From positions 1,249,753 through 1,313,752 of the forward strand of contig CATQHL010000001.1 in the NCBI GenBank assembly GCA_958295925.1: DNA of 64,000 nt, in the 5' to 3' direction. Below are positions 1-64,000 of this stretch, one piece after another (within the stretch, counting starts at the first letter, position 1; each line of letters starts with the position of its first letter). Position numbers and translations under genes: made by a program. The notes under the pieces were generated by a model. The model worked only from the letters and a program-made list of their open reading frames with translations, was not told the DNA's origin and did no database searches. This DNA comes from an uncultured Acidimicrobiales bacterium. Its GTDB lineage: Bacteria; Actinomycetota; Acidimicrobiia; Acidimicrobiales; CATQHL01.

Positions 1-1035
1 GCGTGTCGGGGGTGCCCTCGTAGATGACAGAGGTGGCGCCGTTGGCGAGCGGCCCGTAGACGATGTAGCTGTGCCCTGTCACCCAGCCGATGTCGGCGGC
101 GCACCAGTAGACGTCCTCGGAGGGGTGGAGGTCGAACACATGGCGATGCGTGAACGCCGCCTGGGTCAGGTACCCGCCCGAGGTGTGCATGATGCCCTTG
201 GGTTTGGCGGTGGTGCCCGATGTGTACAGCAGGTAGAGCAGGTGTTCGCTGTCGAAGGCTTCCGGCGGGTCGTCGGAGGGGTCGGCTTCTGCCATCAGAT
301 CGTGCCAGTAAAGGTCGCGCCCCTCCTGCATGCTTATTTCCAGATCGCAGCGGTTGACCACCACCACGTGCTCAACCGAAGGTGCCGCCCCTGCGGCGAG
401 TGCGGTGTCCACGTTTGCCTTCAGCGGGCTGGGGGCTCCCCGCCTGTAGCCGCCATCGGCGGTTATCACCAGTCGCACGGCCGCGTCGGCGCAGCGGTCG
501 GCGATGGAGTCGGGGGAGAAGCCGCCGAAGATAACAGAGTGCGCCACCCCCATGCGCGCGCAGGCGAGCATGGCCACAGGCAACTCCAGAATCATCGGCA
601 TGTAGATAGCCACCCTGTCGCCGGCACGCATTCCCAGCGAGGAGAGCACCGCAGCAAAGCGGCGCACCTCTTCGAGGAGTTCGGCGTAAGTGATTGTTTG
701 GGTGTCGCCCGGCTCGCCTTCCCAGTGGTAGGCCACCCTGCCTCCTAGGCCGGCTGCCACGTGGCGGTCGAGGCAGTTGTATGCAACGTTCAGCCTCCCC
801 CCCACGAACCAGCGGGCGTCGGGGGCTTCCCAGCTCAGCGTGGTGTGAAAGTCCTCTTCCCAGTTCAGCATCTCCCGCGCCTGGCGAGCCCAGAAAGCCT
901 CGTAGTCGGCGGCGGCTTCCTCGTATAGGGAGTTGTCGCTTGTTAGGGCGACGGCGCTGAACTCTCCGGCGGGCGGGAAGGTGCGGTCTTCGCTGGAGAG
1001 TTCGTCAATGGCGGGCTCTGAAGTGTGCGGCGTCA
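1..1035 (-). CDS. acs: acetyl-CoA synthetase (AMP-forming), N-terminal ~345 codons; 3' end runs off the window
   Basis: Not in the ORF track because it is open at the window edge. My minus-strand translation from ATG 1035..1033 gives MTPHTSEPAIDELS...LLYLLYTSGTTAKPKGIMHTSGGY...EDVYWCAADIGWVTGHSYIVYGPLANGATSVIYEGTPD. That includes the AMP-binding signature and the Acs-typical ADxGWxTGHSY block. The + strand ORF 71..748 is an antisense high-GC artefact. Confidence 0.9.
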
Positions 1036-1239
1036 TTGTCTCCTCGCTTGTCGGGGTGGGCGGGGGTTCTTGTGGGTGTGTGGTCGTCGCTGGGCGGCTG
1101 CGGCGGGCAGGGGCCTGGGCGACGGGGTTGGCGGTTGAGCCTAGTGCGGGCTTCGCTCATTGATTTATGTGGCTGCTTCTGGTTCGTTATTTGTGGAATT
1201 GCGTGGTGTTGTTCGGGGGGTTATTGTCTGGCTTAAGGA

Positions 1240-1275
1240 TTTCGGCACTACATGAATTTTCGGCGCTACATGAAT
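1240..1275. repeat. 18-bp tandem direct repeat (2 units, 1 mismatch) abutting the RBS of the large lipoprotein gene
   Basis: tttcggcActacatgaat (1240-1257) is followed directly by tttcggcGctacatgaat (1258-1275), then AAGGAG (1276-1281) and ATG 1287. The paralogous upstream region of the second copy (~5570-5590) has only one tttcggcgct unit. Confidence 0.8.
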
Positions 1276-1280
1276 AAGGA

Positions 1281-4200
1281 GTGCTCATGATCTTCAGGCT
1301 GCTGGGCGTCTTCGTTGGGCTGGCGTTGTTGGCTTCCTCGTGCGCGTCGGGGCCTGGGGGTGGCTTGTCAACCGGGGGGGCGGCTTCGGGGGGCGGGGCC
1401 GGGCCCCTGGCGGGGGCGGGTTTGGCGGAGGGGCCTTCCCCGGGGGCTGGCCCGGCGGCTTCGCTGGCGGCGGCTGAGGGCGCGGTTTCGCTGGTTTTGC
1501 TTGGGGCCGGGGTTGATTCGTTGACGGTGGGCTGGGGCGGCGGCTTCGCCTCCGGCGCCGCTGCGCTGCGGCTGCGTTGGCGGGATCGCCCCCACGAGGA
1601 ACCCGTCGACGACGCCGGCGGCGGCGTGTGGGAGAGCGTCGACCTGCCCGCCTCGGCGCGGTCCTACAAGATCACCGGCCTGGAGCCAGGGGGCCGTTAC
1701 GCGGTGAGGCTCTCCGCCCTCGACGCCGGCGGCAGGGAGACCGCCGCGCTGCGGGGCGGCTTCGGGACGCAGGCCCCGCCGCCAGGCAACCTCACCGCCA
1801 CGCCGCTGGCCCACGACGCTGTCACGCTGCGGTGGTCGCCGCCGGCCGGGTGGTCGCCGACCGGGTACGTGATCCGGTGGAGGCCGCGCGGCGGCGCCGA
1901 CTTCGCCGGGCGGCTGAACACCCCGCCAGGGCGCACCAAGCAGGTCATCGACGGCCTCACGGGAGGGACGCGCTACGTGTTCCGCATCACAGCCCTGACG
2001 CCCGCCCGCCGTGAGACGCCGGCGAGGAGCGCCGGCGCGCGCACCCCCCCGGCGCGCGCCGGGGGGCTCACCTTGAAGGTGGACGCGCCCGCCGAGTGCG
2101 TGACCGGGGAGGGCTCCACACTGAGCATGGTCGACAGGCAACTCCTCTACGAGCAGGCCGAGCGGCTCTGGCCGGAGGGCTCCGAAGGCCCCACCACCGA
2201 GGAGTGGAACACGCTCATGAACTCAGAGGCGGTGCGCAGGAACACCCGGCAGGGCGTCGCCTCAATAACCGTGTCATGGGAGATCAGCGGGGGGACGGCG
2301 CCCTACCAGATCAGCGGCGCCGGCGTCGAGGGCGGCGGCGCGTCGGGCTCAGCCGAGGTCACCTGCGCGAGGGAGGGCGTGAACCTCGACGACCTCGACG
2401 ACGCCGAAGCCGGTGTCGTCGACGCCGGGCCCAAGACGTTCACCCTCACGGCCGCCGACGCCGCCGGCGCGTCCGCCACGGCCACCGTGACCGTGGAGAT
2501 CATCAAACTCGCCGAACCCGGGGCCGTCATCGCATCAGGCAGCACCCACCGCTCAGGCCTGCAATACGCGCAAGTCCCCGAAGGCATGGAAATCGTCTTC
2601 GAAGGCCTCGTCAACGCCACCTACCCGCTGGCGGAACCAGGAGACGCCCCACTGCCACCCTCCACCCGCTTCAGATACCGCCAGGTCACCCCCGGCCCCA
2701 GAGCCACCGAAGTGCAAGTCAACACCATCACCGGCGAGGAAATCGTTCGCTACGTAGTCATGCTCACCACAAGACACGGAACAGCAACCTGGGACAGACA
2801 ACCCAACATGCAACTAACCCCAGAAGAAAACACCCTCTGGAACCAATACTTCAACTCCCTAAACGTTCTGCCACCCATCTTGGCAGAAAGCCAGAGGAAG
2901 ATACCGGAATCCGCTGGAAAAATAGTTGACACTCTAAACAAGTACTTCCCCGGCTGGGAATCGGATGAGGGGTTTGAGGAGTTAATGGATAACCTAGAGA
3001 AACTAGAGGAACTTGGTTACGACATACCCAACTGGGAGCCGCCCCCTTTACAGAATGAGGGAGGCGGAGTCTCCGGCGCGCAAGGGAGAGTCATTTCAAT
3101 CGTCAACTGCCAGCCGATCGACGACTTAATAGCTCTCATTAACAATGTTATACACGCCAGCGAGAGACTTATTCTATCATATGAAAATCTGATTACACAC
3201 CTGAGGGGTGCGCCATCGCCTGCGAATGAAAGACTAATTGCGGAGTATATGGATGGGATTCGTGAAGCAAGGCTTGACATAGCACAACAAATCGAGAGCA
3301 GGAAGGGGATTCGTGCTGCTTCGTGGTGGCGTCCGTATGGCGGGTTGGTTGGTGGTGGGCAGGGGTTGCCGTGTGATTCGTTTGTGAGTGTTCATCCGCG
3401 GTTGTTGGCGGGTGAGTCGTTGACTGTCTGCGTGGCGGGGTCTTCCGGCGACGCTGCTTTGCGGCGGGGTTTGCTTGCCGCTTTGGACGGCGCTGTGCTG
3501 GATTGGAACGACGCGTTGTCGCCCAACCGCGCGGCGCCGGACCGGGGGGCTCTTCCTGGCCTCCCATACGAGGCGCTCAGGGTGGTGAACGACGCCGGCG
3601 GGGAGTGCCCGGCAGGCGTGGACGCCGACATGCGCATCATGGACATGCGCGATGCTGCGTGCGCAGGCTGCGATCTCGCCAACGCTTTCCAGGACATTAG
3701 GGGGAACCCGCCGAGGACAACGGGGACCGGCCTGGTGATTCATTCGTCGGACGCCGCCAACCCTCTTGAGTGGATCGTGCGGCACGAGTTGGGCCATTTC
3801 CTGGGTTTGGGGGACTACAGGCGCGGGTGCTGGCGTCTTGATCACTCGCCGGCGTCCCCGGCGGCCTCGTTGATGAGCTACGGCACCGACCCCTCCTACA
3901 GAGGCCCTGGAGGCGCGTCGGACGCTGCGGGGTGCCGCTCGGAAACGGTCAGCGCGAGGGATTTGTCCGATTTGCATGCGGTGTATCACCCCGACGCCGC
4001 TCCGCGTCAAGCCCTGGAGCGGGTGACCGCGACGCTGCCGGTGGGCGCCGCGAGGCCGCGGTGGATTTTCCGCTGGGACGTCCCGCCAGCAACGGTGACG
4101 CGGCTCTTGAATTACCTGCCAGGGGATTACAACACGTGGTTCAACTCACCGCAGGTGGGGTTGTTCAGGCGTGTTCTGCTGGATCAGTCGAGGTACGTGA

Positions 4201-5369
4201 ACGAGGCAGGCACCTGGGAACTGGTGGCTGCGGCGCCCCCCGGGGTCGGCTGGCTTGCCCTCCAGGTGAGCGAGAACCCGGCGGGAAGGGAGTACATGGC
4301 CGTCGGGCTCACGAGAGGCGACCACATGCGCGACCCTGCCGCGGCAAGCGCCAGCGGCGTCGCCGCCCACGCCACTGTGGGCGCCGCCGGGGTGCTTCCG
4401 GGTGGCGCGTTCCCGGCTCAGGGCTGGACGCTGGGGAGGCTTCCCGCGGCGACGAGGCTGCCCGCCCCGGCCGGCGAGCACGCCGCGCAAGCGTCGCCTT
4501 TTGGTTTCGTGAACTACGGGCTGACCGGGCAGGGGGAGTGGAGGCTCGCGTTCTGGGGCAAGGCCCTGCGAGGCCTCCGGGTCACCCGCGGCGGGCCGGT
4601 GAGCCTCTCCCCCGGGGACATGGTGATTAGCTACGGGCAGGCTTTCACCTCCTTCGCCGACAGCCCCTTCGCCTCATTCCAGCCGCTCACGATCACGCAC
4701 GGCGACACGACCATCACGGCGAGTTCCTGCGACCAGCACTTCTACAACATCGACCGCTACGAATGCTTGGTGCGGGGCGCGTTCACCCCGGACGCGGGCC
4801 GCGTCCCCGTGCGAGTCGACGTCGCCACCACCGATGTCTCCGCCGGGTCCCCGGCGGGTCCCCACGCACTCGCCCTCGACGGCTTCCGCTTCGCCTCCTA
4901 CGGCGAGGAAAACCGGAAATACACCTTCCACGGACAGGACCGGGCGGCCTTCACCCCCACGCACGGCCCCAGGGTGGTCATAGCGTCGGGAGACCTGCTC
5001 ATCAGCAGCGAACAGGCCTTCACCTCGCTCACAGCCGGGCCCTTCGCGGACTTCAAGCCAAGGCGGGTGCGCTACGGAACGCAAACCATCAACGCCTCTG
5101 CGTGCTCGCAGAATTACTGGAACGAAGGCTCCTACCACTGCCTCATCAAGAACGCGTTCACATGGGGAAAAACCACCCCAGCAAAAATCGCCGTCAACGC
5201 CGCACCCCAAACCAGCGGAAACACGAACAGGCCCACAACACCCGCCCCCGCGCCCCCCGCGGCCGAACCGGAACAAACCACAACAACCACCACGCACCCA
5301 GCCACCTGCCCCACCATCCCCCACAAATGCCAACCCCCAGCAGAGAACACCGCAGAAACCCCACCCTAA
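1281..5369 (+). CDS. large secreted lipoprotein: lipobox, 2 fibronectin-III-like domains, Ig-like region, metzincin/snapalysin-like Zn-metalloprotease motif, 2 tandem Cys-containing C-terminal domains, Pro/Thr-rich tail
   Basis: 1362-aa ORF; the likely true start is ATG 1287, 5 nt after AAGGAG. LLGVFVGLALLASSC is a signal peptide with a lipobox Cys. Fn3-like segments are present (SLTVGWGG...YKITGLEPGGRYAVRLSAL and PPPGNLTATPLAHDAVTLRWSPP...GGTRYVFRITAL). HELGHFLGLGD at 3783-3815 fits HExxHxxGxxD and is followed by SLMSYG, a possible Met-turn. Confidence 0.8.
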   Translation: MLMIFRLLGVFVGLALLASSCASGPGGGLSTGGAASGGGAGPLAGAGLAEGPSPGAGPAASLAAAEGAVSLVLLGAGVDSLTVGWGGGFASGAAALRLRWRDRPHEEPVDDAGGGVWESVDLPASARSYKITGLEPGGRYAVRLSALDAGGRETAALRGGFGTQAPPPGNLTATPLAHDAVTLRWSPPAGWSPTGYVIRWRPRGGADFAGRLNTPPGRTKQVIDGLTGGTRYVFRITALTPARRETPARSAGARTPPARAGGLTLKVDAPAECVTGEGSTLSMVDRQLLYEQAERLWPEGSEGPTTEEWNTLMNSEAVRRNTRQGVASITVSWEISGGTAPYQISGAGVEGGGASGSAEVTCAREGVNLDDLDDAEAGVVDAGPKTFTLTAADAAGASATATVTVEIIKLAEPGAVIASGSTHRSGLQYAQVPEGMEIVFEGLVNATYPLAEPGDAPLPPSTRFRYRQVTPGPRATEVQVNTITGEEIVRYVVMLTTRHGTATWDRQPNMQLTPEENTLWNQYFNSLNVLPPILAESQRKIPESAGKIVDTLNKYFPGWESDEGFEELMDNLEKLEELGYDIPNWEPPPLQNEGGGVSGAQGRVISIVNCQPIDDLIALINNVIHASERLILSYENLITHLRGAPSPANERLIAEYMDGIREARLDIAQQIESRKGIRAASWWRPYGGLVGGGQGLPCDSFVSVHPRLLAGESLTVCVAGSSGDAALRRGLLAALDGAVLDWNDALSPNRAAPDRGALPGLPYEALRVVNDAGGECPAGVDADMRIMDMRDAACAGCDLANAFQDIRGNPPRTTGTGLVIHSSDAANPLEWIVRHELGHFLGLGDYRRGCWRLDHSPASPAASLMSYGTDPSYRGPGGASDAAGCRSETVSARDLSDLHAVYHPDAAPRQALERVTATLPVGAARPRWIFRWDVPPATVTRLLNYLPGDYNTWFNSPQVGLFRRVLLDQSRYVNEAGTWELVAAAPPGVGWLALQVSENPAGREYMAVGLTRGDHMRDPAAASASGVAAHATVGAAGVLPGGAFPAQGWTLGRLPAATRLPAPAGEHAAQASPFGFVNYGLTGQGEWRLAFWGKALRGLRVTRGGPVSLSPGDMVISYGQAFTSFADSPFASFQPLTITHGDTTITASSCDQHFYNIDRYECLVRGAFTPDAGRVPVRVDVATTDVSAGSPAGPHALALDGFRFASYGEENRKYTFHGQDRAAFTPTHGPRVVIASGDLLISSEQAFTSLTAGPFADFKPRRVRYGTQTINASACSQNYWNEGSYHCLIKNAFTWGKTTPAKIAVNAAPQTSGNTNRPTTPAPAPPAAEPEQTTTTTTHPATCPTIPHKCQPPAENTAETPP
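1305..2877. repeat. segmental duplication, copy A (1573 bp)
   Basis: All six-frame ORF-track translations in 1305-2877 are reproduced at an offset of +4332, with one difference (C2782 versus T7114). Confidence 0.9.
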
Positions 5370-5594
5370 ACCAACTAAGCCAGCAGTGAAACCACCACGG
5401 CGACAACATATTTCCCCCAAATTCGCCAGGGGCGTGCGGCTAAAGCAGCGCTTCCGAGCGCTCCGCAAGCACATCGTGCTGGCTACGGGCTCCGGTTTGC
5501 GTTGTTGCTGCGGCTCGTCTGTTGTGGTTTTGCGTGGTGTTGTCTTGGGGATTATTGTCTGGTCTAAGGGTTTCGGCGCTTAGGGAGGAATTGG

Positions 5595-7514
5595 GTGCAC
5601 ATGTTTCAAGGGCTGCTGGGCGTCTTCAAGATGTCAGGCGTCTTCGTTGGGCTGGCGTTGTTGGCTTCCTCGTGCGCGTCGGGGCCTGGGGGTGGCTTGT
5701 CAACCGGGGGGGCGGCTTCGGGGGGCGGGGCCGGGCCCCTGGCGGGGGCGGGTTTGGCGGAGGGGCCTTCCCCGGGGGCTGGCCCGGCGGCTTCGCTGGC
5801 GGCGGCTGAGGGCGCGGTTTCGCTGGTTTTGCTTGGGGCCGGGGTTGATTCGTTGACGGTGGGCTGGGGCGGCGGCTTCGCCTCCGGCGCCGCTGCGCTG
5901 CGGCTGCGTTGGCGGGATCGCCCCCACGAGGAACCCGTCGACGACGCCGGCGGCGGCGTGTGGGAGAGCGTCGACCTGCCCGCCTCGGCGCGGTCCTACA
6001 AGATCACCGGCCTGGAGCCAGGGGGCCGTTACGCGGTGAGGCTCTCCGCCCTCGACGCCGGCGGCAGGGAGACCGCCGCGCTGCGGGGCGGCTTCGGGAC
6101 GCAGGCCCCGCCGCCAGGCAACCTCACCGCCACGCCGCTGGCCCACGACGCTGTCACGCTGCGGTGGTCGCCGCCGGCCGGGTGGTCGCCGACCGGGTAC
6201 GTGATCCGGTGGAGGCCGCGCGGCGGCGCCGACTTCGCCGGGCGGCTGAACACCCCGCCAGGGCGCACCAAGCAGGTCATCGACGGCCTCACGGGAGGGA
6301 CGCGCTACGTGTTCCGCATCACAGCCCTGACGCCCGCCCGCCGTGAGACGCCGGCGAGGAGCGCCGGCGCGCGCACCCCCCCGGCGCGCGCCGGGGGGCT
6401 CACCTTGAAGGTGGACGCGCCCGCCGAGTGCGTGACCGGGGAGGGCTCCACACTGAGCATGGTCGACAGGCAACTCCTCTACGAGCAGGCCGAGCGGCTC
6501 TGGCCGGAGGGCTCCGAAGGCCCCACCACCGAGGAGTGGAACACGCTCATGAACTCAGAGGCGGTGCGCAGGAACACCCGGCAGGGCGTCGCCTCAATAA
6601 CCGTGTCATGGGAGATCAGCGGGGGGACGGCGCCCTACCAGATCAGCGGCGCCGGCGTCGAGGGCGGCGGCGCGTCGGGCTCAGCCGAGGTCACCTGCGC
6701 GAGGGAGGGCGTGAACCTCGACGACCTCGACGACGCCGAAGCCGGTGTCGTCGACGCCGGGCCCAAGACGTTCACCCTCACGGCCGCCGACGCCGCCGGC
6801 GCGTCCGCCACGGCCACCGTGACCGTGGAGATCATCAAACTCGCCGAACCCGGGGCCGTCATCGCATCAGGCAGCACCCACCGCTCAGGCCTGCAATACG
6901 CGCAAGTCCCCGAAGGCATGGAAATCGTCTTCGAAGGCCTCGTCAACGCCACCTACCCGCTGGCGGAACCAGGAGACGCCCCACTGCCACCCTCCACCCG
7001 CTTCAGATACCGCCAGGTCACCCCCGGCCCCAGAGCCACCGAAGTGCAAGTCAACACCATCACCGGCGAGGAAATCGTTCGCTACGTAGTCATGCTCACC
7101 ACAAGACACGGAATAGCAACCTGGGACAGACAACCCAACATGCAACTAACCCCAGAAGAAAACACCCTCTGGAACCAATACTTCAACTCCCTAAACGTTC
7201 TGCCACCCAGTTCTTCAGAACTCCTGAGGAGGATACCGGAAATCGTTGGAGACATGATAGACTACAATAATAAGCATCTTCCCGGCTGGGAAATGAGCGA
7301 AAAATTTAGAACAGCTCTAGAGAAACTAGAGGAACTTGGTTACGACATACCCAACTGGGAGCCGCCCCCTTTACAGAATGAGGGAGGCGGCGTCTCCGGC
7401 GCCCCAACACCCCTGCGGCCGAACCAGAACAAACAACAACAACCACCACGCACGCACCCACCTGCACCACCATCCCACACGAATGCCGACCCCCCGCAGA
7501 GAACACCGCAGTGA
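5595..7514 (+). CDS. paralogous lipoprotein lacking the metalloprotease and C-terminal domains (possibly a deletion-derived pseudogene)
   Basis: 639-aa ORF. It has the same lipobox and Fn3/Ig-like N-terminal half as 1281..5369. After LEKLEELGYDIPNWEPPPLQNEGGGVSGA (7317-7403) it jumps to the Pro-rich tail, which is read in a different frame from copy A. About 2.1 kb of copy A (3081-~5230) has no counterpart. Confidence 0.6.
   Translation: MHMFQGLLGVFKMSGVFVGLALLASSCASGPGGGLSTGGAASGGGAGPLAGAGLAEGPSPGAGPAASLAAAEGAVSLVLLGAGVDSLTVGWGGGFASGAAALRLRWRDRPHEEPVDDAGGGVWESVDLPASARSYKITGLEPGGRYAVRLSALDAGGRETAALRGGFGTQAPPPGNLTATPLAHDAVTLRWSPPAGWSPTGYVIRWRPRGGADFAGRLNTPPGRTKQVIDGLTGGTRYVFRITALTPARRETPARSAGARTPPARAGGLTLKVDAPAECVTGEGSTLSMVDRQLLYEQAERLWPEGSEGPTTEEWNTLMNSEAVRRNTRQGVASITVSWEISGGTAPYQISGAGVEGGGASGSAEVTCAREGVNLDDLDDAEAGVVDAGPKTFTLTAADAAGASATATVTVEIIKLAEPGAVIASGSTHRSGLQYAQVPEGMEIVFEGLVNATYPLAEPGDAPLPPSTRFRYRQVTPGPRATEVQVNTITGEEIVRYVVMLTTRHGIATWDRQPNMQLTPEENTLWNQYFNSLNVLPPSSSELLRRIPEIVGDMIDYNNKHLPGWEMSEKFRTALEKLEELGYDIPNWEPPPLQNEGGGVSGAPTPLRPNQNKQQQPPRTHPPAPPSHTNADPPQRTPQ
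5637..7209. repeat. segmental duplication, copy B (1573 bp)
   Basis: Same block as 1305-2877 at offset +4332. The single visible substitution changes Thr to Ile (HGTATW versus HGIATW). Confidence 0.9.
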
Positions 7515-7531
7515 ACCCTCCCTAGGCCAAC

Positions 7532-8653
7532 TCACCGCACATGCCACTCCAGCACAGCGAACGCGCCCAAGCCCGACGGGTCGCACAAAGCCTCAGCCTC
7601 GACAACACGGCTACGGGCCACAACAGCCGCCAAATCCCCGATCCCAGCCCGCTTCCCCCAATTATCCCTGCCCTCCGCAACCATCCTCTCCAAGCCGAGG
7701 CCGCGGAGGTAAGACGCCTGGTCGCTCACCTGCGCACCAGGGTGCGCGCACAGGATTTGATCTAGCGGGACTTCCACAGTGATGTCCTGCAGCCCGGTGT
7801 CAGCAAGCGGGGGGGCTCCCCTTGCCTGAGAGCGGTAGGTACGCAGCCACTCGCCTTGCGGGCGGGCCGCCAGCGAAGAGGTGACGTCGGCGTAGTCGAC
7901 AACGATCAACCTGCCTGCGTGGAGCAGATCGAGCGCGCGCCCGACCCAGCCAACCGCCTCTGCTGCCAGGGGAATTCGAGACCCCTGCGGAGCGTCTGGA
8001 GCCAAGCAATCGGCGAACTCGGCGTCGGCAGACGGCAGCGGCCTGAGGGCTTCCCGCCGACAGGCAGCGAGAGGAAACGCCGCTTCTGCAGCGGGAGGGG
8101 GCGCACTTGTCTTGTTCCATCCGCTGGCGTGCGGACCTTCAGCGACGGCTGCGACCTCTTCCACATAAACCTCGCTCCAACCCTCGAATGTGCGTTCAAA
8201 GAGGCGGGCAGGCAGGTTGTCAAGCAGTTCGTTGGCAATGATTGCGCCGCAAAGCGGACGCTCCGGCAAGTCCGGCAGCGACACCACCTCGGTGACTCCG
8301 CGTTTTGCCGCTAAATCCGCCAGAGAGTCGTGCGCTCGGCGGAGCACTTCCGAGCGCTCCACTAGCACATACCGCAAAACGGGGGCGCAGCGAGGGCGGG
8401 CTGCCATCACCGACCGCGCCAGCGTGCCGGCCCCCGCCCCGGCGTCCACGACGGTGAAGTCCTGCGGGCGACCCAGCTCATCCCAAATCGAGTCGAGCTT
8501 CGAAGCGATCAGGAGGCCAAAAAGAGGTCCAACTTCGGGACTGGTCAGAAAATCGCGCCCGCGGCGACCAGCACCTCTCCCAGCGGTATAGAACCCGCCT
8601 GGCCCATACAAAGCGGTCTCCATGAACTCGTCAAACCGCTGCAGGCACTTCAA
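7532..8653 (-). CDS. SAM-dependent methyltransferase, MidA/NDUFAF7-like (COG1565/DUF185 family)
   Basis: 373-aa ORF. It contains FMETALYGPGGFY, DFLTSPEVGPLFGLLIA and VVDAGAGAGTLARSV (SAM-binding motif I), which matches my recollection of the MidA family layout. Confidence 0.7.
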   Translation of the reverse strand: MKCLQRFDEFMETALYGPGGFYTAGRGAGRRGRDFLTSPEVGPLFGLLIASKLDSIWDELGRPQDFTVVDAGAGAGTLARSVMAARPRCAPVLRYVLVERSEVLRRAHDSLADLAAKRGVTEVVSLPDLPERPLCGAIIANELLDNLPARLFERTFEGWSEVYVEEVAAVAEGPHASGWNKTSAPPPAAEAAFPLAACRREALRPLPSADAEFADCLAPDAPQGSRIPLAAEAVGWVGRALDLLHAGRLIVVDYADVTSSLAARPQGEWLRTYRSQARGAPPLADTGLQDITVEVPLDQILCAHPGAQVSDQASYLRGLGLERMVAEGRDNWGKRAGIGDLAAVVARSRVVEAEALCDPSGLGAFAVLEWHVR

Positions 8654-9400
8654 GCCAATAGAACTCCCACTATGAATATAATAGTGTTAATACAGGCAGC
8701 AGGATTTGCCGAATTTCTTCCTAAGCCCGCTACTCTGAGTAGTATTAATCTGATTTGTACGAATAATATTCAATAATTCGAGACCAGTATCGAATTCCAT
8801 CGCAAACCTCAGGTGGCTTGTAAGGCGCCTATTCTCGCGCGTATCAGATCGCAGTACTCGGGGTTAATTTCAATAATCGCCTTTCAGCCCAGTCTCCTAC
8901 TGGAACCATTACTGCTTCCTGGTACATCTTAAAATGTCGTTGCTTGTTGAACTGAAGCAGACGCTCCCAAGAATCTCTGAAACGATTTGGCCACTTGCCC
9001 GGATAGCAGTTCTTTTTATGCCAGATGAACTCTTCTGTCCAGAGCCAACCTTGTTTGCGCATAGAAAGAATTAGTTCCAAGACATATGTGTGACGTTCAC
9101 CTTTGACAGCCTTTTCTTTGATGTTCAATATGAAAGCTCCATCTTGACGCAACACTCGCTTTATTTCGGAGGCAATGGGAATGAACCATTCCACGTATTC
9201 ATCTGGATGGATTCCTCCGTACGTAGAACGTCGCTGGTCCGCATAAGGTGGCGAGGTTACTACCAAGTCCACAGACTCAGCTGGCATAGTAGACAAAACG
9301 ACCTTCGCATCTCCTTCAATGATTGTCACCCTGTCTTCCCGCGCTGAAATCTCCCTACCTCCTTCATACGTTGTGCTCTGTCACCGCTGTTTCTGTTAGC
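8654..9400. other. low-GC patch holding a decayed R-M remnant
   Basis: Sampled lines are roughly 35-45% GC, against about 65% in the flanking MidA-like and nuoN genes. No integrase, tRNA or flanking direct repeat was recognised. Confidence 0.6.
8809..9329 (-). pseudogene. N4/N6 DNA methyltransferase (beta-class, SPPY) remnant with an internal deletion and frameshift
   Basis: The 161-aa ORF 8844..9329 has DLVVTSPPYADQR (catalytic motif IV) and HPDEYVEWFIPIASEIKRVLRQDGAFILNI, but no FxGxG SAM-binding motif. A different frame at 8883..8809 reads KAIIEINPEYCDLIRARIGALQAT*, which is the usual extreme C-terminus of this family. The middle of the gene, about 70-100 codons including motif I, is therefore missing. 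Confidence 0.75.
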
Positions 9401-9637
9401 GACATCTGTGAACTTCCCGGAAGATAGGCAAGATGCCACAGACAAACTGAGACTAGCACAAGCCTGCGACATCAGCCGACATCCCCCACCCCCGCTAGAG
9501 GACAACTGCTTTCGGCGCAATCACGCTCTTCTCGGCGACAGCCGCTCAAACGCAAGATCTTTAGGGGATGCAGTGCACCGCCAAATGTCGCACCTGCGTG
9601 CGAGGGCCTATCGAGCCGCCCGATTAGGAGACAGTCG

Positions 9638-11284
9638 CTAACCAGGAAATGGTGACAGCAGCGACACGTCGGTGAGGGTGCTCACCGTAAACGGCAGTAT
9701 GCCGAAGACCAGCGTTGCGAGCGAAGTGATGGTGAGCGCCGCCCGCAGGGAAAAGGGCAGAAGATTCAGAGGGGTGCGAACCATCGCGGGAATCGGCTGC
9801 GTGGAATCGGAAAGCGGCGCAGCGGCTGCAGGATCGGGGCTCGCACCCTCTTCCGACACCCCGACTGATGCAACTTCGGGGACGGCTTCGGCCGACGCAG
9901 CCCAGGGCTTCTCAAACCACATGCGGGCGGCGATCTTGCCGTAGTAGCCCACAGCGATCACAGCGTTAACAGCGGCGACGGCCGCAAGTACGTAACCCGA
10001 GGCGTTGTCGGCGGAAACAAGCGCCTTGAACACGACGAACTTTGCAAACCATCCGCCTGCCGGCGGTATGCCCGCCAGGGATGCCAGGAAGATCGTCATC
10101 ACCACGGCCATGGCCGGAAAGGTGCGAAACAGCCCGTTGTAAGAGGCGACATCGCCGGTGCGGGTTCGCCGCGCAACTGACATGATCACCGCAAAGGTGC
10201 CCAGGTTCATCGCTGCGTAGATCACCAGGTAGGTCAGCACCGCGGACGTGGCGTCGTCGGCAGCCAGGGTGCTGCTGCCGGCAATCGCAAGCGGCGCAAT
10301 CATGAATCCGGCCTGGGCGACGCCCGAATAGGCCATCAGGCGCACGATGTTCTTCTGCCGTAAGGCCATCAGGTTGCCGGCGGTCATCGACGCGGCGGCC
10401 AGGAACCACAGCAGCGGCCCGTAGACGTTGGAGCGCTCCCAGAATCCCACATAGACCAGGGCCATAAGCGCAACGAAGCCGGCGGTCTTGGACGCCACCG
10501 AAAGGAAGGCCGTGATAGGGGTGGGTGAGCCCTCGTAGACATCCGGCGCCCAGGTGTGGAAGGGAAACGCCGAGACCTTGAAGGCGAACCCCACAATCAC
10601 GAACACCACCCCCAAGATCACCACAGCGGACGACGCTGAACCGCTTGACAGGCCGGGGGAGGCGGAGATTTCCGAAAGGATCGTGCTGCCGGACACGCCG
10701 AAGAGCAGGGACATGCCGTAGAGCATGATCGCCGAGGCGAACACCCCCATCAGATAGTACTTCACCCCCGCCTCGTTGCTCCGGAGGTCGCGCTTGCGCC
10801 AGGTGGCCAGCAGGTAAGCCGGGATGGAGAGCAGTTCGAGGGCCACGAAGATGCTGATGAGGTCGCGGGCCGAGGACATCACAACCATGCCCAGAAGGGA
10901 GGAGAGCATCAGGCCGTAGTACTCGTTGCCCCAGTAGTCGCCCTCGGCCACGTAGTGGGTGGACATCAGGATCACCACATACCCGGCGGCCACGAACAGC
11001 CCCTTCAGCAACAGCGCAAAACCGTCCACCACGTAGGCCCCGCCGAAGAGCACCCGGGGCTCGCCCACCACCCCGGCGGCCAGCAGCGTGAAAATCGGCA
11101 CCAGCACACCCAGCATGCCCAGCCCGGCCAGTACGGGTGTTATGTTCCTGCCTCGCTCAGCCAGCAAGACATCAAGCGTTGTGAGCAGGGCTCCCACCCC
11201 CAGCAGGGTGAGTTCCGGCGCAAGGGCGTGCCAGTCGATGTGCGGCCGGATGAAGCCGACAACCCCCAGAACGTCAAGCGCCAT
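9638..11284 (-). CDS. nuoN: NADH-quinone oxidoreductase subunit N (operon 1)
   Basis: 548-aa polytopic antiporter-like protein at the last position of the operon; it has a WAPDVYEGSPTPITAF motif. Confidence 0.9.
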   Translation of the reverse strand: MALDVLGVVGFIRPHIDWHALAPELTLLGVGALLTTLDVLLAERGRNITPVLAGLGMLGVLVPIFTLLAAGVVGEPRVLFGGAYVVDGFALLLKGLFVAAGYVVILMSTHYVAEGDYWGNEYYGLMLSSLLGMVVMSSARDLISIFVALELLSIPAYLLATWRKRDLRSNEAGVKYYLMGVFASAIMLYGMSLLFGVSGSTILSEISASPGLSSGSASSAVVILGVVFVIVGFAFKVSAFPFHTWAPDVYEGSPTPITAFLSVASKTAGFVALMALVYVGFWERSNVYGPLLWFLAAASMTAGNLMALRQKNIVRLMAYSGVAQAGFMIAPLAIAGSSTLAADDATSAVLTYLVIYAAMNLGTFAVIMSVARRTRTGDVASYNGLFRTFPAMAVVMTIFLASLAGIPPAGGWFAKFVVFKALVSADNASGYVLAAVAAVNAVIAVGYYGKIAARMWFEKPWAASAEAVPEVASVGVSEEGASPDPAAAAPLSDSTQPIPAMVRTPLNLLPFSLRAALTITSLATLVFGILPFTVSTLTDVSLLSPFPG

Positions 11285-11287
11285 CAG

Positions 11288-12934
11288 TCAGTTCCCCTGG
11301 GTTTGCTTGATTTCGGTGCGACGTTCGTCGAAGCACGTCCATCCGTCGTCGGAATCAAGGCAGTCCTGAGCAGAACCAGCAATCGAGGGCACCTCCAGCG
11401 ACTCCCGCACCGCCGGGTCGGTGGCCTCATGCAGCAGCCTGGGGTAGAACCCAAGCACGACGATCAGCACCAGCAGGGGCGCCCAGGAGATGTACTCGTG
11501 TCGCTTCACGTCCTTTATGTCAGGGGAGTTCGCGAACTCCTTGCGGGCCTTGCCGAAGGCCGTCTTCTGCAGCATCCAGAGCAGATAGCCGGCAGCCAGC
11601 ACCGTGCCGACGGCAGCTATCACCATGTAGGCGCGGAACACGCCCTGATGAAGGATGGCAGCCGGGCTGTAGGAGGCCAGGATGGCTGGGAACTCACCCC
11701 AGAACCCCGCCAGGCCGGGCAGGCCAAGTGAGGCCATGACGCAGAACCCAAGCATCCAGCCCATGCGCGGGGCCTGTTTCAACAGCCCGCCGAGGCGGGA
11801 CATCTCCAGGGTGTGGTAGCGCTCCTTCATCGAGCCGGCAAGGAAGAAGAGCATTCCGGTTATGAGTCCGTGGGCGACCATCCCGAAAACTGCGGCGTTG
11901 ACGCCAAAGGGGGTGAGGGTGGCGATGCCGAGCATCACAAACCCCATGTGCGCGACCGAGCTGAATGCGATCAGCCGCTTCATATCTCGCTGAGCCAGGC
12001 ACCCAAGGGCGCCGTAGATGATGCCTATCACGGCAAGAAGGCCGATCACCGGCGCCCAGGCGGCGGCCGCCTCAGGAAGCATCGGCACCGCCACGCGCAC
12101 GAAACCGTAGGTTCCCAGCTTCAGCAACACCGCCGCCAAAATCACTGAACCAACCGTCGGCGCCTCGGTGTGGGCGTCGGGCAGCCAGGTGTGGAACGGG
12201 AACATGGGCACCTTCACCCCGAAGCCCAGGAACATCCCGGCGAAAATCCAGACCTGGCTGGTGCGGGCGATTGCGGCGGTGGCGCCGCCGGAGAGTGCTC
12301 GCATGTCGAACGTCCGCACGGCGTCAAGCCCGGCGAGGGTGCCGTCGGCCAGGAAGAACATCGCAAGGAAGCTGATGAGCATCAAGGCCGAGCCGAAGAG
12401 GGTGTACAAGAAGAACTTGATGGAGGCGTAGCGTCGGTTCTCGCCGCCCCAGACACCGATCATGAAGTACATCGGCAGCAGGACAATCTCAAAGAAGACG
12501 AAGAACAAAATGAGGTCTTGCGCAACGAATGTGCCCACCATTCCCGTCTGAAGGATCAGCAGAAGCGTGAGGAACGACTTGGGGTTGCGCGGCTCGGGAA
12601 AGTGGTCGAAGGAGTAGACGATGCAGAGCGGCACCACCAGCAGCGTGAGCAATATCAGGGGCAGGGAGATGCCGTCTATCCCCATGATGTAGCGGCTGTT
12701 GATTGTCTCGATCCAAGGCTTGTCGACCACAAACTGCAGGTCGCCCGCTCGGGAGGTGTCGAACCAACTCAGAAGGAACACGCCAATCAGCGCCGCTAGC
12801 AGCGACGAACCCAAGGCGACGACCTTTAGCGACCACTCGTTGCGCTTGGGGATTGCCAGCAGCACGAGAGCGCCCAGCATCGGCACGAAGGTGACGAGCG
12901 TCAGCCCCCATCCGTTCAGAAAATCTTGCATCAA
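11288..12934 (-). CDS. nuoM: NADH-quinone oxidoreductase subunit M (operon 1)
   Basis: 548 aa; contains FGVKVPMFPFHTWLPDAHTEAPT. Position and family are typical of NuoM. Confidence 0.9.
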   Translation of the reverse strand: MMQDFLNGWGLTLVTFVPMLGALVLLAIPKRNEWSLKVVALGSSLLAALIGVFLLSWFDTSRAGDLQFVVDKPWIETINSRYIMGIDGISLPLILLTLLVVPLCIVYSFDHFPEPRNPKSFLTLLLILQTGMVGTFVAQDLILFFVFFEIVLLPMYFMIGVWGGENRRYASIKFFLYTLFGSALMLISFLAMFFLADGTLAGLDAVRTFDMRALSGGATAAIARTSQVWIFAGMFLGFGVKVPMFPFHTWLPDAHTEAPTVGSVILAAVLLKLGTYGFVRVAVPMLPEAAAAWAPVIGLLAVIGIIYGALGCLAQRDMKRLIAFSSVAHMGFVMLGIATLTPFGVNAAVFGMVAHGLITGMLFFLAGSMKERYHTLEMSRLGGLLKQAPRMGWMLGFCVMASLGLPGLAGFWGEFPAILASYSPAAILHQGVFRAYMVIAAVGTVLAAGYLLWMLQKTAFGKARKEFANSPDIKDVKRHEYISWAPLLVLIVVLGFYPRLLHEATDPAVRESLEVPSIAGSAQDCLDSDDGWTCFDERRTEIKQTQGN

Positions 12935-12941
12935 CAGCCTC

Positions 12942-15104
12942 CTATAAGACCAGGATGAGCACCACGGCGATCAGTGCCGCCACCACGAACATGACTCCTG
13001 CGTACTGCTGCACCTTGCCGGTCTGCATCCGGCGGATCTCCTCGCCGGCGCCGTGCGAAGCCCTCCCCGTGGCGTTCACAACGCCGTCTACGACTTTCTG
13101 ATCAATCTTGTCGTAGAGAACGTGACCTGCGGACACCGCCTTGCGGCCGGCCTGGTTGACCACTTCGTCGATGCCGCGCTGGTTCAGCCAGTAGGCGCCC
13201 CTTGCCACCGGGCCGGCGGTGCCCTTGGCCAGGATGTCGGTGTAGAGATGGTCGAGGTAGTACTTGCGGGCGAGCAGCCTGTGGCCAAGACGGGCGATGC
13301 GGAAACGGCTGGTGAGGCCGTTGGGCAACTCTGTGGCCGAACCCCCCAGGGCCCGAACCTTCACGAAGTAGTAGTAGTACGCGGCCCCCAGCCCGAACAG
13401 CACCACGAGGGTGGAGAAGGCCGCCAGGGTCCAGCTGGGCGTGGCGTGGGCTATGTGGGGGAAGTAGAAACCCTCCGCGGCGCGAGGCTCAACGTAGTGG
13501 CCGAACTGCTCCCGCCATCCTTTGGGGACGATCTGGAATCCCTTGGGAAGGTTCGTCCACCCTGCGCCAACCGCGAACACGGCCAGTATCCAGAGCGGGA
13601 CGGTGATCCGGCGCCCGGACTCGTGAGGGTGACCGTGCCCACGGTATGTCCCGAAAAAGGTGAGGTAGACGCAGCGGGTCATGTAGGCGGCGGTGAGGGC
13701 GGCGGTGAGCATCGCCATGAACAAGACGAAGGTGTATGCGCCGTTGCCGCCTGTGCCGCCAAAAGCCCCCCAGCCACCCGTGCCCGCCAAGATCTCATCC
13801 TTCGACCAGAATCCTGCCAAAGGCGCAAGCCCGGCCAGCGCCAGGGAGGCGATGACGAACGTCCGGAAGGTGTGCGGCATGTGCTTTCTCAAGCCGCCCA
13901 TGTCCTTTTTCATGTCGAAGCTGTGCACGGCGTGTGAGACCGAGCCCGAACCCAGGAACAGGCAGGCCTTGAAGAAGGCGTGCGTGAAAAGGTGAAAGAC
14001 CGCCGCCGTCCAGGCTCCCACCCCCAGCGCCAGCACCATGTAGCCCAACTGGCTGATGGTGCTGTACGCCAGCACGCGCTTTATGTCGGTCTGGACGAAC
14101 GCCAGTGAAGCCCCCACCAGCGTGGTAATGCCGCCCATAATCGCCAAGGCGTTCACAGAGGAACCCGCTATGGCCAATCCCTCGAAGAACACGGCGAACA
14201 GGCGGGCGACCATGTAGACCCCGGCCACCACCATCGTGGCGGCGTGGATGAGCGCGGAGACAGGGGTGGGGCCGGCCATGGCGTCGGGCAGCCAGGTATG
14301 CAGAAAGAACTGCCCCGACTTCGACATCACCGCAGCCATCAGGCACAGCGACGCGGCAAGCAGCAATCCGTGGGCGATGGAACCCTCTGCAGCCAGCGAG
14401 TTGATCTTCACCACCGAGAAGGAATCGGCCGCAAAGAACAATATGGCCATCCCTATGAGCAGGCCGATGTCGCCCACACGGTTGGTGAGGAAAGCCTTGA
14501 GCGCGGCGTTGGAGTTGGCCTTCTCCTCCCACCAGTGGCCAATGAGAACGAAGGAGCACACACCCACCATCTCCCAGCCCAGGATCATCTGAATCGTGTT
14601 CTCCGACAGCACGAAGAAGAGCATCGAAGCCGTGAACAGGGAAAGGAACGCAAAGAAGTGCGTGTAGCGAACGTCGCCTGCCACGTAATCGGTGGAGTAG
14701 ATGTGCACCAGCAGCGAAACGAGCGTCACCACAAAGATGAGCGCGACGGCAAGGCCGTCCACGAGCGTCCCGATTGTGAATGAGGTCCCGCCTGAGATCC
14801 ACCAGGTCCACTTGCTGATTGCCGGGGAGACGGCGGCGTCGCCAGCGGCGTTGACCGCGCCTATCCACTGCACGAGAGTCAACAGTCCCAGCACGAACGA
14901 AGCCGCCACGGCGGTGATGCCCACCTCCGAGCCGCCCCGCGGCATGCGTTTCCCGAAGAGCAGGATGATCAGGAAGGAAGCCGCCGGAATCAACGGGATG
15001 AGCCAGGCGTTGGCGAGGAACCAGCCGCCCGCCTTGACGACCTCTGCGCCCGCCTCGGCCGCAAAAACCGCAGGGGTGGTTGCGAAAGCGCCTAAGAGTC
15101 CCAC
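12942..15104 (-). CDS. nuoL: NADH-quinone oxidoreductase subunit L (operon 1)
   Basis: 720 aa; contains GWEMVGVCSFVLIGHWW and KSGQFFLHTWLPDAMAGPTPVSALIHAATMV. Confidence 0.9.
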   Translation of the reverse strand: MGLLGAFATTPAVFAAEAGAEVVKAGGWFLANAWLIPLIPAASFLIILLFGKRMPRGGSEVGITAVAASFVLGLLTLVQWIGAVNAAGDAAVSPAISKWTWWISGGTSFTIGTLVDGLAVALIFVVTLVSLLVHIYSTDYVAGDVRYTHFFAFLSLFTASMLFFVLSENTIQMILGWEMVGVCSFVLIGHWWEEKANSNAALKAFLTNRVGDIGLLIGMAILFFAADSFSVVKINSLAAEGSIAHGLLLAASLCLMAAVMSKSGQFFLHTWLPDAMAGPTPVSALIHAATMVVAGVYMVARLFAVFFEGLAIAGSSVNALAIMGGITTLVGASLAFVQTDIKRVLAYSTISQLGYMVLALGVGAWTAAVFHLFTHAFFKACLFLGSGSVSHAVHSFDMKKDMGGLRKHMPHTFRTFVIASLALAGLAPLAGFWSKDEILAGTGGWGAFGGTGGNGAYTFVLFMAMLTAALTAAYMTRCVYLTFFGTYRGHGHPHESGRRITVPLWILAVFAVGAGWTNLPKGFQIVPKGWREQFGHYVEPRAAEGFYFPHIAHATPSWTLAAFSTLVVLFGLGAAYYYYFVKVRALGGSATELPNGLTSRFRIARLGHRLLARKYYLDHLYTDILAKGTAGPVARGAYWLNQRGIDEVVNQAGRKAVSAGHVLYDKIDQKVVDGVVNATGRASHGAGEEIRRMQTGKVQQYAGVMFVVAALIAVVLILVL

Positions 15105-15113
15105 GCCAGTCCT

Positions 15114-15413
15114 TCAGCCTTTCATCATGTCGACGTCGTGGATGTCCACGCTGCGTCGGTTCCGGTACAGCAGCAGCAGGATGGCAAGGCCAACCCCCAC
15201 CTCGGCTGCGGCCACAGTGATCACGAACAGGGCGAAGACCTCCCCCACCACGGTCTGGACGTAGCTCCCGAACGCCACCAGGTTGATGTTCACGGCGTTG
15301 AGGATGAGCTCAATCGACATCAGCACCAGCACGCCGTTGCGTCGCGCCAGCACGCCGTAGACGCCGATGGAGAAAAGCACCGCTGAGAGCACCAGGAACT
15401 GGTTCAACCACAT
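15114..15413 (-). CDS. nuoK: NADH-quinone oxidoreductase subunit K (operon 1)
   Basis: 99 aa with three TM helices; contains [16 protein letters not shown] and [13 protein letters not shown]. Confidence 0.9.
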
Positions 15414-15419
15414 TGTCGG

Positions 15420-15929
15420 CTACTCCCTGCGCGCCACGACGATGGCACCAATCAGAGCAGCCAACAGCAGCACCGAGACGGCCTCGAACGGGATGATGTA
15501 TTGGGAGAAGATGGAATCCGACACCTCAGCGGTGGTGGTGCGGGTGTCCGCCCCCAGTTCCGCGTCGCCGAAGCCTGCGATGACGGTGTAGATGGTCACG
15601 CCAGCCACAGCCAAGCCGGCCAGGATTGCCCCGAGTCGGTTGCGATGGTCTGTCTTCTCCTCGTCGCCGATGCGGGTTCGGGTAAGCATTATTCCGAAGA
15701 GGAAGAGAATGATCACCGCCCCGATGTAGATGAGAATCTGGGTGATGCCCACAAACTCCGCGCCCATCAGCAGGAACAGCGCAGCCACCCCACCCAGCAC
15801 CCCTACCAGGTACAGGGCGGCGTGAACCACGTTGCGGGTGGTCACCAGCCGCAACGCTGCGAAGACCATCAGAGCGGCGATCACCCAAAAGACGACGTTC
15901 TGCGCAACCAGCAGGGAAAATACGCTCAC
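15420..15929 (-). CDS. nuoJ: NADH-quinone oxidoreductase subunit J (operon 1)
   Basis: The track ORF 15420..16154 overlaps nuoI in another frame. I trimmed it to the GTG at 15929 (residue 76), giving VSVFSLLVAQNVVFWVIAALMVFAALRLV..., 12 nt after the nuoI stop. Confidence 0.85.
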   Translation of the reverse strand: MSVFSLLVAQNVVFWVIAALMVFAALRLVTTRNVVHAALYLVGVLGGVAALFLLMGAEFVGITQILIYIGAVIILFLFGIMLTRTRIGDEEKTDHRNRLGAILAGLAVAGVTIYTVIAGFGDAELGADTRTTTAEVSDSIFSQYIIPFEAVSVLLLAALIGAIVVARRE

Positions 15930-15942
15930 CCGCCAAGACCTC

Positions 15943-16473
15943 TCACTGCGGCACGGCCCGCTTTTTCTGGGTGGAGCCCGCTTCGTAGCCCTCAAACTCC
16001 GGAACCGTGTCCATCCAGTCGGCCAGGCGGTCGGCGTCGTGCAGCAAATCGGCAATGCGGGGTTCGGAGTACTCGAACTCCGGGCTCCAGAAGAGGGCGT
16101 CGAAGGGGCAGACCTCCACGCAGATTCCGCAGTACATGCACAGCGCGTAGTCAATGTCGAAGCGGTCGATCTTGTTGCGCTGGCGAGGCTTGCCGCCAGG
16201 GCGACGCGGGGGGGCGAGTTCCTTGTGCCCCTCTATGTAGATGCACCAGTCGGGGCACTCCCTTGCACAGAGCATGCACACTGTGCAGTTGTCGTGATGC
16301 AGGCCGATCACGCCCCTGGCCCTGGTAACCGGCTCCTCCTTGACATGCGGATACTGAACGGTGTGCGCCCCGCGGGTGGGCGATGGCGGCTTTGTGAGCC
16401 CATCGGGAAACAGGGTGCGGAGCATCGTGCGCGCCGTCACGCCCATTCCTGTCAAGAGTCCTTTTCCTTTCAT
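15943..16473 (-). CDS. nuoI: NADH-quinone oxidoreductase subunit I (operon 1), 2x[4Fe-4S]
   Basis: 176 aa; [12 protein letters not shown] and [12 protein letters not shown] ferredoxin motifs. Confidence 0.9.
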
Positions 16474-16614
16474 GCTTTCACCCTTCCTGGCTGTTGACCG
16501 ACAGCTTTCCGGTGTTTGAACGACCAGACAGGTCGCAGGCCATCGATGCCTGACGACAGCGGGAGTTCAAAAAGACGAAGCCCGTCCTGCGCTTCGCCCG
16601 CGCACCAGCGCACA

Positions 16615-17664
16615 TCACACAAACACCTTGAATATGCCTGTCATGACGATGTTCAACAACGAGAGCGGGATGAGGACCTTCCAGGCGAACTTCTGAAGCT
16701 GGTCTTCCCGCAGGCGAGGGAAGGTGAAGCGAAACCAGAAGATCAACGCCGAGACGGCCATGATCTTCACGAACATAACGATGGGGCCAACCAGGTTCAG
16801 CCAGTTGGAGTCCACGTCGAAGCCCGGCACGTACCAGCCACCAAGGAAGAGGACTGAGGCGATTCCTGCGAAGGCGAAGGCCGTGCCGAACTCCGCCATG
16901 AAGAAAAAGAGAAAACGGAAGCCGGTGTACTCCACCTGGTAGCCCCCCACCAGTTCCGACTCGGCGACCGGCATGTCAAACGGGGGCTGGGTGAGCTCGG
17001 CCTGGACCGCCACGAGGAAGATGGCGAAGCCCACGAACTGCGTGAGGATGAAGGGAAAGCCGATCCCGCCCCAGCCGAACAGTTCGCCGGTGGCCTGCGC
17101 CACGACGATCTTGTTGAGATCCAGCGTGCCCGCCTGGATCACAACCCCCATCACCGCCAGAACCAGCGGCAGTTCATAGGCGATGAGCTGGCCTGCGGCA
17201 CGCATCCCGCCCATCAGCGCGTACTTGTTGGCGGAGCCCCAGCCCGCCATCAGCACCCCTATCACCGAGAGCGAAGCAACCGCCAGGGCGAAGAACAGGC
17301 CGGCGTCAAGCCCCGAGACAACGGCGTCAGGCCCCATCGGCAGAACCACGTACAGCAGGAAAGTGGAGATCAGCACCACGGCGGGCGCAAGGGCGAAGAC
17401 GGCGCGGTCGGCCCGACGGGGGAACACGTCCTCTTTCTGCAGGAACTTGAGGCCGTCGGCCAGGAGCTGCAGCGAGCCGTGCGGTCCGGCTTCCATCGGC
17501 CCGAGGCGGCTCTGCATGAAGCTCATCATCTTCAGCAGGAACACGTACCCCAATATGAGGGCCGCGGTGGGGATCACGATGGCCACAACCACCAGCTTGA
17601 TGGCGGTCTGCTGCCAGTAGGCCAGCTCGACGGCGAAGACGCTCAGGGACGCGGCGGCGCTCAT
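16615..17664 (-). CDS. nuoH: NADH-quinone oxidoreductase subunit H (operon 1)
   Basis: 349 aa; contains SRLGPMEAGPHGSLQLLADGLKF and PFDMPVAESELVGGYQVEY. Confidence 0.9.
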   Translation of the reverse strand: MSAAASLSVFAVELAYWQQTAIKLVVVAIVIPTAALILGYVFLLKMMSFMQSRLGPMEAGPHGSLQLLADGLKFLQKEDVFPRRADRAVFALAPAVVLISTFLLYVVLPMGPDAVVSGLDAGLFFALAVASLSVIGVLMAGWGSANKYALMGGMRAAGQLIAYELPLVLAVMGVVIQAGTLDLNKIVVAQATGELFGWGGIGFPFILTQFVGFAIFLVAVQAELTQPPFDMPVAESELVGGYQVEYTGFRFLFFFMAEFGTAFAFAGIASVLFLGGWYVPGFDVDSNWLNLVGPIVMFVKIMAVSALIFWFRFTFPRLREDQLQKFAWKVLIPLSLLNIVMTGIFKVFV

Positions 17665-18830
17665 CGGTCGATGTCACCCAGGATGAAGTAGAGGCTGGCC
17701 AGGATGGTGATCACGTCGGGCACGTACACGCCTCGGAGCACCCACGGCACAACAGAGATGTTGCTGAATGAGGCGGAGCGGATCTTCACCCTGAAAGGCG
17801 CCAACTCGCCCTTGCTCACCACGTAGTAGCCCATCACTCCAAGGGGGTTCTCAGTGGCCACGTATGCCTCGCCCGCGGGCACCTTGATGATGCGCGGCAC
17901 CTTGGCCATGATCGGCCCCGAAGGCAGCCCGTCGAGGAGCTGCTCGACCATGTAGGTGGCTTCCCGGGTTTCCTGCAGCCGTACCCAGTAACGGGCGAAG
18001 GAGTCGCCGTCGGGGTGCGTCCAGACCTTCCAGTCCAACGACTCGTAAGCCAGGCCGCAGGGGTTGTCGCGGCGCATGTCCCAGTCAACCCCGGCGGCGC
18101 GGAGGTTTGCGCCGGAAAGCCCGAAGGACGCCGCCACATGGTCGGGAATGACCCCCACGCCCCGTGTGCGGGCTTCAAAGATCTCGTTGCCCATCAGCAG
18201 GTCTTCAAGCTCATCGCAGAAACCGCGCATCTTTGCCATCACGCTCTTGGTCTCGGCGATCCAGCCCGCCGGCAGGTCGTCTTTAAGCCCGCCGATTCGG
18301 TCGAAGTTGGGGTGAAAGCGCCCGCCCGTGACCGCCTCTATCTGGTTGAGCACGAACTCCCTGTCTCTGAAGGCGAAGAAGACGGGGGTGAGGGCGCCCA
18401 GCTGCACGCCCATGTCGCCTAGGAACAGGGAGATGTTGGCGATTCTGGAGAGCTCGAACAGGGCGGTGCGAATCCACTGTGCGCGGGGCGGGGCCTCTAT
18501 ATCCATCAGTCGCTCGGCGGCGAGGATGAACGGCACCTCGTTGGCGAAGCTCCCCAGCCAGTCGATGCGGTTGATGAGGGTGGTGACCTGCGGATACGTG
18601 CGCACCTCCGCCAGCTTTTCGTAGCCCCGATGCATGTAGCCCATCACTGGCTCGGCGGCCACTACCTGCTCGCCGTCCAGGCGGGCCACGATGCGCAGGG
18701 TGCCGTGGGTGGCGGGGTGCTGCGGGCCGATGTTGAGGGTCATCCCCTCCGTCTCCAGCTCGACGTTGACCCTGGCGTCGGCCGACGCTGCGTCTACGTA
18801 CGCCTGCTGCTCCCTTTCGGTGAACGTCAC
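17661..18830 (-). CDS. nuoD: NADH-quinone oxidoreductase subunit D (operon 1)
   Basis: Track ORF 17661..19022 trimmed to the GTG at 18830 (residue 65), which forms a GTGA overlap with the nuoC stop. Contains MTLNIGPQHPATHGTLRIV. Confidence 0.9.
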   Translation of the reverse strand: MTFTEREQQAYVDAASADARVNVELETEGMTLNIGPQHPATHGTLRIVARLDGEQVVAAEPVMGYMHRGYEKLAEVRTYPQVTTLINRIDWLGSFANEVPFILAAERLMDIEAPPRAQWIRTALFELSRIANISLFLGDMGVQLGALTPVFFAFRDREFVLNQIEAVTGGRFHPNFDRIGGLKDDLPAGWIAETKSVMAKMRGFCDELEDLLMGNEIFEARTRGVGVIPDHVAASFGLSGANLRAAGVDWDMRRDNPCGLAYESLDWKVWTHPDGDSFARYWVRLQETREATYMVEQLLDGLPSGPIMAKVPRIIKVPAGEAYVATENPLGVMGYYVVSKGELAPFRVKIRSASFSNISVVPWVLRGVYVPDVITILASLYFILGDIDR

Positions 18831-19516
18831 TGCCCGGCTCCTGCAGGCGGCTCTTCGCCCTCGGCGGGCATACCCTCCACGTCCACGATGCCCGGCCAGG
18901 GCTTTACCCGGCGGGCCAGCAGCGGGAAGTCCTTGCGCAGGGGATGGCCCTCGAACTCGCCGGGCAGGTAGATGTGGCGCAGGTCGGGGTGGCCGACGAA
19001 GGCGATGCCAAACATCTCCCACGCCTCCCGCTCGTGCCAGTTGGCGCCGGAATAGACAGGTATCCAGGTGGGCACCGCTGGATTCTCGTTTGGGAGGTCG
19101 GCCTTGGCGATTACCCCCAGGCCGGTTTGCGTATTCATCACCCTGGCGAAGACCTGCAAGCGGGTCTCGCCGCCAGTTACGCCGCTCTCTATGGAGAGAT
19201 CGCGGGGATCAGGGCCGCCCGTCGGCCAGTCCTGTTCTGCGTCCATGTCCCGGCCGAAGGGGGAGGGCATCCAGTCGATGGCCGAAAGGAAGTCGAACCA
19301 GAGGCAGCCAAGACGGTCGCGCAGCACGTAGCCAACCTGCTGCCAGGCCTGATGTTCGACACGCACCCAGAGGTCGCCTTCGGCGTGAGTGGCCAGCAGC
19401 GCGTCGCCAAGAGCCTCGCCCAGGGTCTCTACGGCCTCGGCGCGCAGCGCTTCAAGAGGCGTGGGCGACGGCGCCCCGCCGTCTGTCTCGGCTATCGCAG
19501 AGGTCGGCTCGGCCAT
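18827..19516 (-). CDS. nuoC: NADH-quinone oxidoreductase subunit C (operon 1)
   Basis: Track ORF 18827..19945 overlaps nuoB out of frame. I trimmed it to ATG 19516 (MAEPTSAI...). Contains [42 protein letters not shown]. Confidence 0.85.
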   Translation of the reverse strand: MAEPTSAIAETDGGAPSPTPLEALRAEAVETLGEALGDALLATHAEGDLWVRVEHQAWQQVGYVLRDRLGCLWFDFLSAIDWMPSPFGRDMDAEQDWPTGGPDPRDLSIESGVTGGETRLQVFARVMNTQTGLGVIAKADLPNENPAVPTWIPVYSGANWHEREAWEMFGIAFVGHPDLRHIYLPGEFEGHPLRKDFPLLARRVKPWPGIVDVEGMPAEGEEPPAGAGQ

Positions 19517-19530
19517 TCCTGCCAGTTCGG

Positions 19531-20031
19531 TTATTCCACCACTATCGGGTCGCCACGCCAGCGGGCGGCGATGTCCTCGTTTGCGATGCGCTCCTGGAGC
19601 AGCACTATCCCCTCCAGCAGCGCCTCCGGTCGAGGCGGGCAACCCGGCACGTAGACGTCCACCGGGATGATCTGGTCGACGCCCTTGGTTACTGAGTAGG
19701 AGTCCCAGTAGGGCCCCCCGCAGTTGGCGCAGGAACCCATCGAGATCACGTATTTCGGATCGGGCATCTGTTCGTAGAGGCGGAGCAGCGACGGCACCAT
19801 CTTGTCGGTGACCGTGCCGGAGACAACCACGAGGTCGGCCTGTCGCGGGCTGGCGGGGAAGGGAATTACCCCAAGGCGCATCACGTCGTAGCGGGGGGAG
19901 CCGAAAGCGGCGCCCATCTCGATGGCACAACAGGCGAGGCCCCACTGGTAGACCCAGAGGGAGTACTTCCGTGAGAGGTTGAGCAGTTTCGTGAGCGGGG
20001 CGGGCATCTTTCCGCTCTCGATGAGTCCCAT
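19531..20031 (-). CDS. nuoB: NADH-quinone oxidoreductase subunit B (operon 1)
   Basis: 166 aa. The cluster N2 ligand motifs are all present: [17 protein letters not shown] and PGCPPRPE. Confidence 0.9.
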
Positions 20032-20088
20032 CAGCCGCTTCCCTCCTTTAGCTTCGCCATTGGCCTTGCCGAGCGGGACACGCCTGCC

Positions 20089-20463
20089 CTACACCCATTG
20101 CAGGACGCGCTTGCGCCACGCATAGAACAAGCCAAGGGCAAGAATGAAGATGAAGATCGCCATCTCCACCAGGCCGAACACCCCATAGGTCTCGAGACGT
20201 GTCGCCCACGGGAAAATGAAGACGGCCTCAACGTCGAACATCACGAAGAGCAGCCCGAAGAGGTAATAGCGAAGACGGCTCTGCGACCATCCCTCCCCGA
20301 CGGGATCAACACCGCTCTCGTAGCTGATGTACTTTTGCTTTTGAGGACGCTCAGGGCGCAGCACGGAAGCCAGCGTGAGCATGAGGGCGACCATTATCAC
20401 GGCTAGCAGGGCGAAGATTCCGACCGTGAGGTAGCTGCGCAGGAAGTCGGACACGGGAGACAA
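20089..20463 (-). CDS. nuoA: NADH-quinone oxidoreductase subunit A (operon 1)
   Basis: 124 aa with three TM helices; contains YESGVDPVG and FDVEAVFIFPWA. Confidence 0.9.
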   Translation of the reverse strand: MSPVSDFLRSYLTVGIFALLAVIMVALMLTLASVLRPERPQKQKYISYESGVDPVGEGWSQSRLRYYLFGLLFVMFDVEAVFIFPWATRLETYGVFGLVEMAIFIFILALGLFYAWRKRVLQWV

Positions 20464-20639
20464 TCCTACTCAGCGAGTCGGATTGGCGACAGGCTCTTGC
20501 CTCAACATGGCTGGCTTGGGCTGGTGGACGCTTGTTTAGCGGTCGACGGGCGCCTGGGCGCTTGGCGGTCCGAGCAATTGGCAGTTCCTAGACCTGACAC
20601 CTGACGCGGCGGCGGCGACCGCGCTGGTGTGCGTGGTCG

Positions 20640-22007
20640 CTACCCGGCCCCGGGAAGCCCTTCAAGGGCGGCCTGGACCTTCTCTTCTGGAAAGCCGTAG
20701 TCGCTCAACTCGCCGGAAAGGTAAGAGTCGAACGCAGAGAGGTCGAGCAGACCGTGGCCGCACATCGCCGTGAGGATCACCTTCTCCTCTCCCGTCTCGG
20801 CGCAGCGGCGCGCCTCGGCCACCGCCGCTGCGATGGCGTGCGTGGGCTCGGGGGCGGGGACGATGCCCTCGCAGCGGGCAAACAATATCCCCGCCTCGAA
20901 GCACTCCGACTGCAGCTTGGCCTCGGCGGTAATGAGGCCAAGCTCGTAGATGTGCGAGAGCAGTGGCGACATGCCGTGATAGCGCAGGCCGCCCGAGTGA
21001 ATGGGATCGGGCACGAAGGAGTGCCCGAGCGTGCGCATCTTCAGCAGCGGCGTGAAGCCTGCCGCGTCGCCGAAGTCGTATGTGTAGACGCCCTTCGTGA
21101 ACGACGGACAGGCCGACGGCTCGACGCAGCGAATTTCCGGGCTCATCCTTCCTGCCATCTTCTCGCGCAGAAACGGCATGGAGAGCCCGGCGAAGTTCGA
21201 TCCGCCGCCCGTGCAGCCCACTATGAGGTCTGGCTCCTCACCGAGCACGGCCATCTGCTCGAGCGCCTCCTGGCCGATGACTGTCTGATGCAGCAGAACG
21301 TGGTTGAGCACGCTGCCAAGGGAGTAGTGCGTGTTTGCGTCGCCGGCGGCAACCTCTATGGCCTCGCTAATGGCGATGCCCAGGCTGCCAGGGTTGTCGG
21401 GATCTTGCTCCAGATACTTCTGCCCCGTCTCGGTGACATTCGACGGACTGGGGTGCACCTCGGCGCCGAAGACCTCCATCATCAGGCGCCGGTAGGGCTT
21501 CTGGTCGTAGGAGGCGCGCACCTGCCACACCTCGCATTCGACAGCGAAGGCACTGCAGGCGAACGCCAACGCCGCTCCCCACTGACCCGCGCCAGTCTCG
21601 GTGGTGAGTTTCCTCACGCCTTCCTCGGCGTTGAAGAACACCTGGGGGACTGCGGTGTTTGGCTTGTGCGAGCCAACCGGGCTGGCGCCCTCGTACTTGT
21701 AGTAGATGCGTGCCGGGGTCCCGAGTGCCTTCTCCAGACGGCGGGCGCGCATCAGCGGTGTGGGGCGCCAGAGGCGGTAGACATCCTGAACTGGCTCGGG
21801 GATGTCGATGTAGCTCTCGCCACTGACCTCCTGGAGAATCAGCCCCATCGGGAAGAGCGGGGTGAGGGCGTCGGGGCCGACCGGCTCCATCGTGGCCGGA
21901 TGCAGCGGTGGCGGAGGCGGGGAAGGCAGGTCGGGAATGACGTTGTACCAATGCGTCGGCATCCGCTCTTCGGACAAAAGGGTTTTGATTGTTTTAGCCA
22001 TGGCCAA
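20640..22007 (-). CDS. trpB2: TrpB-like PLP enzyme (tryptophan synthase beta, TrpB2 type)
   Basis: 455 aa. The N-terminal extension [13 protein letters not shown], the PLP-lysine motif GSHKPNTA, and GGGSNFAG are all characteristic of TrpB2. No trpA is adjacent. Confidence 0.85.
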
Positions 22008-22142
22008 ATCCTAGATCAGCATCGAAAATTCGTGCAGGGGTGGGAGGAGGACGCCGAGCGGGATTCCCAAGCCCTCCAACCCCCTCACCCCACAGAATTA
22101 GCTAGCCCGGAAAGCAATACTTTCGGCCAGGGAAAGAGGCGA

Positions 22143-23054
22143 CTAGCCGGTCGGCATGTCTCCGTTCATCGGGACATCGAAGAGGAGGGCGTCTTCTTCA
22201 AACCACTTTTTGCTCAAGGCGTTCAGAGAGCCGTCGGCCTTCATTTCGACGATGACTGCGCTTATTTTGGCCCGCAGGTCGTCATCCTCCTCTCGGAAGC
22301 CCATGGCGGATCCCAGACGGGGAAACTCAACCTCGTCTCCGACAATCTCGAGCGCGCCGTCGGATTCGGCCACAAATCTCCTCGCCGACCCGATGTCGTT
22401 CAAAAGGGCGTCTGCTGCGCCACTCAACACGGCCTCGAAAATTTCCTGCTGCGTGTCGAGCGCAAGCAGCGTGGCCGAAGTTTGCTTGTCGACGTAGTCG
22501 GCCTGGACGGTGGCGCTGATGGCTGCAACCACGCCCCTAATCACGTCCTCACCTGCACCCGCCTTGGAGACATACACCGATGGGGCCGACGGCTGGTAGA
22601 CCTCGGAAAAGTCGATCAGTTCGTCCCGCTCGGGCGTGTTGTACATCAATGTCAAGATGACGTCAAACTCACCGGCAATGAGGTTGGGCATGAGCGAAAC
22701 CCACTCGTTCCTGACCCAGACGCACTCAAGCTGCGCCCTGCGGCAGACCTCGTCGCGCAGTTCCGGCTCGAAGCCGTCGATTTCGCCGTCGTCGTTCACG
22801 AAATTCGACGGTGGGTACTGGGCATCGATGCCGAAGCGGACTGGGCCGTCGCCATAGGCGACAACTACCGGCTGCTCAGGTTCGGGTGGTGGATCATCCT
22901 CGGGCTTGGTGGTGGAGGTGGTGTCGTCATCATCGGGGTTTGCCTGTTCCTGGCCAACGACGCCCGTTCCGCCAGCGAGAAGGGCGACAGCGAGGACGAA
23001 GACTGCAACCGTCACGCCGATGGGTGCGACCTTTCTTGAAACCGGCTTGAGCAT
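22143..23054 (-). CDS. family-3 (amino-acid type) extracellular solute-binding protein, with no adjacent permease or ATPase
   Basis: 303 aa with an N-terminal TM/signal segment and an acidic Pro-rich linker. Contains FGIDAQYPPSNFVNDDGEIDGFEPELRDEV...MPNLIAGEFDVILTLMYNTPERDELIDFSEVY, the SBP_bac_3 pattern. Confidence 0.75.
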   Translation of the reverse strand: MLKPVSRKVAPIGVTVAVFVLAVALLAGGTGVVGQEQANPDDDDTTSTTKPEDDPPPEPEQPVVVAYGDGPVRFGIDAQYPPSNFVNDDGEIDGFEPELRDEVCRRAQLECVWVRNEWVSLMPNLIAGEFDVILTLMYNTPERDELIDFSEVYQPSAPSVYVSKAGAGEDVIRGVVAAISATVQADYVDKQTSATLLALDTQQEIFEAVLSGAADALLNDIGSARRFVAESDGALEIVGDEVEFPRLGSAMGFREEDDDLRAKISAVIVEMKADGSLNALSKKWFEEDALLFDVPMNGDMPTG

Positions 23055-23179
23055 GCGCCTACCCTACATTCCTTATCCACTATGTGCTTTCGTATGCATT
23101 TTCGCGAAACCATTTGTATTCGCAAAACTGGGCGGCTTCATTTGTAACTTTGGGGGCATCGGCTGCTCCAAGAACTGCC

Positions 23180-26100
23180 ATGAATGACGATTTCTTCACG
23201 AAACCAATCCTGAACTCGCCCTACGAGCACCCAGGGCGGCACTGGAAGCTTGACGACGACCGGCAGCCGACCAGTTGCGTCGTCCAACGGCGGCGGAAGG
23301 CGGACTTCATCACGCCCATTCCCAAGTCGCGCAAGAGCAAGGCGCAGCAGCGCGAGATGTCCTTTGACGCCAAGGCCAGGGCGCTGGAAGCCGAGGGCAG
23401 CGGGCAGTACCGCATCGCGGAAGTCATCAACGACCTGCGCGGGGTGGTGGAAGCGTGGAGGCTAAGCCCTGAGCGCGAATGGCGAGTCACCGCTGAGACC
23501 GCCCGCCTGCTGCGGCACTGGCGTACCCACGAATTCAACGACATTCGTCCGTTCTTCTGCCAGGTGGAGGCCGTCGAGACGATCATCTGGCTAACCGAGG
23601 TTGCGCCCAAAATCGGAAATCGGGGGAAGAGTTTTCTGGAGCACCTCAACGTCGCCAACGATGAGGCCAATCCAGGTCTTTCCAGGCTGGCGCTGAAGAT
23701 GGCCACAGGAGCGGGTAAGACCACCGTGATCGCGATGATCATCGCCTGGCAGACCGTCAACGCCGTTCGCCATCCTCGCAGCAATCGGTTTACAAACGGA
23801 TTTCTCGTAGTCACGCCGGGCATCACAATTCGCAACCGTCTTCGCGTGCTTCAGCCGAACGATCCCGACAGCTACTACGAGCGGCGTGAGCTCGTCCCAA
23901 GGGACATGCTCTCCGAGCTGGGCAAGGCGAGGATCGTCATCACCAACTATCACGCCTTTCTTCGCCGTGAGGCGATGGAACTCACCAAGGCCGGGCGCGC
24001 CTTGCTTCAGGGGCGCGGCCCCGCTCTGGAAACCAAGGAGACCGAGGGCCAGATGCTCCAGCGCGTGATGCCCTCCCTGATGGGGTTCAAGCAGATAATG
24101 GCCATCAACGACGAAGGCCACCACTGCTACAGGGAGAAGCCTCCCGAGGACAGCGACGAGAAAACGCTCACGGGCGACGAAAAGGTCGAGGCCTCGGCCA
24201 ACAAGGAGGCCGCACGGGTTTGGATTTCAGGGCTGGAAGCCGTTGGGCGCAAAATCGGGCTGAGCCGAGTGGTTGACCTCTCTGCCACTCCTTTCTTCCT
24301 GCGTGGGTCGGGTTACGCCGAAGGGACGCTCTTCCCCTGGACGATGAGCGACTTTTCCCTGCTCGACGCCATCGAGAGCGGCATCGTGAAACTGCCCAGG
24401 GTGCCTGTGGCCGACAACGTCCCCAGCGAGGAAATGCCGAAGTTCCGAAACATCTGGGAGCACATCGGCAAGAAGATGCCTAAGGGCAGGCGAAGCAAGA
24501 AGGTCGTGCTCGACCCGCTGAAGCTCCCGATCGAGCTGCAGACGGCGTTTGAAGCCCTCTACGGCCACTATGAGAAGACTTTCACTGCCTGGGAGCGGGA
24601 TGGGATAGAGGCGCCGCCGTGCTTCATCGTGGTCTGCAACAACACCGCAACGTCCAAGCTGGTCTACGACTACATCTCTGGTTTCCACCGTGAGCAGGAG
24701 GGTGGGCAGCGGGAGTTCCACAACGGGCGCCTGGCGCTCTTTCGCAACTACGGCAACAGCGGCGCGCCCCTGCCCAGGCCCCGGACGCTGCTCATCGACA
24801 GTGTTCAGCTCGAGTCGGGCGAGGCGCTCAGCGCCGACTTCCGCAAGGTGGCTGCCGAGGAGATCGAGCGTTTCAGGCGTGATTTTGTCCAGCGCACAGG
24901 CAACCGGCGGCAGGCGGAGAACCTCTCCGAGCAGGACCTGCTGCGGGAGGTGATGAACACTGTTGGCAGACCTGGGCTGCTCGGTGGCGAGACACGGTGC
25001 GTCGTCTCGGTCTCGATGCTCACCGAGGGCTGGGACGCCACGAACGTCACGCATGTGATGGGGGTTCGGGCGTTCAGCACCCAGCTGCTGTGCGAGCAGG
25101 TGGTGGGGCGGGCGCTGCGCCGACAGTCATACGACTTGAACGCCGAGGGGCTGTTTGACGTTGAGTATGCGGACGTGCTGGGCATCCCGTTCGACTTCAC
25201 CGCCAAGCCCGTGGTTGCACCCCCGCAGAAGCCGCGCGAGACGGTGCTGGTGAAGGCCGTCAGCCCCGATCGCGACGCCTGCGAGATTCGTTTTCCGAGG
25301 GTGGAGGGCTACCGGGTTGAGCTGCCTGAAGATCGCCTTGACGCCGTCTTCAACAACGATTCGACGATGGTTCTCACACCTCAGCTCGTCGGCCCGTCAA
25401 TCACGCGCAATGAGGGCATTCTCGGCGAGTCGGCTGAACTTACTTTGGATCACCTCAAGAGCAAGCGGCTGAGCACTATCACCTACAGGCTGACCAAACG
25501 ACTTCTCGAGACGAAGTGGCGCGATGCAGGTGATCTGCCGCGCCTGCATTTGTTCGGGCAGCTCAAGCGCATCACACGTCGATGGCTCGATGAGCACCTC
25601 GTCTGCAAGGGCGGCACCTTTCCGGCGCAAGTTCTGTATCAAGAGTTGGCCGACACGGCCTGCGAGCGCATCAACATCGGAATAGTCGAGCAGCACAGGG
25701 GGGAGCGCCCGATAACTGCCATCCTCGATCCCTACAATCCTGTCGGCTCCACCTCTGAGGTGCACTTCACCACTTCCAAGACACCGCGTTGGCGCACCAG
25801 GAGCGACCTCTGCCACGTCAACTGGGCGGTCTGCGACAGCGAATGGGAGGCGGAGTTCTGCCGGGCTATCGAGTCGTATCCGCGTGCGCGCGCCTACGTG
25901 AAGAACCAGGGGCTAGGCCTGGAGGTGCCGTATCAGATGGGATCTGAGCCGCGTCGCTACATTCCCGACTTCATAGTGCTGATAGACGACGGGCATGGAG
26001 ACGACGACCTGCTCCACCTAGTGGTGGAGGTTAAGGGCTACAGGGGCGAGAACGCCAAGGTCAAGAAGCTGACCATGGACACATTCTGGGTGCCGGGTGT

Positions 26101-26221
26101 CAACTATTTGAAGTCGTTCGGGCGCTGGGCATTCATAGAGTGCGCGGATGTCTGGGAAATAGAGGAGGAGCTGCACGAGCAGATCGACCGGGCGACAATC
26201 AAGGAAAGGCTGGCAGCGTAA
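23180..26221 (+). CDS. res: type III-like restriction enzyme Res subunit: SF2 helicase plus C-terminal PD-(D/E)xK nuclease
   Basis: Track ORF 23084..26221. I prefer ATG 23180 (MNDDFFTKPILNSPYEHPGRHW). It has motif I (MATGAGKTTV), motif II (INDEGHH, a DExH box), and the C-terminal nuclease motif YIPDFIVLI...HLVVEVKGYRG. GC content is host-like, about 65%. Confidence 0.85.
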   Translation: MNDDFFTKPILNSPYEHPGRHWKLDDDRQPTSCVVQRRRKADFITPIPKSRKSKAQQREMSFDAKARALEAEGSGQYRIAEVINDLRGVVEAWRLSPEREWRVTAETARLLRHWRTHEFNDIRPFFCQVEAVETIIWLTEVAPKIGNRGKSFLEHLNVANDEANPGLSRLALKMATGAGKTTVIAMIIAWQTVNAVRHPRSNRFTNGFLVVTPGITIRNRLRVLQPNDPDSYYERRELVPRDMLSELGKARIVITNYHAFLRREAMELTKAGRALLQGRGPALETKETEGQMLQRVMPSLMGFKQIMAINDEGHHCYREKPPEDSDEKTLTGDEKVEASANKEAARVWISGLEAVGRKIGLSRVVDLSATPFFLRGSGYAEGTLFPWTMSDFSLLDAIESGIVKLPRVPVADNVPSEEMPKFRNIWEHIGKKMPKGRRSKKVVLDPLKLPIELQTAFEALYGHYEKTFTAWERDGIEAPPCFIVVCNNTATSKLVYDYISGFHREQEGGQREFHNGRLALFRNYGNSGAPLPRPRTLLIDSVQLESGEALSADFRKVAAEEIERFRRDFVQRTGNRRQAENLSEQDLLREVMNTVGRPGLLGGETRCVVSVSMLTEGWDATNVTHVMGVRAFSTQLLCEQVVGRALRRQSYDLNAEGLFDVEYADVLGIPFDFTAKPVVAPPQKPRETVLVKAVSPDRDACEIRFPRVEGYRVELPEDRLDAVFNNDSTMVLTPQLVGPSITRNEGILGESAELTLDHLKSKRLSTITYRLTKRLLETKWRDAGDLPRLHLFGQLKRITRRWLDEHLVCKGGTFPAQVLYQELADTACERINIGIVEQHRGERPITAILDPYNPVGSTSEVHFTTSKTPRWRTRSDLCHVNWAVCDSEWEAEFCRAIESYPRARAYVKNQGLGLEVPYQMGSEPRRYIPDFIVLIDDGHGDDDLLHLVVEVKGYRGENAKVKKLTMDTFWVPGVNYLKSFGRWAFIECADVWEIEEELHEQIDRATIKERLAA

Positions 26222-26377
26222 TCAGTTGGTTATTATGACAGAAAAACTTCTTTGAGGTCGATTATAATGCTATTGAAACCAATCGTTTCGAAACCTTCGA
26301 CGGGGCATTGTTCTGCTTGCAACACGATTATAACCTGAAGGCATCTTTGCAAGACCCGATAATCCTAGACTGTTCTA

Positions 26378-27160
26378 ATGATAAGTGATCAAATAAGCCT
26401 ACAGAAATTTCTGAGCGAACGCCTCTGCCAAGATGTGCGGCTAGTCGAACGCCAGGATGGTGCTGTAATGATACGTACTTACTTTGAGTTTCCAGATGGC
26501 GATCGGTACGCGATAAATATTACCGAACAAAGTGCTGGCACATTTCGCTTATCCGATCTAGGCCATACCCTCATGGAAATCAGCTATAAACTCGATATAA
26601 ACTCTCTGTACGAAGGAACTCGAAGAGCTATCTTGGAGCGCATTATGGAAGAAAATTCAATTCAGTGGGAAGGCAGAGATTTTTTTCTTGACACGTCATT
26701 GGTTGAATTGCCAGAAGCACTATTTCGATTTATTCAAGCTCTTACTAGAATATATGATATTACATTGTTATCAAGAACACATGTTGAGTCAACTTTCAAT
26801 GACGACCTATCAGAAATCATTTTTGCACTAGTTGAAGAAGAAAGAATTCAGCGCGAATATCATCCTCACGTACCCAATGCTGAAGCTTATCCTGTTGATT
26901 ACTATATTAAATGCAGTGCGGATGTGCCACTATTCTTGTTCGGAGTTTCTAATCAAAGCAAAGCACGTTTGATAACCATAAAATTATCGCATTATCATCG
27001 CTACGAATTGCAATTTAATTCTATTTTGATATTTGACAACCAAAGCAAAATCTCCAGAATGGATCTCACGCGACTATCTGATGTGGGTGGTGAAATGATT
27101 TCTTCCCTTGATGCAAAAAAGGATTTGGAGAGAAAACTTCTACAACACATATCAGCATAA
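26378..27160 (+). CDS. hypothetical protein embedded between res and mod (DUF1828/DUF1829-like by recollection, unverified)
   Basis: 260-aa low-GC ORF. The N-terminal half (MIRTYFEFPDGDRYAINITEQSAGTFRLSDLGHTLMEISY...RRAILERIMEENSI) resembles the DUF1828 pattern. No catalytic motif was recognised. Confidence 0.6.
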   Translation: MISDQISLQKFLSERLCQDVRLVERQDGAVMIRTYFEFPDGDRYAINITEQSAGTFRLSDLGHTLMEISYKLDINSLYEGTRRAILERIMEENSIQWEGRDFFLDTSLVELPEALFRFIQALTRIYDITLLSRTHVESTFNDDLSEIIFALVEEERIQREYHPHVPNAEAYPVDYYIKCSADVPLFLFGVSNQSKARLITIKLSHYHRYELQFNSILIFDNQSKISRMDLTRLSDVGGEMISSLDAKKDLERKLLQHISA

Positions 27161-27209
27161 GTTTGCTTTTCTCATCAATCAATAGCTTTTGATATAGGGG
27201 GCACAGACG

Positions 27210-27506
27210 ATGGCCAAACAAATTGAGACTCTAAGACATTCAGAGGATTCTCGGGCGAACATTCCTACTGCGGAGCAGGAGCCGACGCTTCAGAAAGATG
27301 TGCTTGAAGCAATTCGGGCAACCTACAGCAGATGCAACGGAGACCTTGATCCTCAGCTTGTCTGGAGGGGAAAAGGCTTGGCTGAATGGTCGGACTTGGT
27401 TGTCCCTGTTCCTCCTTTGTTTATCCAAGAAAAGGTGCAACCCAAGGTTTTGATCGACGATTTAGTGCACCGCGCTAATCGCGAAGCCCCCCCCCCGAGT
27501 ATTTGA
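27210..27506 (+). CDS. mod: mod, N-terminal fragment (98 codons) ending at a frameshift in a C10 tract
   Basis: AGGGGG RBS 8 nt upstream of the ATG. DLDPQLVWRGKG...LFIQEKVQPKVLIDDL is the usual N-terminus of this class of Mod protein. The stop at 27504-27506 lies directly after the C10 run. Confidence 0.8.
   Translation: MAKQIETLRHSEDSRANIPTAEQEPTLQKDVLEAIRATYSRCNGDLDPQLVWRGKGLAEWSDLVVPVPPLFIQEKVQPKVLIDDLVHRANREAPPPSI
27487..27496. repeat. homopolymeric C10 tract inside mod
   Basis: cgc gaa gCC CCC CCC CCg agt att tga. Removing one C (C9), or adding two, reads REAPPRVFEPELWSDFNGLPPEA with no stop and fuses 27210..27506 to 27514..30045, for about 944 aa. Confidence 0.9.
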
Positions 27507-27513
27507 ACCGGAA

Positions 27514-30045
27514 TTGTGGAGTGATTTCAATGGCCTTCCTCCTGAAGCGCGCTCAGCCGAATTTTATGAGCATGAGGCTAATTGGTCTAACAGAATGATT
27601 TTAGGCGACGCCCTTCATGTCATGGCGTCGCTAGCTGAAAAGGAAGGGTTAAAGGGCAAAGTACAGTGTATATACATTGATCCGCCATATGGGATCAAGT
27701 TCAACTCCAACTTTCAGTGGTCAACAAATAGTCGAAATGTCCAAGACGGGAAAAAGGGCCACATTACCCGAGAGCCGGAGCAAGTAAAGGCGTTTCGAGA
27801 CACATGGAAAGATGGTATTCACTCATACTTGACATACATAAGAGACCGACTAACAGTTGCTAGAGAGTTGCTCAACGAAACTGGCTCAATATTTGTTCAA
27901 ATTGGCGACGAGAATGTGCACCGTGTACGCGCGCTGATGGATGAAGTGTTTGGGGAGAAAAATTTCGTAAGTTTAATTACATACAAGACTACAAGTGGTA
28001 CTACTCAACACAGGTCGATTAGAAGAATTTCTGACTACATACTTTGGTACAGTAAGACTGCCGACCAAAATAAGTTTCGAAGATTGCTTGAACTAAAAAC
28101 TTTGGACACAAAGAGCTATAACCAATTGCAGCTCCTCACTGGAACTCGTCGAACTATGACAACACAAGAGAGAAAAGATCCTGCACTATGCCCAGCGTCA
28201 TCACGACCTTATCAAAAATTGCCGATGCATTCGATGGGTGCGGGCGATAACGCACCTAGAGGACTATTCAGCAAACTATGGCATATCCCCCAAGCAAGGC
28301 ACTGGACGTACACAATTGAAGGATTTTATCGACTTGCAAAGGCATCACGTATCGAACGAGACATTAATGTAGTACGTTCAATCCATTATCATGATGATTA
28401 TCCTGCATATGAAATTTCGAATTCTTGGGAAGATACTTCCCCCGAGACAGATAAATCATATGTTATTCAGACCGCGAAACTGCCAATTGAACGATGCATA
28501 CTTATGACAACTGATCCAGGCGATCTTGTTCTCGACCCCACTTGCGGGTCGGGAACTACTGCGTATGTTGCTGAGCAGTGGGGTAGGCGTTGGATCACCA
28601 TTGACACTTCCCGAGTGGCCCTTGCGCTGGCGCGGGCTCGCATCATGGGTGCTCGCTATCCCTACTATCTGTTATCCGACAGTCCTGAAGGGCAGGCGAA
28701 GGAAGCCGAACTATCGCAGAATGGGCAATCAACTGAAGAAACCCACAGAAGAATCCGACAAGGCTTCGTCAATAAACGAGTGCCACACATAACTCTTCGA
28801 AGCATTGCTAACAACGCTGAAATCGATGTCATCCACGACAAACACCAGCAGACGCTTGAACCTCTCCGTTCAAAGTTGAACGAAGCGCTAGGAACCGCTT
28901 GGGAGGAGTGGGAGATCCCACACGACGCCGACGGCAAATGGTCACATGAAGCAAAAACCCTGCACAATCAATGGTGGAAGCACCGCATCGCCCGTCAGCG
29001 GGAAATAGACGCCTCTATAAAGGCCAAAGCCGACCACGAGTATCTCTACGACAAGCCCTACGAAGACAAGAAGAAGGTTCGCATGGCGGGGCCTTTCACG
29101 GTGGAAAGTCTTTCCCCGCACCGCTACCTCGGCGTCGACGAGGACGACGAACTCATTGATCAACCTAGAGTCGGCAAGCTCGACTTCGAGGAGCAGCGGG
29201 ATTTTGTGAAGACGATTATTGAAAACCTGCGGAACGCAGGCGTCCAGCAGGCTCAGAAAGAAGACAAAATCACATTCACTTCGCTCACGGCCTGGCCAGG
29301 GACCGACTTTCCCCAAGAAGGGGCTAGAAGCGAGCTTGGCACAGGAATTTGTGCCGAAGGGCGCTACATAGAAGGCAGCAAGGAATCAGGAAAAGAAAGG
29401 CGCGCCGCTGTTTTCGTGGGCCCGGAATTCGGGACGGTGCAACGAGCCGATCTGGCAAGAGCGGCCCGCGCAGCCGCCGAAGCCGGATTCGATGTGCTGA
29501 TCTCCTGCGCCTTCAACTATGAACCCCAAGCCTCGGACTTCAAGCAAATGGGGCGCATTCCGGTGCTCAAGGCCCGCATGAACCCTGACCTTCACATGTC
29601 GGACGATCTCAAGAACACCGGAGCGGGCAACCTCTTCGTCATCTTCGGCGAGCCGGACATTGAAATATTGCCCGCCGAAGTTGAAGAATCCGGCAGCAAA
29701 GCCGAAGGGAAGGACGATCTGATACGGGTCAAGGTCAACGGGGTAGACGTTTTCCACCCCAACACAGGGGAAATCCGCAGCGATGGGCCGAAAGGCATCG
29801 CCTGCTGGTTCGTCGACACCGACTACAACGAGGAGAGTTTCTTCGTCCGCCACGCCTATTTCCTGGGCGCCGACGACCCCTACAAGAAACTGAAGACCAC
29901 CCTGAAAGCCGAAATCAACGAAGAGGCCTGGGCGACACTGCACAGCGACACGTCTCGTCCGTTCCCGAAGCCGAAATCAGGGCGCATCGCCGTGAAGGTC
30001 ATCAACCACCTCGGCGACGAGGTCATGAAGGTGCTCCGGGTTTAA
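27514..30045 (+). CDS. mod: mod, main part: N6-adenine-type DNA methyltransferase (DPPY ... FxGxG order, beta class)
   Basis: 843-aa ORF. Contains NRMILGDALHVMASL, VQCIYIDPPYGIKFNSNFQW (DPPY at 27679-27690) and LVLDPTCGSGTTAYVAEQWGRRWITIDTSRVALALARARI. The track start is a TTG that is really an internal Leu of the fused gene. Confidence 0.85.
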   Translation: MWSDFNGLPPEARSAEFYEHEANWSNRMILGDALHVMASLAEKEGLKGKVQCIYIDPPYGIKFNSNFQWSTNSRNVQDGKKGHITREPEQVKAFRDTWKDGIHSYLTYIRDRLTVARELLNETGSIFVQIGDENVHRVRALMDEVFGEKNFVSLITYKTTSGTTQHRSIRRISDYILWYSKTADQNKFRRLLELKTLDTKSYNQLQLLTGTRRTMTTQERKDPALCPASSRPYQKLPMHSMGAGDNAPRGLFSKLWHIPQARHWTYTIEGFYRLAKASRIERDINVVRSIHYHDDYPAYEISNSWEDTSPETDKSYVIQTAKLPIERCILMTTDPGDLVLDPTCGSGTTAYVAEQWGRRWITIDTSRVALALARARIMGARYPYYLLSDSPEGQAKEAELSQNGQSTEETHRRIRQGFVNKRVPHITLRSIANNAEIDVIHDKHQQTLEPLRSKLNEALGTAWEEWEIPHDADGKWSHEAKTLHNQWWKHRIARQREIDASIKAKADHEYLYDKPYEDKKKVRMAGPFTVESLSPHRYLGVDEDDELIDQPRVGKLDFEEQRDFVKTIIENLRNAGVQQAQKEDKITFTSLTAWPGTDFPQEGARSELGTGICAEGRYIEGSKESGKERRAAVFVGPEFGTVQRADLARAARAAAEAGFDVLISCAFNYEPQASDFKQMGRIPVLKARMNPDLHMSDDLKNTGAGNLFVIFGEPDIEILPAEVEESGSKAEGKDDLIRVKVNGVDVFHPNTGEIRSDGPKGIACWFVDTDYNEESFFVRHAYFLGADDPYKKLKTTLKAEINEEAWATLHSDTSRPFPKPKSGRIAVKVINHLGDEVMKVLRV

Positions 30046-30247
30046 CTACACCTGTCGGCAGCCGGACAGCAATCTCAAACTTGAACTCCACGCGATCTCC
30101 TTCAATTATTGCGTCGCTTTCAGCGTCGCCGCGGCGTAAGTCACGAAAGAGAGTCGCCATCGCCTCGGAGGTGTTCCTCAACTCAGATGGGTTTCCTCGA
30201 AGTCGCTGGCGGGCATGCCTATCTCCTTTTCCCAAATTGCGCCCCTT

Positions 30248-30267
30248 GGCGGGCGGGCGGGCGGGCG
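30248..30267. repeat. (GGCG)5 tetranucleotide microsatellite
   Basis: ttGGCGGGCGGGCGGGCGGGCGgcc, confirmed against the ORF-track translation PWRAGGRAAN. It lies in the ORF-poor spacer between mod and recQ. Confidence 0.85.
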
Positions 30268-30413
30268 GCCAACTTGACGCCGACGGCCACAGACCCGTAG
30301 ACCAGCACCCTTGAAGCGCCCTCGTCGGCAAGAATGGCGGCGGCCTTGGCTGCGTCTTCCAGCGTCGGGGCCGAAGACGAGGCTGTTACCGCCATAGCCT
30401 GATTCTACATTTT

Positions 30414-30444
30414 CGGCAATTCAGGTTCAGAAGCCGGCAATTCA
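30414..30444. repeat. two CGGCAATTCA direct repeats with 21-bp periodicity upstream of recQ (candidate operator or promoter element)
   Basis: cggcaattca occurs at 30414-30423 and at 30435-30444, 43 nt before the recQ TTG at 30487. Any function is inference only. Confidence 0.4.
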
Positions 30445-30486
30445 ATTGATCTGCGACGCAACAATGAACGGCGACGGAGGGCGCAT

Positions 30487-32394
30487 TTGGACATGACAAC
30501 CCAACTACCAGGGAAAGTGGACAACGAGACGACCGCTCACAGGGTGCTGCGCGAAACGTTCGGCTTTGACTCTTTCCGCCCCGGTCAGAAGAGGGTGATC
30601 GACGCCCTAACAGCCGACGAGCACGTGCTGGCCGTGATGCCGACGGGGGCGGGCAAGTCGCTCTGCTATCAGATTCCGGCCCTGATGCGGGGTGGCCTGA
30701 CGCTGGTCGTCTCGCCGCTTATCGCCCTTATGGAAGACCAGGTGGCGGCCCTGCGGCTTACCGGCGTGCCTGCCTTTGCCATCAACTCCGCCAAATCACG
30801 TGAGGAAAACCTCGACCTTTGGTATGAGGCCGTAGGCAACAAGACGGCGCTGCTTTACCTCGCCCCGGAGCGGCTGATGACTGAGCGGATGCTCGCCGCT
30901 CTGCAGCGCCAGAGGGTGAGGCTGATTGTCGTGGACGAGGCGCACTGCATATCCAAGTGGGGGCCTGCTTTCCGCCCGGAGTATGAAGCACTGGCCGAGT
31001 TGACCAACGTGCTGCCAGGAGCGCCCATCGGTGCGTTCACGGCCACAGCGGACGAGGCAACCCGGGCGGATGTGATGGAGAAGCTCTTCGAGCGCCCGGC
31101 CAGGCTGTTCGTGTCGGGATTCGACCGCCCGAACATCCACCTCGCCGTGGAGCGGAACTCGCCCAAGCAGCGAATCGTGGAGTTCGTGCGCGACCGCGCC
31201 GGTCAGAGCGGCATCGTCTACTGCCTGAGTCGCAAAGACACCGAGACGACCGCCGAGATGCTTGTCGAGGCGGGTGTGGCTGCTCTGCCCTACCACGCAG
31301 GGTTGGGAGCAACGGAGCGGGCAAAAAACCAGAACGAGTTCATGACGCGCCCCGGGGTTGTGATGGTGGCCACCATCGCCTTCGGGATGGGCATCGACAA
31401 GCCCGACATCCGCTACGTGCTGCACTGCACCATCCCTGCGAGCGTTGAGGCGTACTACCAGGAACTCGGTCGCGCAGGTCGCGACGGTGAAGCGGCCGAG
31501 GCGCTGATGCTTTACAGATTTGACGACATCCGGCGGCGGCGCAGCCTCTTTGACGGGGACGAGCACGACAACGAAGACCATCGGCGGCGCGAGCACAAGC
31601 GCTTCGACGCGTTGATTGGCTACTGCGAATCGGCGAAGTGCCGCCGTCAGGTGCTGCTGGGCTACTTCGGGGAGCGCTCCGAGCAGTGTGGCCACTGCGA
31701 TCTATGCGACAACCCGCCCGAGGTGCTCGACGGCAGGGAGTCGGCGCAAAAGGTGTTCTTGGCGGTGTGCGGGACGGGCCAGCGATTCGGGCAGGGGCAA
31801 ATTATCGACGTGCTGCTGGGAGCGGAGACGTCAAAGGTGAAGCAGTTCGGCCATCACGCCCTGGCCGTATACGGCACCGGGCGGGAGTTCGACAAGGTGG
31901 AATGGCGGTCGTTTATCCATCAGATGGTGGCGGCCGGCCACCTGGCGATTGACTATCGGGGCCACGGGGGTCTCTCCCTGACGGCGCTGGGGGCGAAGTT
32001 GGCGACCGGCGACACGGGATTCAGCTACCGGCAGGACACGGTGAGGGCTGGGCGCGGACGTGGCGAGCGGCGAAGCGCCGATCGGGAGCCGGAACGGGCA
32101 GAAGCAGGAGCCGTTGCCGGCAGCGAGCGAAAAGCCATTGAACTCAACGGGGACGATCAGGCGCTGTTCACCAAACTCAAAGAGTTGCGTCTCTCCTTGG
32201 CGCAAGAACGCGAAGTGCCGGCGTTCGTGATCTTCCACGACACCACGCTGCGGGAGATGGCAACGCGCCGACCGGCAACGAAGGAGGAGTTCGCCGCAAT
32301 CCGAGGAGTGGGCGCCGCCAAGCTGGAGCAGTTTGCTGCGGCCTTCCTGGCCGAGATACGGACATTTTCAAATCTTGAAGCCAACGTGCGCTGA
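30487..32394 (+). CDS. recQ: ATP-dependent DNA helicase RecQ
   Basis: 635 aa; the alternative start ATG 30493 is equally possible. Contains FGFDSFRPGQKRVI, MPTGAGKSLCYQIPAL and DEAHCISKWG. The Zn-binding Cys cluster (CRRQVLLGYFGE...CGHCDLC) and a C-terminal HRDC-like segment (LFTKLKELRLSLAQEREVPAFVIFHDTTLREMA) are also present. Confidence 0.9.
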   Translation: MDMTTQLPGKVDNETTAHRVLRETFGFDSFRPGQKRVIDALTADEHVLAVMPTGAGKSLCYQIPALMRGGLTLVVSPLIALMEDQVAALRLTGVPAFAINSAKSREENLDLWYEAVGNKTALLYLAPERLMTERMLAALQRQRVRLIVVDEAHCISKWGPAFRPEYEALAELTNVLPGAPIGAFTATADEATRADVMEKLFERPARLFVSGFDRPNIHLAVERNSPKQRIVEFVRDRAGQSGIVYCLSRKDTETTAEMLVEAGVAALPYHAGLGATERAKNQNEFMTRPGVVMVATIAFGMGIDKPDIRYVLHCTIPASVEAYYQELGRAGRDGEAAEALMLYRFDDIRRRRSLFDGDEHDNEDHRRREHKRFDALIGYCESAKCRRQVLLGYFGERSEQCGHCDLCDNPPEVLDGRESAQKVFLAVCGTGQRFGQGQIIDVLLGAETSKVKQFGHHALAVYGTGREFDKVEWRSFIHQMVAAGHLAIDYRGHGGLSLTALGAKLATGDTGFSYRQDTVRAGRGRGERRSADREPERAEAGAVAGSERKAIELNGDDQALFTKLKELRLSLAQEREVPAFVIFHDTTLREMATRRPATKEEFAAIRGVGAAKLEQFAAAFLAEIRTFSNLEANVR

Positions 32395-32402
32395 CGTTTC
32401 TT

Positions 32403-32428
32403 GACGCGTTGGCGCCTCCACGCGTTTT
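32403..32428 (+). terminator. weak candidate intrinsic terminator after recQ
   Basis: gACGCGT-tggcgcctcc-ACGCGTttt: a 6-7 bp stem, a 10-nt loop and a short T run, 9 nt after the recQ stop. Confidence 0.3.
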
Positions 32429-32457
32429 GAGGACTGATGGCAAGCTAAGAAGGCGAT

Positions 32458-32712
32458 ATGAAGCTCAGGTGTCTTTGTTCTCTGGTTGGTGTCGTGTTGT
32501 TGGCGGGGGCGTGTGTGGGGGGCTCCGGGGGGTTGGTGGTGGATGGTGGTTCCGCTGGGGATGATGTGTTTGAGGGGGGCCCGGTGGCCGGCGAGTTGCC
32601 TGTGGGTGAGTTGGTGGCAGTCGGCCGTCTCAGCGGCGGAGCGGCGGGTGGCGGCGGGGAAGCGTCCGCCACCTGGGCGCAGGCGGATCTCCCACCCACC
32701 GCCCGGTTTTGA
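32458..32712 (+). CDS. small putative lipoprotein, possibly the 5' stump of a disrupted gene
   Basis: 84-aa high-GC ORF. MKLRCLCSLVGVVLLAGAC is a signal peptide with a lipobox-like Cys. The ORF stops exactly where the GC content drops. Confidence 0.4.
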   Translation: MKLRCLCSLVGVVLLAGACVGGSGGLVVDGGSAGDDVFEGGPVAGELPVGELVAVGRLSGGAAGGGGEASATWAQADLPPTARF

Positions 32713-35575
32713 CAAAAGCGGAAAACAGCAGGTGGGACAGGTTCTTCGCCTCCGTCCGCGTACCTTCTGCAAAATCAGGCAACACCCAAGGAAGTGATCC
32801 CCCTTTAGAAAGTAACTTGATCGGGGCTGTGGGAAGCGGGAAAGTAGCAGACTTCACAGAGCAAGCGACGGTCGACCCCGACAATCAGACCACGACGAGG
32901 AGCATCACGCTCCCCGCACCGCGTCGGGCGGAACAACCGGAACGGAACACTTGAAAGTGGGGGCTGCCAACCGAAACTCTGGAACGAAGCAAGCATCGAC
33001 TAGATCGTCGCCTGCAACAACGACTGCCGTAAGTCTCACAAGGTAAACCTCGGCAACTTCGAAGGCGGATCCGGCAATTACGAATGGTCTTAGCTTCCAT
33101 CCAGGGAGCAGGGCGCAGTAATCACGCAGGTTCGCCTAAGTCCTACTGAGCGAGATTATCCTTTATAGTTATATGTAGTAACACAAATTGAACTAAGCAT
33201 CTGCCTGTGCGCGCCACAACAAGGAAAAAATATGTTCGAAAAAATCATTTCAATACGCAACTTAGGTGTATTTGCTGCACAACAGAGCTGCACCTTCAAA
33301 AAGTTTACCTTAATTTATGCTAGAAACGGTTTAGGAAAGAGCACGCTATGCGCAATGTTTAGATCTCTTGAAACAGATAATGCAGATCACCTTATCGGAA
33401 GACAAAGGCTGGGTCAACCAGAAGCACCTGAGGTGTGTCTCCTAATTGATAGAAAGCAATGCAAATATGAAGATAACAGATGGACTCGAGCATTTCCTGA
33501 AATAATAATCTTTGACAATGAATTCATTGCAAACAATGTATACACAGAAATTGTGGAAGCCCGTCATAAGCGTCGCTTTCATCATATTATGCTTGGAGAA
33601 GAAGGAGTAGAGTTAAGAAAAAAAGAATCAGAGATATCAACTAAGAAGCGAGAGATAAAGAAGAAAACTGACGATATTAAGAAGTCAATTCAACAGACTG
33701 TTCCCACCGATTTCGACTTCGAGGAATTTCTATCACTGCAAGAAATTCCAAATATCGATACTATGATTAATGAGCAAGAAAAACTTGTAAAAGCAATAAC
33801 TGAAGAAGGTCAGATTCTTTGCCATCCAGGGATTCCGAAACTATCGATGCCTTTACTCCCCGACAATCTGTTTGACTCTCTGCAAAAAAAATTCGAAAAC
33901 CTTTCACTTGAAGCAGAAGAAACCTTGAATCAACACCTTGCAGCCCATGGAATGAAATCCGCTGATAAAGATTGGCTTGTTGAAGGCTTAAGTTACATTT
34001 CTGAGGAGTCATGCCCATTTTGTGGGCAAAACGTACAGGGGCTTCCCCTAATTGGTGCTTATCGTTCAGTGTTCAACGAAACATTTCGATCATTTCAGCA
34101 TTCAATAGACAAGATGATAGATGATATAGGTAAGCAATTCGGCGAACTTGCAATTAGCGAATTTAAGCATCTCGTTTCCCAGCATAAACGTGAGCTAGAG
34201 TTTTGGAATCAACATTGTGAAATAGATGAACAAATATATATAATTTCAGACAGTCTGACTGAATTGCTCCGTTACCTGGGTAGAGCAGCAATAAGCACGT
34301 TGATAGAAAAGAAAAATTCGCCACATAAGCCAATAAGTTGTTCTGACGAATTCAAATCGAAATATGAGTCATACAAGAACGAGCTTTCTGAAATTACAGA
34401 ATTAAACTCCAATTTTTGTGAAATTAATTCAAAAATCGAAGAAAGGAAGCAACAAGTTGGTGCATCTGGTCTAGTGGAGGAAACGCGAAAACTTGATAAC
34501 TTGCGAGTTTCCAAAATACGATACCAAGATTGCACTAGAAAATTATGTGAAAACTTTACAGAACAGTCTAAGCTACTTAAGAAACTCGATAATGAAGTTA
34601 AAGAAGTTCGAAGTCGGCTAAAGAATTATTCTGACAGTGCCGTTGAACCTTTTGCAGACCGAATAAATTCTTTATTGAAAGATTTCGGGACTAGTTTCAG
34701 AATCGCTAAAATTGAAAACAGCTTTAAAGGTGGCGAACCTCAGTCAGAATATTGCATAGAAATAAACGAAGAGCAAGTTCCACTTGGCACAAGTAAAACC
34801 CCTCTTTCTAAACCGAGTCTCAGGAATACGTTAAGCTCAGGAGATCGATCTACACTAGCGTTTGCATTTTTTCTCTCTCAGTTAGGCAAAGATCCTCTGA
34901 TGAATCAAAAAATAGTAATATTCGATGATCCATTTGGTAGCATGGACAGATTTCGAAGGCAGCAAACAGTATACAGCATTGTCGACACCTCAGAGAAAAG
35001 CAAGCAAACAATTGTTCTTTCACATGACGTAGACTTCTTGAAACTAGTCTTCCGTGAGAATATAATCAACAAATCTGAACTTATCACTTTGCAGTTGTCC
35101 GCTAAACAGAAAAATCGTGTCATCATAGAAAATGCTGACTTTGATAATATTGATCAGAATCCAGCCGATCAAGATATTGAAGATTTGCAAAACTATCTTA
35201 CAAACAGTGTTGGGAATGAATTAGATATAATTAGGAAACTTCGTCCTCTTCTTGAAACGCACTTGCGCAAGAATTATCCAAATTTAGCATCCGGTAGTGC
35301 CAATATAGCCGGATTTCTTTCAAATATTGAAAATCTGAATGATGCCCATCCGCTCAAGGATCAGATTCAAAGAATTCACGGTATAAATAATTTCACAAAA
35401 ATATATCACCATGGCAACGAAATTAATCGTCGCAACGAATCCATAGATCCTGGTGAATTGAAGACTTTTGTCAAACAAACTCTTGAGATAATTGGTTATC
35501 CTATTGATTAATATAGGTAAATTCTCGAGCTAGAGAAAGTCGTGACACTCAAGTACTCATATTTGCTGTTTGATG
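32713..35575. other. low-GC island carrying the RloC-like gene
   Basis: 32713-33100 is intermediate GC (about 50%) with no ORF, and 33100-35575 is about 35-38% GC. The right edge is about 25 nt from the nuoN (operon 2) stop. No integrase, tRNA or att-like repeat was recognised. Confidence 0.6.
33232..35511 (+). CDS. AAA_13-family ATPase, RloC/PrrC-like (candidate anticodon nuclease or abortive-infection protein)
   Basis: 759 aa with an AAGGA RBS. It has Walker A (YARNGLGKSTL, 33319-33345), a long Lys/Glu-rich insert, and CPFCGQ (34012-34023), which fits a Rad50-like zinc-hook CxxC. LSSGDRSTLAFAFFLSQL is ABC-signature-like. Walker B (IVIFDDPFGSMD) and VLSHDVDFL are present. The C-terminal LRPLLETH...DAHP...YHHG (from 35242) resembles the PrrC Arg/Glu/His arrangement. 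Confidence 0.8.
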   Translation: MFEKIISIRNLGVFAAQQSCTFKKFTLIYARNGLGKSTLCAMFRSLETDNADHLIGRQRLGQPEAPEVCLLIDRKQCKYEDNRWTRAFPEIIIFDNEFIANNVYTEIVEARHKRRFHHIMLGEEGVELRKKESEISTKKREIKKKTDDIKKSIQQTVPTDFDFEEFLSLQEIPNIDTMINEQEKLVKAITEEGQILCHPGIPKLSMPLLPDNLFDSLQKKFENLSLEAEETLNQHLAAHGMKSADKDWLVEGLSYISEESCPFCGQNVQGLPLIGAYRSVFNETFRSFQHSIDKMIDDIGKQFGELAISEFKHLVSQHKRELEFWNQHCEIDEQIYIISDSLTELLRYLGRAAISTLIEKKNSPHKPISCSDEFKSKYESYKNELSEITELNSNFCEINSKIEERKQQVGASGLVEETRKLDNLRVSKIRYQDCTRKLCENFTEQSKLLKKLDNEVKEVRSRLKNYSDSAVEPFADRINSLLKDFGTSFRIAKIENSFKGGEPQSEYCIEINEEQVPLGTSKTPLSKPSLRNTLSSGDRSTLAFAFFLSQLGKDPLMNQKIVIFDDPFGSMDRFRRQQTVYSIVDTSEKSKQTIVLSHDVDFLKLVFRENIINKSELITLQLSAKQKNRVIIENADFDNIDQNPADQDIEDLQNYLTNSVGNELDIIRKLRPLLETHLRKNYPNLASGSANIAGFLSNIENLNDAHPLKDQIQRIHGINNFTKIYHHGNEINRRNESIDPGELKTFVKQTLEIIGYPID

Positions 35576-35598
35576 CTGTGTTGATGGCGGGGACGTTC

Positions 35599-37155
35599 TC
35601 AGCCGCCGAGCACTGCAAGCGTGGCGTCGCCCGCCAGGTTCAGCAGAGGGGCTGGCCATACGCCGAAGAACAGCGTCACCGCAGCGCAGACAGCCACCAC
35701 GAAGCCGACAGAGCGGGGAACAGCCACAGGCGGGCGCGAATCCGAGTCCTCGTCGCCTGAACGCGAGTCATCCGCCAAGCCGACGCCCGACTTCTGCGAC
35801 GCAAGGGCGTCGCCGTCCGCGCCGGGGCGCACAAGATACATCCGCACCACCAGGCGCAGATACACGAACGCCGCCACCACGGCGCCGAGCATCGACACGG
35901 CAGCCAGCCAGTAGGTGCGAGACTGCACGGCTGCGCCGATCACTTCGAACTTGGCCCAGAAGCCCGTGGTGAACGGCAGGCCGGCCTGGGCCAGCAACAG
36001 CAGCGTGAAACCCAGTGCCAGCCAGGGCGACCGACGTGCCAGGCCGTCGTAGGCCGCGAGCGGCTGAGAGCCGGAGGCGTCTCGTCCCATGACCATGACC
36101 ACTGCGAAACTGCCCAGGGCCATGAAGGCGTAGACGCCCAGGTAGAGGAGGGAGGCCGAGGTGCCGTTGGCGCCGGCCGACTCCAGTCCGACCAGGATGA
36201 ATCCGGCATGGCCGATGGATGAGTAGGCAAGCAGCCTGCGCACGTCGCCGGAAATGACCCCGAGGGCCGATCCCGCCAGCACTGTGATCACTGCAACTAC
36301 CGCAACGGCTGGCCGCCAGTCGGCGCTGCTCGCGGAGAACGTTCCGGCGAAGAGACGCAGCAGGGCGGCGAAACCCGCTGCCTTCACCCCGGCCGCCATG
36401 TAGGCAACGGCAGGTGAGGGTGCGCCTTCGTAAACGTCGGGCGTCCAGGCGTGGAAGGGCACGGCGGCCACCTTGAAGAACAGGCCGACCAGCAGCAGGG
36501 CGAAACCGGCCAGGAGCATGCCCCGGGCGTTCGAGCCTGCGCCTGCGGCCAGGGCGGCCGCTACGGAATCCAGCTTCGTCGAACCTGCGGCCCCGTAAAT
36601 GAGAGCCGCCCCGTAGAGAAAGAAGGCCGAGGCGAACGCCCCCAGCACGAAGTACTTGAGGCCGGCTTCCTGAGACCCCGCTCGACGCAAGTCGAGGGCC
36701 GCCAGCACGTACGCCGCAATGGAGAGCACTTCCAGACCCAGGAAGAGCACGATCAGGTCGTTGGCCGACGCAAGGGTCACCCCCCCGGCGGCCGAGAGCA
36801 GCAGAAGAACGCTGAACTCCTCGGGAGGGAGGCCGGCTCGACGGATAGAGAAAGGTGCGAACACCAGCGCCAGGAGAGCGGCGATCACTACGACCCCGCT
36901 CAGGAAGACGGCGAACCCGTCGATCTGAACCGTGCCGGCGATTGTGCTGAACGCTCCGCGTGAGGGATCCTGCACCCGCACCCACTGCCAGACGACGCTG
37001 CCGAAAGCGGCCAGCGTGAGACCGATGCCCAAGACGTTGGGCAGCCACCACGGCGCCCGCTTGCGAACCAGGGTTCCCAGCGTGAGCATCACCAGCGAAC
37101 CGCCGCCCAGGAAAATCTGGGGCAACAGGGCAGCCCAGTCCACTGAAGGGCTCAT
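35599..37155 (-). CDS. nuoN: NADH-quinone oxidoreductase subunit N (operon 2)
   Basis: 518 aa; contains FKVAAVPFHAWTPDVYEGAPSPAVAY; last gene of the operon. Confidence 0.9.
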   Translation of the reverse strand: MSPSVDWAALLPQIFLGGGSLVMLTLGTLVRKRAPWWLPNVLGIGLTLAAFGSVVWQWVRVQDPSRGAFSTIAGTVQIDGFAVFLSGVVVIAALLALVFAPFSIRRAGLPPEEFSVLLLLSAAGGVTLASANDLIVLFLGLEVLSIAAYVLAALDLRRAGSQEAGLKYFVLGAFASAFFLYGAALIYGAAGSTKLDSVAAALAAGAGSNARGMLLAGFALLLVGLFFKVAAVPFHAWTPDVYEGAPSPAVAYMAAGVKAAGFAALLRLFAGTFSASSADWRPAVAVVAVITVLAGSALGVISGDVRRLLAYSSIGHAGFILVGLESAGANGTSASLLYLGVYAFMALGSFAVVMVMGRDASGSQPLAAYDGLARRSPWLALGFTLLLLAQAGLPFTTGFWAKFEVIGAAVQSRTYWLAAVSMLGAVVAAFVYLRLVVRMYLVRPGADGDALASQKSGVGLADDSRSGDEDSDSRPPVAVPRSVGFVVAVCAAVTLFFGVWPAPLLNLAGDATLAVLGG

Positions 37156-38714
37156 GGCGACGCCTGCCCGACGGATGGACGGGCGGAATCCGCCCCGGAC
37201 GGGGCGTGCTCCTCCAGATGCTGCACCAGATGCTCCACCGAGGGCTCCATGCGATCGAGCACCGGTCGGGGGTAGATGCCCAGGAAAAGGATGAGCGCAA
37301 GCAGCGGCGCCACCACCAGGCGCTCCCGCCAGGAGAGGTCGGGCAACTTGGCGTTCTCACCGGTCGCGCGGCCCCAGAACACCCGACCGAAGGCCCAGAG
37401 CAGGTAGACGGCGGCAAGGATCACGCCGACAGTGGCGGCTACAGCCCACCAGCGGTGCGAGGAAAACGCTCCCAGCAGCACCAGGAACTCGCCTACAAAC
37501 CCGTTGAGGCCTGGAAGCCCCACGGAGGCGAGCGTCACCAGCAGGAACACGGCGGCCATAATCGGGGCGGGGCGCGCCAAGCCACCCAACTCGGATATCT
37601 CCCGCGTGTGCCGGCGTTCGTAGAGCCAGCCCACCAGCAGGAACAGCGCGCCGGTGGTGATGCCGTGGTTCACCATCTGGAGAAGACCGCCGCTAAGGCC
37701 CTCGACGTTGAGTGCGAAGATGCCCAGGACGATGAAACCCAGGTGTGCCACAGAGGAGTAGGCGATTAGACGTTTGAGGTCGCGCTGCATGGCGGCCACC
37801 GCCGCGCCGTAGACAATTCCCACCACCCCGAAGGTGAGCATGAGCGGCGCAAAGAAGCGGGAGGCCTCTGGAAACAGATAGAGCCCGAAGCGCACGAACC
37901 CGTAGGTGCCCAGCTTCAGCAGCACGCCAGCCAAAATCACAGAACCCGCTGTGGGGGCATCGGTGTGGGCGTCGGGCAGCCAGGTGTGCAGACCGGCCAA
38001 CGGCACCTTCACCGCGAATCCCAGGGCGAAGGCCAGGAACGCCCACCGGGCGGCGGAAGCGGAAATCACCTGGCTCTCGGCGATGGTCACAAGATCAAAG
38101 GTGAGTGGGACGCCGGCTGCGGCTGAATGCAGGAAAGCCGTGGCGAGCACCCCGACGAGCATCAGGGCGGACCCGAACATCGTGAAGAGAAAGAACTTCA
38201 CCGCCGAACGGCGGGCGTTGCCGTGCCCCCACTGCCCGATAAGGAAGTACATAGGAACCAGCACGACCTCGAAGAAGAGGAAGAACAGGAGCAAGTCAAG
38301 CGCCAGGAAGACACCCAGGCAGCCGAACTCCAAGATCAGCAGCCAGACGAAGTACGACTTCCGGTCTCTCGAAGGGGAGGCGGCGAGGGTGGCAAGCGGG
38401 AACAGCAATGCCGTGAGCGCCAGCATGAACAGCGAGATTCCGTCTACCCCGAGCTTCCAGCTGAACCCGATCCGGGAGACCCAGCTCTGGTCAATCAAAT
38501 AGGCGAAGCCTCCGGCCCCGGCGGTGTAGTCCACCACCACCCAGGCCACGAGCGCAGCGGCGGCCAGCATGAACAGCGCGGCGACGGGCTGAAGCATCGA
38601 CGAGCGGCGCGGAAGCACCGCCAGCACCACGGCGCCGACGAGCGGCGTCAGCACCACGGCCACAAGCACGGCGGGAAAATCCGGCGTGGAGGCGGCAGCC
38701 AGCACCACGTCCAT
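37152..38714 (-). CDS. nuoM: NADH-quinone oxidoreductase subunit M (operon 2)
   Basis: 520 aa; contains FAVKVPLAGLHTWLPDAHTDAPTAGSVILAG; 4-nt overlap with nuoN. Confidence 0.9.
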   Translation of the reverse strand: MDVVLAAASTPDFPAVLVAVVLTPLVGAVVLAVLPRRSSMLQPVAALFMLAAAALVAWVVVDYTAGAGGFAYLIDQSWVSRIGFSWKLGVDGISLFMLALTALLFPLATLAASPSRDRKSYFVWLLILEFGCLGVFLALDLLLFFLFFEVVLVPMYFLIGQWGHGNARRSAVKFFLFTMFGSALMLVGVLATAFLHSAAAGVPLTFDLVTIAESQVISASAARWAFLAFALGFAVKVPLAGLHTWLPDAHTDAPTAGSVILAGVLLKLGTYGFVRFGLYLFPEASRFFAPLMLTFGVVGIVYGAAVAAMQRDLKRLIAYSSVAHLGFIVLGIFALNVEGLSGGLLQMVNHGITTGALFLLVGWLYERRHTREISELGGLARPAPIMAAVFLLVTLASVGLPGLNGFVGEFLVLLGAFSSHRWWAVAATVGVILAAVYLLWAFGRVFWGRATGENAKLPDLSWRERLVVAPLLALILFLGIYPRPVLDRMEPSVEHLVQHLEEHAPSGADSARPSVGQASP

Positions 38715-40594
38715 CAGAGGCCCGCCCGCACCAGGAAGTAGATCATCAGGGCCACGGCCCCCGCAGCCAGCGCAAGTGCGTACCGGCGCACCAACCCGTT
38801 CTGAACCCTTCGCAGCAACCCGCCGGCGCGCCGAGGCAGGGCGGCAACCTGCTTTACCGCTCCATCTACCACTGAGGCGTCAAAACGTGCCAGGGCGGAA
38901 AAAAGGCCCTTGCCTGGGCCGCCGACGAAGTTGCTCACAGCGTCGTCGTAACCCCAGGCGCGGGCAAAAACCCGACGCTCGATCTTCTCTGGCGGCACCC
39001 GCCCCCGCAGATAGATGGCCCAGGCCGCCAGCAGGCCCGCCGCGGCGGCCACGATCGCGGCGGCGGCCAGAACCCACTTGGTGCCGCCACCGAACCCCGG
39101 CTCGGCGGAGTGATGTCCAAGGGACGGCTCAAGCCAACGACCAAGGAATTCCACGCCGTGCGAAAACGGCAGGTTGAGCACACCTGCGGTCGCAGCCAGG
39201 GCGGCCAGCGCAATCAGGGGGATGGTCATCAACCGGGGGGACTCGTGAGGGTCTGCCTCGTCGGCGTTCCAGCGTCTCTCACCGAAGAAGGTCAGAAACA
39301 TCAGGCGGCTCATGTAGAGGGCGGTGAGAAGCGCCGCCAGCAGCAGGAGCGCCCAGATGACCTTGTTGTAGCCCCACGCCCCTGCCAGGATTTCATCCTT
39401 TGACCAGAACCCCGAAAACGGCGGCACCCCCGCAATGGCCAGCCATCCCACCCCGAACGTCAGGGTGGTGACGGGCATCAGGCGCGCCAGCCCCCCGTAG
39501 CGACGTATGTCCTGCTGACCGCCCATCCCGTGGATGACCGACCCTGCGGCCAGGAACAGCAGCGCCTTGAAGAAGGCGTGCGTGACCATGTGGAAGATGG
39601 CCGCCGTGTAGGCACCCGCCCCGACGGCTGCGAACATGAAGCCGAGCTGGCTGATGGTGCTGTAGGCCAGCACCTTTTTGATGTCGCTGGCGGCCAGGGC
39701 GATGGTGGCGGCCAGGGCCGCCGTCGCAAGGGCGACGCCAGTTATAACGTCGCCCAGCCAGGGCGAGGACTCCTCCAGCAGGGGGCTGAAGCGCACCAGG
39801 AGATACACCCCGGAGGTGACCATCGTTGCGGCGTGGATCAGCGCCGAGACTGGTGTGGGGCCGGCCATTGCGTCGGGCAGCCATACGTAGAGCGGGAACT
39901 GAGCCGACTTCCCTGCGGCGCCCAGCATCAGGCACAGGAGAATGGCGGTTGCCGTGCTGTTGGCTGCGTGCCCCTCAAGGATGCCGGCGTAGCTGAGCGT
40001 CCCGTAGGCGCCGAACGCGAAGAACATCGCCAACAGGAAGCCGAAGTCGCCCACCCGGTTTGTGATGAAGGCCTTCTTTCCCGCCACGGCGTTGGCCTCC
40101 TCGCCGTACCAGAAGGAAATCAGCAGGTAGGAGCAGGCACCCACGCCCTCCCAGCCAAGGAACGTCACCAGCAGGTTGTCGCCCAGAACCAGCAGGAGCA
40201 TTGAGAACACGAACAGGTTGAGATACAGAAAAAAACGCGGGTAGTTCTCGTCGCCGTGCATGTAGGCGATGGAGTAGACGTGAATCAGGGCGCTGACGCC
40301 TGTGATGAAAAGGATCATCGTGACCGACAGGGGATCCACCAGGAATCCGAGGTCGGCTGAGAAGTCTCCGATCGGCACCCAGCTGAACAGCTTGACGACG
40401 ACCGAACGCTCGTGGCCATCGAGGCTCAGCAGACCGCCGAGCACCACCAGGGAGGCCGCGAAGGAGATGCCGACCGCGGCTGTGGCGAGTTGGCCCGACC
40501 GCGGCTCACCCAGGCGTCGGCCAAAGAGTGTCAGTGCCGCCACACCCACCAGCGGTGCCAACGGGACTACCCAGATGAGCTCCGCCAGAGCCAA
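38714..40594 (-). CDS. nuoL: NADH-quinone oxidoreductase subunit L (operon 2)
   Basis: 626 aa; contains GWEGVGACSYLLISFWY and KSAQFPLYVWLPDAMAGPTPVSALIHAATMV. Confidence 0.9.
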   Translation of the reverse strand: MALAELIWVVPLAPLVGVAALTLFGRRLGEPRSGQLATAAVGISFAASLVVLGGLLSLDGHERSVVVKLFSWVPIGDFSADLGFLVDPLSVTMILFITGVSALIHVYSIAYMHGDENYPRFFLYLNLFVFSMLLLVLGDNLLVTFLGWEGVGACSYLLISFWYGEEANAVAGKKAFITNRVGDFGFLLAMFFAFGAYGTLSYAGILEGHAANSTATAILLCLMLGAAGKSAQFPLYVWLPDAMAGPTPVSALIHAATMVTSGVYLLVRFSPLLEESSPWLGDVITGVALATAALAATIALAASDIKKVLAYSTISQLGFMFAAVGAGAYTAAIFHMVTHAFFKALLFLAAGSVIHGMGGQQDIRRYGGLARLMPVTTLTFGVGWLAIAGVPPFSGFWSKDEILAGAWGYNKVIWALLLLAALLTALYMSRLMFLTFFGERRWNADEADPHESPRLMTIPLIALAALAATAGVLNLPFSHGVEFLGRWLEPSLGHHSAEPGFGGGTKWVLAAAAIVAAAAGLLAAWAIYLRGRVPPEKIERRVFARAWGYDDAVSNFVGGPGKGLFSALARFDASVVDGAVKQVAALPRRAGGLLRRVQNGLVRRYALALAAGAVALMIYFLVRAGL

Positions 40595-40606
40595 GACCGG
40601 CGCCTC

Positions 40607-40909
40607 TCAGCCGCTCAGGGAAGACACGTCGTCGGCGGTTGCCCCGGGGCGACGCCGCATGACGGCCACCACGATTGCCAGCCCAACCACCGCCTCGGCT
40701 GCGGCAACGACCAGCACGAAGAGGACGGATATCTGCCCGCCCAGATCACCCATCTGCCGCGCAAGGGCCACGAAGGTGACGCTCACGGCGTTCAGCATGA
40801 GTTCCACGCACATGAACATCACCAAGGGGTTTCGCCGCACGAGCAGCCCGAAGGTGCCAAGGGCGAAGACGACGGCACCGAGGGCCAAGTACCAATACGT
40901 GGCGACCAT
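40607..40909 (-). CDS. nuoK: NADH-quinone oxidoreductase subunit K (operon 2)
   Basis: Track ORF 40607..41020 trimmed to ATG 40909 (residue 38, MVATYWYLALGAVVF...). Contains CVELMLNAVSVTFVAL and AAAEAVVGLAIVV. Confidence 0.9.
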   Translation of the reverse strand: MVATYWYLALGAVVFALGTFGLLVRRNPLVMFMCVELMLNAVSVTFVALARQMGDLGGQISVLFVLVVAAAEAVVGLAIVVAVMRRRPGATADDVSSLSG

Positions 40910-40911
40910 GC

Positions 40912-41520
40912 TCAGTGCGCCTGCTCGGCGCCGTCCGGCTGCCGGCGCGGCCGGCGGGCCAGTGCGACGGCCCCCACCACGGAGATCGTGAGGAGCAGGC
41001 CTGTCAGCTGAAACGCCCACACGTAGTCTCCGAAGACCCCTGCGGCAATCTGGCGGATGTTGCTGGCCTGCTCGGTGCCGTCAGGGCACTCAAGCGCAAG
41101 AGGCGACTCTGAGGCGCCGACCGGCAGACCTGTGCAGCTGTCCAATGCCGGAAAGTCACCCTGCCGCACCCCGAGACCGTCGAAACCCACCATGAACAGG
41201 AGGGCCAGTACCAGCACACCCACCCCGACCGCCAAAGCGACGGGGCGCTGCCCGCCGATGGGCTCGGTTCGCAGGCTCTCGGCCCGGTCCACCCCCAGGA
41301 GCATGATCACGAACAGGAACAGAACCACGATGGCGCCGGCGTACACCACCACCTGCACAACCCCAAGGAAGTGGGCGTCGAGGGTAAGGAACAGCACTGC
41401 CACCCCAAACAGCGAGGCCACCAGCGAAAGGGCCGAGTGGACGGGGTTGCGGAAAATAATCACGCCCAACGCGCCAGCCACGATGATGACGGCGCAGACG
41501 GAGAAGACGGCGACAGCCAT
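40912..41520 (-). CDS. nuoJ: NADH-quinone oxidoreductase subunit J (operon 2)
   Basis: Track ORF 40912..42084 overlaps nuoI out of frame. I trimmed it to ATG 41520 (residue 189, [34 protein letters not shown]...). Confidence 0.85.
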   Translation of the reverse strand: MAVAVFSVCAVIIVAGALGVIIFRNPVHSALSLVASLFGVAVLFLTLDAHFLGVVQVVVYAGAIVVLFLFVIMLLGVDRAESLRTEPIGGQRPVALAVGVGVLVLALLFMVGFDGLGVRQGDFPALDSCTGLPVGASESPLALECPDGTEQASNIRQIAAGVFGDYVWAFQLTGLLLTISVVGAVALARRPRRQPDGAEQAH

Positions 41521-42230
41521 CAGTTCTCGTGAGACTCGGGGTCGAAGTCCTCCGGGGCGCCAAGGGCTGAAGTGGGCGTTGAGTGTGATGAGCCTGTCTC
41601 TCCCGAGGATTCCCTGACCTCCCCGGCCGCCTGCCCAGGCCCCTCGGCCGCCTGCCCCAATTCGGCTGGGCGAAGGCCGTAGCCAAGCTCGGGCGACCAG
41701 GCCGCCCGGCCCTCCCAGGCCGCCGATCCTGATGGCGAAGTGGCGCGCATCCAGGCAGATGTGTGCCGGTCGTCGCCCTCCCGCCAGTCCTCCCAGGGCA
41801 TCTGACGGGGGCGGCCATCGTCGTCCACCAGCAGTTCGTCCTTTGTGTAAATTGCGTCGCTTCGGGAAGTGAAGGAGAACTCGAAGAGCTTGGACTCGGT
41901 GATGGCCTCTGTCGGACAGGCCTCCACGCACAGGTCGCAGTGGATGCATCGCAGGTAGTTGATCTCGTACACGTAGCCGTAGCGCTCCCCCGGGGCTACG
42001 GGTGAGTCCGGGGGGTTGTCGGCACCCCGCACGTAGATGCATTTTGCCGGACAGACGCCGGCGCAGAGCTCGCAGCCGATGCATTTCTCCATGCCGTCGG
42101 GATAGCGGCCCAGCACGTGGCGTCCGTGAAAGCGCTCGGGCTTCGGACGCTTCTCCGCCGGATACTTGGTGGTGACGCGCTTCTCAAAGAGCTTGTGGAA
42201 CGTAACCCCGAATCCCCGCAGAAAGCTCAC
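41520..42230 (-). CDS. nuoI: NADH-quinone oxidoreductase subunit I (operon 2), 2x[4Fe-4S], with a ~70-aa C-terminal extension
   Basis: 236 aa; contains [12 protein letters not shown] and [12 protein letters not shown]. The tail after ~residue 165 is low-complexity. Confidence 0.9.
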
Positions 42231-42232
42231 GA

Positions 42233-43486
42233 TTACGATCCCTTCTCAGGCTCGCCGACATTCACGGCTTCGCCTGCGTCGGCTTCAGCATCGGCCAACT
42301 CGCCGGATTCGCGGCGTCCCGACCGCACCGCCAACCTCAGCAGCACGCCTGCCGCGGCACCCGCCGCCACGCAGACCACTACCACCGCAGCCGTGTTCCA
42401 GCCCCGGTCACGGCCCACCCGCAGAGCCCCCAACAGCAGCAGCCACCCCAGCGAGAGCGGGATGAGGAACTTCCAGCCCACGTCCATTAGTTGGTCGTAG
42501 CGAAGGCGCGGCAGCGTGGCGCGGAACCAGACGAACATGAACAGAAGCGCCACGAGCTTCACGAAGAACCATACGACGCCCCATATCCAGCTGGCGCGCT
42601 CAGTAAGTACCGGGCCGTCGGGGCCGCCCAGGAAGAGCGTGACGATGATCGCCGACATGGTGATCACGTTCATGAACTCGGCCAGGAAGAAGAGGGCGAA
42701 GCGAATCGAGCTGTATTCGGTGTGGAAGCCGCCCACCAACTCCTGCTCGGCCTCCACCAAGTCGAACGGGGGACGGTTGAGCTCGGCTGTGGCGGCAATC
42801 ACGAACACAAGGGCGGGCACCAGTCCCGTCACCCAGAGGTTCCAGTTCCAGCCACCCTGGGCAGCCACGATCTCGTGGGTGGACAGGCTTCCCGCTTGAA
42901 GCAGCACGGCCGCCAGCGAGAGCCCCAGGGCCGCCTCGTAGGAGATCATCTGGGCTGAGGCGCGCACCGAGCCGAGCAGCGAGTACTTCGATCCCGATGA
43001 CCAGCCGGCGAGCATTATCCCGTAGACCGCCGCCGACGAAAGCGCCAGCACCAGCAGGATGCCCACGTGCGGGTCTGCCACCTGAAGAAAGGTGGAGTTC
43101 CCGAACCAGGTCACCGTGCCGTCGCCCGACGTGAAGTTGCCCCCCACTGGCACCACCGAAAACACCAGAAACGCCGGCACCAGGGACATGTACGGGGCCA
43201 GCCGGTAGACCAGCCGGTCGGATTTGGCCGGGCGGAGGTCTTCCTTGAAGAAGAGCTTCACGCCGTCGGCAAGCGTCTGGAGGATTCCCCAAGGCCCCGC
43301 CCGGGCAGGCCCGATGCGGTTCTGCATGTCCCCCACCAGCTTGCGCTCGAACCAGATCATCAACATCACGGCCACGAGCAGCAGCCCAAACGCACCCACG
43401 ACCTTGATAATCAGAATCAGCGCCTCGCTCAGGCCGAAGCCTCCTATGTACGCAGGGTCGAGGGCGAAGACGCTCATGTGTGTCAA
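42233..43486 (-). CDS. nuoH: NADH-quinone oxidoreductase subunit H (operon 2)
   Basis: 417 aa; contains [26 protein letters not shown] and [21 protein letters not shown]. Confidence 0.9.
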
Positions 43487-46008
43487 GTCAGGCTTGCGGC
43501 TTCAATGCGGACTTCGCAAACGGCATCTCCCGGCGACAGCAGGAGGCGCGGATCGCCACCAGCGGTGTTCTGCGCAAGGGCGGCGACTGCGGGAGGCACT
43601 CGGTCGTCGGGCTTCGCCGTGGCCACGAGCGAACCAGCAGATGAAGTGACAACCACTGCACCGTCCCCTCCCACGCCCAGCCGCTCGTAGTCTGCGACGT
43701 TCAGCCGCAGCCGCCCAGGACGGGCCTTGGCCGCCAAGGACGGACAGTTCCCCACCACCGTCCCGCCGTCGTAGACGGTGCGGTCGGCGACAAGCCGGAA
43801 GGAGTAGCCGTCGAAGGGCACCACTGCCGCTTCGGGCGGCTCAAGGTCGGCGAGCCTCAACGCTTCAGGGCGCAATGGCTCGCCATCGGCCGGCGGAGGC
43901 GCCTGGAGCAGCACGCCGTCGAGGTCGGTGCGCAAGGCTTCCCAACTCGCCCCTGAGTGCAGGGGGGAGAGCCGAGCCAACTCCTCCCAGGCGTCACGCG
44001 GGGAGGATATCCCCAGGTCGCCGCCCAGCAGGCGGGCCAACTCGGCGGCTATCTGCCAGTCCCTGCGGGCTACGCCAGGCGGGGTCACCTGGGCAGTGAC
44101 GGCGGTTGCACGCCCCTCCACGTTCACGTGCGTGCCTTCCCGCTCACCGAAGCCCGCAGCAGGCAGGACGATGTCGGCGCGCCTAACCGAGGCCGTGTTG
44201 AACAGGTCGACTGAAATCAGAGTGGAGACCGCCGAGAGCCCCTCAGAGGCCAGTCGGGAATAGGGGAAGTCGACGACCGGGTCGGCTCCCAGTAGCACCA
44301 GCGTCTTGATTTTTCCCGCTGCAGCCGCCTGAAGAACCTCCTCGGTGCCCAGCCCACGAGCCTCGGGCGCCGCTCCCCAGGCGCTGCGGTACCAGTCGGA
44401 CGCGGAGGCGAGGGTGACACGACCGGGAAGCAGGCCAGGGGCCATGCCCACGTCCAGCGCGCCGACAGTTCCTCCACGCCTCAGCAAAGGAAGAAACCGG
44501 GCCTGCGGAAACTTCCGAGCCAGCAAAATCGCCGCCCGCTCAACCGCCGCCGGGCTTTCCGCCAGCGACGTGCGTCCGAGCAGCACTGTGAGCGGGCGGC
44601 GCTTGAGCATGGAGGCGACAGCGGCCAGCGCCTTCGTCGGCACTCCGGCAACGCTTTCCCCTCGCTGCGGTGAAAGCATGGCCTCTGTGAGGAGGGCCGT
44701 GTCACCAGGCCTGGCGCGCAGCGAGACGGAGGCCAGCGACGAGAGGCTGGTTTCAAGGGGGGTCAGCTCAACGAGGGCGACGTCGTCGTTCAGAAGGGCA
44801 TGCCGAAGCCGCAAATAGAGCGTGCCGAACTCCTCCCGGAGGTCGCCTGAGATCAGCAGCACCGCCCCGCCGGGATGGCAGGCGTCCGCAACAGAGGCGC
44901 GCGGCAGGGCGCAAAGGAGGTCCGCCCATAACCCGTCGCCCATGCGGGCGTCCACATTGTCGGTGCCGACAATTCCCTTGACGAGCTTCACCCAGGCGTA
45001 CTGGTCTTCGGCGCAAAGCCCTGCTCCCCCCAAGATCGCCACAGAGGAGGCCCCGTGAGCGTCGACGGCCTCACGAATAGCGGCAGCCGCCAGGGAAAGG
45101 GCCGAAGACCACGACACGGCCTGCATCTCGCCCGAGGACTCGTCTCGCAGCATCGGCTCCCGCAGCCGATTGGGGCTGTGGACGGCTTCAAAGCTGAAGC
45201 GGTCCCTGTCCGACAGCCAACCATGGTTCACCGCCTCCGAGTCGACCCCCTGCAGGCGGAGAATCTGATTGCGCGAGGCGTGAACGGAGACACGATCGCC
45301 CATTGCGTTGGGATACGTGGAGATGGTCTCCGAGATGTCCCAGGGACGCGCCTTGAAGCGGTAGGGACGGGCGGTGAGGGCGCCGACAGGGCATATCTGC
45401 ACCGTGTTGCCGCTGAAGTAAGAGTCAAACGGGGCCTCGGGGAACGTGTTTACCTGGGTGTGGCTGCCACGATCCTGAAAGCCGATGAGAGGCTCTCCTG
45501 CCACTTCGTCTGCGAACCTTGTGCAGCGGTCGCAGAGTATGCAGCGCTCCCGGTCAAGGAGAATCAGGTCGCTGATGGGGATGGGCTTGGCGAAGTGCCT
45601 CTTCTCCTCTGTAAACCTGCTCTCGCCCGGCCCATAGGCCATCGTCTGGTCCTGCAGCGGGCACTCCCCGCCCTTGTCGCAGACAGGGCAGTCGAGGGGG
45701 TGATTCAGCAGCAGGAACTCCAGCACCCCGTCTTGCGCCCGGGCGGCGGCGTCCGATGCGGTCTCCACCACCATCCCCTCGCTCACCGGGAGCATGCACG
45801 ACGGCTGCAGGGCCGGGCCGCGCCCGGTGTCGACCTCGACGAGGCACATCCTGCACATGCCCACTGAACGCATCCGGGGGTGATAACAGAAGTGGGGAAT
45901 GTAGACGCCAGCCTGCTCACAGGCTGCTATGAGAAGCTGCCCAGGCGCAGCCGTAATCGCCCGACCGTCCACCGTGAGCCGCACGGCGGGGGATTCAACG
46001 ACGGTCAT
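43483..46008 (-). CDS. nuoG: NADH-quinone oxidoreductase subunit G
   Basis: 841 aa; contains IPHFCYHPRMRSVGMCRMCLVEV, HPLDCPVCDKGGECPLQD and CILCDRCTRF. Confidence 0.9.
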   Translation of the reverse strand: MTVVESPAVRLTVDGRAITAAPGQLLIAACEQAGVYIPHFCYHPRMRSVGMCRMCLVEVDTGRGPALQPSCMLPVSEGMVVETASDAAARAQDGVLEFLLLNHPLDCPVCDKGGECPLQDQTMAYGPGESRFTEEKRHFAKPIPISDLILLDRERCILCDRCTRFADEVAGEPLIGFQDRGSHTQVNTFPEAPFDSYFSGNTVQICPVGALTARPYRFKARPWDISETISTYPNAMGDRVSVHASRNQILRLQGVDSEAVNHGWLSDRDRFSFEAVHSPNRLREPMLRDESSGEMQAVSWSSALSLAAAAIREAVDAHGASSVAILGGAGLCAEDQYAWVKLVKGIVGTDNVDARMGDGLWADLLCALPRASVADACHPGGAVLLISGDLREEFGTLYLRLRHALLNDDVALVELTPLETSLSSLASVSLRARPGDTALLTEAMLSPQRGESVAGVPTKALAAVASMLKRRPLTVLLGRTSLAESPAAVERAAILLARKFPQARFLPLLRRGGTVGALDVGMAPGLLPGRVTLASASDWYRSAWGAAPEARGLGTEEVLQAAAAGKIKTLVLLGADPVVDFPYSRLASEGLSAVSTLISVDLFNTASVRRADIVLPAAGFGEREGTHVNVEGRATAVTAQVTPPGVARRDWQIAAELARLLGGDLGISSPRDAWEELARLSPLHSGASWEALRTDLDGVLLQAPPPADGEPLRPEALRLADLEPPEAAVVPFDGYSFRLVADRTVYDGGTVVGNCPSLAAKARPGRLRLNVADYERLGVGGDGAVVVTSSAGSLVATAKPDDRVPPAVAALAQNTAGGDPRLLLSPGDAVCEVRIEAASLT

Positions 46009-47360
46009 CGCAGAGCCGCCGCCTTCACAGCAAGGGTTTTTCGGACAGGAATGCGGGCCTCGAACTCGCTACGGAATCGTTCGAGCGCAGACGAGATAGG
46101 GGAGACCGCCGAGGGTCCCAGCGGACAGATGGTGGTCATGCGCGGAGGCCAGCGCAGGCCCGGGCTGATGTTCTCGCATATGTCCGCCAGCATGTCGAGG
46201 TCGCTGCGGCTGCCTCTTCCGGCAAGGATGCGCTCGAGCACCTGCTCCAGCCAAGTGGTGCCCTCGCGGCAAGGCGTGCACTTCCCGCAGGATTCGCGGG
46301 CAAAGAAGCGCACCAGGTTGTGGCACGCCCGGGGGATGTCGGTGGTCTCGTCCATCACCACGATCGCCCCGGAGCCCAGCATCGACCCCGCTGCGTCCAC
46401 TTTCGCCTTGTCCAGTGGCAGGTCGAGGTGCTCGGGGAAGAACCACGGAGCCGAGGCGCCGCCGGGGATGAACGCCTTGAGCGGCGCCTCTCCCATCATC
46501 CCTCCGGCGTACCGGTCGTCGTAGATGATCTCCCGAAACGTCGTCACCCCGAACGGAACCTCAAACACCCCTGGGTTGCGGACGTGGCCCGACACGGCGA
46601 AGACCCTGGTGCCGGCAGAGGGGGGCGCCCCCCGGGCCGCAAAAGCCTCGGCGCCGTGTGTGACGATAAAGGGCAGATTGGAGAGGGTCTCCACATTGTT
46701 CACGATGGTGGGAAGCCCGTAGAGGCCAATGGCTGCCGGAAAGTAGGGGGGCTTGAGGCGGGGCATCCCCCTCTTCCCCTCAAGGCTCTCGATGAGGGCC
46801 GTCTCCTCGCCCACGATGTACGCGCCCGCACCCGGGTGCAGCACGATGTCGAGGCAGAAGTCGCTGCCGCAGATATCCCTTCCCACAAAGCCCGCTGCGT
46901 AGGCCTCGTTGAGGGCTGTGGCCAGGCGCTCCTGGGCCAGCGCCATCTCCCCGCGCACGTACAGGAAGCACTGCGAGGCGCCGACCGCGTAGGCGGCGAT
47001 AAGGCAGCCTTCGAGGAGCTGGTGCGGGTCGGTCTCCATCAGCAGGCGGTCCTTGTAGGTGCCAGGCTCGCTCTCGTCACCGTTCACCACCAGATAGCGC
47101 GGCCAGACGCCCGGAGGGCAGAAGCCCCACTTGACACCCGCCGGGAAGCCCGCCCCGCCGCGGCCGAGCAGGCTGGCCGCCTTGACCTCGGCAATCACGT
47201 CGGCGGGCGAGCGCCCCAGCGCCAAGCGGATGGCCTCGTATCCGCCACTGCGCAGATACCCCTCCAAGGTGTGCCCGTCGGGCGAGTGGCGGCGGGAGGT
47301 GACTATTAAGTCCTCCAGGCCCTCGGCCGGGGTGGGCTTCCTGCGTTCAAAGCGGGCCAT
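46005..47360 (-). CDS. nuoF: NADH-quinone oxidoreductase subunit F
   Basis: 451 aa; contains LLGRGGAGFPAGVKW (the NADH/FMN site) and ESCGKCTPCREG (cluster N3). Confidence 0.9.
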   Translation of the reverse strand: MARFERRKPTPAEGLEDLIVTSRRHSPDGHTLEGYLRSGGYEAIRLALGRSPADVIAEVKAASLLGRGGAGFPAGVKWGFCPPGVWPRYLVVNGDESEPGTYKDRLLMETDPHQLLEGCLIAAYAVGASQCFLYVRGEMALAQERLATALNEAYAAGFVGRDICGSDFCLDIVLHPGAGAYIVGEETALIESLEGKRGMPRLKPPYFPAAIGLYGLPTIVNNVETLSNLPFIVTHGAEAFAARGAPPSAGTRVFAVSGHVRNPGVFEVPFGVTTFREIIYDDRYAGGMMGEAPLKAFIPGGASAPWFFPEHLDLPLDKAKVDAAGSMLGSGAIVVMDETTDIPRACHNLVRFFARESCGKCTPCREGTTWLEQVLERILAGRGSRSDLDMLADICENISPGLRWPPRMTTICPLGPSAVSPISSALERFRSEFEARIPVRKTLAVKAAALR

Positions 47361-47989
47361 CAGCCCGCTTCTTTTCCAGTTTCACGCTCCTGCCGGCGCT
47401 CCCACCAGGCGGGCGGGCCGGAGTCCTCGGGCATGGAAGGCCCGGCCAAGCGATCGGGTGACGGGGACTGCAGCACGGTCGAGAGCACCCCGTGGGGAGG
47501 CAACTCAGCGAGACGCCCGGCCTCCAGGCCGTCTATAAGCTCGTCGAGTTCGGATGCGCCGAGCGGCCCGAAGTAGCGATAGTTCACCTGAGCGCACGGC
47601 GCCTCGGTGCACGCAGCGACGCACTCCACGGCCTCCAGCGAAACAGGACAGTGGGGCGCTGTACCCCCCAGGGGGATGCCCAGCCGCTCCGTCGCCCTTT
47701 CTATGAGATCGTCGGCGCCTCGCAGGAAGCAGCTGATGCCCCGGCAGATGTTCAGCTGATAGGCGCCTGGGCGGGAACGCTTGAACATCTCGTAGAAGGA
47801 GCAGGTGCTCAGCACCTCCGAGGGGGTGGTCCCTACCAACTCGGCCACGTGCCTCATTGCGTCTGAGCTCACGTAGCCATCCTGCGCCTGGGCAATGTGA
47901 AGGACGGGAATGAGCGCCGAGCGTGGCCTTGGGTAGCGCCCGATGATCTCAAGGGCCAGTCTCACGTTCGCCTCGCTGAGCCTCGCCAT
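47360..47989 (-). CDS. nuoE: NADH-quinone oxidoreductase subunit E
   Basis: 209 aa with thioredoxin-like [2Fe-2S] Cys (CRGISCFLRG ... CVAACTEAPC). Confidence 0.9.
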   Translation of the reverse strand: MARLSEANVRLALEIIGRYPRPRSALIPVLHIAQAQDGYVSSDAMRHVAELVGTTPSEVLSTCSFYEMFKRSRPGAYQLNICRGISCFLRGADDLIERATERLGIPLGGTAPHCPVSLEAVECVAACTEAPCAQVNYRYFGPLGASELDELIDGLEAGRLAELPPHGVLSTVLQSPSPDRLAGPSMPEDSGPPAWWERRQERETGKEAG

Positions 47990-49239
47990 CAGCGGTCCAC
48001 CTCCCCCATGATCGGATCAACCGAGGAAATTATGGCCACTGCGTCGGCGATGAGGCGCCCCTCCATCATGTAGGGCAGCGTCTGCAGGTTCCAGAAACTG
48101 GGCGCCCTTATGTGCATGCGCAGCGGCTTGGGGCCGCCATCGCTAACCAGGTAGCAGCCCAGTTCCCCGCGCGGCGACTCCACGGCGGCGTAGACCTCAC
48201 CCGGGGGGACCTTGAAGCCCTCCGTGAAGATCTTGAAATGGTGGATCAGAGCCTCCATCGACTCGTCGATGCGGCCCCTCGGCGGCGGGGTGACCTTCTT
48301 GTCCTGCACCCGGTAGTCGCCAGAGGGCATGCGGTCGAGTATCTGCCGCACCAGCGAAATGGACTCCCTTATCTCGTTAAGGCGGATGGCGTAACGATCG
48401 AAGCAGTCGCCGTACCTGCCACAGATCACGTTGAGCTCCAGCTGGTCGTAGTCGAGATACGGGACGTGGCGGCGCAAGTCCCAGGAATAGCCGGTGCTGC
48501 GCAGAATTGGACCGGTCACCCCCAGCGCCAAGCACTCCTCGGCGGTAATGACCCCCACCCCCTCAAGGCGCTCCCGCCAGATGGGCTGCCCTGTGAGCAG
48601 GTCGTCGTACTCCTCAATGCGGTGGGAGATCGTCTCCATGAGCACCAGGGTGTCGTCGCGCCATCCGTCGGGCAGATCGGCGGCAACCCCGCCTGGGCGG
48701 ATGTAGTTGTGGTTCATCCGCAGGCCGGTGATCTTCTCGAGCAGGCGCAGCGTCTCCTCCCTCTCCCTCCAGCCGTAGAGCATCATCGAGACCGCCCCTA
48801 TGTCCATGCCGTTGGTGGCCTGGAAAAGCAGGTGCGAACTGATGCGGTTGATCTCACAGACCAGCATTCGAATCCAGCGCGCCCTGGCGGGCAACTCCAG
48901 GGAGAGCAGCGACTCTGTCGCCAGCGAGAAGGCCAGCTCGGTGAAGAGCGGGGCGGCGTAGTCCATGCGGGTCACGTTGGTGGGGCCTTGAAGGTAGGTG
49001 AGCGTCTCCCCCGTCTTTTCCATACCGGTGTGCAAGTAGCCGATGATGGGCTTGCAGCGCACGACTGTCTCCCCGTCGAGCTCCAGCAGGAGGCGCAGAA
49101 CCCCGTGCGTGGACGGGTGCTGCGGCCCCATGTTGATGATCATCCTGTTGGGGCCGGAAGGTTCAAGAGACTGCGCAGCGCCCTCGCTTACCCGGAACAC
49201 GGGGCCTGCGGCGCGTACGTAGGGGCGCGTCAGTGTCAT
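47989..49239 (-). CDS. nuoD: NADH-quinone oxidoreductase subunit D (operon 2)
   Basis: 416 aa; contains MIINMGPQHPSTHGVLRLLLELDGE. Confidence 0.9.
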   Translation of the reverse strand: MTLTRPYVRAAGPVFRVSEGAAQSLEPSGPNRMIINMGPQHPSTHGVLRLLLELDGETVVRCKPIIGYLHTGMEKTGETLTYLQGPTNVTRMDYAAPLFTELAFSLATESLLSLELPARARWIRMLVCEINRISSHLLFQATNGMDIGAVSMMLYGWREREETLRLLEKITGLRMNHNYIRPGGVAADLPDGWRDDTLVLMETISHRIEEYDDLLTGQPIWRERLEGVGVITAEECLALGVTGPILRSTGYSWDLRRHVPYLDYDQLELNVICGRYGDCFDRYAIRLNEIRESISLVRQILDRMPSGDYRVQDKKVTPPPRGRIDESMEALIHHFKIFTEGFKVPPGEVYAAVESPRGELGCYLVSDGGPKPLRMHIRAPSFWNLQTLPYMMEGRLIADAVAIISSVDPIMGEVDR

Positions 49240-49757
49240 CGCACGTCAGGGACGGCCTTGAAACGCACCGGCACCGTGCCAACGCCGTAGTCCTTTCGCA
49301 GGGGGTGGCCTTCCCATTCCTCGGGCATGAGGATGCGAGTCGGGTCGGGATGGCCGTCGAAGCTGATCCCGAAAAGGTCGTAGACCTCACGCTCGGCGGC
49401 CTCCGTGCCTGGAAAGAGGTCAAACAGCGACGGCAAGGTCGCATCGCCGTCGGGAACCTGCACCCTCAGCCGTAGTCGGCGCCGGTTTGAGTGCGACAGG
49501 AATACGTAGGTCACCTCGAAACGCTCCGGTTTCACCCCAGGGGGAATCTCTGGGCGGGTGGCGGCGGCCAGATAGTCCACCCCGCAGACGTCCAGGCACA
49601 TTAGATAGCCATCTGAGACGAGGCCTTTGGCCACCCCGGTCAGCTCGGACGGGCGCAGGTGCAAGACCAGCGCGCGGGCTGCGTCCAAAACGGCGGGCAC
49701 GCCATAGGCGGTTGCTTCGCCAGCCTGGCCTGAGGAGTCCTCCAACTCTGCGATCAT
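49236..49757 (-). CDS. nuoC: NADH-quinone oxidoreductase subunit C (operon 2)
   Basis: Track ORF 49236..50258 trimmed to ATG 49757 (residue 168, MIAELEDSS...), which forms an ATGA overlap with the nuoB stop. Contains [37 protein letters not shown]. Confidence 0.85.
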
Positions 49758-50347
49758 GCGCCCCTGCGGGCGGAAATCACCATTCGGGTGGCGGTCTGCC
49801 CGTCCCTTTGCTCCACCGCTATGCCCGCCCCAGGGCCTTTCCCCCTTCTTCTGGTGATCTCGCCGGAGCGGATCAGGTCGTGCAGGCTCAAGATGGCGTG
49901 AAGCAGGGTTTCCGGCCCTGGTGGGCAGCCAGGGGCGTAGACGTCCACCGGGACTATCTGATCCACACCCTGGACGATGGCGTAATTGTTGAACATCCCG
50001 CCTGAGGAGGCGCAGACGCCCATGGAGATGACCCACTTCGGGGCCATCATCTGGTCGTAGATGTGACGCAGCACCGGGGCCATCTTCTGGGAGACACGCC
50101 CTGCCACGATCATGAGGTCGGCCTGTCGGGGTGACGCCCTGAACACCTCCATCCCGTATCGGGCGATGTCGTAGTGGGAACCTCCAGTAGCCATCATCTC
50201 GATGGCGCAACAAGCCAGCCCGAACGTCGCCGGCCAGCAGCTTTGGGCGCGAGACCACTTCACCAGTTCCTCCAGCCTCCCGGTGGCAAAGTTGTGGGGA
50301 AGCTCACCAAGACCTCCCCAGGCCCGGCCCAGCTCGGGGGCACTCAT
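49754..50347 (-). CDS. nuoB: NADH-quinone oxidoreductase subunit B (operon 2)
   Basis: 197 aa; contains [19 protein letters not shown] and PGCPPGPE. Confidence 0.9.
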
Positions 50348-50868
50348 GGTCGCCCTGCAGATGTGGAGGATTCCTGGGTGGCAGCGCTGGAGGGCGCTCC
50401 GCTCAAGTTTTCAGCCGCCTCAGCGATCATCCCTGGCTCGCCGCGCTCAGGCCCGAGCCGCACGACGGCTGACGTCGCTCTGCGCTGCGCGCCGCCAGGC
50501 TGCTCGTCTCCCCTCGGACCCCATTCCAGCGCCCCTTTTCCTATGAGATAGACGAAGGACTCGAACACGGCGAAAGAGAAGATCAGGATCGCAACCAGCC
50601 CGAACAGCCCGAGCGAGCCGTGGGCCACCGCCCAGGGATAGAGAAATACGATCTCCACGTCAAAGACGATGAAGAGCATCGCCACAAGGAAAAAGCGCAC
50701 CGGAAAGCGCTCAGGGGCGGAACGACCTGGGACTATTCCGCATTCGTAGGGGAGGTTCTTGGCACGAGTGGCGCGGCGGGGCGCCAACAGCCGCGAGGCG
50801 GCCAGGCTGAGCGCGCAGAAGACAACCGCCAACACCCCGAGGGCAAATACCGGCAGATACTGACCCAT
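50344..50868 (-). CDS. nuoA: NADH-quinone oxidoreductase subunit A (operon 2), with a ~50-aa C-terminal extension
   Basis: 174 aa; contains YECGIVPG and [12 protein letters not shown], followed by a hydrophilic tail. Confidence 0.9.
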
Positions 50869-50888
50869 GCGCCGGCTAGCTGCCGTTC

Positions 50889-52100
50889 CTACGCCGGGAC
50901 TGCTTCGTAAGCCTCCCTCTCCCGACGGACTCTTAGGTCGCGCCAGTGGAGGCTGAGGATCAGCGCCGTGAAGATGATCGCCGATCCGATGGCAACCAGG
51001 GCGGGCACAAGCCGCAGGTTGCCGAGGTTGCGAATCATGACGATGGAGACGGTCTCCGCCTCGTAGTCGAGCTCGGCCGATGGCGGGGCCTCACCCAGAA
51101 GCTGAGCCTTGGGGATCGCCGGTCGGGCCTGAACCACCGCGTACTGGGCGGGATGATTGAGGCGGGCGGAGTTGGCGATCTTGTTGCCCACCCTCGCCCA
51201 GGTTCCGTCGTTGGCGGGTAGCGGCTTGCCGCCGCGCCCGAATGCGTCCACGAACACGTAGGCAGGGGTGGCCGACGGGGCCTCACCGTCGGGGGTGATC
51301 ACCGTGGTCGGCACCTCGGCGAAGACCCCCCGCTCTTCGATGAACGCTCCCGCCGACGCCGTGGCCTCACCTGACTCCGCAGTGGAGAGCAGATCCCATC
51401 CCCCCAGTTCCAGGTATCCCTCGTCTTCGGCCCACTCGATAACCTGCGGGGCCGCTGCAGCGAGGGCGCTCAGCGACATCTTGTCTATCCGGGCCTCACG
51501 CCGCGCCACCTCCGAAGCAACGGCCTCTGAAAGCTGGTCCTCGTTGCGCCGGCGCGGATCGTCCATACCCAGGAGTTTGTTTCGCTCGCTCAGCGTGGTG
51601 CGGATTTCGCCTGCGTCCACCGAAGCCATCTCTTCCAGCAGAGCCACACGGTCGGACCCCGGGTATTCCATCAGCAGGGAGACGGCTCGAGGCATGCAAC
51701 CCGCTGCGGGCTCCTCGAACTCCCAGCCCGTCTTGGCCGGGGGGAAGATGACGCTGTTGTCGCAGTTTGGATCAGGAAGGTCTCCCACGAACTCGACGTA
51801 TGCCTCCTCTATACCCGCAGCCTCGGCCCCAGCCTGGTCGGCGAAGGCGGCCTCGTACTCCCAGACGGGGGAGTCGCCCGTGTAGCCGATGCCCTGCAGC
51901 CACCAGACAAACGCCATGATCGTGAACCAGCCGAAGAGGCCTGCCAGGGCGATGAGGGATCCCAGTCGTATCCCCGTGTTGGTGATCAGGAGCAGCCAGA
52001 CCGTCCCGACCAGGAGCGCTCCGGCCAGCGCCACCGTGAGGAATCCGCGTATCTCCGGATCCCACCCGATTCCGGCAAGAAGCCCCACTCCCCCCATCAC
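50889..52100 (-). CDS. hypothetical integral membrane protein linking the bc-type cluster to nuoA
   Basis: 403 aa with 2-3 N-terminal TM helices and one C-terminal TM around a ~280-aa hydrophilic acidic domain. No motif was recognised. There is a 20-nt gap to nuoA and a 4-nt overlap with the cytochrome c gene. Confidence 0.6.
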   Translation of the reverse strand: MMGGVGLLAGIGWDPEIRGFLTVALAGALLVGTVWLLLITNTGIRLGSLIALAGLFGWFTIMAFVWWLQGIGYTGDSPVWEYEAAFADQAGAEAAGIEEAYVEFVGDLPDPNCDNSVIFPPAKTGWEFEEPAAGCMPRAVSLLMEYPGSDRVALLEEMASVDAGEIRTTLSERNKLLGMDDPRRRNEDQLSEAVASEVARREARIDKMSLSALAAAAPQVIEWAEDEGYLELGGWDLLSTAESGEATASAGAFIEERGVFAEVPTTVITPDGEAPSATPAYVFVDAFGRGGKPLPANDGTWARVGNKIANSARLNHPAQYAVVQARPAIPKAQLLGEAPPSAELDYEAETVSIVMIRNLGNLRLVPALVAIGSAIIFTALILSLHWRDLRVRREREAYEAVPA

Positions 52101-53302
52101 AGGTTCCGTTCGTAGGCCACGATGGCTGATATCTGCTCGTCCGTGAGCAAGCCGGCGCGCTCACCGCAGAAGTCGTTTCGCTTGATGCGGTCGCGCTCCG
52201 ATGCGTCACGGTCGCCCACGCATTCGCCGAACGACGGCATCTGACCGCCGCCGTCACCCTGCCCAAAGCTTCCGTACTTCACTCCGTTCTCGCTCCCGCT
52301 GGAAACAAAGTCCTCGTGCTCGGCCACAGTTGTGAACTGACGCAGCGTGGCGCCGTTGGCCAAGGGTGGACCAAACGCACCGCCGCCGGAAACCTCTGAA
52401 GGAATGAGGGGATTCGCCTCCGCGTAGTCGTCGGCGTCGTACACCCAGCCTGGGGTGTGGCAGCGTGCGCAGCCAAACACCCCGCCTTCGTATTCGTTGT
52501 TGAAGAGCATCTCCCCAAGTCGAGCGGGATCGTCGGAAGCCCCCGACAGGATGTCCCGCGCAAGATCATCCACCTCCTGCGCGGACGCCTCAGCGCCGAG
52601 TTGATCGCGAGCCTGGCCTCGCGCCTGGGACTCCAGGCCGTCCTGCAGCCTCTGGCGAACCTCGGCTATGTCTATCTGCTCGTGCTCTATGTAGGCCAGG
52701 ATCTCGTCGATCTGCTGGGTGCTGAAAGGCCCGCCGCCCGGGGATCCCCAGGCGGGCATGGGGGTGTTGGGGCGTCCGAAGTCAAGGACATAGCGAACTT
52801 CCTCTGAGGAGTAGCGGTAGAGCACGGCGGCCAGCGATGGCACCTTCCAGCTCACCTGGGCGAGAAATGCGCCGTTCTCGTCCACCAGCGTGTGGTCGCG
52901 GAAACCGCCCGGCCCGTCCACAGTGCCGTGGCATGTTGCACAGCGCTCCTCGTAGAGCTCCTCCCCCCGGTGAACGGCGGTCTCGTCGCTGAGTTCAATC
53001 AGCCCTTCCTGGCGGCCCGGCTCGCCCAGCCAGTAGAGAGGCAGGCCAATGCTGATTATCACGATGCAGACCAGACCCGCGCCCAGGCTTTTGTCGAGCT
53101 TCTTCCCCTCCAGTTCCTCGTCGGCCAGATACGGACGACGGTTCAGCGCCAGCTCTGCTTCAGACCCTGCCTCTCTGCGCCCTGACAACCAGTTGAAAAT
53201 CCAGTAGCTGATAAACCCGCCGATGGCCACGGCGGCCAGCACCACGCCAATCGTGCGCTGCGTGGATGCTGCGAACACAACCCCGGTCAAGTTCTCATCC
53301 AC
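52097..53302 (-). CDS. qcrC: membrane-anchored dihaem cytochrome c (QcrC-like)
   Basis: 401 aa with an N-terminal TM helix and two CxxCH motifs (CATCHG and CARCHT). Confidence 0.75.
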   Translation of the reverse strand: MDENLTGVVFAASTQRTIGVVLAAVAIGGFISYWIFNWLSGRREAGSEAELALNRRPYLADEELEGKKLDKSLGAGLVCIVIISIGLPLYWLGEPGRQEGLIELSDETAVHRGEELYEERCATCHGTVDGPGGFRDHTLVDENGAFLAQVSWKVPSLAAVLYRYSSEEVRYVLDFGRPNTPMPAWGSPGGGPFSTQQIDEILAYIEHEQIDIAEVRQRLQDGLESQARGQARDQLGAEASAQEVDDLARDILSGASDDPARLGEMLFNNEYEGGVFGCARCHTPGWVYDADDYAEANPLIPSEVSGGGAFGPPLANGATLRQFTTVAEHEDFVSSGSENGVKYGSFGQGDGGGQMPSFGECVGDRDASERDRIKRNDFCGERAGLLTDEQISAIVAYERNL

Positions 53303-53342
53303 CCGATGCGAATTACCTCTCCGTCACAACCGATTTGCGCGC

Positions 53343-54224
53343 CTACTCCGCCTGGCCGATGCAATTCGGCCCCTGGGCTTCCTGGCGGGTCGTATCGGTT
53401 CCTACGGGTCTGCCTGGAATGATCTTCCCGGTGTTCACCAGGAACTCGCCGCGTTCATTGACCGAGGTGGCGAAGTGGTCCATTCCCCTCGGAGCCGGCC
53501 CACCACGCTTTTCCCCCACCTGGTTGTACTTGGAGCCGTGGCAGGGGCACTCGAACCACTGTGAGCTGACGCAGGATGGAACCGTGCAGCCCAGGTGAGG
53601 GCACTTCCAGTAAAGGGCCACCAGGCCCGACTCCATGCCCCCCAGCACGTCCCGCGAATAGACCTCCCTCGCCTCGGGCAGGGCGCTCTCGGGATATTCG
53701 GTTATCCACATCCGGCCCTCGGGCACCTTCAAGAAGCCGTTCTCGCCTCGAACCTGTGTCTTGATCTCATCCACCTTGCCGGCGTTAACCACCGAGCCGA
53801 AGCCAGTCACGAACGGCGGCCAGAGGAACGCCAGCATGGACGCCCCGAAACCCGACAGCCCCAGGGTCATGAACCCCACGATGGAGCGGTTGAGGAACTG
53901 CCGGCGCGACACCCCGATGGCCTCCTCGTCGGGCTTCACCCAAGGCGCCTCCGCAGGGGGGGCGACGGCAGGGGGCTCGTCCGCAGCGCGGCGTGCAAGG
54001 ACTGCCGCCCTCTCAACCTCGCGGCCGCTGAGCGGCGCGCCCGTCGGGGAAGCCGCCTTTCGACTGCGGCGAGACGCCCCACGGGGACGCGACGCCCTCC
54101 GTGTGTCGCGCCGCTGGTAGACGGCAAGGATCAGAATGACCGCCGCTACGGTCAACAGCGGGATGACTATCGCCAGAACGATCATGGCGACGCCTGAAAC
54201 CCCTCCCCGCCAAGCAGTCGCCAA
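53343..54224 (-). CDS. qcrA: Rieske [2Fe-2S] subunit (QcrA-like)
   Basis: 293 aa. It has an N-terminal TM helix and a twin-arginine-like SRRQFLNRS followed by a second TM helix. The Rieske boxes are CPHLGC and CPCHGS. Confidence 0.85.
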   Translation of the reverse strand: MATAWRGGVSGVAMIVLAIVIPLLTVAAVILILAVYQRRDTRRASRPRGASRRSRKAASPTGAPLSGREVERAAVLARRAADEPPAVAPPAEAPWVKPDEEAIGVSRRQFLNRSIVGFMTLGLSGFGASMLAFLWPPFVTGFGSVVNAGKVDEIKTQVRGENGFLKVPEGRMWITEYPESALPEAREVYSRDVLGGMESGLVALYWKCPHLGCTVPSCVSSQWFECPCHGSKYNQVGEKRGGPAPRGMDHFATSVNERGEFLVNTGKIIPGRPVGTDTTRQEAQGPNCIGQAE

Positions 54225-54288
54225 AGCGGCCTGCGAGTGGAAGTCGGCGCGAGCATTCCAGCGAAGTGGGGCGGCGGGAGAGGCAACA

Positions 54289-55101
54289 TCAGAAGTCGAA
54301 GAACAGACCGGCTTGCCACGGGAAGATGAAGTTGAATCCCGGGCCTCTGAAGAACGACCCGATTATCACCAGGACGGCCCAAAACATGAGGTGGATGGTC
54401 ATCAGAGACACGGCGAATTTGCGCTTCTCAGGGGCATTTTCCTTGTTGCGGTCGATGTAAGGGGTGAGGATGAGCAGGAACAAGGCGATGCCTGGGATCG
54501 TCACTCCGGCGACCATCGGGTGAAACATCGTGAGCAGTTCCTGCAGCCCAAGGAAATACCAAGGGGCCTTGGAAGGATTCGGTGTCTCGTTCACGTTGGC
54601 CAGCTCCAGAAGCGGAGCGTTCACAAAAATCGAGAAGACCAGCAGGAAGGCGGTTACCAGTAGCGCCGCCACGAACTCCACAAGCAGGAGGTGGGGCCAC
54701 ACATGCACCTTGTCGGAGGGCTTGGCTTTGACGTCCTGTATGGATCCTGACTTGACCACGGTGAGAAGCCGCTGGGTGTGGCCCCCTGGGCCAGTGGGGG
54801 TGATCCCCGCCGGGGGCGGGGCTGCCGGGGGAGCAGGGGGCGGGGCGGCTGCCGGGGGCATCGCCTGTCGATCGGCGGCTGAACGGCTGCGGTCCAGCAG
54901 GTGGGGCGGAATCTTCCCTGATCCTGAGGCGGCCCCTGCGGGGGTTCCGGGGGCGGGGGAGACGACAGCCGGTGTTGGCGGCTGTTGAGAGGAAGCTGCT
55001 GGGGCTGCTGAGGCTGCCGGCTCTTGCCCGGAGGACTCCCGCTCCAGGCGCTCCCTGGCCTCTTTTGCCCGCTTTAGCAGGTACTCGGGAACTTCTACCA
55101 T
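54289..55101 (-). CDS. cytochrome b C-terminal domain / subunit IV-like protein with a Pro/Ala-rich N-terminal extension
   Basis: 270 aa. The core (HVWPHLLLVEF...NPSKAPWYFLGLQELL...) carries a PEWY-type (PWYF) Qo motif. The N-terminus MVEVPEYLLKRAKEARE is followed by about 100 aa of low complexity. Confidence 0.8.
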   Translation of the reverse strand: MVEVPEYLLKRAKEARERLERESSGQEPAASAAPAASSQQPPTPAVVSPAPGTPAGAASGSGKIPPHLLDRSRSAADRQAMPPAAAPPPAPPAAPPPAGITPTGPGGHTQRLLTVVKSGSIQDVKAKPSDKVHVWPHLLLVEFVAALLVTAFLLVFSIFVNAPLLELANVNETPNPSKAPWYFLGLQELLTMFHPMVAGVTIPGIALFLLILTPYIDRNKENAPEKRKFAVSLMTIHLMFWAVLVIIGSFFRGPGFNFIFPWQAGLFFDF

Positions 55102-55110
55102 CGTCTCCGC

Positions 55111-55878
55111 CTACAAAGGCCCGGAGATTCCGCCGTCTTTGCGCACCCGCCAGAAGTGGACGGCCAGAAAGATGATCAGCACAAACGGCAGCATCAGCAC
55201 ATGCAGCACATACCATCGCAGCAGAGTGTCGGTGCCAATCTCAGGCCCGCTCAGCAGCACAAAACGTACCTGATCGCCGAAGACAGGCGTGAAGCCCATC
55301 ATGTTGGTGCCCACCGTCACCGCCCAGAGAGCCAACTGGTCCCAGGGCAGAAGGTAGCCGGTGAAGGAAAGCAGGAGCGTGAGCGTCAGCAGAATGACGC
55401 CGACGACCCAGTTGAACTCCCGAGGTGGCTTGTACGCCCCGTGGTAGAAGACCCTGGCCATGTGCAGAAACACTGTCAAGACCATCAGATGCGCCCCCCA
55501 GCGGTGGATGTTGCGCACCAGCAGGCCGAAGGCCACCTCCGTCTGCATTATGTAGATGTCGTCCCAGGCCTGAACCGCCGTAGGACGATAAAAGAACATG
55601 AGAAAAATGCCCGTGATTGTTAGCAGGATGAACAGAAAGAAGCTCAGACCGCCCAGGCAGAGCGTGTAGCTCACCCGCACGCCGTGCCGGCGCACCTTCA
55701 CCGGGTGAAGGTGGTAGAGCACGCTGTTCATTATCACGTACGACCGGTTTCGCGGGCTGTCGGTGTAGCCCTTGCGGAAGATGGAACCTGGGCGGAAGAT
55801 GGAGTTCCACGCCTGCGAGCCCTTTACCCGCCCGCCAAGCTGTTTGAGGTCTTTGGTTGTTGGAATCTTTGGCGGCAC
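55111..55878 (-). CDS. cytochrome b6-like (N-terminal, haem-binding half of a split cytochrome b)
   Basis: 255 aa. The His pairs are in HRWGAHLMVLTVFLH and LHVLMLPFVLIIFLAVH. Also contains FTGYLLPWDQLALWA. Confidence 0.85.
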   Translation of the reverse strand: MPPKIPTTKDLKQLGGRVKGSQAWNSIFRPGSIFRKGYTDSPRNRSYVIMNSVLYHLHPVKVRRHGVRVSYTLCLGGLSFFLFILLTITGIFLMFFYRPTAVQAWDDIYIMQTEVAFGLLVRNIHRWGAHLMVLTVFLHMARVFYHGAYKPPREFNWVVGVILLTLTLLLSFTGYLLPWDQLALWAVTVGTNMMGFTPVFGDQVRFVLLSGPEIGTDTLLRWYVLHVLMLPFVLIIFLAVHFWRVRKDGGISGPL

Positions 55879-55915
55879 GGGTGTCTGTCAGTCTTTCTTC
55901 GCTTTGAGGTCCGGT

Positions 55916-56332
55916 TCAGGCAAGCCGCATGCCGTAGCCGTAGCCGTAGCTGGCCATCCGCTGATGAGTGTCGCCGCCCGGCGGCGCCTCCCCGACCTTT
56001 CCCATGATGATCACTCCCGTCGGGCAGCGGTCTACGCACAGCGCGCAACGAGTGCATACGTCGTCATCGATGGTAAAGATCACGTGGTCGGAGGGGTCGG
56101 CCCCTGGTCGCTCCGTTCCTATGGCCATGTCCACGGCGTCCGGCGTAACCATGTGAATGCACTTCCAGGGACAAATGTCTACGCACCCTTCGCACATGAT
56201 GCACTCAGACTGGTCAATGTGGATGAACTGCTTGGGCTTCACGGCTTTTGAGAGCCACCCTGCGTCAACCTCGGCTAGAACGTAGTCGTCCCGAAATTCG
56301 GGCATGGGGGGGTTTGCATCGGTGCGCGCCAT
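55916..56332 (-). CDS. 2x[4Fe-4S] ferredoxin-domain protein
   Basis: Track ORF 55916..56419 trimmed to ATG 56332 (residue 30, MARTDANPP...), which overlaps the upstream stop by 1 nt. Contains CIMCEGCVDICP and CTRCALCVDRCP. Confidence 0.8.
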   Translation of the reverse strand: MARTDANPPMPEFRDDYVLAEVDAGWLSKAVKPKQFIHIDQSECIMCEGCVDICPWKCIHMVTPDAVDMAIGTERPGADPSDHVIFTIDDDVCTRCALCVDRCPTGVIIMGKVGEAPPGGDTHQRMASYGYGYGMRLA

Positions 56333-56961
56333 TAGCCCTCCTCGTCTCTGCGCAGTGGGCGCCCGTAGGCGGACGCCGGCACTGGGGCCGCTACGGCTGC
56401 GCCGCCGCGGCTCTGCCAAATTTTTCCAAGCACTATCTGTCCTGTCAACGCCAGTCCGTAAATGATCACGGCCACGATGTCCCGCACCACCCGGTAGTTC
56501 ATTTCGAATGGCAGGGCCCAGGAAAGCAGACCCTCCCCCTCAGACCACCAGGACGGCAGGATGGGCCCTACAAGGAACCTGTCCTGTCGCCAGTTCAGCT
56601 CGTTGTCGGCGAAGGCCAGCCACCAATGCGGAACCACGCCGTAGACCCAGAACATCAGGAAGAACGCCAGCATCGCCCCCACCATCGCCTGCCCCCAGGT
56701 CACGGGGGCGCCCGCAGGGCGGCGCCTGGCGTATTCGACGGTCAAGGTCACCCCGATGAGGAAAACGACCCAGGAAGCCGTGAACGCCACGTTCAGGTAT
56801 GGCGGACGCGCGTCACCCGTGAGCCCGATCCACAGCATCAAACCGCCAAAGAGCAGGACGGTGCTGCCTATGGAGGCACGGTGGAATTTCTTGGCTGCGA
56901 CATCGACGGGGCGGATTTCGGCCACTCTGCTTGTGCTCCTGCTGCTCCTTGTTGCTCTCAA
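56332..56961 (-). CDS. hypothetical integral membrane protein, first gene of the bc-type cluster
   Basis: 209 aa with about 4-5 TM helices and no recognisable motif. The start is uncertain; an internal VAEIRPVD start is possible. Confidence 0.55.
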   Translation of the reverse strand: MRATRSSRSTSRVAEIRPVDVAAKKFHRASIGSTVLLFGGLMLWIGLTGDARPPYLNVAFTASWVVFLIGVTLTVEYARRRPAGAPVTWGQAMVGAMLAFFLMFWVYGVVPHWWLAFADNELNWRQDRFLVGPILPSWWSEGEGLLSWALPFEMNYRVVRDIVAVIIYGLALTGQIVLGKIWQSRGGAAVAAPVPASAYGRPLRRDEEG

Positions 56962-57284
56962 TGGTGCTGTTCGTAACGTCGACCTAAGCGCCCGATGCTA
57001 ATTGCACGCCTAAGTTATTCTGCCCCCGCCCGGTACCGGCGCGCTGTCAGCACGCAACCACCATCAACGGTTTTCCCACCAGACAGTTGGCACTGGTGTC
57101 ACCCGCCCGCTAGTGAAAAAGCTCACAAGAAGCTTATCTTTAGGGCAGTGCCTGCACGACATTACATCCACCCGCACGTCCCCGTGCCTCACAAGATGCC
57201 AAGCCCGGGGCCATTGCCTGTGGCATCAAGCCCCCTCGCTAGGATTTGCCTGGCCAGTAATTATTCCGACAGCACCGAGAACAC

Positions 57285-58109
57285 GTGGTAGAAGTCCCCG
57301 AATATCTCCTAGAGCGCTCGCGCATCCGACGACAGGAACTCACCGGCATCGCAGGGCCGGCTCCTGAGGCGTCTTCACCCAGCGGTGCGGCGCCCGCAGC
57401 CGCCGCACCTGCAGCCTCTCAACCCTCGCTGCCAACCCCGGTCCCCTCGCCGCTGCCCGACATTCCCCCGGCGCCCCCGCCGCCCCCGGCGCCGACGCCC
57501 AAGCCGTGGATCCAAGCAGCCCTAAGCCGAAACAGGATTCCCTACTGGGTGATGCCCGTGCTCTTGTTCCTGCCCATTTGGGCATACATCTACGTGGGGA
57601 CTCTTGAAGAACCCACCAGGGCGGCAACCGGAATTATGGCTGAGGGCCTGGAGGTCTTCGGTGCCAAGTGCGCTGCCTGCCACACCGCATCGGGCGGAGG
57701 TTCGAGCAGCGGACCCAAGCTCGACGACGGCGAGGTTCTGCTGACCTTCCCGGACGACCCCGACAACCTCGGGCTGGCGCAGCAGGTCCACTGGGTAGTC
57801 CAGGGAACAAACGGCATCGGCGAAGGCAATCCCTACGGGGCAGCCGAGAGGGGAAGGCTCGCAGGCTGGTTCGCCAACATGCCTGGCCACGCCGACGATT
57901 TGACGGCTCGCGAAGTCCTGGCAGTCGTGCTCTACGAACGGGCAGCACACGGCGCAAGCGAGTTGGCGGCCACCCTTGCGCCCGTCGCCGAGGAAGCTCT
58001 CAACGACGAAGCGCTGGTCTTGCCCGAGCACTTCACCGAGGAGACCTCCGTCGCTGACGTGGCCGACCTCCTGGCGCCGCTGATGCCGTCGGGCGAAAGC
58101 GAGTCCTGA
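57285..58109 (+). CDS. membrane-anchored monohaem cytochrome c
   Basis: 274 aa with a GTG start. The N-terminus MVEVPEYLLERSR is followed by a Pro/Ala-rich linker, one TM helix (IPYWVMPVLLFLPIWAYIYV) and a single CAACHT haem motif. Confidence 0.8.
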   Translation: MVEVPEYLLERSRIRRQELTGIAGPAPEASSPSGAAPAAAAPAASQPSLPTPVPSPLPDIPPAPPPPPAPTPKPWIQAALSRNRIPYWVMPVLLFLPIWAYIYVGTLEEPTRAATGIMAEGLEVFGAKCAACHTASGGGSSSGPKLDDGEVLLTFPDDPDNLGLAQQVHWVVQGTNGIGEGNPYGAAERGRLAGWFANMPGHADDLTAREVLAVVLYERAAHGASELAATLAPVAEEALNDEALVLPEHFTEETSVADVADLLAPLMPSGESES

Positions 58110-58129
58110 CGCGCCGCGACCTCATCGTC

Positions 58130-59347
58130 GTGGGTGGCGGCCCGGCCGGGGCCTCCGCCGCATACTGGGCAGCCTCAGCCGGTCTTGACGTGCTGGTTCT
58201 GGAGCGAAAGCACTTTCCCCGACCCAAGACCTGCGGCGACGGTCTCACCCCTCGCGCCGTCAAGCAACTCACCGACATGGGCCTGGCAAAGACCCTGAAC
58301 GGCTACCACCGCTTCAAGGGGCTTCGAACCTCAGCTCACGGGCAGACGCTCTCCATGCCCTGGCCAAAGCATTCCATCTACCCGCCCTACGGGTACGTGG
58401 CCGTCCGAAGTTCGCTGGACCAGGCGGTGCTGAGCCGCGCTGCCGAGGCCGGGGCTGAAGTCCGGTTCGGGGCCGAAGCCACTTCGCCGCTGTTGACCGA
58501 CGGCCTTTGCGGGGGGGTGGCGGTGCGCTACCGAGAAGACGGGGGGAACGAAGACATCCCGGCCCGTTACCTTGTAATCGCCGACGGCGCCAATTCCCGC
58601 ATAGGGAGATTCCTGGGATGCAGTCGAGACCGCTCATTTCCACAGGGAATGGCAATTCGCACCTACTTTGCCAGTCCGCTTCACGCCGACCCCTGGATAG
58701 AAAGCGTGCTCGACGTTCGTGATCGCAACGGTGATTCCCTGCCAGGCTACGGATGGGTCTTTCCCCTCGGGGACGGCACCGTGAACGTCGGGATAGGTCT
58801 GCTTTCCACCTACAAGGGCTTCCGATCGGTGAACACCTCCTGGCTGATGAAGGAGTGGGCCCACGCTCTTCCCGGTCACTGGGAAGTCGACCCGGAAGCC
58901 CCCGTATCCCCGCCGACGGGTGGACGGCTGCCGATGGCCGGCTCGATTCAGCCCAAGGCCGGGCCTAATTTTCTGGTTGTCGGCGACGCGGCGGGCTCCG
59001 TCAACCCGTTTAACGGGGAAGGCATCGACTACGCCTACGAAACCGGGCGGTTGGCCGCGGAGTTGATATCGGAAGCCGTGATCTGCGACGACGGGACGGC
59101 CCTCTCCCACTACCCGGAACTCTTGGAGACGGAATACGGGCTGTACTTCAAGGTTGCACGCCTTTTTTCCTACTTGATCGGAAGGCCTGCCCTTATGGGG
59201 GAGCTGACCCGGCTGGGCATGCGCTCGCAAGTCCTTATGGAGGGGGCGTTCCGCATTATGGCGAACCTGATGCGCGAGGAAGAGCCAGGGGCGGCGGAAT
59301 ACGTCTACCGCTCCTTGGCCAGAGTCGCCAAGCTCTGGCCGGAGTAG
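58130..59347 (+). CDS. geranylgeranyl-reductase-family FAD oxidoreductase (possibly a menaquinone or isoprenoid side-chain reductase)
   Basis: 405 aa; contains GGGPAGASAAYWAASAGLDVLVLERK...KTCGDGLTPRAV. The frame is open from 58058. The GTG at 58130 cuts off the beta-strand that normally precedes GxGxxG, so an upstream non-canonical start (for example CTG 58106, reading LTRRDLIVVGGGPAG) is plausible. Confidence 0.75.
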   Translation: MGGGPAGASAAYWAASAGLDVLVLERKHFPRPKTCGDGLTPRAVKQLTDMGLAKTLNGYHRFKGLRTSAHGQTLSMPWPKHSIYPPYGYVAVRSSLDQAVLSRAAEAGAEVRFGAEATSPLLTDGLCGGVAVRYREDGGNEDIPARYLVIADGANSRIGRFLGCSRDRSFPQGMAIRTYFASPLHADPWIESVLDVRDRNGDSLPGYGWVFPLGDGTVNVGIGLLSTYKGFRSVNTSWLMKEWAHALPGHWEVDPEAPVSPPTGGRLPMAGSIQPKAGPNFLVVGDAAGSVNPFNGEGIDYAYETGRLAAELISEAVICDDGTALSHYPELLETEYGLYFKVARLFSYLIGRPALMGELTRLGMRSQVLMEGAFRIMANLMREEEPGAAEYVYRSLARVAKLWPE

Positions 59348-59376
59348 GCGACTGACCTCTGGCGCTATCGCAAGGT

Positions 59377-60723
<1,347 letters not shown>

Positions 60724-60839
60724 CAGGGCCAGCGGCCTGGGAAGGCGGCGTTTGGCGTCGCTGGGCGGGCTCGGTGAAGCTCTTTTTGCGGCGACGGCTG
60801 GCGGCGGGGCGACAGCTGGCGGGGCGCTGACTACCTGGG

Positions 60840-61412
60840 ATGACTGCTGGCGATGGTGACACGGCGAGGAACGCTGGAGAAGATCGGCGGGTGCTGATGG
60901 CTGCTCTGCGTGGAAAGTGGCCGGAAGTGCCAGGTTGGACGCCGCCTGGCGCTGATGAGCGCCGCGAGATCATTGACCGCTCGAAGTCGGTCGCAGTGGT
61001 GGGCGCTTCGTCGAGGGCGGAGCGGGCCAGCAACTTCGTGGCCACCTATCTGCTGTCGTCGTCAACCGACTTCAACGTCTACTTCGTGAACCCCGCAGAG
61101 CGGAAGATTCTGGGCCTTCCCGTCTACCCGTCGCTGGCCGACCTGCCGATAATCCCCGACATCGTCGACGTGTTCCGCAGCAGCGAGCATCTGCCAGAGG
61201 CTGCCGCCGAAGCTGTAGCCGTCGGAGCCAAGACCTTCTGGACGCAACTCGGCCTCTGGAGCGTCGATGCCGCCCAAATCAGTTTGGATGCCGGGTTGGA
61301 GGTGGTGATGGACCGCTGCTTGAAGATCGAGCATGCCCGCTTCGCCGGCGGCCTCTCCTGGGCAGGCTTCGACACCGGCGTAATCTCCTCAAAACGTCGC
61401 CGGTTCCGCTAG
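60840..61412 (+). CDS. CoA-binding domain protein (YccU-like)
   Basis: Contains SKSVAVVGASSRAERASNFVATYL...VYPSLADLP..PDIVDVFRSSEH...GAKTFWTQLG...MDRCLKIEH. The true start is probably internal (MAALRGKW, ~60897). Confidence 0.75.
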   Translation: MTAGDGDTARNAGEDRRVLMAALRGKWPEVPGWTPPGADERREIIDRSKSVAVVGASSRAERASNFVATYLLSSSTDFNVYFVNPAERKILGLPVYPSLADLPIIPDIVDVFRSSEHLPEAAAEAVAVGAKTFWTQLGLWSVDAAQISLDAGLEVVMDRCLKIEHARFAGGLSWAGFDTGVISSKRRRFR

Positions 61413-61446
61413 ACGAGCAGAAACACCTAGATTTAGCCGATTTCTT

Positions 61447-62619
61447 TTATTCAAGTTTCTTGAAAATAACAACTCGATTTGAATTAGTGCCACACCTATT
61501 GTTGCTGACTCCCCACAAGTTAGATGTCTTTGTAAACGATTGTTGATTTATGAGAACTGCTTCCACTTTCAAAGGAATCCCATTGGCGGCTCGAACTACC
61601 TCACGCTCAAGTTGAACTGTTCCATTACGAACCTCGCCAACTTCAAAAGCAATCCGCCCACCCATGCGAACAACTCTACACATCTCGGCGAGAGCCAGAT
61701 GAATGAATGCTCTCCAATCCTCTGTTGAAGAATAGGGAGTCCACTTGACGCTTTCGGTGTTAATATTGGCAAACCAGCATCTCAGCCAGTTATCGCCACG
61801 ATAATCCACTACGTCAAGAAAAGGTGGAGATGTAACTACTAAGTCAACCGATTCATCGTCAAGGTAGAATAGATTGGTAGCATCCGCGCATTCGAGGGCA
61901 GGTGCATATTCATATGCAGGGGGAGTCCCCGAACGCAACAACGACTTGGATTTCTTGAGCACAATTGCTTTGATATCTCTTGGCGGGGGGATTTGTGAAT
62001 TCTTTTTGTTGATGCGTTTCTGAGATTCAATAGAAACTGCCTGATTAGGAGGCATTGTTCGCACTGAAAAGAATCCAGATGAATGACCACTAAGTCGATT
62101 AAGACATACCATTCGAATCCAGTCATCGATGTTATCAAAACATCCCTGTTTGATACGCTCGATGAAGCAATTCTTCAAGTTAAACAGCATCGAAAGCGTC
62201 TCGGGATGGTAAAACACAAGTAGCTCTTCATCTTCACTTAAAATTTCCGCTTCAGCAGTGATTTGATTGAGCCGTTTTTCCACTTCACTGAGGAGTGGGG
62301 GATTAAATCTTGGCCTCACTAGCAATATACTAAGTGGGTTAATATCACTTCCAGCTGCTCGTCTACCCATTATGTGGGCCTGTAAGGGAGTAGTACCGCG
62401 GCCCAGGAATGGATCTGCTACGAGATCTCCTGGCTCGGTGTATTTCTCAATAAAGTACTCTGGTAGCTGAGGTTTAAAGCAGGCGCGATAACTAATCTCG
62501 TGAAGACTGTGGCCTTGGCGCTGTCGCGATGTCCAAAACTCCTTGACTACTGGTTCATGGCCCTTTGCTTCAAAATTCTGCCTGGTCTCGAATAGTTGGA
62601 GTTTGTCTTTCGCACTCAT
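61447..62619 (-). CDS. site-specific DNA methyltransferase (motif I before motif IV; SPPF catalytic motif, N4-cytosine or N6-adenine type)
   Basis: 390 aa; contains LVADPFLGRGTTPLQAHIMGRRAAGSDINP (FxGxG) and DLVVTSPPFLDVVDY (motif IV). No restriction endonuclease gene is adjacent. Confidence 0.8.
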   Translation of the reverse strand: MSAKDKLQLFETRQNFEAKGHEPVVKEFWTSRQRQGHSLHEISYRACFKPQLPEYFIEKYTEPGDLVADPFLGRGTTPLQAHIMGRRAAGSDINPLSILLVRPRFNPPLLSEVEKRLNQITAEAEILSEDEELLVFYHPETLSMLFNLKNCFIERIKQGCFDNIDDWIRMVCLNRLSGHSSGFFSVRTMPPNQAVSIESQKRINKKNSQIPPPRDIKAIVLKKSKSLLRSGTPPAYEYAPALECADATNLFYLDDESVDLVVTSPPFLDVVDYRGDNWLRCWFANINTESVKWTPYSSTEDWRAFIHLALAEMCRVVRMGGRIAFEVGEVRNGTVQLEREVVRAANGIPLKVEAVLINQQSFTKTSNLWGVSNNRCGTNSNRVVIFKKLE

Positions 62620-62646
62620 CGTTAAACCATACTCACACTTCTGGGA

Positions 62647-63021
62647 TCATTCGCATTTTTTGGGTGGCACATCATCTATAAGGCAAAATCTAGCATGCAG
62701 TTGCTCCCAATTTGTCCGAGCTTTTTTCCCATCTAATACTACCATCCGTGCCTTGCTCTCAACTACGGCTTTACGCTCTGCCACTCGACGTTGAATCTTG
62801 CTATCGCGAGTTATTATCAAAAGACCCGACTCAGACACTGTTGGAATCCATTCCTCATCCGGAATGTTGGTAGTAGTTATGATACACTTAGGACGCAAGC
62901 GTTTGTGAATTTTAGCTCCCGGATCTCCTGGATACGTACAGTCAGGTCGCAACCCGGAAATTAGTTTCCCGAGACCGAGAATGTCGGCATCAAAGTAGAA
63001 GCGGACTTCTGCCTGTTTCAC
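62647..63021 (-). CDS. PIN-like (Mut7-C / DUF5615-type) putative nuclease or toxin
   Basis: 124 aa. VRFYFDADILGLGKLISGLRPD ... PDEEWIPTVSESGLLIITRDSKIQRR matches the D..LG.L...L ... T.D layout of Mut7-C/DUF5615 PIN-like domains. It overlaps the upstream DUF433 gene by 4 nt. Confidence 0.65.
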   Translation of the reverse strand: MKQAEVRFYFDADILGLGKLISGLRPDCTYPGDPGAKIHKRLRPKCIITTTNIPDEEWIPTVSESGLLIITRDSKIQRRVAERKAVVESKARMVVLDGKKARTNWEQLHARFCLIDDVPPKKCE

Positions 63022-63701
63022 GCAGCCTGCCGGGCATGGCGCGACATTTCATAGTTGCAAGCCCATCTGACATCTTCAACCGACAATCCGAATTGATCGG
63101 CCACGTCGGCGTCTTCTTCACCTCCGTCAATGTGCTCCCAAATAACGGCAGTGCTGATTCCCTTGATTGCCGGATGTCCAAATCGATACGTTGGCCTGCA
63201 TCTGACTGGCGATTCTTTATCGCCATGAGGTCGCCAAGCAATGGCAAGATCGTTTTCCCAATCAACCCGCTCGTAGAACTCCTTGGCTGCTGGAGCCAGC
63301 ACCAACTGGCCGCTTGTATAGGCGATGAGCCAAAGTTCGTCTGGGAGACCTAATTCATCTTGAATCTCCACTACAAGTTGACGGCCCGCACCTATCCAAG
63401 GTTTACTATGGGCCAGAGGATATAGAACCCCTTCTTGATCACGAAGTTTTGCAATAAATTTTCGAATCTCCGAAAGTGGAACACGCTCTTTCTTGCGATA
63501 TTGACAGAGAAGCGCCGCCTCCACGAATTCGCCCCAGGTGACCTCTTCGCTGCCGGTCGGCTCTACACGTATCAAGGGCTGCGAACGGCCCGGACCGCCT
63601 TCCAGCCAGCGTCGCAACGTGGGCGCCGAAACCTCCAGGATTTCGGCCGCTGTCACCACTGAATAAACCGGCCTGTGCAACAGCGTCACGTTCACGCTCA
63701 C
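63018..63701 (-). CDS. HTH plus DUF433 protein (putative antitoxin or regulator)
   Basis: 227 aa. The N-terminus has a helix-turn-helix (VYSVVTAAEILEVSAPTLRRWLEG). The C-terminal GHPAIKGISTAVIWEHIDGGEEDADVADQFGLSVEDVRWACNYE fits the DUF433 pattern. Confidence 0.7.
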   Translation of the reverse strand: MSVNVTLLHRPVYSVVTAAEILEVSAPTLRRWLEGGPGRSQPLIRVEPTGSEEVTWGEFVEAALLCQYRKKERVPLSEIRKFIAKLRDQEGVLYPLAHSKPWIGAGRQLVVEIQDELGLPDELWLIAYTSGQLVLAPAAKEFYERVDWENDLAIAWRPHGDKESPVRCRPTYRFGHPAIKGISTAVIWEHIDGGEEDADVADQFGLSVEDVRWACNYEMSRHARQAA

Positions 63702-63789
63702 ATTCTGACCTCTGTCCGTTGCTTCCTGTCGTCAAACCAGAAAGGGCTCACCTCGCCGACAACTGCCAAGCCCTCCTGGCTCGCCGCTC

Positions 63790-64000
63790 TCAGGCTGACT
63801 CGGCCAGTACCTCCCTGGCGACCTCCTCGGCAGCGGTAATCGTGGCGGAGATGTCGGCGTCGGTGTGGGAAGTACTCAGGAATACCGCTTCATACGGCCC
63901 TGGTGCGAACGCCACTCCCCGCTGCAGCATCCCATGGAAGAAGCGGGGATACGTCCCGTTAGAGGCGACGGCCTGCGCCTCGTCGAAGTTGCGGGGGGGA
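63790..64000 (-). CDS. hemL: glutamate-1-semialdehyde 2,1-aminomutase, C-terminal 70 codons (5' part off the window)
   Basis: Not in the ORF track. My minus-strand translation reads ...NFDEAQAVASNGTYPRFFHGMLQRGVAFAPGPYEAVFLSTSHTDADISATITAAEEVAREVLAESA*, with the stop at 63792..63790. This matches the HemL C-terminal pattern FFH.ML..GV..AP..FEA.F.S.AHT..DI. Confidence 0.7.
   Translation of the reverse strand, partial: PPRNFDEAQAVASNGTYPRFFHGMLQRGVAFAPGPYEAVFLSTSHTDADISATITAAEEVAREVLAESA

Follow-up and report, generated by a model that had tools for sequence, protein, structure and literature searches.

A conserved 11-gene nuo operon with a non-canonical quinone pocket lies near a complete nuo operon in an Acidimicrobiales bacterium

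We analyzed a 64,000-nucleotide stretch of DNA from an uncultured Acidimicrobiales bacterium (the window) and found that it carries an intact 11-gene complex I-type operon without nuoEFG (operon 1), whose quinone pocket is clearly altered, along with a full 14-gene nuo operon (operon 2). The pairing of the two had been regarded as a puzzle when the letters of the DNA were read on their own; however, it is neither rare nor new, being conserved across Acidimicrobiia. A report from 2011 described the 11-subunit type of complex I in actinobacteria (PMC3144371), and in Ca. Actinomarinales an 11-subunit operon with an NDUFAF7 gene has been described near a 14-subunit operon (Bulzu et al., bioRxiv 10.1101/2021.02.01.429150). 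The Nuo11 and Nuo14 pairing in this bacterial class was thus already known, and the alteration of the quinone pocket is what is clear here. With about even confidence, we read operon 1 as encoding a working ferredoxin:menaquinone proton pump of the ancient Nuo11 lineage, acting in parallel to the 14-subunit enzyme.

Gene content, conservation and lineage of operon 1

The ORF listing and the NCBIfam and Pfam scans bore out the sequence-only reading of positions 9638-20463 (minus strand) as nuoA-B-C-D-H-I-J-K-L-M-N. The genes, and a methyltransferase gene found downstream of them, are as follows:

20089..20463, minus strand: nuoA1, 124 aa, TTG start; NCBIfam NuoA NF005839, E=1.7e-39
19531..20031, minus strand: nuoB1, 166 aa; NF005012, 219 bits vs. 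cut-off 116
18827..19516, minus strand: nuoC1, 229 aa, ATG at 19516; TIGR01961 NuoC_fam, E=1.2e-26, under its cut-off
17661..18830, minus strand: nuoD1, 389 aa, GTG start; NF008974, E=2.4e-122
16615..17664, minus strand: nuoH1, 349 aa, ATG start overlapping the nuoD1 stop; NF004741, E=2e-89
15943..16473, minus strand: nuoI1, 176 aa; TIGR01971, E=5e-23
15420..15929, minus strand: nuoJ1, about 169 aa, putative GTG start at 15929; NF005168, E=4.7e-36
15114..15413, minus strand: nuoK1, 99 aa; NF004322, 129.5 bits vs. cut-off 128
12942..15104, minus strand: nuoL1, 720 aa; NF005141, 582 bits vs. cut-off 556
11288..12934, minus strand: nuoM1, 548 aa; TIGR01972, 551 bits
9638..11284, minus strand: nuoN1, 548 aa; TIGR01770, 366 bits vs. 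cut-off 333
7532..8653, minus strand: NDUFAF7/MidA-like SAM-dependent methyltransferase, downstream of nuoN1; PF02636, E=3.5e-32

The N-terminal half of nuoC1 is divergent, and NuoC1 orthologues are 44-81% identical; alignment with NuoL2 showed that the C-terminal region of NuoL1 is extended. The overlap claimed for nuoD and nuoH is real: nuoD, ending in TGA, and nuoH, starting with ATG, have 4 nt (ATGA) in common, and the junction reads CGATGAGC, so there is no room for nuoEFG between them. The biggest gap within the operon, 141 bp, separates nuoH and nuoI and is too short to hold any of E, F or G, and no frameshifts or internal stops were found in its genes.

Operon 2 (35599-50868, minus strand) contained, as claimed, all 14 genes nuoA-N according to NCBIfam, and the best match of its NuoD2 was M. 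smegmatis NuoD. The distance given earlier was also accurate, with 15,135 bp from the nuoN2 stop (35599) to the nuoA1 start (20463), both operons being on the minus strand. The N-module genes of operon 2 and the spacer are:

47360-47989, minus strand: nuoE
46005-47360, minus strand: nuoF
43483-46008, minus strand: nuoG
20640..35511, no strand assigned: spacer between the operons, about 15 kb, outside the respiratory system (Pfam, NCBIfam, PADLOC)

The spacer carries low-GC blocks, a TrpB-like gene, a solute-binding protein gene, RecQ, a PDC-S06/AAA_13 gene and a Type III restriction-modification-like set (ResIII, PDC-M24B, MTase_III), while the corresponding stretch of the closest relative, locus L001, holds only RecQ, the solute-binding protein and nuoA1. 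The 15-kb separation is a derived state, because defence and other genes were inserted, and the operons of many relatives lie 64-400 bp apart. A MenJ-like menaquinone reductase gene was also observed in the window, with Rieske/cytochrome b genes nearby.

The A-B-C-D-H...N order of 11 genes was kept in 80/80 fetched related Acidimicrobiia loci. When the 66 loci with at least 3 kb of sequence upstream of nuoA1 were considered, a same-strand 14-gene operon ended no more than 7 kb upstream of this gene in 42; in 15 loci the distance was 64-400 bp. Operon 1 orthologues were at least as conserved as those of operon 2 in the same genomes, with median identities of 70% vs. 65% for NuoM, 57.5% vs. 47.6% for NuoN, and 75% vs. 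68% for NuoK, and are under purifying selection; the medians for NuoB1 and NuoD1 were 88% and 82%, and across 80 species the identities ranged over 75-98% and 79-92%, respectively. The methyltransferase is a conserved 12th gene: a homologue was located downstream of nuoN1 on the same strand in 41/59 loci, mostly at 12-400 bp and at a maximum of about 1.9 kb. Its matches among solved structures were 4f3n, 1zkd and 5ztz (NDUFAF7 homologue), and a PF02636 homologue was also paired with a NuoD bearing Trp at position 87 (Thermus numbering) in the relative loci L083 and L084.

The paralogues of the two operons were 30-53% identical (A 37%, B 53%, C 34%, D 38%, H 38%, I 34%, J 30%, K 41%, L 38%, M 44%, and N 35%). 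In agreement with the earlier view that they did not arise by recent duplication, NuoD1 was 40-44% identical to NuoD from EFG-less operons of other phyla vs. 38% to NuoD2. Outside the clade, the closest NuoD proteins came from Chloroflexota and other MAGs, and every one of them belonged to an EFG-less operon. Operon 1 is therefore a member of the old Nuo11 lineage rather than a decayed copy of operon 2, and by these comparisons its lineage predates the local 14-gene operon. The best matches of NuoH1 among solved structures were plastid and cyanobacterial NdhA, which are ferredoxin-dependent.

Cofactor ligands, pump residues and quinone pocket

The redox core had been described as intact, and this held for the Fe-S ligands and the pump residues, but not for the quinone site, where NuoD1, NuoH1 and NuoB1 all carry substitutions of canonical residues. 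All four N2-cluster Cys are present in NuoB1, including the PGCPP motif; NuoI1 carries the CxxCxxCxxxCP motif twice, for clusters N6a and N6b; and NuoD1 has GPQHPATHG. Both transmembrane Glu of NuoK1 were found in the alignment with NuoK2. Moreover, NuoL1 retains the TM5 Glu, TM7 Lys, TM8 His and TM12 Lys, NuoM1 the Glu/Lys/Lys/Glu set and NuoN1 the Glu/Lys/Lys/Lys set, and all E-channel residues are retained in operon 1.

The pocket positions were tabulated by column after aligning NuoD1 to Thermus Nqo4 and T. elongatus NdhH. In Thermus numbering, NuoD1 has the changes Y87W (W91), T135D, D139Q (Q143), F146V and D401Y (Y381) and retains H38 and R84, whereas NuoD2 retains Y87, D139 and D401. 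The NuoD1 changes are conserved in the 80 loci and in 120 homologues. NuoH1 carries E35L, R36L and R50E and keeps Q43 and R45, a motif conserved clade-wide, and in NuoB1 the Thermus M51 is replaced by Gly, with CCAIEMG kept in about 70 loci. Trp87 was also found in NuoCD of Methanofastidiosia and Methanonatronarchaeales MAGs. According to one author, Y87, F146 and D401 together represent a minimal signature of quinone reactivity (PMC4758237), and the Y87W mutants of canonical complex I cited in that paper are described there as having lost most of the decylubiquinone activity. As NuoD1 is without Y87, D139, F146 and D401, menaquinone reduction is not assured. The pocket is a conserved non-canonical variant, with Trp87, Asp135, Gln139 and Tyr401 in NuoD and a NuoH without Glu35 and Arg36, and such remodelling should alter quinone binding and inhibitor sensitivity.

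Proposed function and its alternatives

The donor of all non-photosynthetic Nuo11 enzymes is a standing open question (PMC3144371, PMC11238625). We confirmed that no FpoF-, NdhS- or ferredoxin-type gene adjoins operon 1, and no linked ferredoxin, flavodoxin or docking-subunit gene was found here or in the loci of 80 relatives. By analogy with other EFG-less enzymes, we propose a membrane proton pump made of a Q-module (NuoB, C, D, I) and a P-module (NuoA, H, J, K, L, M, N), lacking the NADH-oxidising N-module, in which a soluble low-potential one-electron carrier would dock directly onto the exposed NuoI face. The likeliest carrier would be reduced ferredoxin from 2-oxoacid:ferredoxin oxidoreductases; electrons would then travel through N6a, N6b and N2 to menaquinone, and protons would be pumped by the three antiporter-like subunits. 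The MenJ-like gene in the window fits a menaquinone-based chain. During assembly, the NDUFAF7-like protein, as an arginine methyltransferase, probably methylates a conserved NuoD Arg (R88; Thermus R84).

The Methanothrix Fpo without FpoF takes its electrons from ferredoxin. This carrier also supplies electrons to cyanobacterial NDH-1 (PMC11238625), its reduced form is noted as an archaeal donor (PMC4453560), and PFOR-made ferredoxin is the favoured proposed donor of the Desulfitobacterium Nuo11 (PMC11238625). In the order UBA5794 (Acidimicrobiia), 2-oxoglutarate dehydrogenase occurs in no genome, while KOR is found in 85% and POR in 49% (PMC12008989), order-level figures that do not describe this genome in particular but indicate that the class makes reduced ferredoxin in its central metabolism. 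The operon 1 enzyme would run alongside the 14-subunit NADH:menaquinone enzyme, giving NADH and ferredoxin separate coupled entry points. Genomes of Ca. Actinomarinales are very streamlined. Both operons are nevertheless retained in them (10.1101/2021.02.01.429150), which argues against redundancy of the two enzymes.

It is rather unlikely that operon 2 NuoE, F and G also dock on the operon 1 Q- and P-modules, generating a second NADH:menaquinone oxidoreductase, i.e., a hybrid or spare complex I with a pocket of the inhibitor-resistance type. The tandem position of the 14-gene operon, within 7 kb upstream in 42/66 loci, makes co-expression plausible, a genome with a single nuoEFG set and the other genes in duplicate could make two isozymes (Spero et al., PMC4453560), and a "hybrid machinery" was suggested for the Streptomyces nuo2 cluster (PMC9239103); in addition, NuoD 87 and 401 and NuoH 35, 36 and 50 are sites of resistance to piericidin, rotenone and DQA (PMC4758237). 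However, operon 1 comes from an EFG-less lineage with no history of NuoG binding, the Q-module paralogues are just 34-53% identical, Nuo11 enzymes function where nuoEFG is absent or not co-expressed (PMC3144371, PMC11238625), and the streamlined Actinomarinales are unlikely to keep a mere spare enzyme.

The clade-wide pocket changes in NuoD, NuoH and NuoB, and the occurrence of Trp87 in the archaeal NuoCD proteins, could instead mean that the enzyme is no standard quinone reductase, and either uses the pmf for menaquinol-dependent ferredoxin reduction or delivers electrons to some other acceptor, either lipophilic or a protein. There are precedents in proposals that other complex I variants carry electrons in reverse and that Methanomassiliicoccales have Fpo-like complexes reducing neither quinone nor methanophenazine. 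We nonetheless consider this improbable: His38, Arg84 and NuoH Q43 and R45 are retained, as is every E-channel and pump residue, the Asp135 carboxylate and Tyr401 at neighbouring pocket positions look like remodelling and not loss, a menaquinone-type chain is encoded next door (MenJ-like, Rieske/cytochrome b genes), and nothing points to any alternative acceptor.

Many Actinobacteria make F420, and the NCBIfam Fpo models matched significantly, though below threshold. Archaeal Fpo/Fqo consists of 11 subunits plus FpoF, an architecture compatible with operon 1 (PMC3144371), so an FpoF/FqoF-like (FrhB family) subunit encoded elsewhere might dock to form an F420H2:menaquinone oxidoreductase. This is very unlikely, since no FrhB/FpoF-like gene was found in the window or beside the operon in 80 loci, all Fpo "exception" models scored far under their cut-offs (FpoD 326 vs. 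600, FpoL 418 vs. 1050), and the closest relatives are bacterial Nuo11 operons. Finally, a decaying, non-functional duplicate that lost nuoEFG might explain the substituted quinone-site residues, but it is effectively refuted by the undamaged reading frames, the intact cofactor ligands and pump residues, substitutions that are themselves invariant in proteins as conserved as NuoD and NuoB over 80 species, and a lineage older than the local 14-gene operon.

Comparison with known systems

Several known systems resemble operon 1. Ca. Actinomarinales share the order nuoA,B,C,D,H,I,J,K,L,M,N with an NDUFAF7 (PF02636) gene behind it, a full 14-subunit operon close by, and the NuoD Trp at Thermus 87, seen in locus L083, whose gene context fits the published description. 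This Actinomarinales-like NuoD, about 57% identical to NuoD1, retains Glu139 and Asp401, in contrast to Asp135/Gln139/Tyr401 in the window, and the neighbours of its operon are heliorhodopsin, afuABC, htpX, rhodanese and pfkB genes, none of which lies beside operon 1. Desulfitobacterium hafniense nuoABCDHIJKLMN likewise has 11 genes without nuoEFG, intact Q- and P-modules and ferredoxin as the favoured donor, but is the sole complex I-type operon described there (PMC11238625), whereas operon 1 shares its genome with a canonical Nuo14 and encodes a remodelled pocket. Bacillus cereus is a further firmicute example (PMC3144371), and the best NCBIfam model, NF008974, indicates that firmicute Nuo11 and operon 1 have the short NuoD architecture in common. 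Among the non-firmicute sequences compared, the Tyr-bearing NuoD proteins nearest to NuoD1 all belong to EFG-less operons and have retained Tyr87, Asp139 and Asp401.

Cyanobacterial and plastid NDH-1 has eleven homologous core subunits, no N-module and ferredoxin as its donor, and NdhA and NdhH rank high among solved structures for NuoH1 and NuoD1. Unlike operon 1, its genes are scattered over several loci, and T. elongatus NdhH keeps the equivalents of Thermus Tyr87, Asp139 and Asp401. The extra NDH-1 subunits include NdhS, V, O, L, M and N, and none of this type is encoded here. Such additional subunits are specific to oxygenic phototrophs, and some small ones have a part in ferredoxin binding (PMC4758237). 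Archaeal Fpo/Fqo and the FpoF-less Methanothrix Fpo share the 11-subunit core and an input other than NuoEFG (FpoF or direct ferredoxin); in contrast, FpoF and FpoO genes are absent here, and the Fpo acceptor is methanophenazine.

Streptomyces coelicolor nuo2 (SCO4599-SCO4608) is also a second EFG-less actinobacterial nuo cluster; judging from locus tags, about 25 genes separate it from the canonical nuoA-N operon. Its role has been called unclear (PMC9239103), proteomes contain its proteins (PMC9739823), and it reportedly lacks NuoC, D and L as well (PMC9239103), whereas operon 1 is a complete 11-gene set. Syntrophobacter fumaroxidans, from a different phylum, resembles this genome in having a single set of N-module genes and two sets for the Q/P-modules (PMC4453560), and it is there that Spero et al. 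proposed a possible sharing of NuoEFG by two isozymes (PMC4453560).

Gene content and lineage of the two nuo operons

Operon 1 consists of eleven tightly packed genes, nuoA, B, C, D, H, I, J, K, L, M and N, which NCBIfam and Pfam models placed contiguously on the minus strand (20463 to 9638). The nuoD1 stop and the nuoH1 start share an ATGA (17661-17664), nuoH1 directly following nuoD1, and with intergenic spaces of at most 141 bp the operon has no room to conceal an E, F or G gene. Among the genes of the window, NCBIfam models detected NuoE, F and G only in operon 2 (35599-50868, minus strand), which contains all fourteen nuo genes and is separated from operon 1 by 15,135 bp. These assignments and the ATGA overlap bear out the gene content described in the sequence-only reading, i.e., an 11-gene operon without nuoEFG and a full 14-gene operon; taken as a whole, that reading was confirmed in its observation and only partly supported in its interpretation. 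The window has a G+C content of about 65%, with several low-GC islands, and it forms, from roughly 57 kb to 7.5 kb, a single-strand respiratory super-cluster in the order ferredoxin-like gene, split cytochrome b, Rieske, cytochrome c, nuo14 (the canonical 14-subunit type), nuo11 (the 11-subunit type lacking nuoEFG) and methyltransferase. Promoter and terminator consensus scans of positions 7000-23500 gave fewer matches than shuffled sequence, and are thus uninformative on operon boundaries. The features accompanying the nuo genes are the following:

7532-8653, minus strand: NDUFAF7/MidA-like methyltransferase (PF02636, E=3.5e-32), 3' of nuoN1
8844-9329, minus strand: truncated Type II DNA methyltransferase fragment, matching the first ~128 of 221 Pfam profile positions, between nuoN1 and the NDUFAF7-like gene
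20640-22007, minus strand: TrpB-like PLP enzyme (NF009057, 710 bits), immediately 5' of nuoA1 on the same strand
23084-30045 and 33232-35511, plus strand: defence-type genes between the nuo operons (ResIII helicase/REase_III-like, PDC-M24B (DUF1828), Type III methyltransferase, PDC-S06/AAA_13 protein)
50889-56961, minus strand: Rieske/cytochrome b6-type cluster, directly 5' of nuoA2
55111-55878 and 54289-55101, minus strand: split cytochrome b, the first part passing the NCBIfam 'ExtP' cut-off, the second ExtQ-like
55916-56332, minus strand: 2x[4Fe-4S] ferredoxin-like protein of the Rieske/cytochrome b6-type cluster
58130-59347, plus strand: MenJ-like menaquinone (geranylgeranyl-type) reductase, under the equivalog cut-off
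61447-62619, minus strand: Type II DNA methyltransferase (PADLOC 485 bits) of low GC (GC3 0.41), at the window edge

The paralogues of the two operons share 30-53% identity, and NuoD1 and NuoD2 just 38%. When relatives of NuoD1 were sought among 1.84 billion cluster representatives, its family was rather isolated, with the next full-length clusters at 57% and 52% identity and then many at 40-44%. The 57% cluster lies within an Actinomarinales-like operon, in the published context, and three of the nearest 40-44% representatives (L085, L086 and L087, from Chloroflexota and two other MAGs) are all encoded in EFG-less operons. Among solved structures, the best relatives of NuoH1 were plastid and cyanobacterial NdhA, and that of NuoD2 was M. 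smegmatis NuoD. Because NuoD1 is closer to the NuoD of EFG-less operons than to NuoD2, and NuoH1 resembles NdhA, identities and gene context place operon 1 in what appears to be an old Nuo11 lineage. A recent duplication of operon 2 followed by loss of EFG is ruled out by the identities and by the operons in which the nearest relatives are encoded, in agreement with what had been argued from the sequence alone.

The nearest NuoD1 homologues (82-92% identity) belong to uncultured Acidimicrobiales/Acidimicrobiia MAGs, many of them sponge-associated (e.g., Ca. Poriferisocius, Ca. Aldehydirespirator and SB06xx bins); the top match was chromosome OZ241998.1, and a close relative is encoded in more than 588 species-level genomes. 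The order A-B-C-D-H-I-J-K-L-M-N was found in 80/80 retrieved loci, with D-H adjacency in 79-80 of them. Upstream sequence of at least 3 kb was available for 66 loci; in 42 of them, the 14-gene operon (...L2-M2-N2) ends no more than 7 kb 5' of nuoA1 on the same strand, the gap from N2 to A1 being merely 64-400 bp in 15 of the 42. The pairing of Nuo11 and Nuo14 is a conserved class feature of Acidimicrobiia.

Cofactor motifs and quinone pocket

The N2 ligand motifs of NuoB1 (CCAIEM, GSC and GCPP) are present, as are the two CxxCxxCxxxCP motifs of NuoI1 that provide the N6a/N6b ligands, both Glu of NuoK1, and the Glu/Lys/His/Lys sets of NuoL1, M1 and N1. The NiFe-ligating Cys pairs whose presence in NuoD sets apart group 4 membrane-bound hydrogenases (PMC3144371) are missing from NuoD1, its N-terminal GPQHPATHG and its C-terminus (...LGDIDR) both being Cys-free. 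Across related genomes, operon 1 is conserved at least as well as operon 2: median orthologue identities were 88% for B1 and 82% for D1, 70% for M1 vs 65% for M2, 57.5% for N1 vs 47.6% for N2, and 75% for K1 vs 68% for K2. Motifs and orthologue conservation together point to a functional enzyme under purifying selection at least as strong as that on the adjoining canonical complex I.

The quinone pocket is different. NuoD1 was aligned to Thermus Nqo4 with no gaps around the relevant motifs, and in Thermus numbering it retains His34, His38 and Arg84; Tyr87 is replaced by Trp (RIDW), Thr135 by Asp and Asp139 by Gln (LGDMGVQLG), Phe146 by Val, Asp401 by Tyr and Pro402 by Phe (SLYFILGDIDR). Only His38 is thus left of the canonical set His38/Tyr87/Asp139/Phe146/Asp401. 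The 'intact redox core' of the sequence-only reading holds for the N2 and 4Fe-4S motifs and for GPQHPATHG; it does not extend to the quinone pocket. In NuoH1, read like NuoB1 in the numbering of PMC4758237 against the operon 2 paralogues, Glu35 and Arg36 are replaced by Leu and Arg50 by Glu, with Gln43 and Arg45 retained; in NuoB1, Met51 is Gly. The pocket states of the three subunits are essentially invariant in 70-80 Acidimicrobiia loci and 120 close homologues.

Tyr87 was found in 77 of the 96 scorable 50%-cluster NuoD representatives, nearly always with Asp/Glu139 and Asp/Asn401, and is retained by NuoD2 and NdhH. Degli Esposti took Tyr87, Phe146 and Asp401, in combination, as the minimal signature for reacting with quinone, and noted Y87W along with an altered position 401 solely in Streptomyces that produce piericidin, as 'very rare' and read as inhibitor resistance (PMC4758237); this remark was the only one found in the literature on a Tyr-to-Trp change in NuoD. 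Our comparisons show that Trp87 is the mark of a NuoD lineage broadly spread in actinobacteria. An acid is regained at position 135, one helical turn off, and a Tyr at 401, and given these two residues the pocket looks remodelled, not lost. The changes coincide exactly with positions whose mutations confer piericidin-/rotenone-class resistance on canonical complex I. Trp87 was also observed in two fused NuoCD proteins (P0151 and P0159, from Methanofastidiosia and Methanonatronarchaeales MAGs) that retain Asp139 and Asp401, and looks like an independent occurrence there.

Flanking genes and the search for an electron donor

Clustering of the flanking ORFs of 80 loci yielded the PF02636 methyltransferase as the sole recurrent partner gene, and a larger cluster of 'down, minus strand' ORFs is probably its antisense shadow. 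A homologue lies 3' of nuoN1 on the same strand in 41/59 related loci, and a PF02636-family gene also follows the Actinomarinales-like operon (L083). The product of 7532-8653 matches the structure of an NDUFAF7 homologue (5ztz) and COG1565 structures. Mitochondrial NDUFAF7 dimethylates the NDUFS2 Arg equivalent to Thermus Arg84, and this Arg, the putative target of the PF02636 protein, is conserved in NuoD1 as R88. The gene appears as a bacterial counterpart of the mitochondrial complex I assembly factor, genetically tied to operon 1. In Actinomycetales MAGs, NuoD-like genes with Trp87 and a degenerate 139 loop stand alone outside nuo operons (10001-11143 in L081/L082, 1568-2770 in L084); in L084, a PF02636 gene is directly 5' of the W-type (Trp87) NuoD gene, and in Dermatophilaceae such genes adjoin a P450 gene.

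In the window, nuoN1 and the PF02636 gene are separated by the truncated DNA-methylase, apparently left over from an insertion, in a stretch of lower GC. The spacer between the operons has been widened, its DNA being partly low-GC. Besides the TrpB-like gene it contains genes for a solute-binding protein and RecQ, a Type III restriction-modification-like set that includes the PDC-M24B gene, and the PDC-S06/AAA_13 gene; the closest relative (L001) has at the same spot just RecQ, the solute-binding protein and nuoA1, the TrpB-like, ResIII, PDC-M24B and methyltransferase genes being missing there. The Type III methyltransferase is full-length (PADLOC 1168 bits), and GC in the defence-gene stretches is 0.43-0.53 vs about 0.65 elsewhere. 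The methyltransferase gene at 61447-62619 was probably acquired as well. At the other end, 1281-5369 and 5595-7514 (plus strand) encode two large paralogous proteins of 1362 and 639 aa, each with one fibronectin type III domain and no other family match.

No NdhL-O, NdhS or NdhV Pfam family was detected among the called and scanned ORFs of the window, no FrhB-like (FpoF/FqoF) gene was found in it, and no conserved small gene neighbours operon 1 in the 80 loci, which upholds the earlier statement that no input module adjoins this operon. A six-frame scan of the window for ferredoxin motifs returned only NuoI1, NuoI2 and the 2x[4Fe-4S] ORF at 55916-56332; the latter was rejected as a dedicated donor, as it belongs to the Rieske/cytochrome b cluster, 35 kb from operon 1. 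A ferredoxin-like subunit within a bc-type operon is unusual. The cluster also encodes a membrane protein of 209 aa, a Rieske protein, a c-type cytochrome carrying two CxxCH motifs and a protein of 403 aa that matches no family.

Proposed function and comparison with known 11-subunit enzymes

The best-supported reading is that the operon 1 enzyme would be a proton pump transferring electrons from ferredoxin, or a similar low-potential carrier, to menaquinone, and would operate beside the NADH-dependent complex I. This proposal is favoured because of the Nuo11 lineage, the use of ferredoxin by characterised EFG-less relatives, the KOR and POR enzymes of a related order, and the MenJ-like gene, which would fit a membrane quinone of the partly saturated menaquinone type. 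In that related Acidimicrobiia order, KOR takes the place of 2-oxoglutarate dehydrogenase and POR is often present (PMC12008989). The weaknesses of the ferredoxin model, as checked within the window and the flanks of related loci, are the altered quinone pocket and the lack of a linked donor gene, none being found in the flanks of 80 loci or in the window motif scan.

Among the rivals, the NuoEFG of operon 2 could be shared with the operon 1 modules in a hybrid enzyme, and nuo11 is indeed often directly 3' of the only nuoEFG genes. Extending this, one N-module, or ferredoxin, might feed two alternative Q/P modules in a two-chassis system, the second with an inhibitor-insensitive or differently tuned quinone site; on this view, which we consider unlikely, the actinobacterial Nuo11, its acceptor pocket having been rebuilt, may be more than another ferredoxin:quinone pump, and the stand-alone W-type NuoD of Actinomycetales, sometimes accompanied by an NDUFAF7-like gene, could be swap-in subunits. 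The rebuilt pocket might alternatively serve a different acceptor, or the enzyme might operate in reverse. An F420H2 enzyme would have to employ an unlinked FpoF-like subunit, and the NCBIfam Fpo models scored below their cut-offs (FpoD 326/600, FpoH 244/475, FpoL 418/1050). A non-functional operon 1 is effectively excluded, the pseudogene reading being ruled out by orthologue conservation.

Oceans, sponges, soils and activated sludge all harbour abundant Acidimicrobiia, and a coupled ferredoxin entry point, if this is what operon 1 encodes, would bear on the energy yield of these bacteria. The electron donor, presented as a puzzle in the sequence-only reading, is already an open question in the literature on Nuo11 enzymes. 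The 11-subunit enzyme occurs in many phyla, actinobacteria among them, according to Moparthi and Hagerhall, who found no partner protein dedicated to it and suggested that its Q-module is a multi-donor docking platform (PMC3144371). In Ca. Actinomarinales, Bulzu et al. reported an 11-subunit operon followed by NDUFAF7, with a 14-subunit operon nearby (10.1101/2021.02.01.429150); the function of the Streptomyces nuo2 cluster was called unclear, with hybrid machinery possible (PMC9239103); and in Desulfitobacterium, rotenone inhibition and proteomics indicate PFOR and ferredoxin as the donor (PMC11238625). A comparative paper on sponge Actinobacteriota makes no mention of nuo (PMC11706023). The locus is thus another case of a known kind, contributing a further uncultured Acidimicrobiales genome to an established pattern, and the main value of the finding as reported is to recall that the donor of non-photosynthetic Nuo11 enzymes remains unproven. 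The points of most value for follow-up are the NuoD-methyltransferase pairing and the conserved non-canonical pocket, which was otherwise found described only for a few Streptomyces that produce piericidin, where it counted as a rarity (PMC4758237). Together with the purifying selection on operon 1, these two points make the donor question more accessible to tests in this clade.

Follow-up and report, generated by a model that had tools for sequence, protein, structure and literature searches.

A run of ten C residues in the methyltransferase gene (mod) of a Type III-like operon breaks its reading frame in a way that the loss of a single base would undo, and we put the chances at about even that this run may act as a slippage switch of mod. 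The operon, which carries res, a DUF1828 cargo gene and mod, lies in the 64-kb stretch of DNA that was analysed (hereafter, the window). In a survey of REBASE (Atack et al. 2018; PMC5909438), Type III mod genes with a mononucleotide tract of at least 9 nt were classed as "phase-variable"; 17.4% of mod genes were so by that criterion, and switching rates of ~1e-3 are cited there for 9-nt tracts. With ten C's inside its ORF the window gene carries a repeat long enough to slip (at least 9 nt), and by the published sequence criterion it is plausibly an in-silico candidate for a slippage switch. The original prediction of a phase-variable methyltransferase therefore stands as far as the length of the tract and the lack of any other lesion are concerned, and is only slightly weakened by the absence of the tract from the homologues examined.

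The tract occupies positions 27487-27496 on the + strand, where ten consecutive C's are flanked as GCGAAG-CCCCCCCCCC-GAGT. No other homopolymer in the window reaches 9 nt; after it in length come one A8 (33884-33891) and fifteen 7-mers. The start codon of mod, ATG 27210, is preceded by the Shine-Dalgarno-like sequence AGGGGG, and from it the 5' fragment of the gene (27210-27506, + strand) runs for 98 codons, reading ...HRANREAPPPSI* with its TGA three codons past the tract. The 3' part (27514-30045, + strand) comprises 843 codons if counted from TTG 27514; the frame itself opens at 27466. Removal of one C in silico fuses the two frames as ...REAPPRVFEPELWSDFNGLP..., yielding a whole mod gene (27210-30045, + strand) of 944 codons with a terminal stop only. 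In this C9 frame, the ON frame of the candidate slipped-strand switch, the tract falls in codons Ala93-Pro94-Pro95. Frame arithmetic places C9 and C12 in frame and C10 and C11 out of frame; a change in repeat number toggles between a full-length product (C9, 944 aa) and a truncated one (C10, 98 aa). The prediction that a C10 at this position ends Mod after 98 codons proved accurate in every detail, and its corollary, that C9 or C12 would restore a Mod of about 944 aa without an intervening stop, was confirmed by the in-silico deletion and the frame arithmetic.

Comparison with homologues indicates that the two reading frames are the halves of one protein. The 5' fragment aligns with the N-terminal ~100 residues of full-length homologues, and the 3' part contains motif IV (DPPY), a variable TRD, motif I (DPTCGSGTT) and a C-terminal extension of ~450 aa. 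When the frame is repaired, Mod aligns over 100% of its length, at 60-68% identity, with hundreds of methyltransferases of ~930 aa, all of which carry PF01555 (2.3e-35 for Mod itself). These alignments bear out the claim that a single Mod is split only at the tract and that both halves are contiguous in the family. DPPY lies at residues 157-160 of the repaired protein and DPTCGSGTT (FxGxG) at residues 442-450, so that motif IV precedes motif I with the TRD between them, as in beta-class N6-adenine methyltransferases. The PADLOC MTase_III model PDLC03632 scores 1168 bits on Mod, and a profile of the Mod family matches two Type III Mods of solved structure, that of H. pylori (6k0w, 1e-23) and that of EcoP15I (4zcf, 6e-20), in an alignment that spans motif IV, the TRD and motif I (profile positions 119-459). 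The regions specific to the family are the N-terminal ~100 residues, which are 46-53% identical among its members and include an invariant block, DLDPQ..WRGK, and the C-terminal ~450 residues. Residues 251-400, the predicted TRD, are 50-63% identical to three loci and at most 37% identical to most others; the blocks that flank the TRD are 75-90% identical across the family.

Apart from the frameshift, mod appears to be complete. The repaired protein retains 280 of the 290 near-invariant positions of the family. It differs at ten, against a homologue mean of 3.3, although ten or more differences also occur in 4 of 60 homologues; the substitutions are mainly conservative, the exceptions being R42C, Y521N, E754A and A792P. 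The deviations are compatible with plain divergence or with a mild relaxation of selection. Homologue alignment, motif checks and inspection of the near-invariant positions revealed no second lesion in either mod or res, and the change in tract length is by these measures all that separates the truncated from the full-length product.

The res gene (23180-26221, + strand) encodes a restriction endonuclease of the BPTD_3080 family (NF046055, ResIII). Its ORF opens at GTG 23084, and the family-consensus start is ATG 23180, which gives a protein of 1013 aa. Res scores 1290 bits on NCBIfam NF046055 (cut-off 800), matching profile positions 2-969 of 970, and together with the long PF01555 methyltransferase that it adjoins it makes up an NF046055 R-M pair. 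Judged by the invariant residues of a 31-sequence alignment, Res possesses both SF2 helicase motifs (Walker A G211-K-T-T, D343-E-x-H-H, S400-A-T, and motif VI R676/R679/R680) and a C-terminal PD-(D/E)xK motif (P961-D...E982-x-K984). In Pfam, ResIII matches above its cut-off (5e-7) and RE_endonuc below its cut-off (0.0043). Homology to canonical Type III Res proteins (EcoP15I) was not seen at the sequence level: searches of PDB chains, EcoP15I Res among them, with either the single sequence or the 31-sequence profile gave no match at E up to 1, and the PADLOC REase_III model aligned with a 45-residue stretch only (8e-6).

Between res and mod lies a full-length cargo gene (26378-27160, + strand; 260 aa, 38% GC) for a DUF1828 protein that matches the PADLOC candidate PDC-M24B. 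This arrangement is a variant of one that is constant across the family. At every one of the 78 homologous loci at which res was detectable upstream of mod, it lies 5' of mod on the same strand, and at about half of the 78 a cargo of 0.3-3.6 kb separates the two genes. Homologues of the window's DUF1828 protein occupy the cargo slot at two loci, L011 (55% identity) and L080 (53%). The contents of the slot are diverse defence- or toxin-like genes: thirty cargo ORFs sampled from other loci include Schlafen AlbA_2/HATPase_c_4 (6), Fic (5), DUF4062 (4), Bro-N (3), DUF1828 (2) and NYN (2), along with YhcG PDDEXK, KilA-N and AAA_21, and another slot (L002) holds PIN and HepT/NTP_transf_2 toxin-antitoxin genes. 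The res-cargo-mod family amounts to at least 594 loci in many phyla and is also found on plasmids. RefSeq annotates the same res/methyltransferase pair on the conjugative plasmid p1NCPPB4222 of Pseudomonas avellanae; NF046055 pairs such as this one share both genes and their order with the window but have an intact mod without the tract. A literature search for the family name "BPTD_3080" found no paper. The system is Type III-like and belongs to a distinct family, widespread and apparently unstudied.

The original prediction treated the operon as a Type III system. This holds for the core of Mod, given its matches to the solved Type III Mods and to MTase_III, and for the presence of an intact helicase-nuclease Res in the same operon, but the system is not a classical one. 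Shared with EcoP15I and EcoP1I are a Mod core, alignable with EcoP15I Mod over motif IV, the TRD and motif I, and a Res in which SF2 DEAH helicase motifs are joined to a C-terminal PD-(D/E)xK motif. In those systems, however, mod precedes res, the usual Type III order, whereas in the window res precedes mod with an optional cargo between them. The Mod of EcoP15I has 644 aa and that of the window 944 aa, with family-specific regions at the N-terminus (~100 aa) and the C-terminus (~450 aa). The window Res gives no sequence-level match to any PDB chain, whether searched singly or by profile.

The tract sits in a block of low GC content that starts directly after the stop codon of res and ends near residue ~540 of Mod (26222-28830, the right-hand boundary being approximate). 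GC content falls from ~61% in res to 38% just past the res stop and stays within 38-46% across the block, where GC3 in mod is 0.25-0.52; in the 3' part of mod GC3 climbs to 0.6-0.83. The block holds the cargo gene, the 5' end of mod with the tract, and the TRD. This composition suggests that cargo, mod 5' end with tract, and TRD may have been imported as one block into a res...mod frame of more host-like composition, and the sharp drop in GC together with the return of GC3 would fit a cassette swapped in by recombination. No donor of the block was found by TRD comparison with L011 and L080 or by searches of a phage collection, in which there was no match, and of plasmids, in which matches reached only ~70% DNA identity over conserved blocks. 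A common cassette origin with the two DUF1828 loci, L011 and L080, was considered and rejected, the identity of their TRDs to that of the window being 27-30%.

Elsewhere the window carries recQ, two complex I operons and further housekeeping genes, at ~65% GC. Its NuoG is identical to a protein encoded on a 2.55-Mb contig, and the nearest named relatives of this NuoG are from MAGs of Acidimicrobiia and Acidimicrobiales, at 56-66% identity, which upholds the earlier description of the host as actinobacterium-like. The two NADH:quinone oxidoreductase operons lie on the - strand at 9638-20469 and 35599-50410; one is of the 11-subunit type, without nuoEFG, and the other of the full 14-subunit type with nuoE, F and G. 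At 15.4-20.1 kb, ORFs that seemed to overlap were considered as further frameshifts of a poor assembly and dismissed, as they are adjacent, unbroken nuo genes. Between recQ and nuoN, in surroundings of 65% GC, a single gene of 759 aa (33232-35511, 35-44% GC) matches AAA_13 and the PADLOC candidate PDC-S06 (208 bits), and looks like a separate insertion of a foreign defence gene. A second DNA methyltransferase gene, also of foreign composition (61447-62619, - strand; 390 aa, PF01555, GC3 0.41), lies near the right-hand end of the window, the last 2 kb of which are 51% GC. Near the left-hand end are two paralogous fn3-domain proteins of 1362 aa (1281-5369) and 639 aa (5595-7514), whose genes are near-identical in DNA sequence at their starts (1276-1575 and 5608-5907, 96%) and at their ends (5254-5376 and 7410-7532, 87%).

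Whether the tract is more than a chance event depends on the composition against which it is judged. GC content in 500-nt windows is ~44-46% near the tract and ~65% elsewhere; over the whole window it is 62%. Dinucleotide shuffles of the window gave a mean of 0.65 C10/G10 runs, and 37 of 100 shuffles contained at least one. For the low-GC block around the tract (42-46% GC), in contrast, a first-order Markov estimate predicts ~3e-4 G/C runs of ten or more. The C10 is thus unremarkable relative to whole-window composition and a strong outlier only in its local low-GC setting. The real window contains twelve G/C 7-mers, no 8- or 9-mers and one 10-mer, and in ~1.08 Mb of homologous loci the only other G/C run of at least 10 nt lies outside the mod gene. 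Where mod is low in GC, proline is encoded mostly by CCT (11 of 24 codons), so the run of CCC is unlike a product of local codon usage.

An alignment with 120 homologues places the tract in a linker that is flanked on one side by the conserved block ...LIDDL.R and on the other by DLFADFNGLP, also conserved. The linker varies in both length and sequence and is not conserved across the family; Pro-Pro or Pro-Pro-Pro should therefore be tolerated there. Among the 120 closest proteins, four lacked the anchor motif and were left out, and none of the remaining 116 has a PPP, GGG, KKK or FFF run in the linker. A scan of a genome collection identified at least 80 loci, and in the 80 listed, which are 59-65% identical, mod contains no G/C run of 8 nt or more; a metagenome scan with the flanks of the tract produced no matches. 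Because no homologue examined shares it, the tract is specific to the window gene and not a feature of the family. The comparison had been proposed earlier as a check on the switch, and its outcome, absence at the same site from the 116 proteins and from the 80 loci listed, weighs little: the relatives are distant (at most 68% identity) and belong to other phyla, so that the absence of a repeat from their mod alleles says little about sister strains.

Several irregularities were seen at the homologous loci. In one (L001, 5691-8463), a mod homologue, P0053, with 70% identity is divided into ORFs of 108 and 820 aa by a plain indel or an assembly error; it was evaluated as a second case of a gene split by a tract and set aside, because the split is in the same linker and involves an indel but no homopolymer. 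In a Victivallaceae MAG, a C17 tract (L076, 9945-9961) lies 1.2 kb downstream of the mod homologue and outside any convincing ORF. A res homologue in a long-contig MAG (L020, 2866-5955) has one in-frame stop.

Other explanations of the split have to be weighed against a slippage switch. The true tract may be C9 (or C12), in which case mod would be intact and ON and the split would be an artefact of assembly or base calling; we think this rather unlikely, though well worth entertaining. Homopolymer length is the main residual error of long-read MAG assemblies, and on long-read platforms calling a 10-mer is more difficult than calling an 8-mer. The window comes from a single 2.55-Mb contig of an uncultured Acidimicrobiia-like lineage, which may be a long-read MAG; the frameshift is the sole defect in an otherwise complete operon, and other long-contig MAG loci show sporadic breaks, such as the mod frameshift in L001 and the in-frame stop in the res of L020. 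Against a miscall, the remaining sixteen 7-8-nt homopolymers in the window break no ORF: 14, including the A8, are inside ORFs that read through them, 2 are intergenic, and no other frameshift was seen in the 64 kb, which argues that the assembly is not generally indel-prone. The description of the gene as "currently OFF" accordingly applies to the assembled consensus and would be reversed by a one-base homopolymer miscall. A true length of C9 would mean that the gene is ON, and such a tract would remain long enough to slip.

If C10 is the true length, mod could instead be a plain, recent pseudogene, in which a chance Pro-rich run of C's slipped once and killed the gene, with no selection for reversibility and the system now decaying. 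The absence of the tract from every homologue examined is consistent with this, as are the shuffles, in which runs of this length are not rare under whole-window composition, the somewhat raised number of changes at near-invariant positions (R42C, Y521N, E754A and A792P among the ten), and L001, which demonstrates that inactivation can occur in the same linker. That gene is split where it lacks a tract, and linker splits can therefore arise in other ways. However, the run is highly atypical of its low-GC context, the 843-codon downstream frame is fully open, and the catalytic motifs and res are intact, so that any inactivation must be very recent; moreover a C10 reverts readily, and a dead end would differ from a switch in selection and not in mechanics. 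We consider this explanation unlikely. An old pseudogene in particular is unlikely on the sequence evidence, because the repaired Mod covers 100% of the length of its homologues, keeps its motifs and all but ten near-invariant positions, and is accompanied by a Res in which all the motifs are present. A further alternative, that the OFF state is leaky, strikes us as very improbable. Full-length protein would arise through +1 ribosomal slippage of tRNA-Pro on CCC-C, giving the C9 product, or through transcriptional slippage, or else reinitiation at TTG 27514 would add an 843-aa core to the 98-aa piece. The shift needed is indeed +1, the tract reads CCC CCC CCC C with a 0-frame stop nearby, and CCC-C is a documented +1-prone site for tRNA-Pro (PMC4519876, PMC7577736). 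The TTG is 8 nt past the TGA stop, the 843-aa ORF holds the entire region that aligns with solved Type III Mods, and the downstream piece of L001 likewise begins at the conserved DFNGLP block. But no Shine-Dalgarno sequence was seen before TTG 27514 and no stimulatory element was seen; since no homologue examined shares the feature, recoding is not a programmed trait of the family, and conservation of the N-terminal 100 residues suggests that a truncated Mod may be inactive.

Under the slippage switch, which we prefer, slipped-strand mispairing at replication would alter the length of the C tract. C9 or C12 would yield the full-length 944-aa Mod, and with C10 or C11 translation would stop after ~98-130 codons; the assembled sequence would represent the OFF state. 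Classical Type III Res depends on Mod for target recognition, and its ATP-dependent cleavage requires a pair of unmethylated sites in inverse orientation. If Res of the window needs Mod in the same way, an analogy with the classical systems, the OFF state would silence methylation and restriction together. Possible benefits would include phage defence traded against DNA uptake or the cost of self-restriction. Actual switching, the rate at which it would occur, a need of Res for Mod and any selective benefit are inferences.

The host lineage makes frequent changes in tract length plausible. Actinobacteria have a NucS pathway in place of MutS/MutL, and short indels are not corrected (PMC8228993); in M. 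tuberculosis, frameshifts in homopolymers serve as reversible switches (PMC10334774; glpK preprint). For these reasons, a C10 in such a host would be expected to change length often. The 7C tract of M. tuberculosis glpK offers a likeness, being a C/G homopolymer within a gene of a high-GC actinobacterium whose NucS mismatch repair is blind to indels. It differs in that glpK is a metabolic gene and the window gene an R-M methyltransferase, and the M. tuberculosis variation was seen across thousands of isolates, whereas the window tract is one assembled sequence. The same literature undercuts the earlier suggestion that such a switch would be new for an actinobacterium-like host. The list of Atack et al. 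(PMC5909438) already has Type III mod genes with SSRs from environmental species, one of which, Corynebacterium casei, is an actinobacterium, and homopolymer phase variation is on record for M. tuberculosis (PMC10334774), leaving the claim of novelty weak.

The known phase-variable Type III mods (H. pylori modH, modJ and modL with G[n] tracts, and Campylobacter upsaliensis modU; phasevarions, PMC5909438) resemble the window gene in carrying a G/C homopolymer of at least 9 nt inside the mod ORF, in the toggling of frame by a change in length, and in encoding a beta-class N6-adenine Mod with a central variable TRD. In a phasevarion the tract length also varies within a population or between close strains, and the ON and OFF states are distinguished by genome methylation and by the expression of a regulon. 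The window Mod differs from them in belonging to a family of longer Mods with the order res then mod. Its tract is unique to one gene among ~200 homologues, with no allelic series known, and its host is an Acidimicrobiia-like bacterium, uncultured and free-living, instead of a host-adapted pathogen.

A more far-reaching scenario combines the switch with the mosaic structure of the operon. A free-living, uncultured Acidimicrobiia-like actinobacterium, from a lineage typically without indel-correcting mismatch repair, would have a genuine contingency switch controlling an entire Type III-like defence operon. That switch would have been acquired when an exchangeable cassette of low GC content, comprising the cargo gene, the 5' end of mod and the TRD, recombined with the res...mod frame already in place; a single exchange would then replace specificity, cargo and ON/OFF control together. 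We regard this scenario as improbable.

A slippage switch in a Type III mod is an already known kind of switch. More original are the constant res-cargo-mod architecture with its diverse cargo slot and the low-GC block that joins cargo, TRD and tract. For annotation, a mod gene split in this manner calls for inspection of the reads before it is either recorded as dead or "corrected" into an intact gene. Should the tract prove to switch, the known range of stochastic ON/OFF control of restriction-modification would widen to an uncharacterised and very widespread res-cargo-mod family, and to an uncultured environmental lineage of actinobacteria, in which the likely pay-off would be phage defence balanced against DNA uptake or the cost of self-restriction, and not immune evasion.
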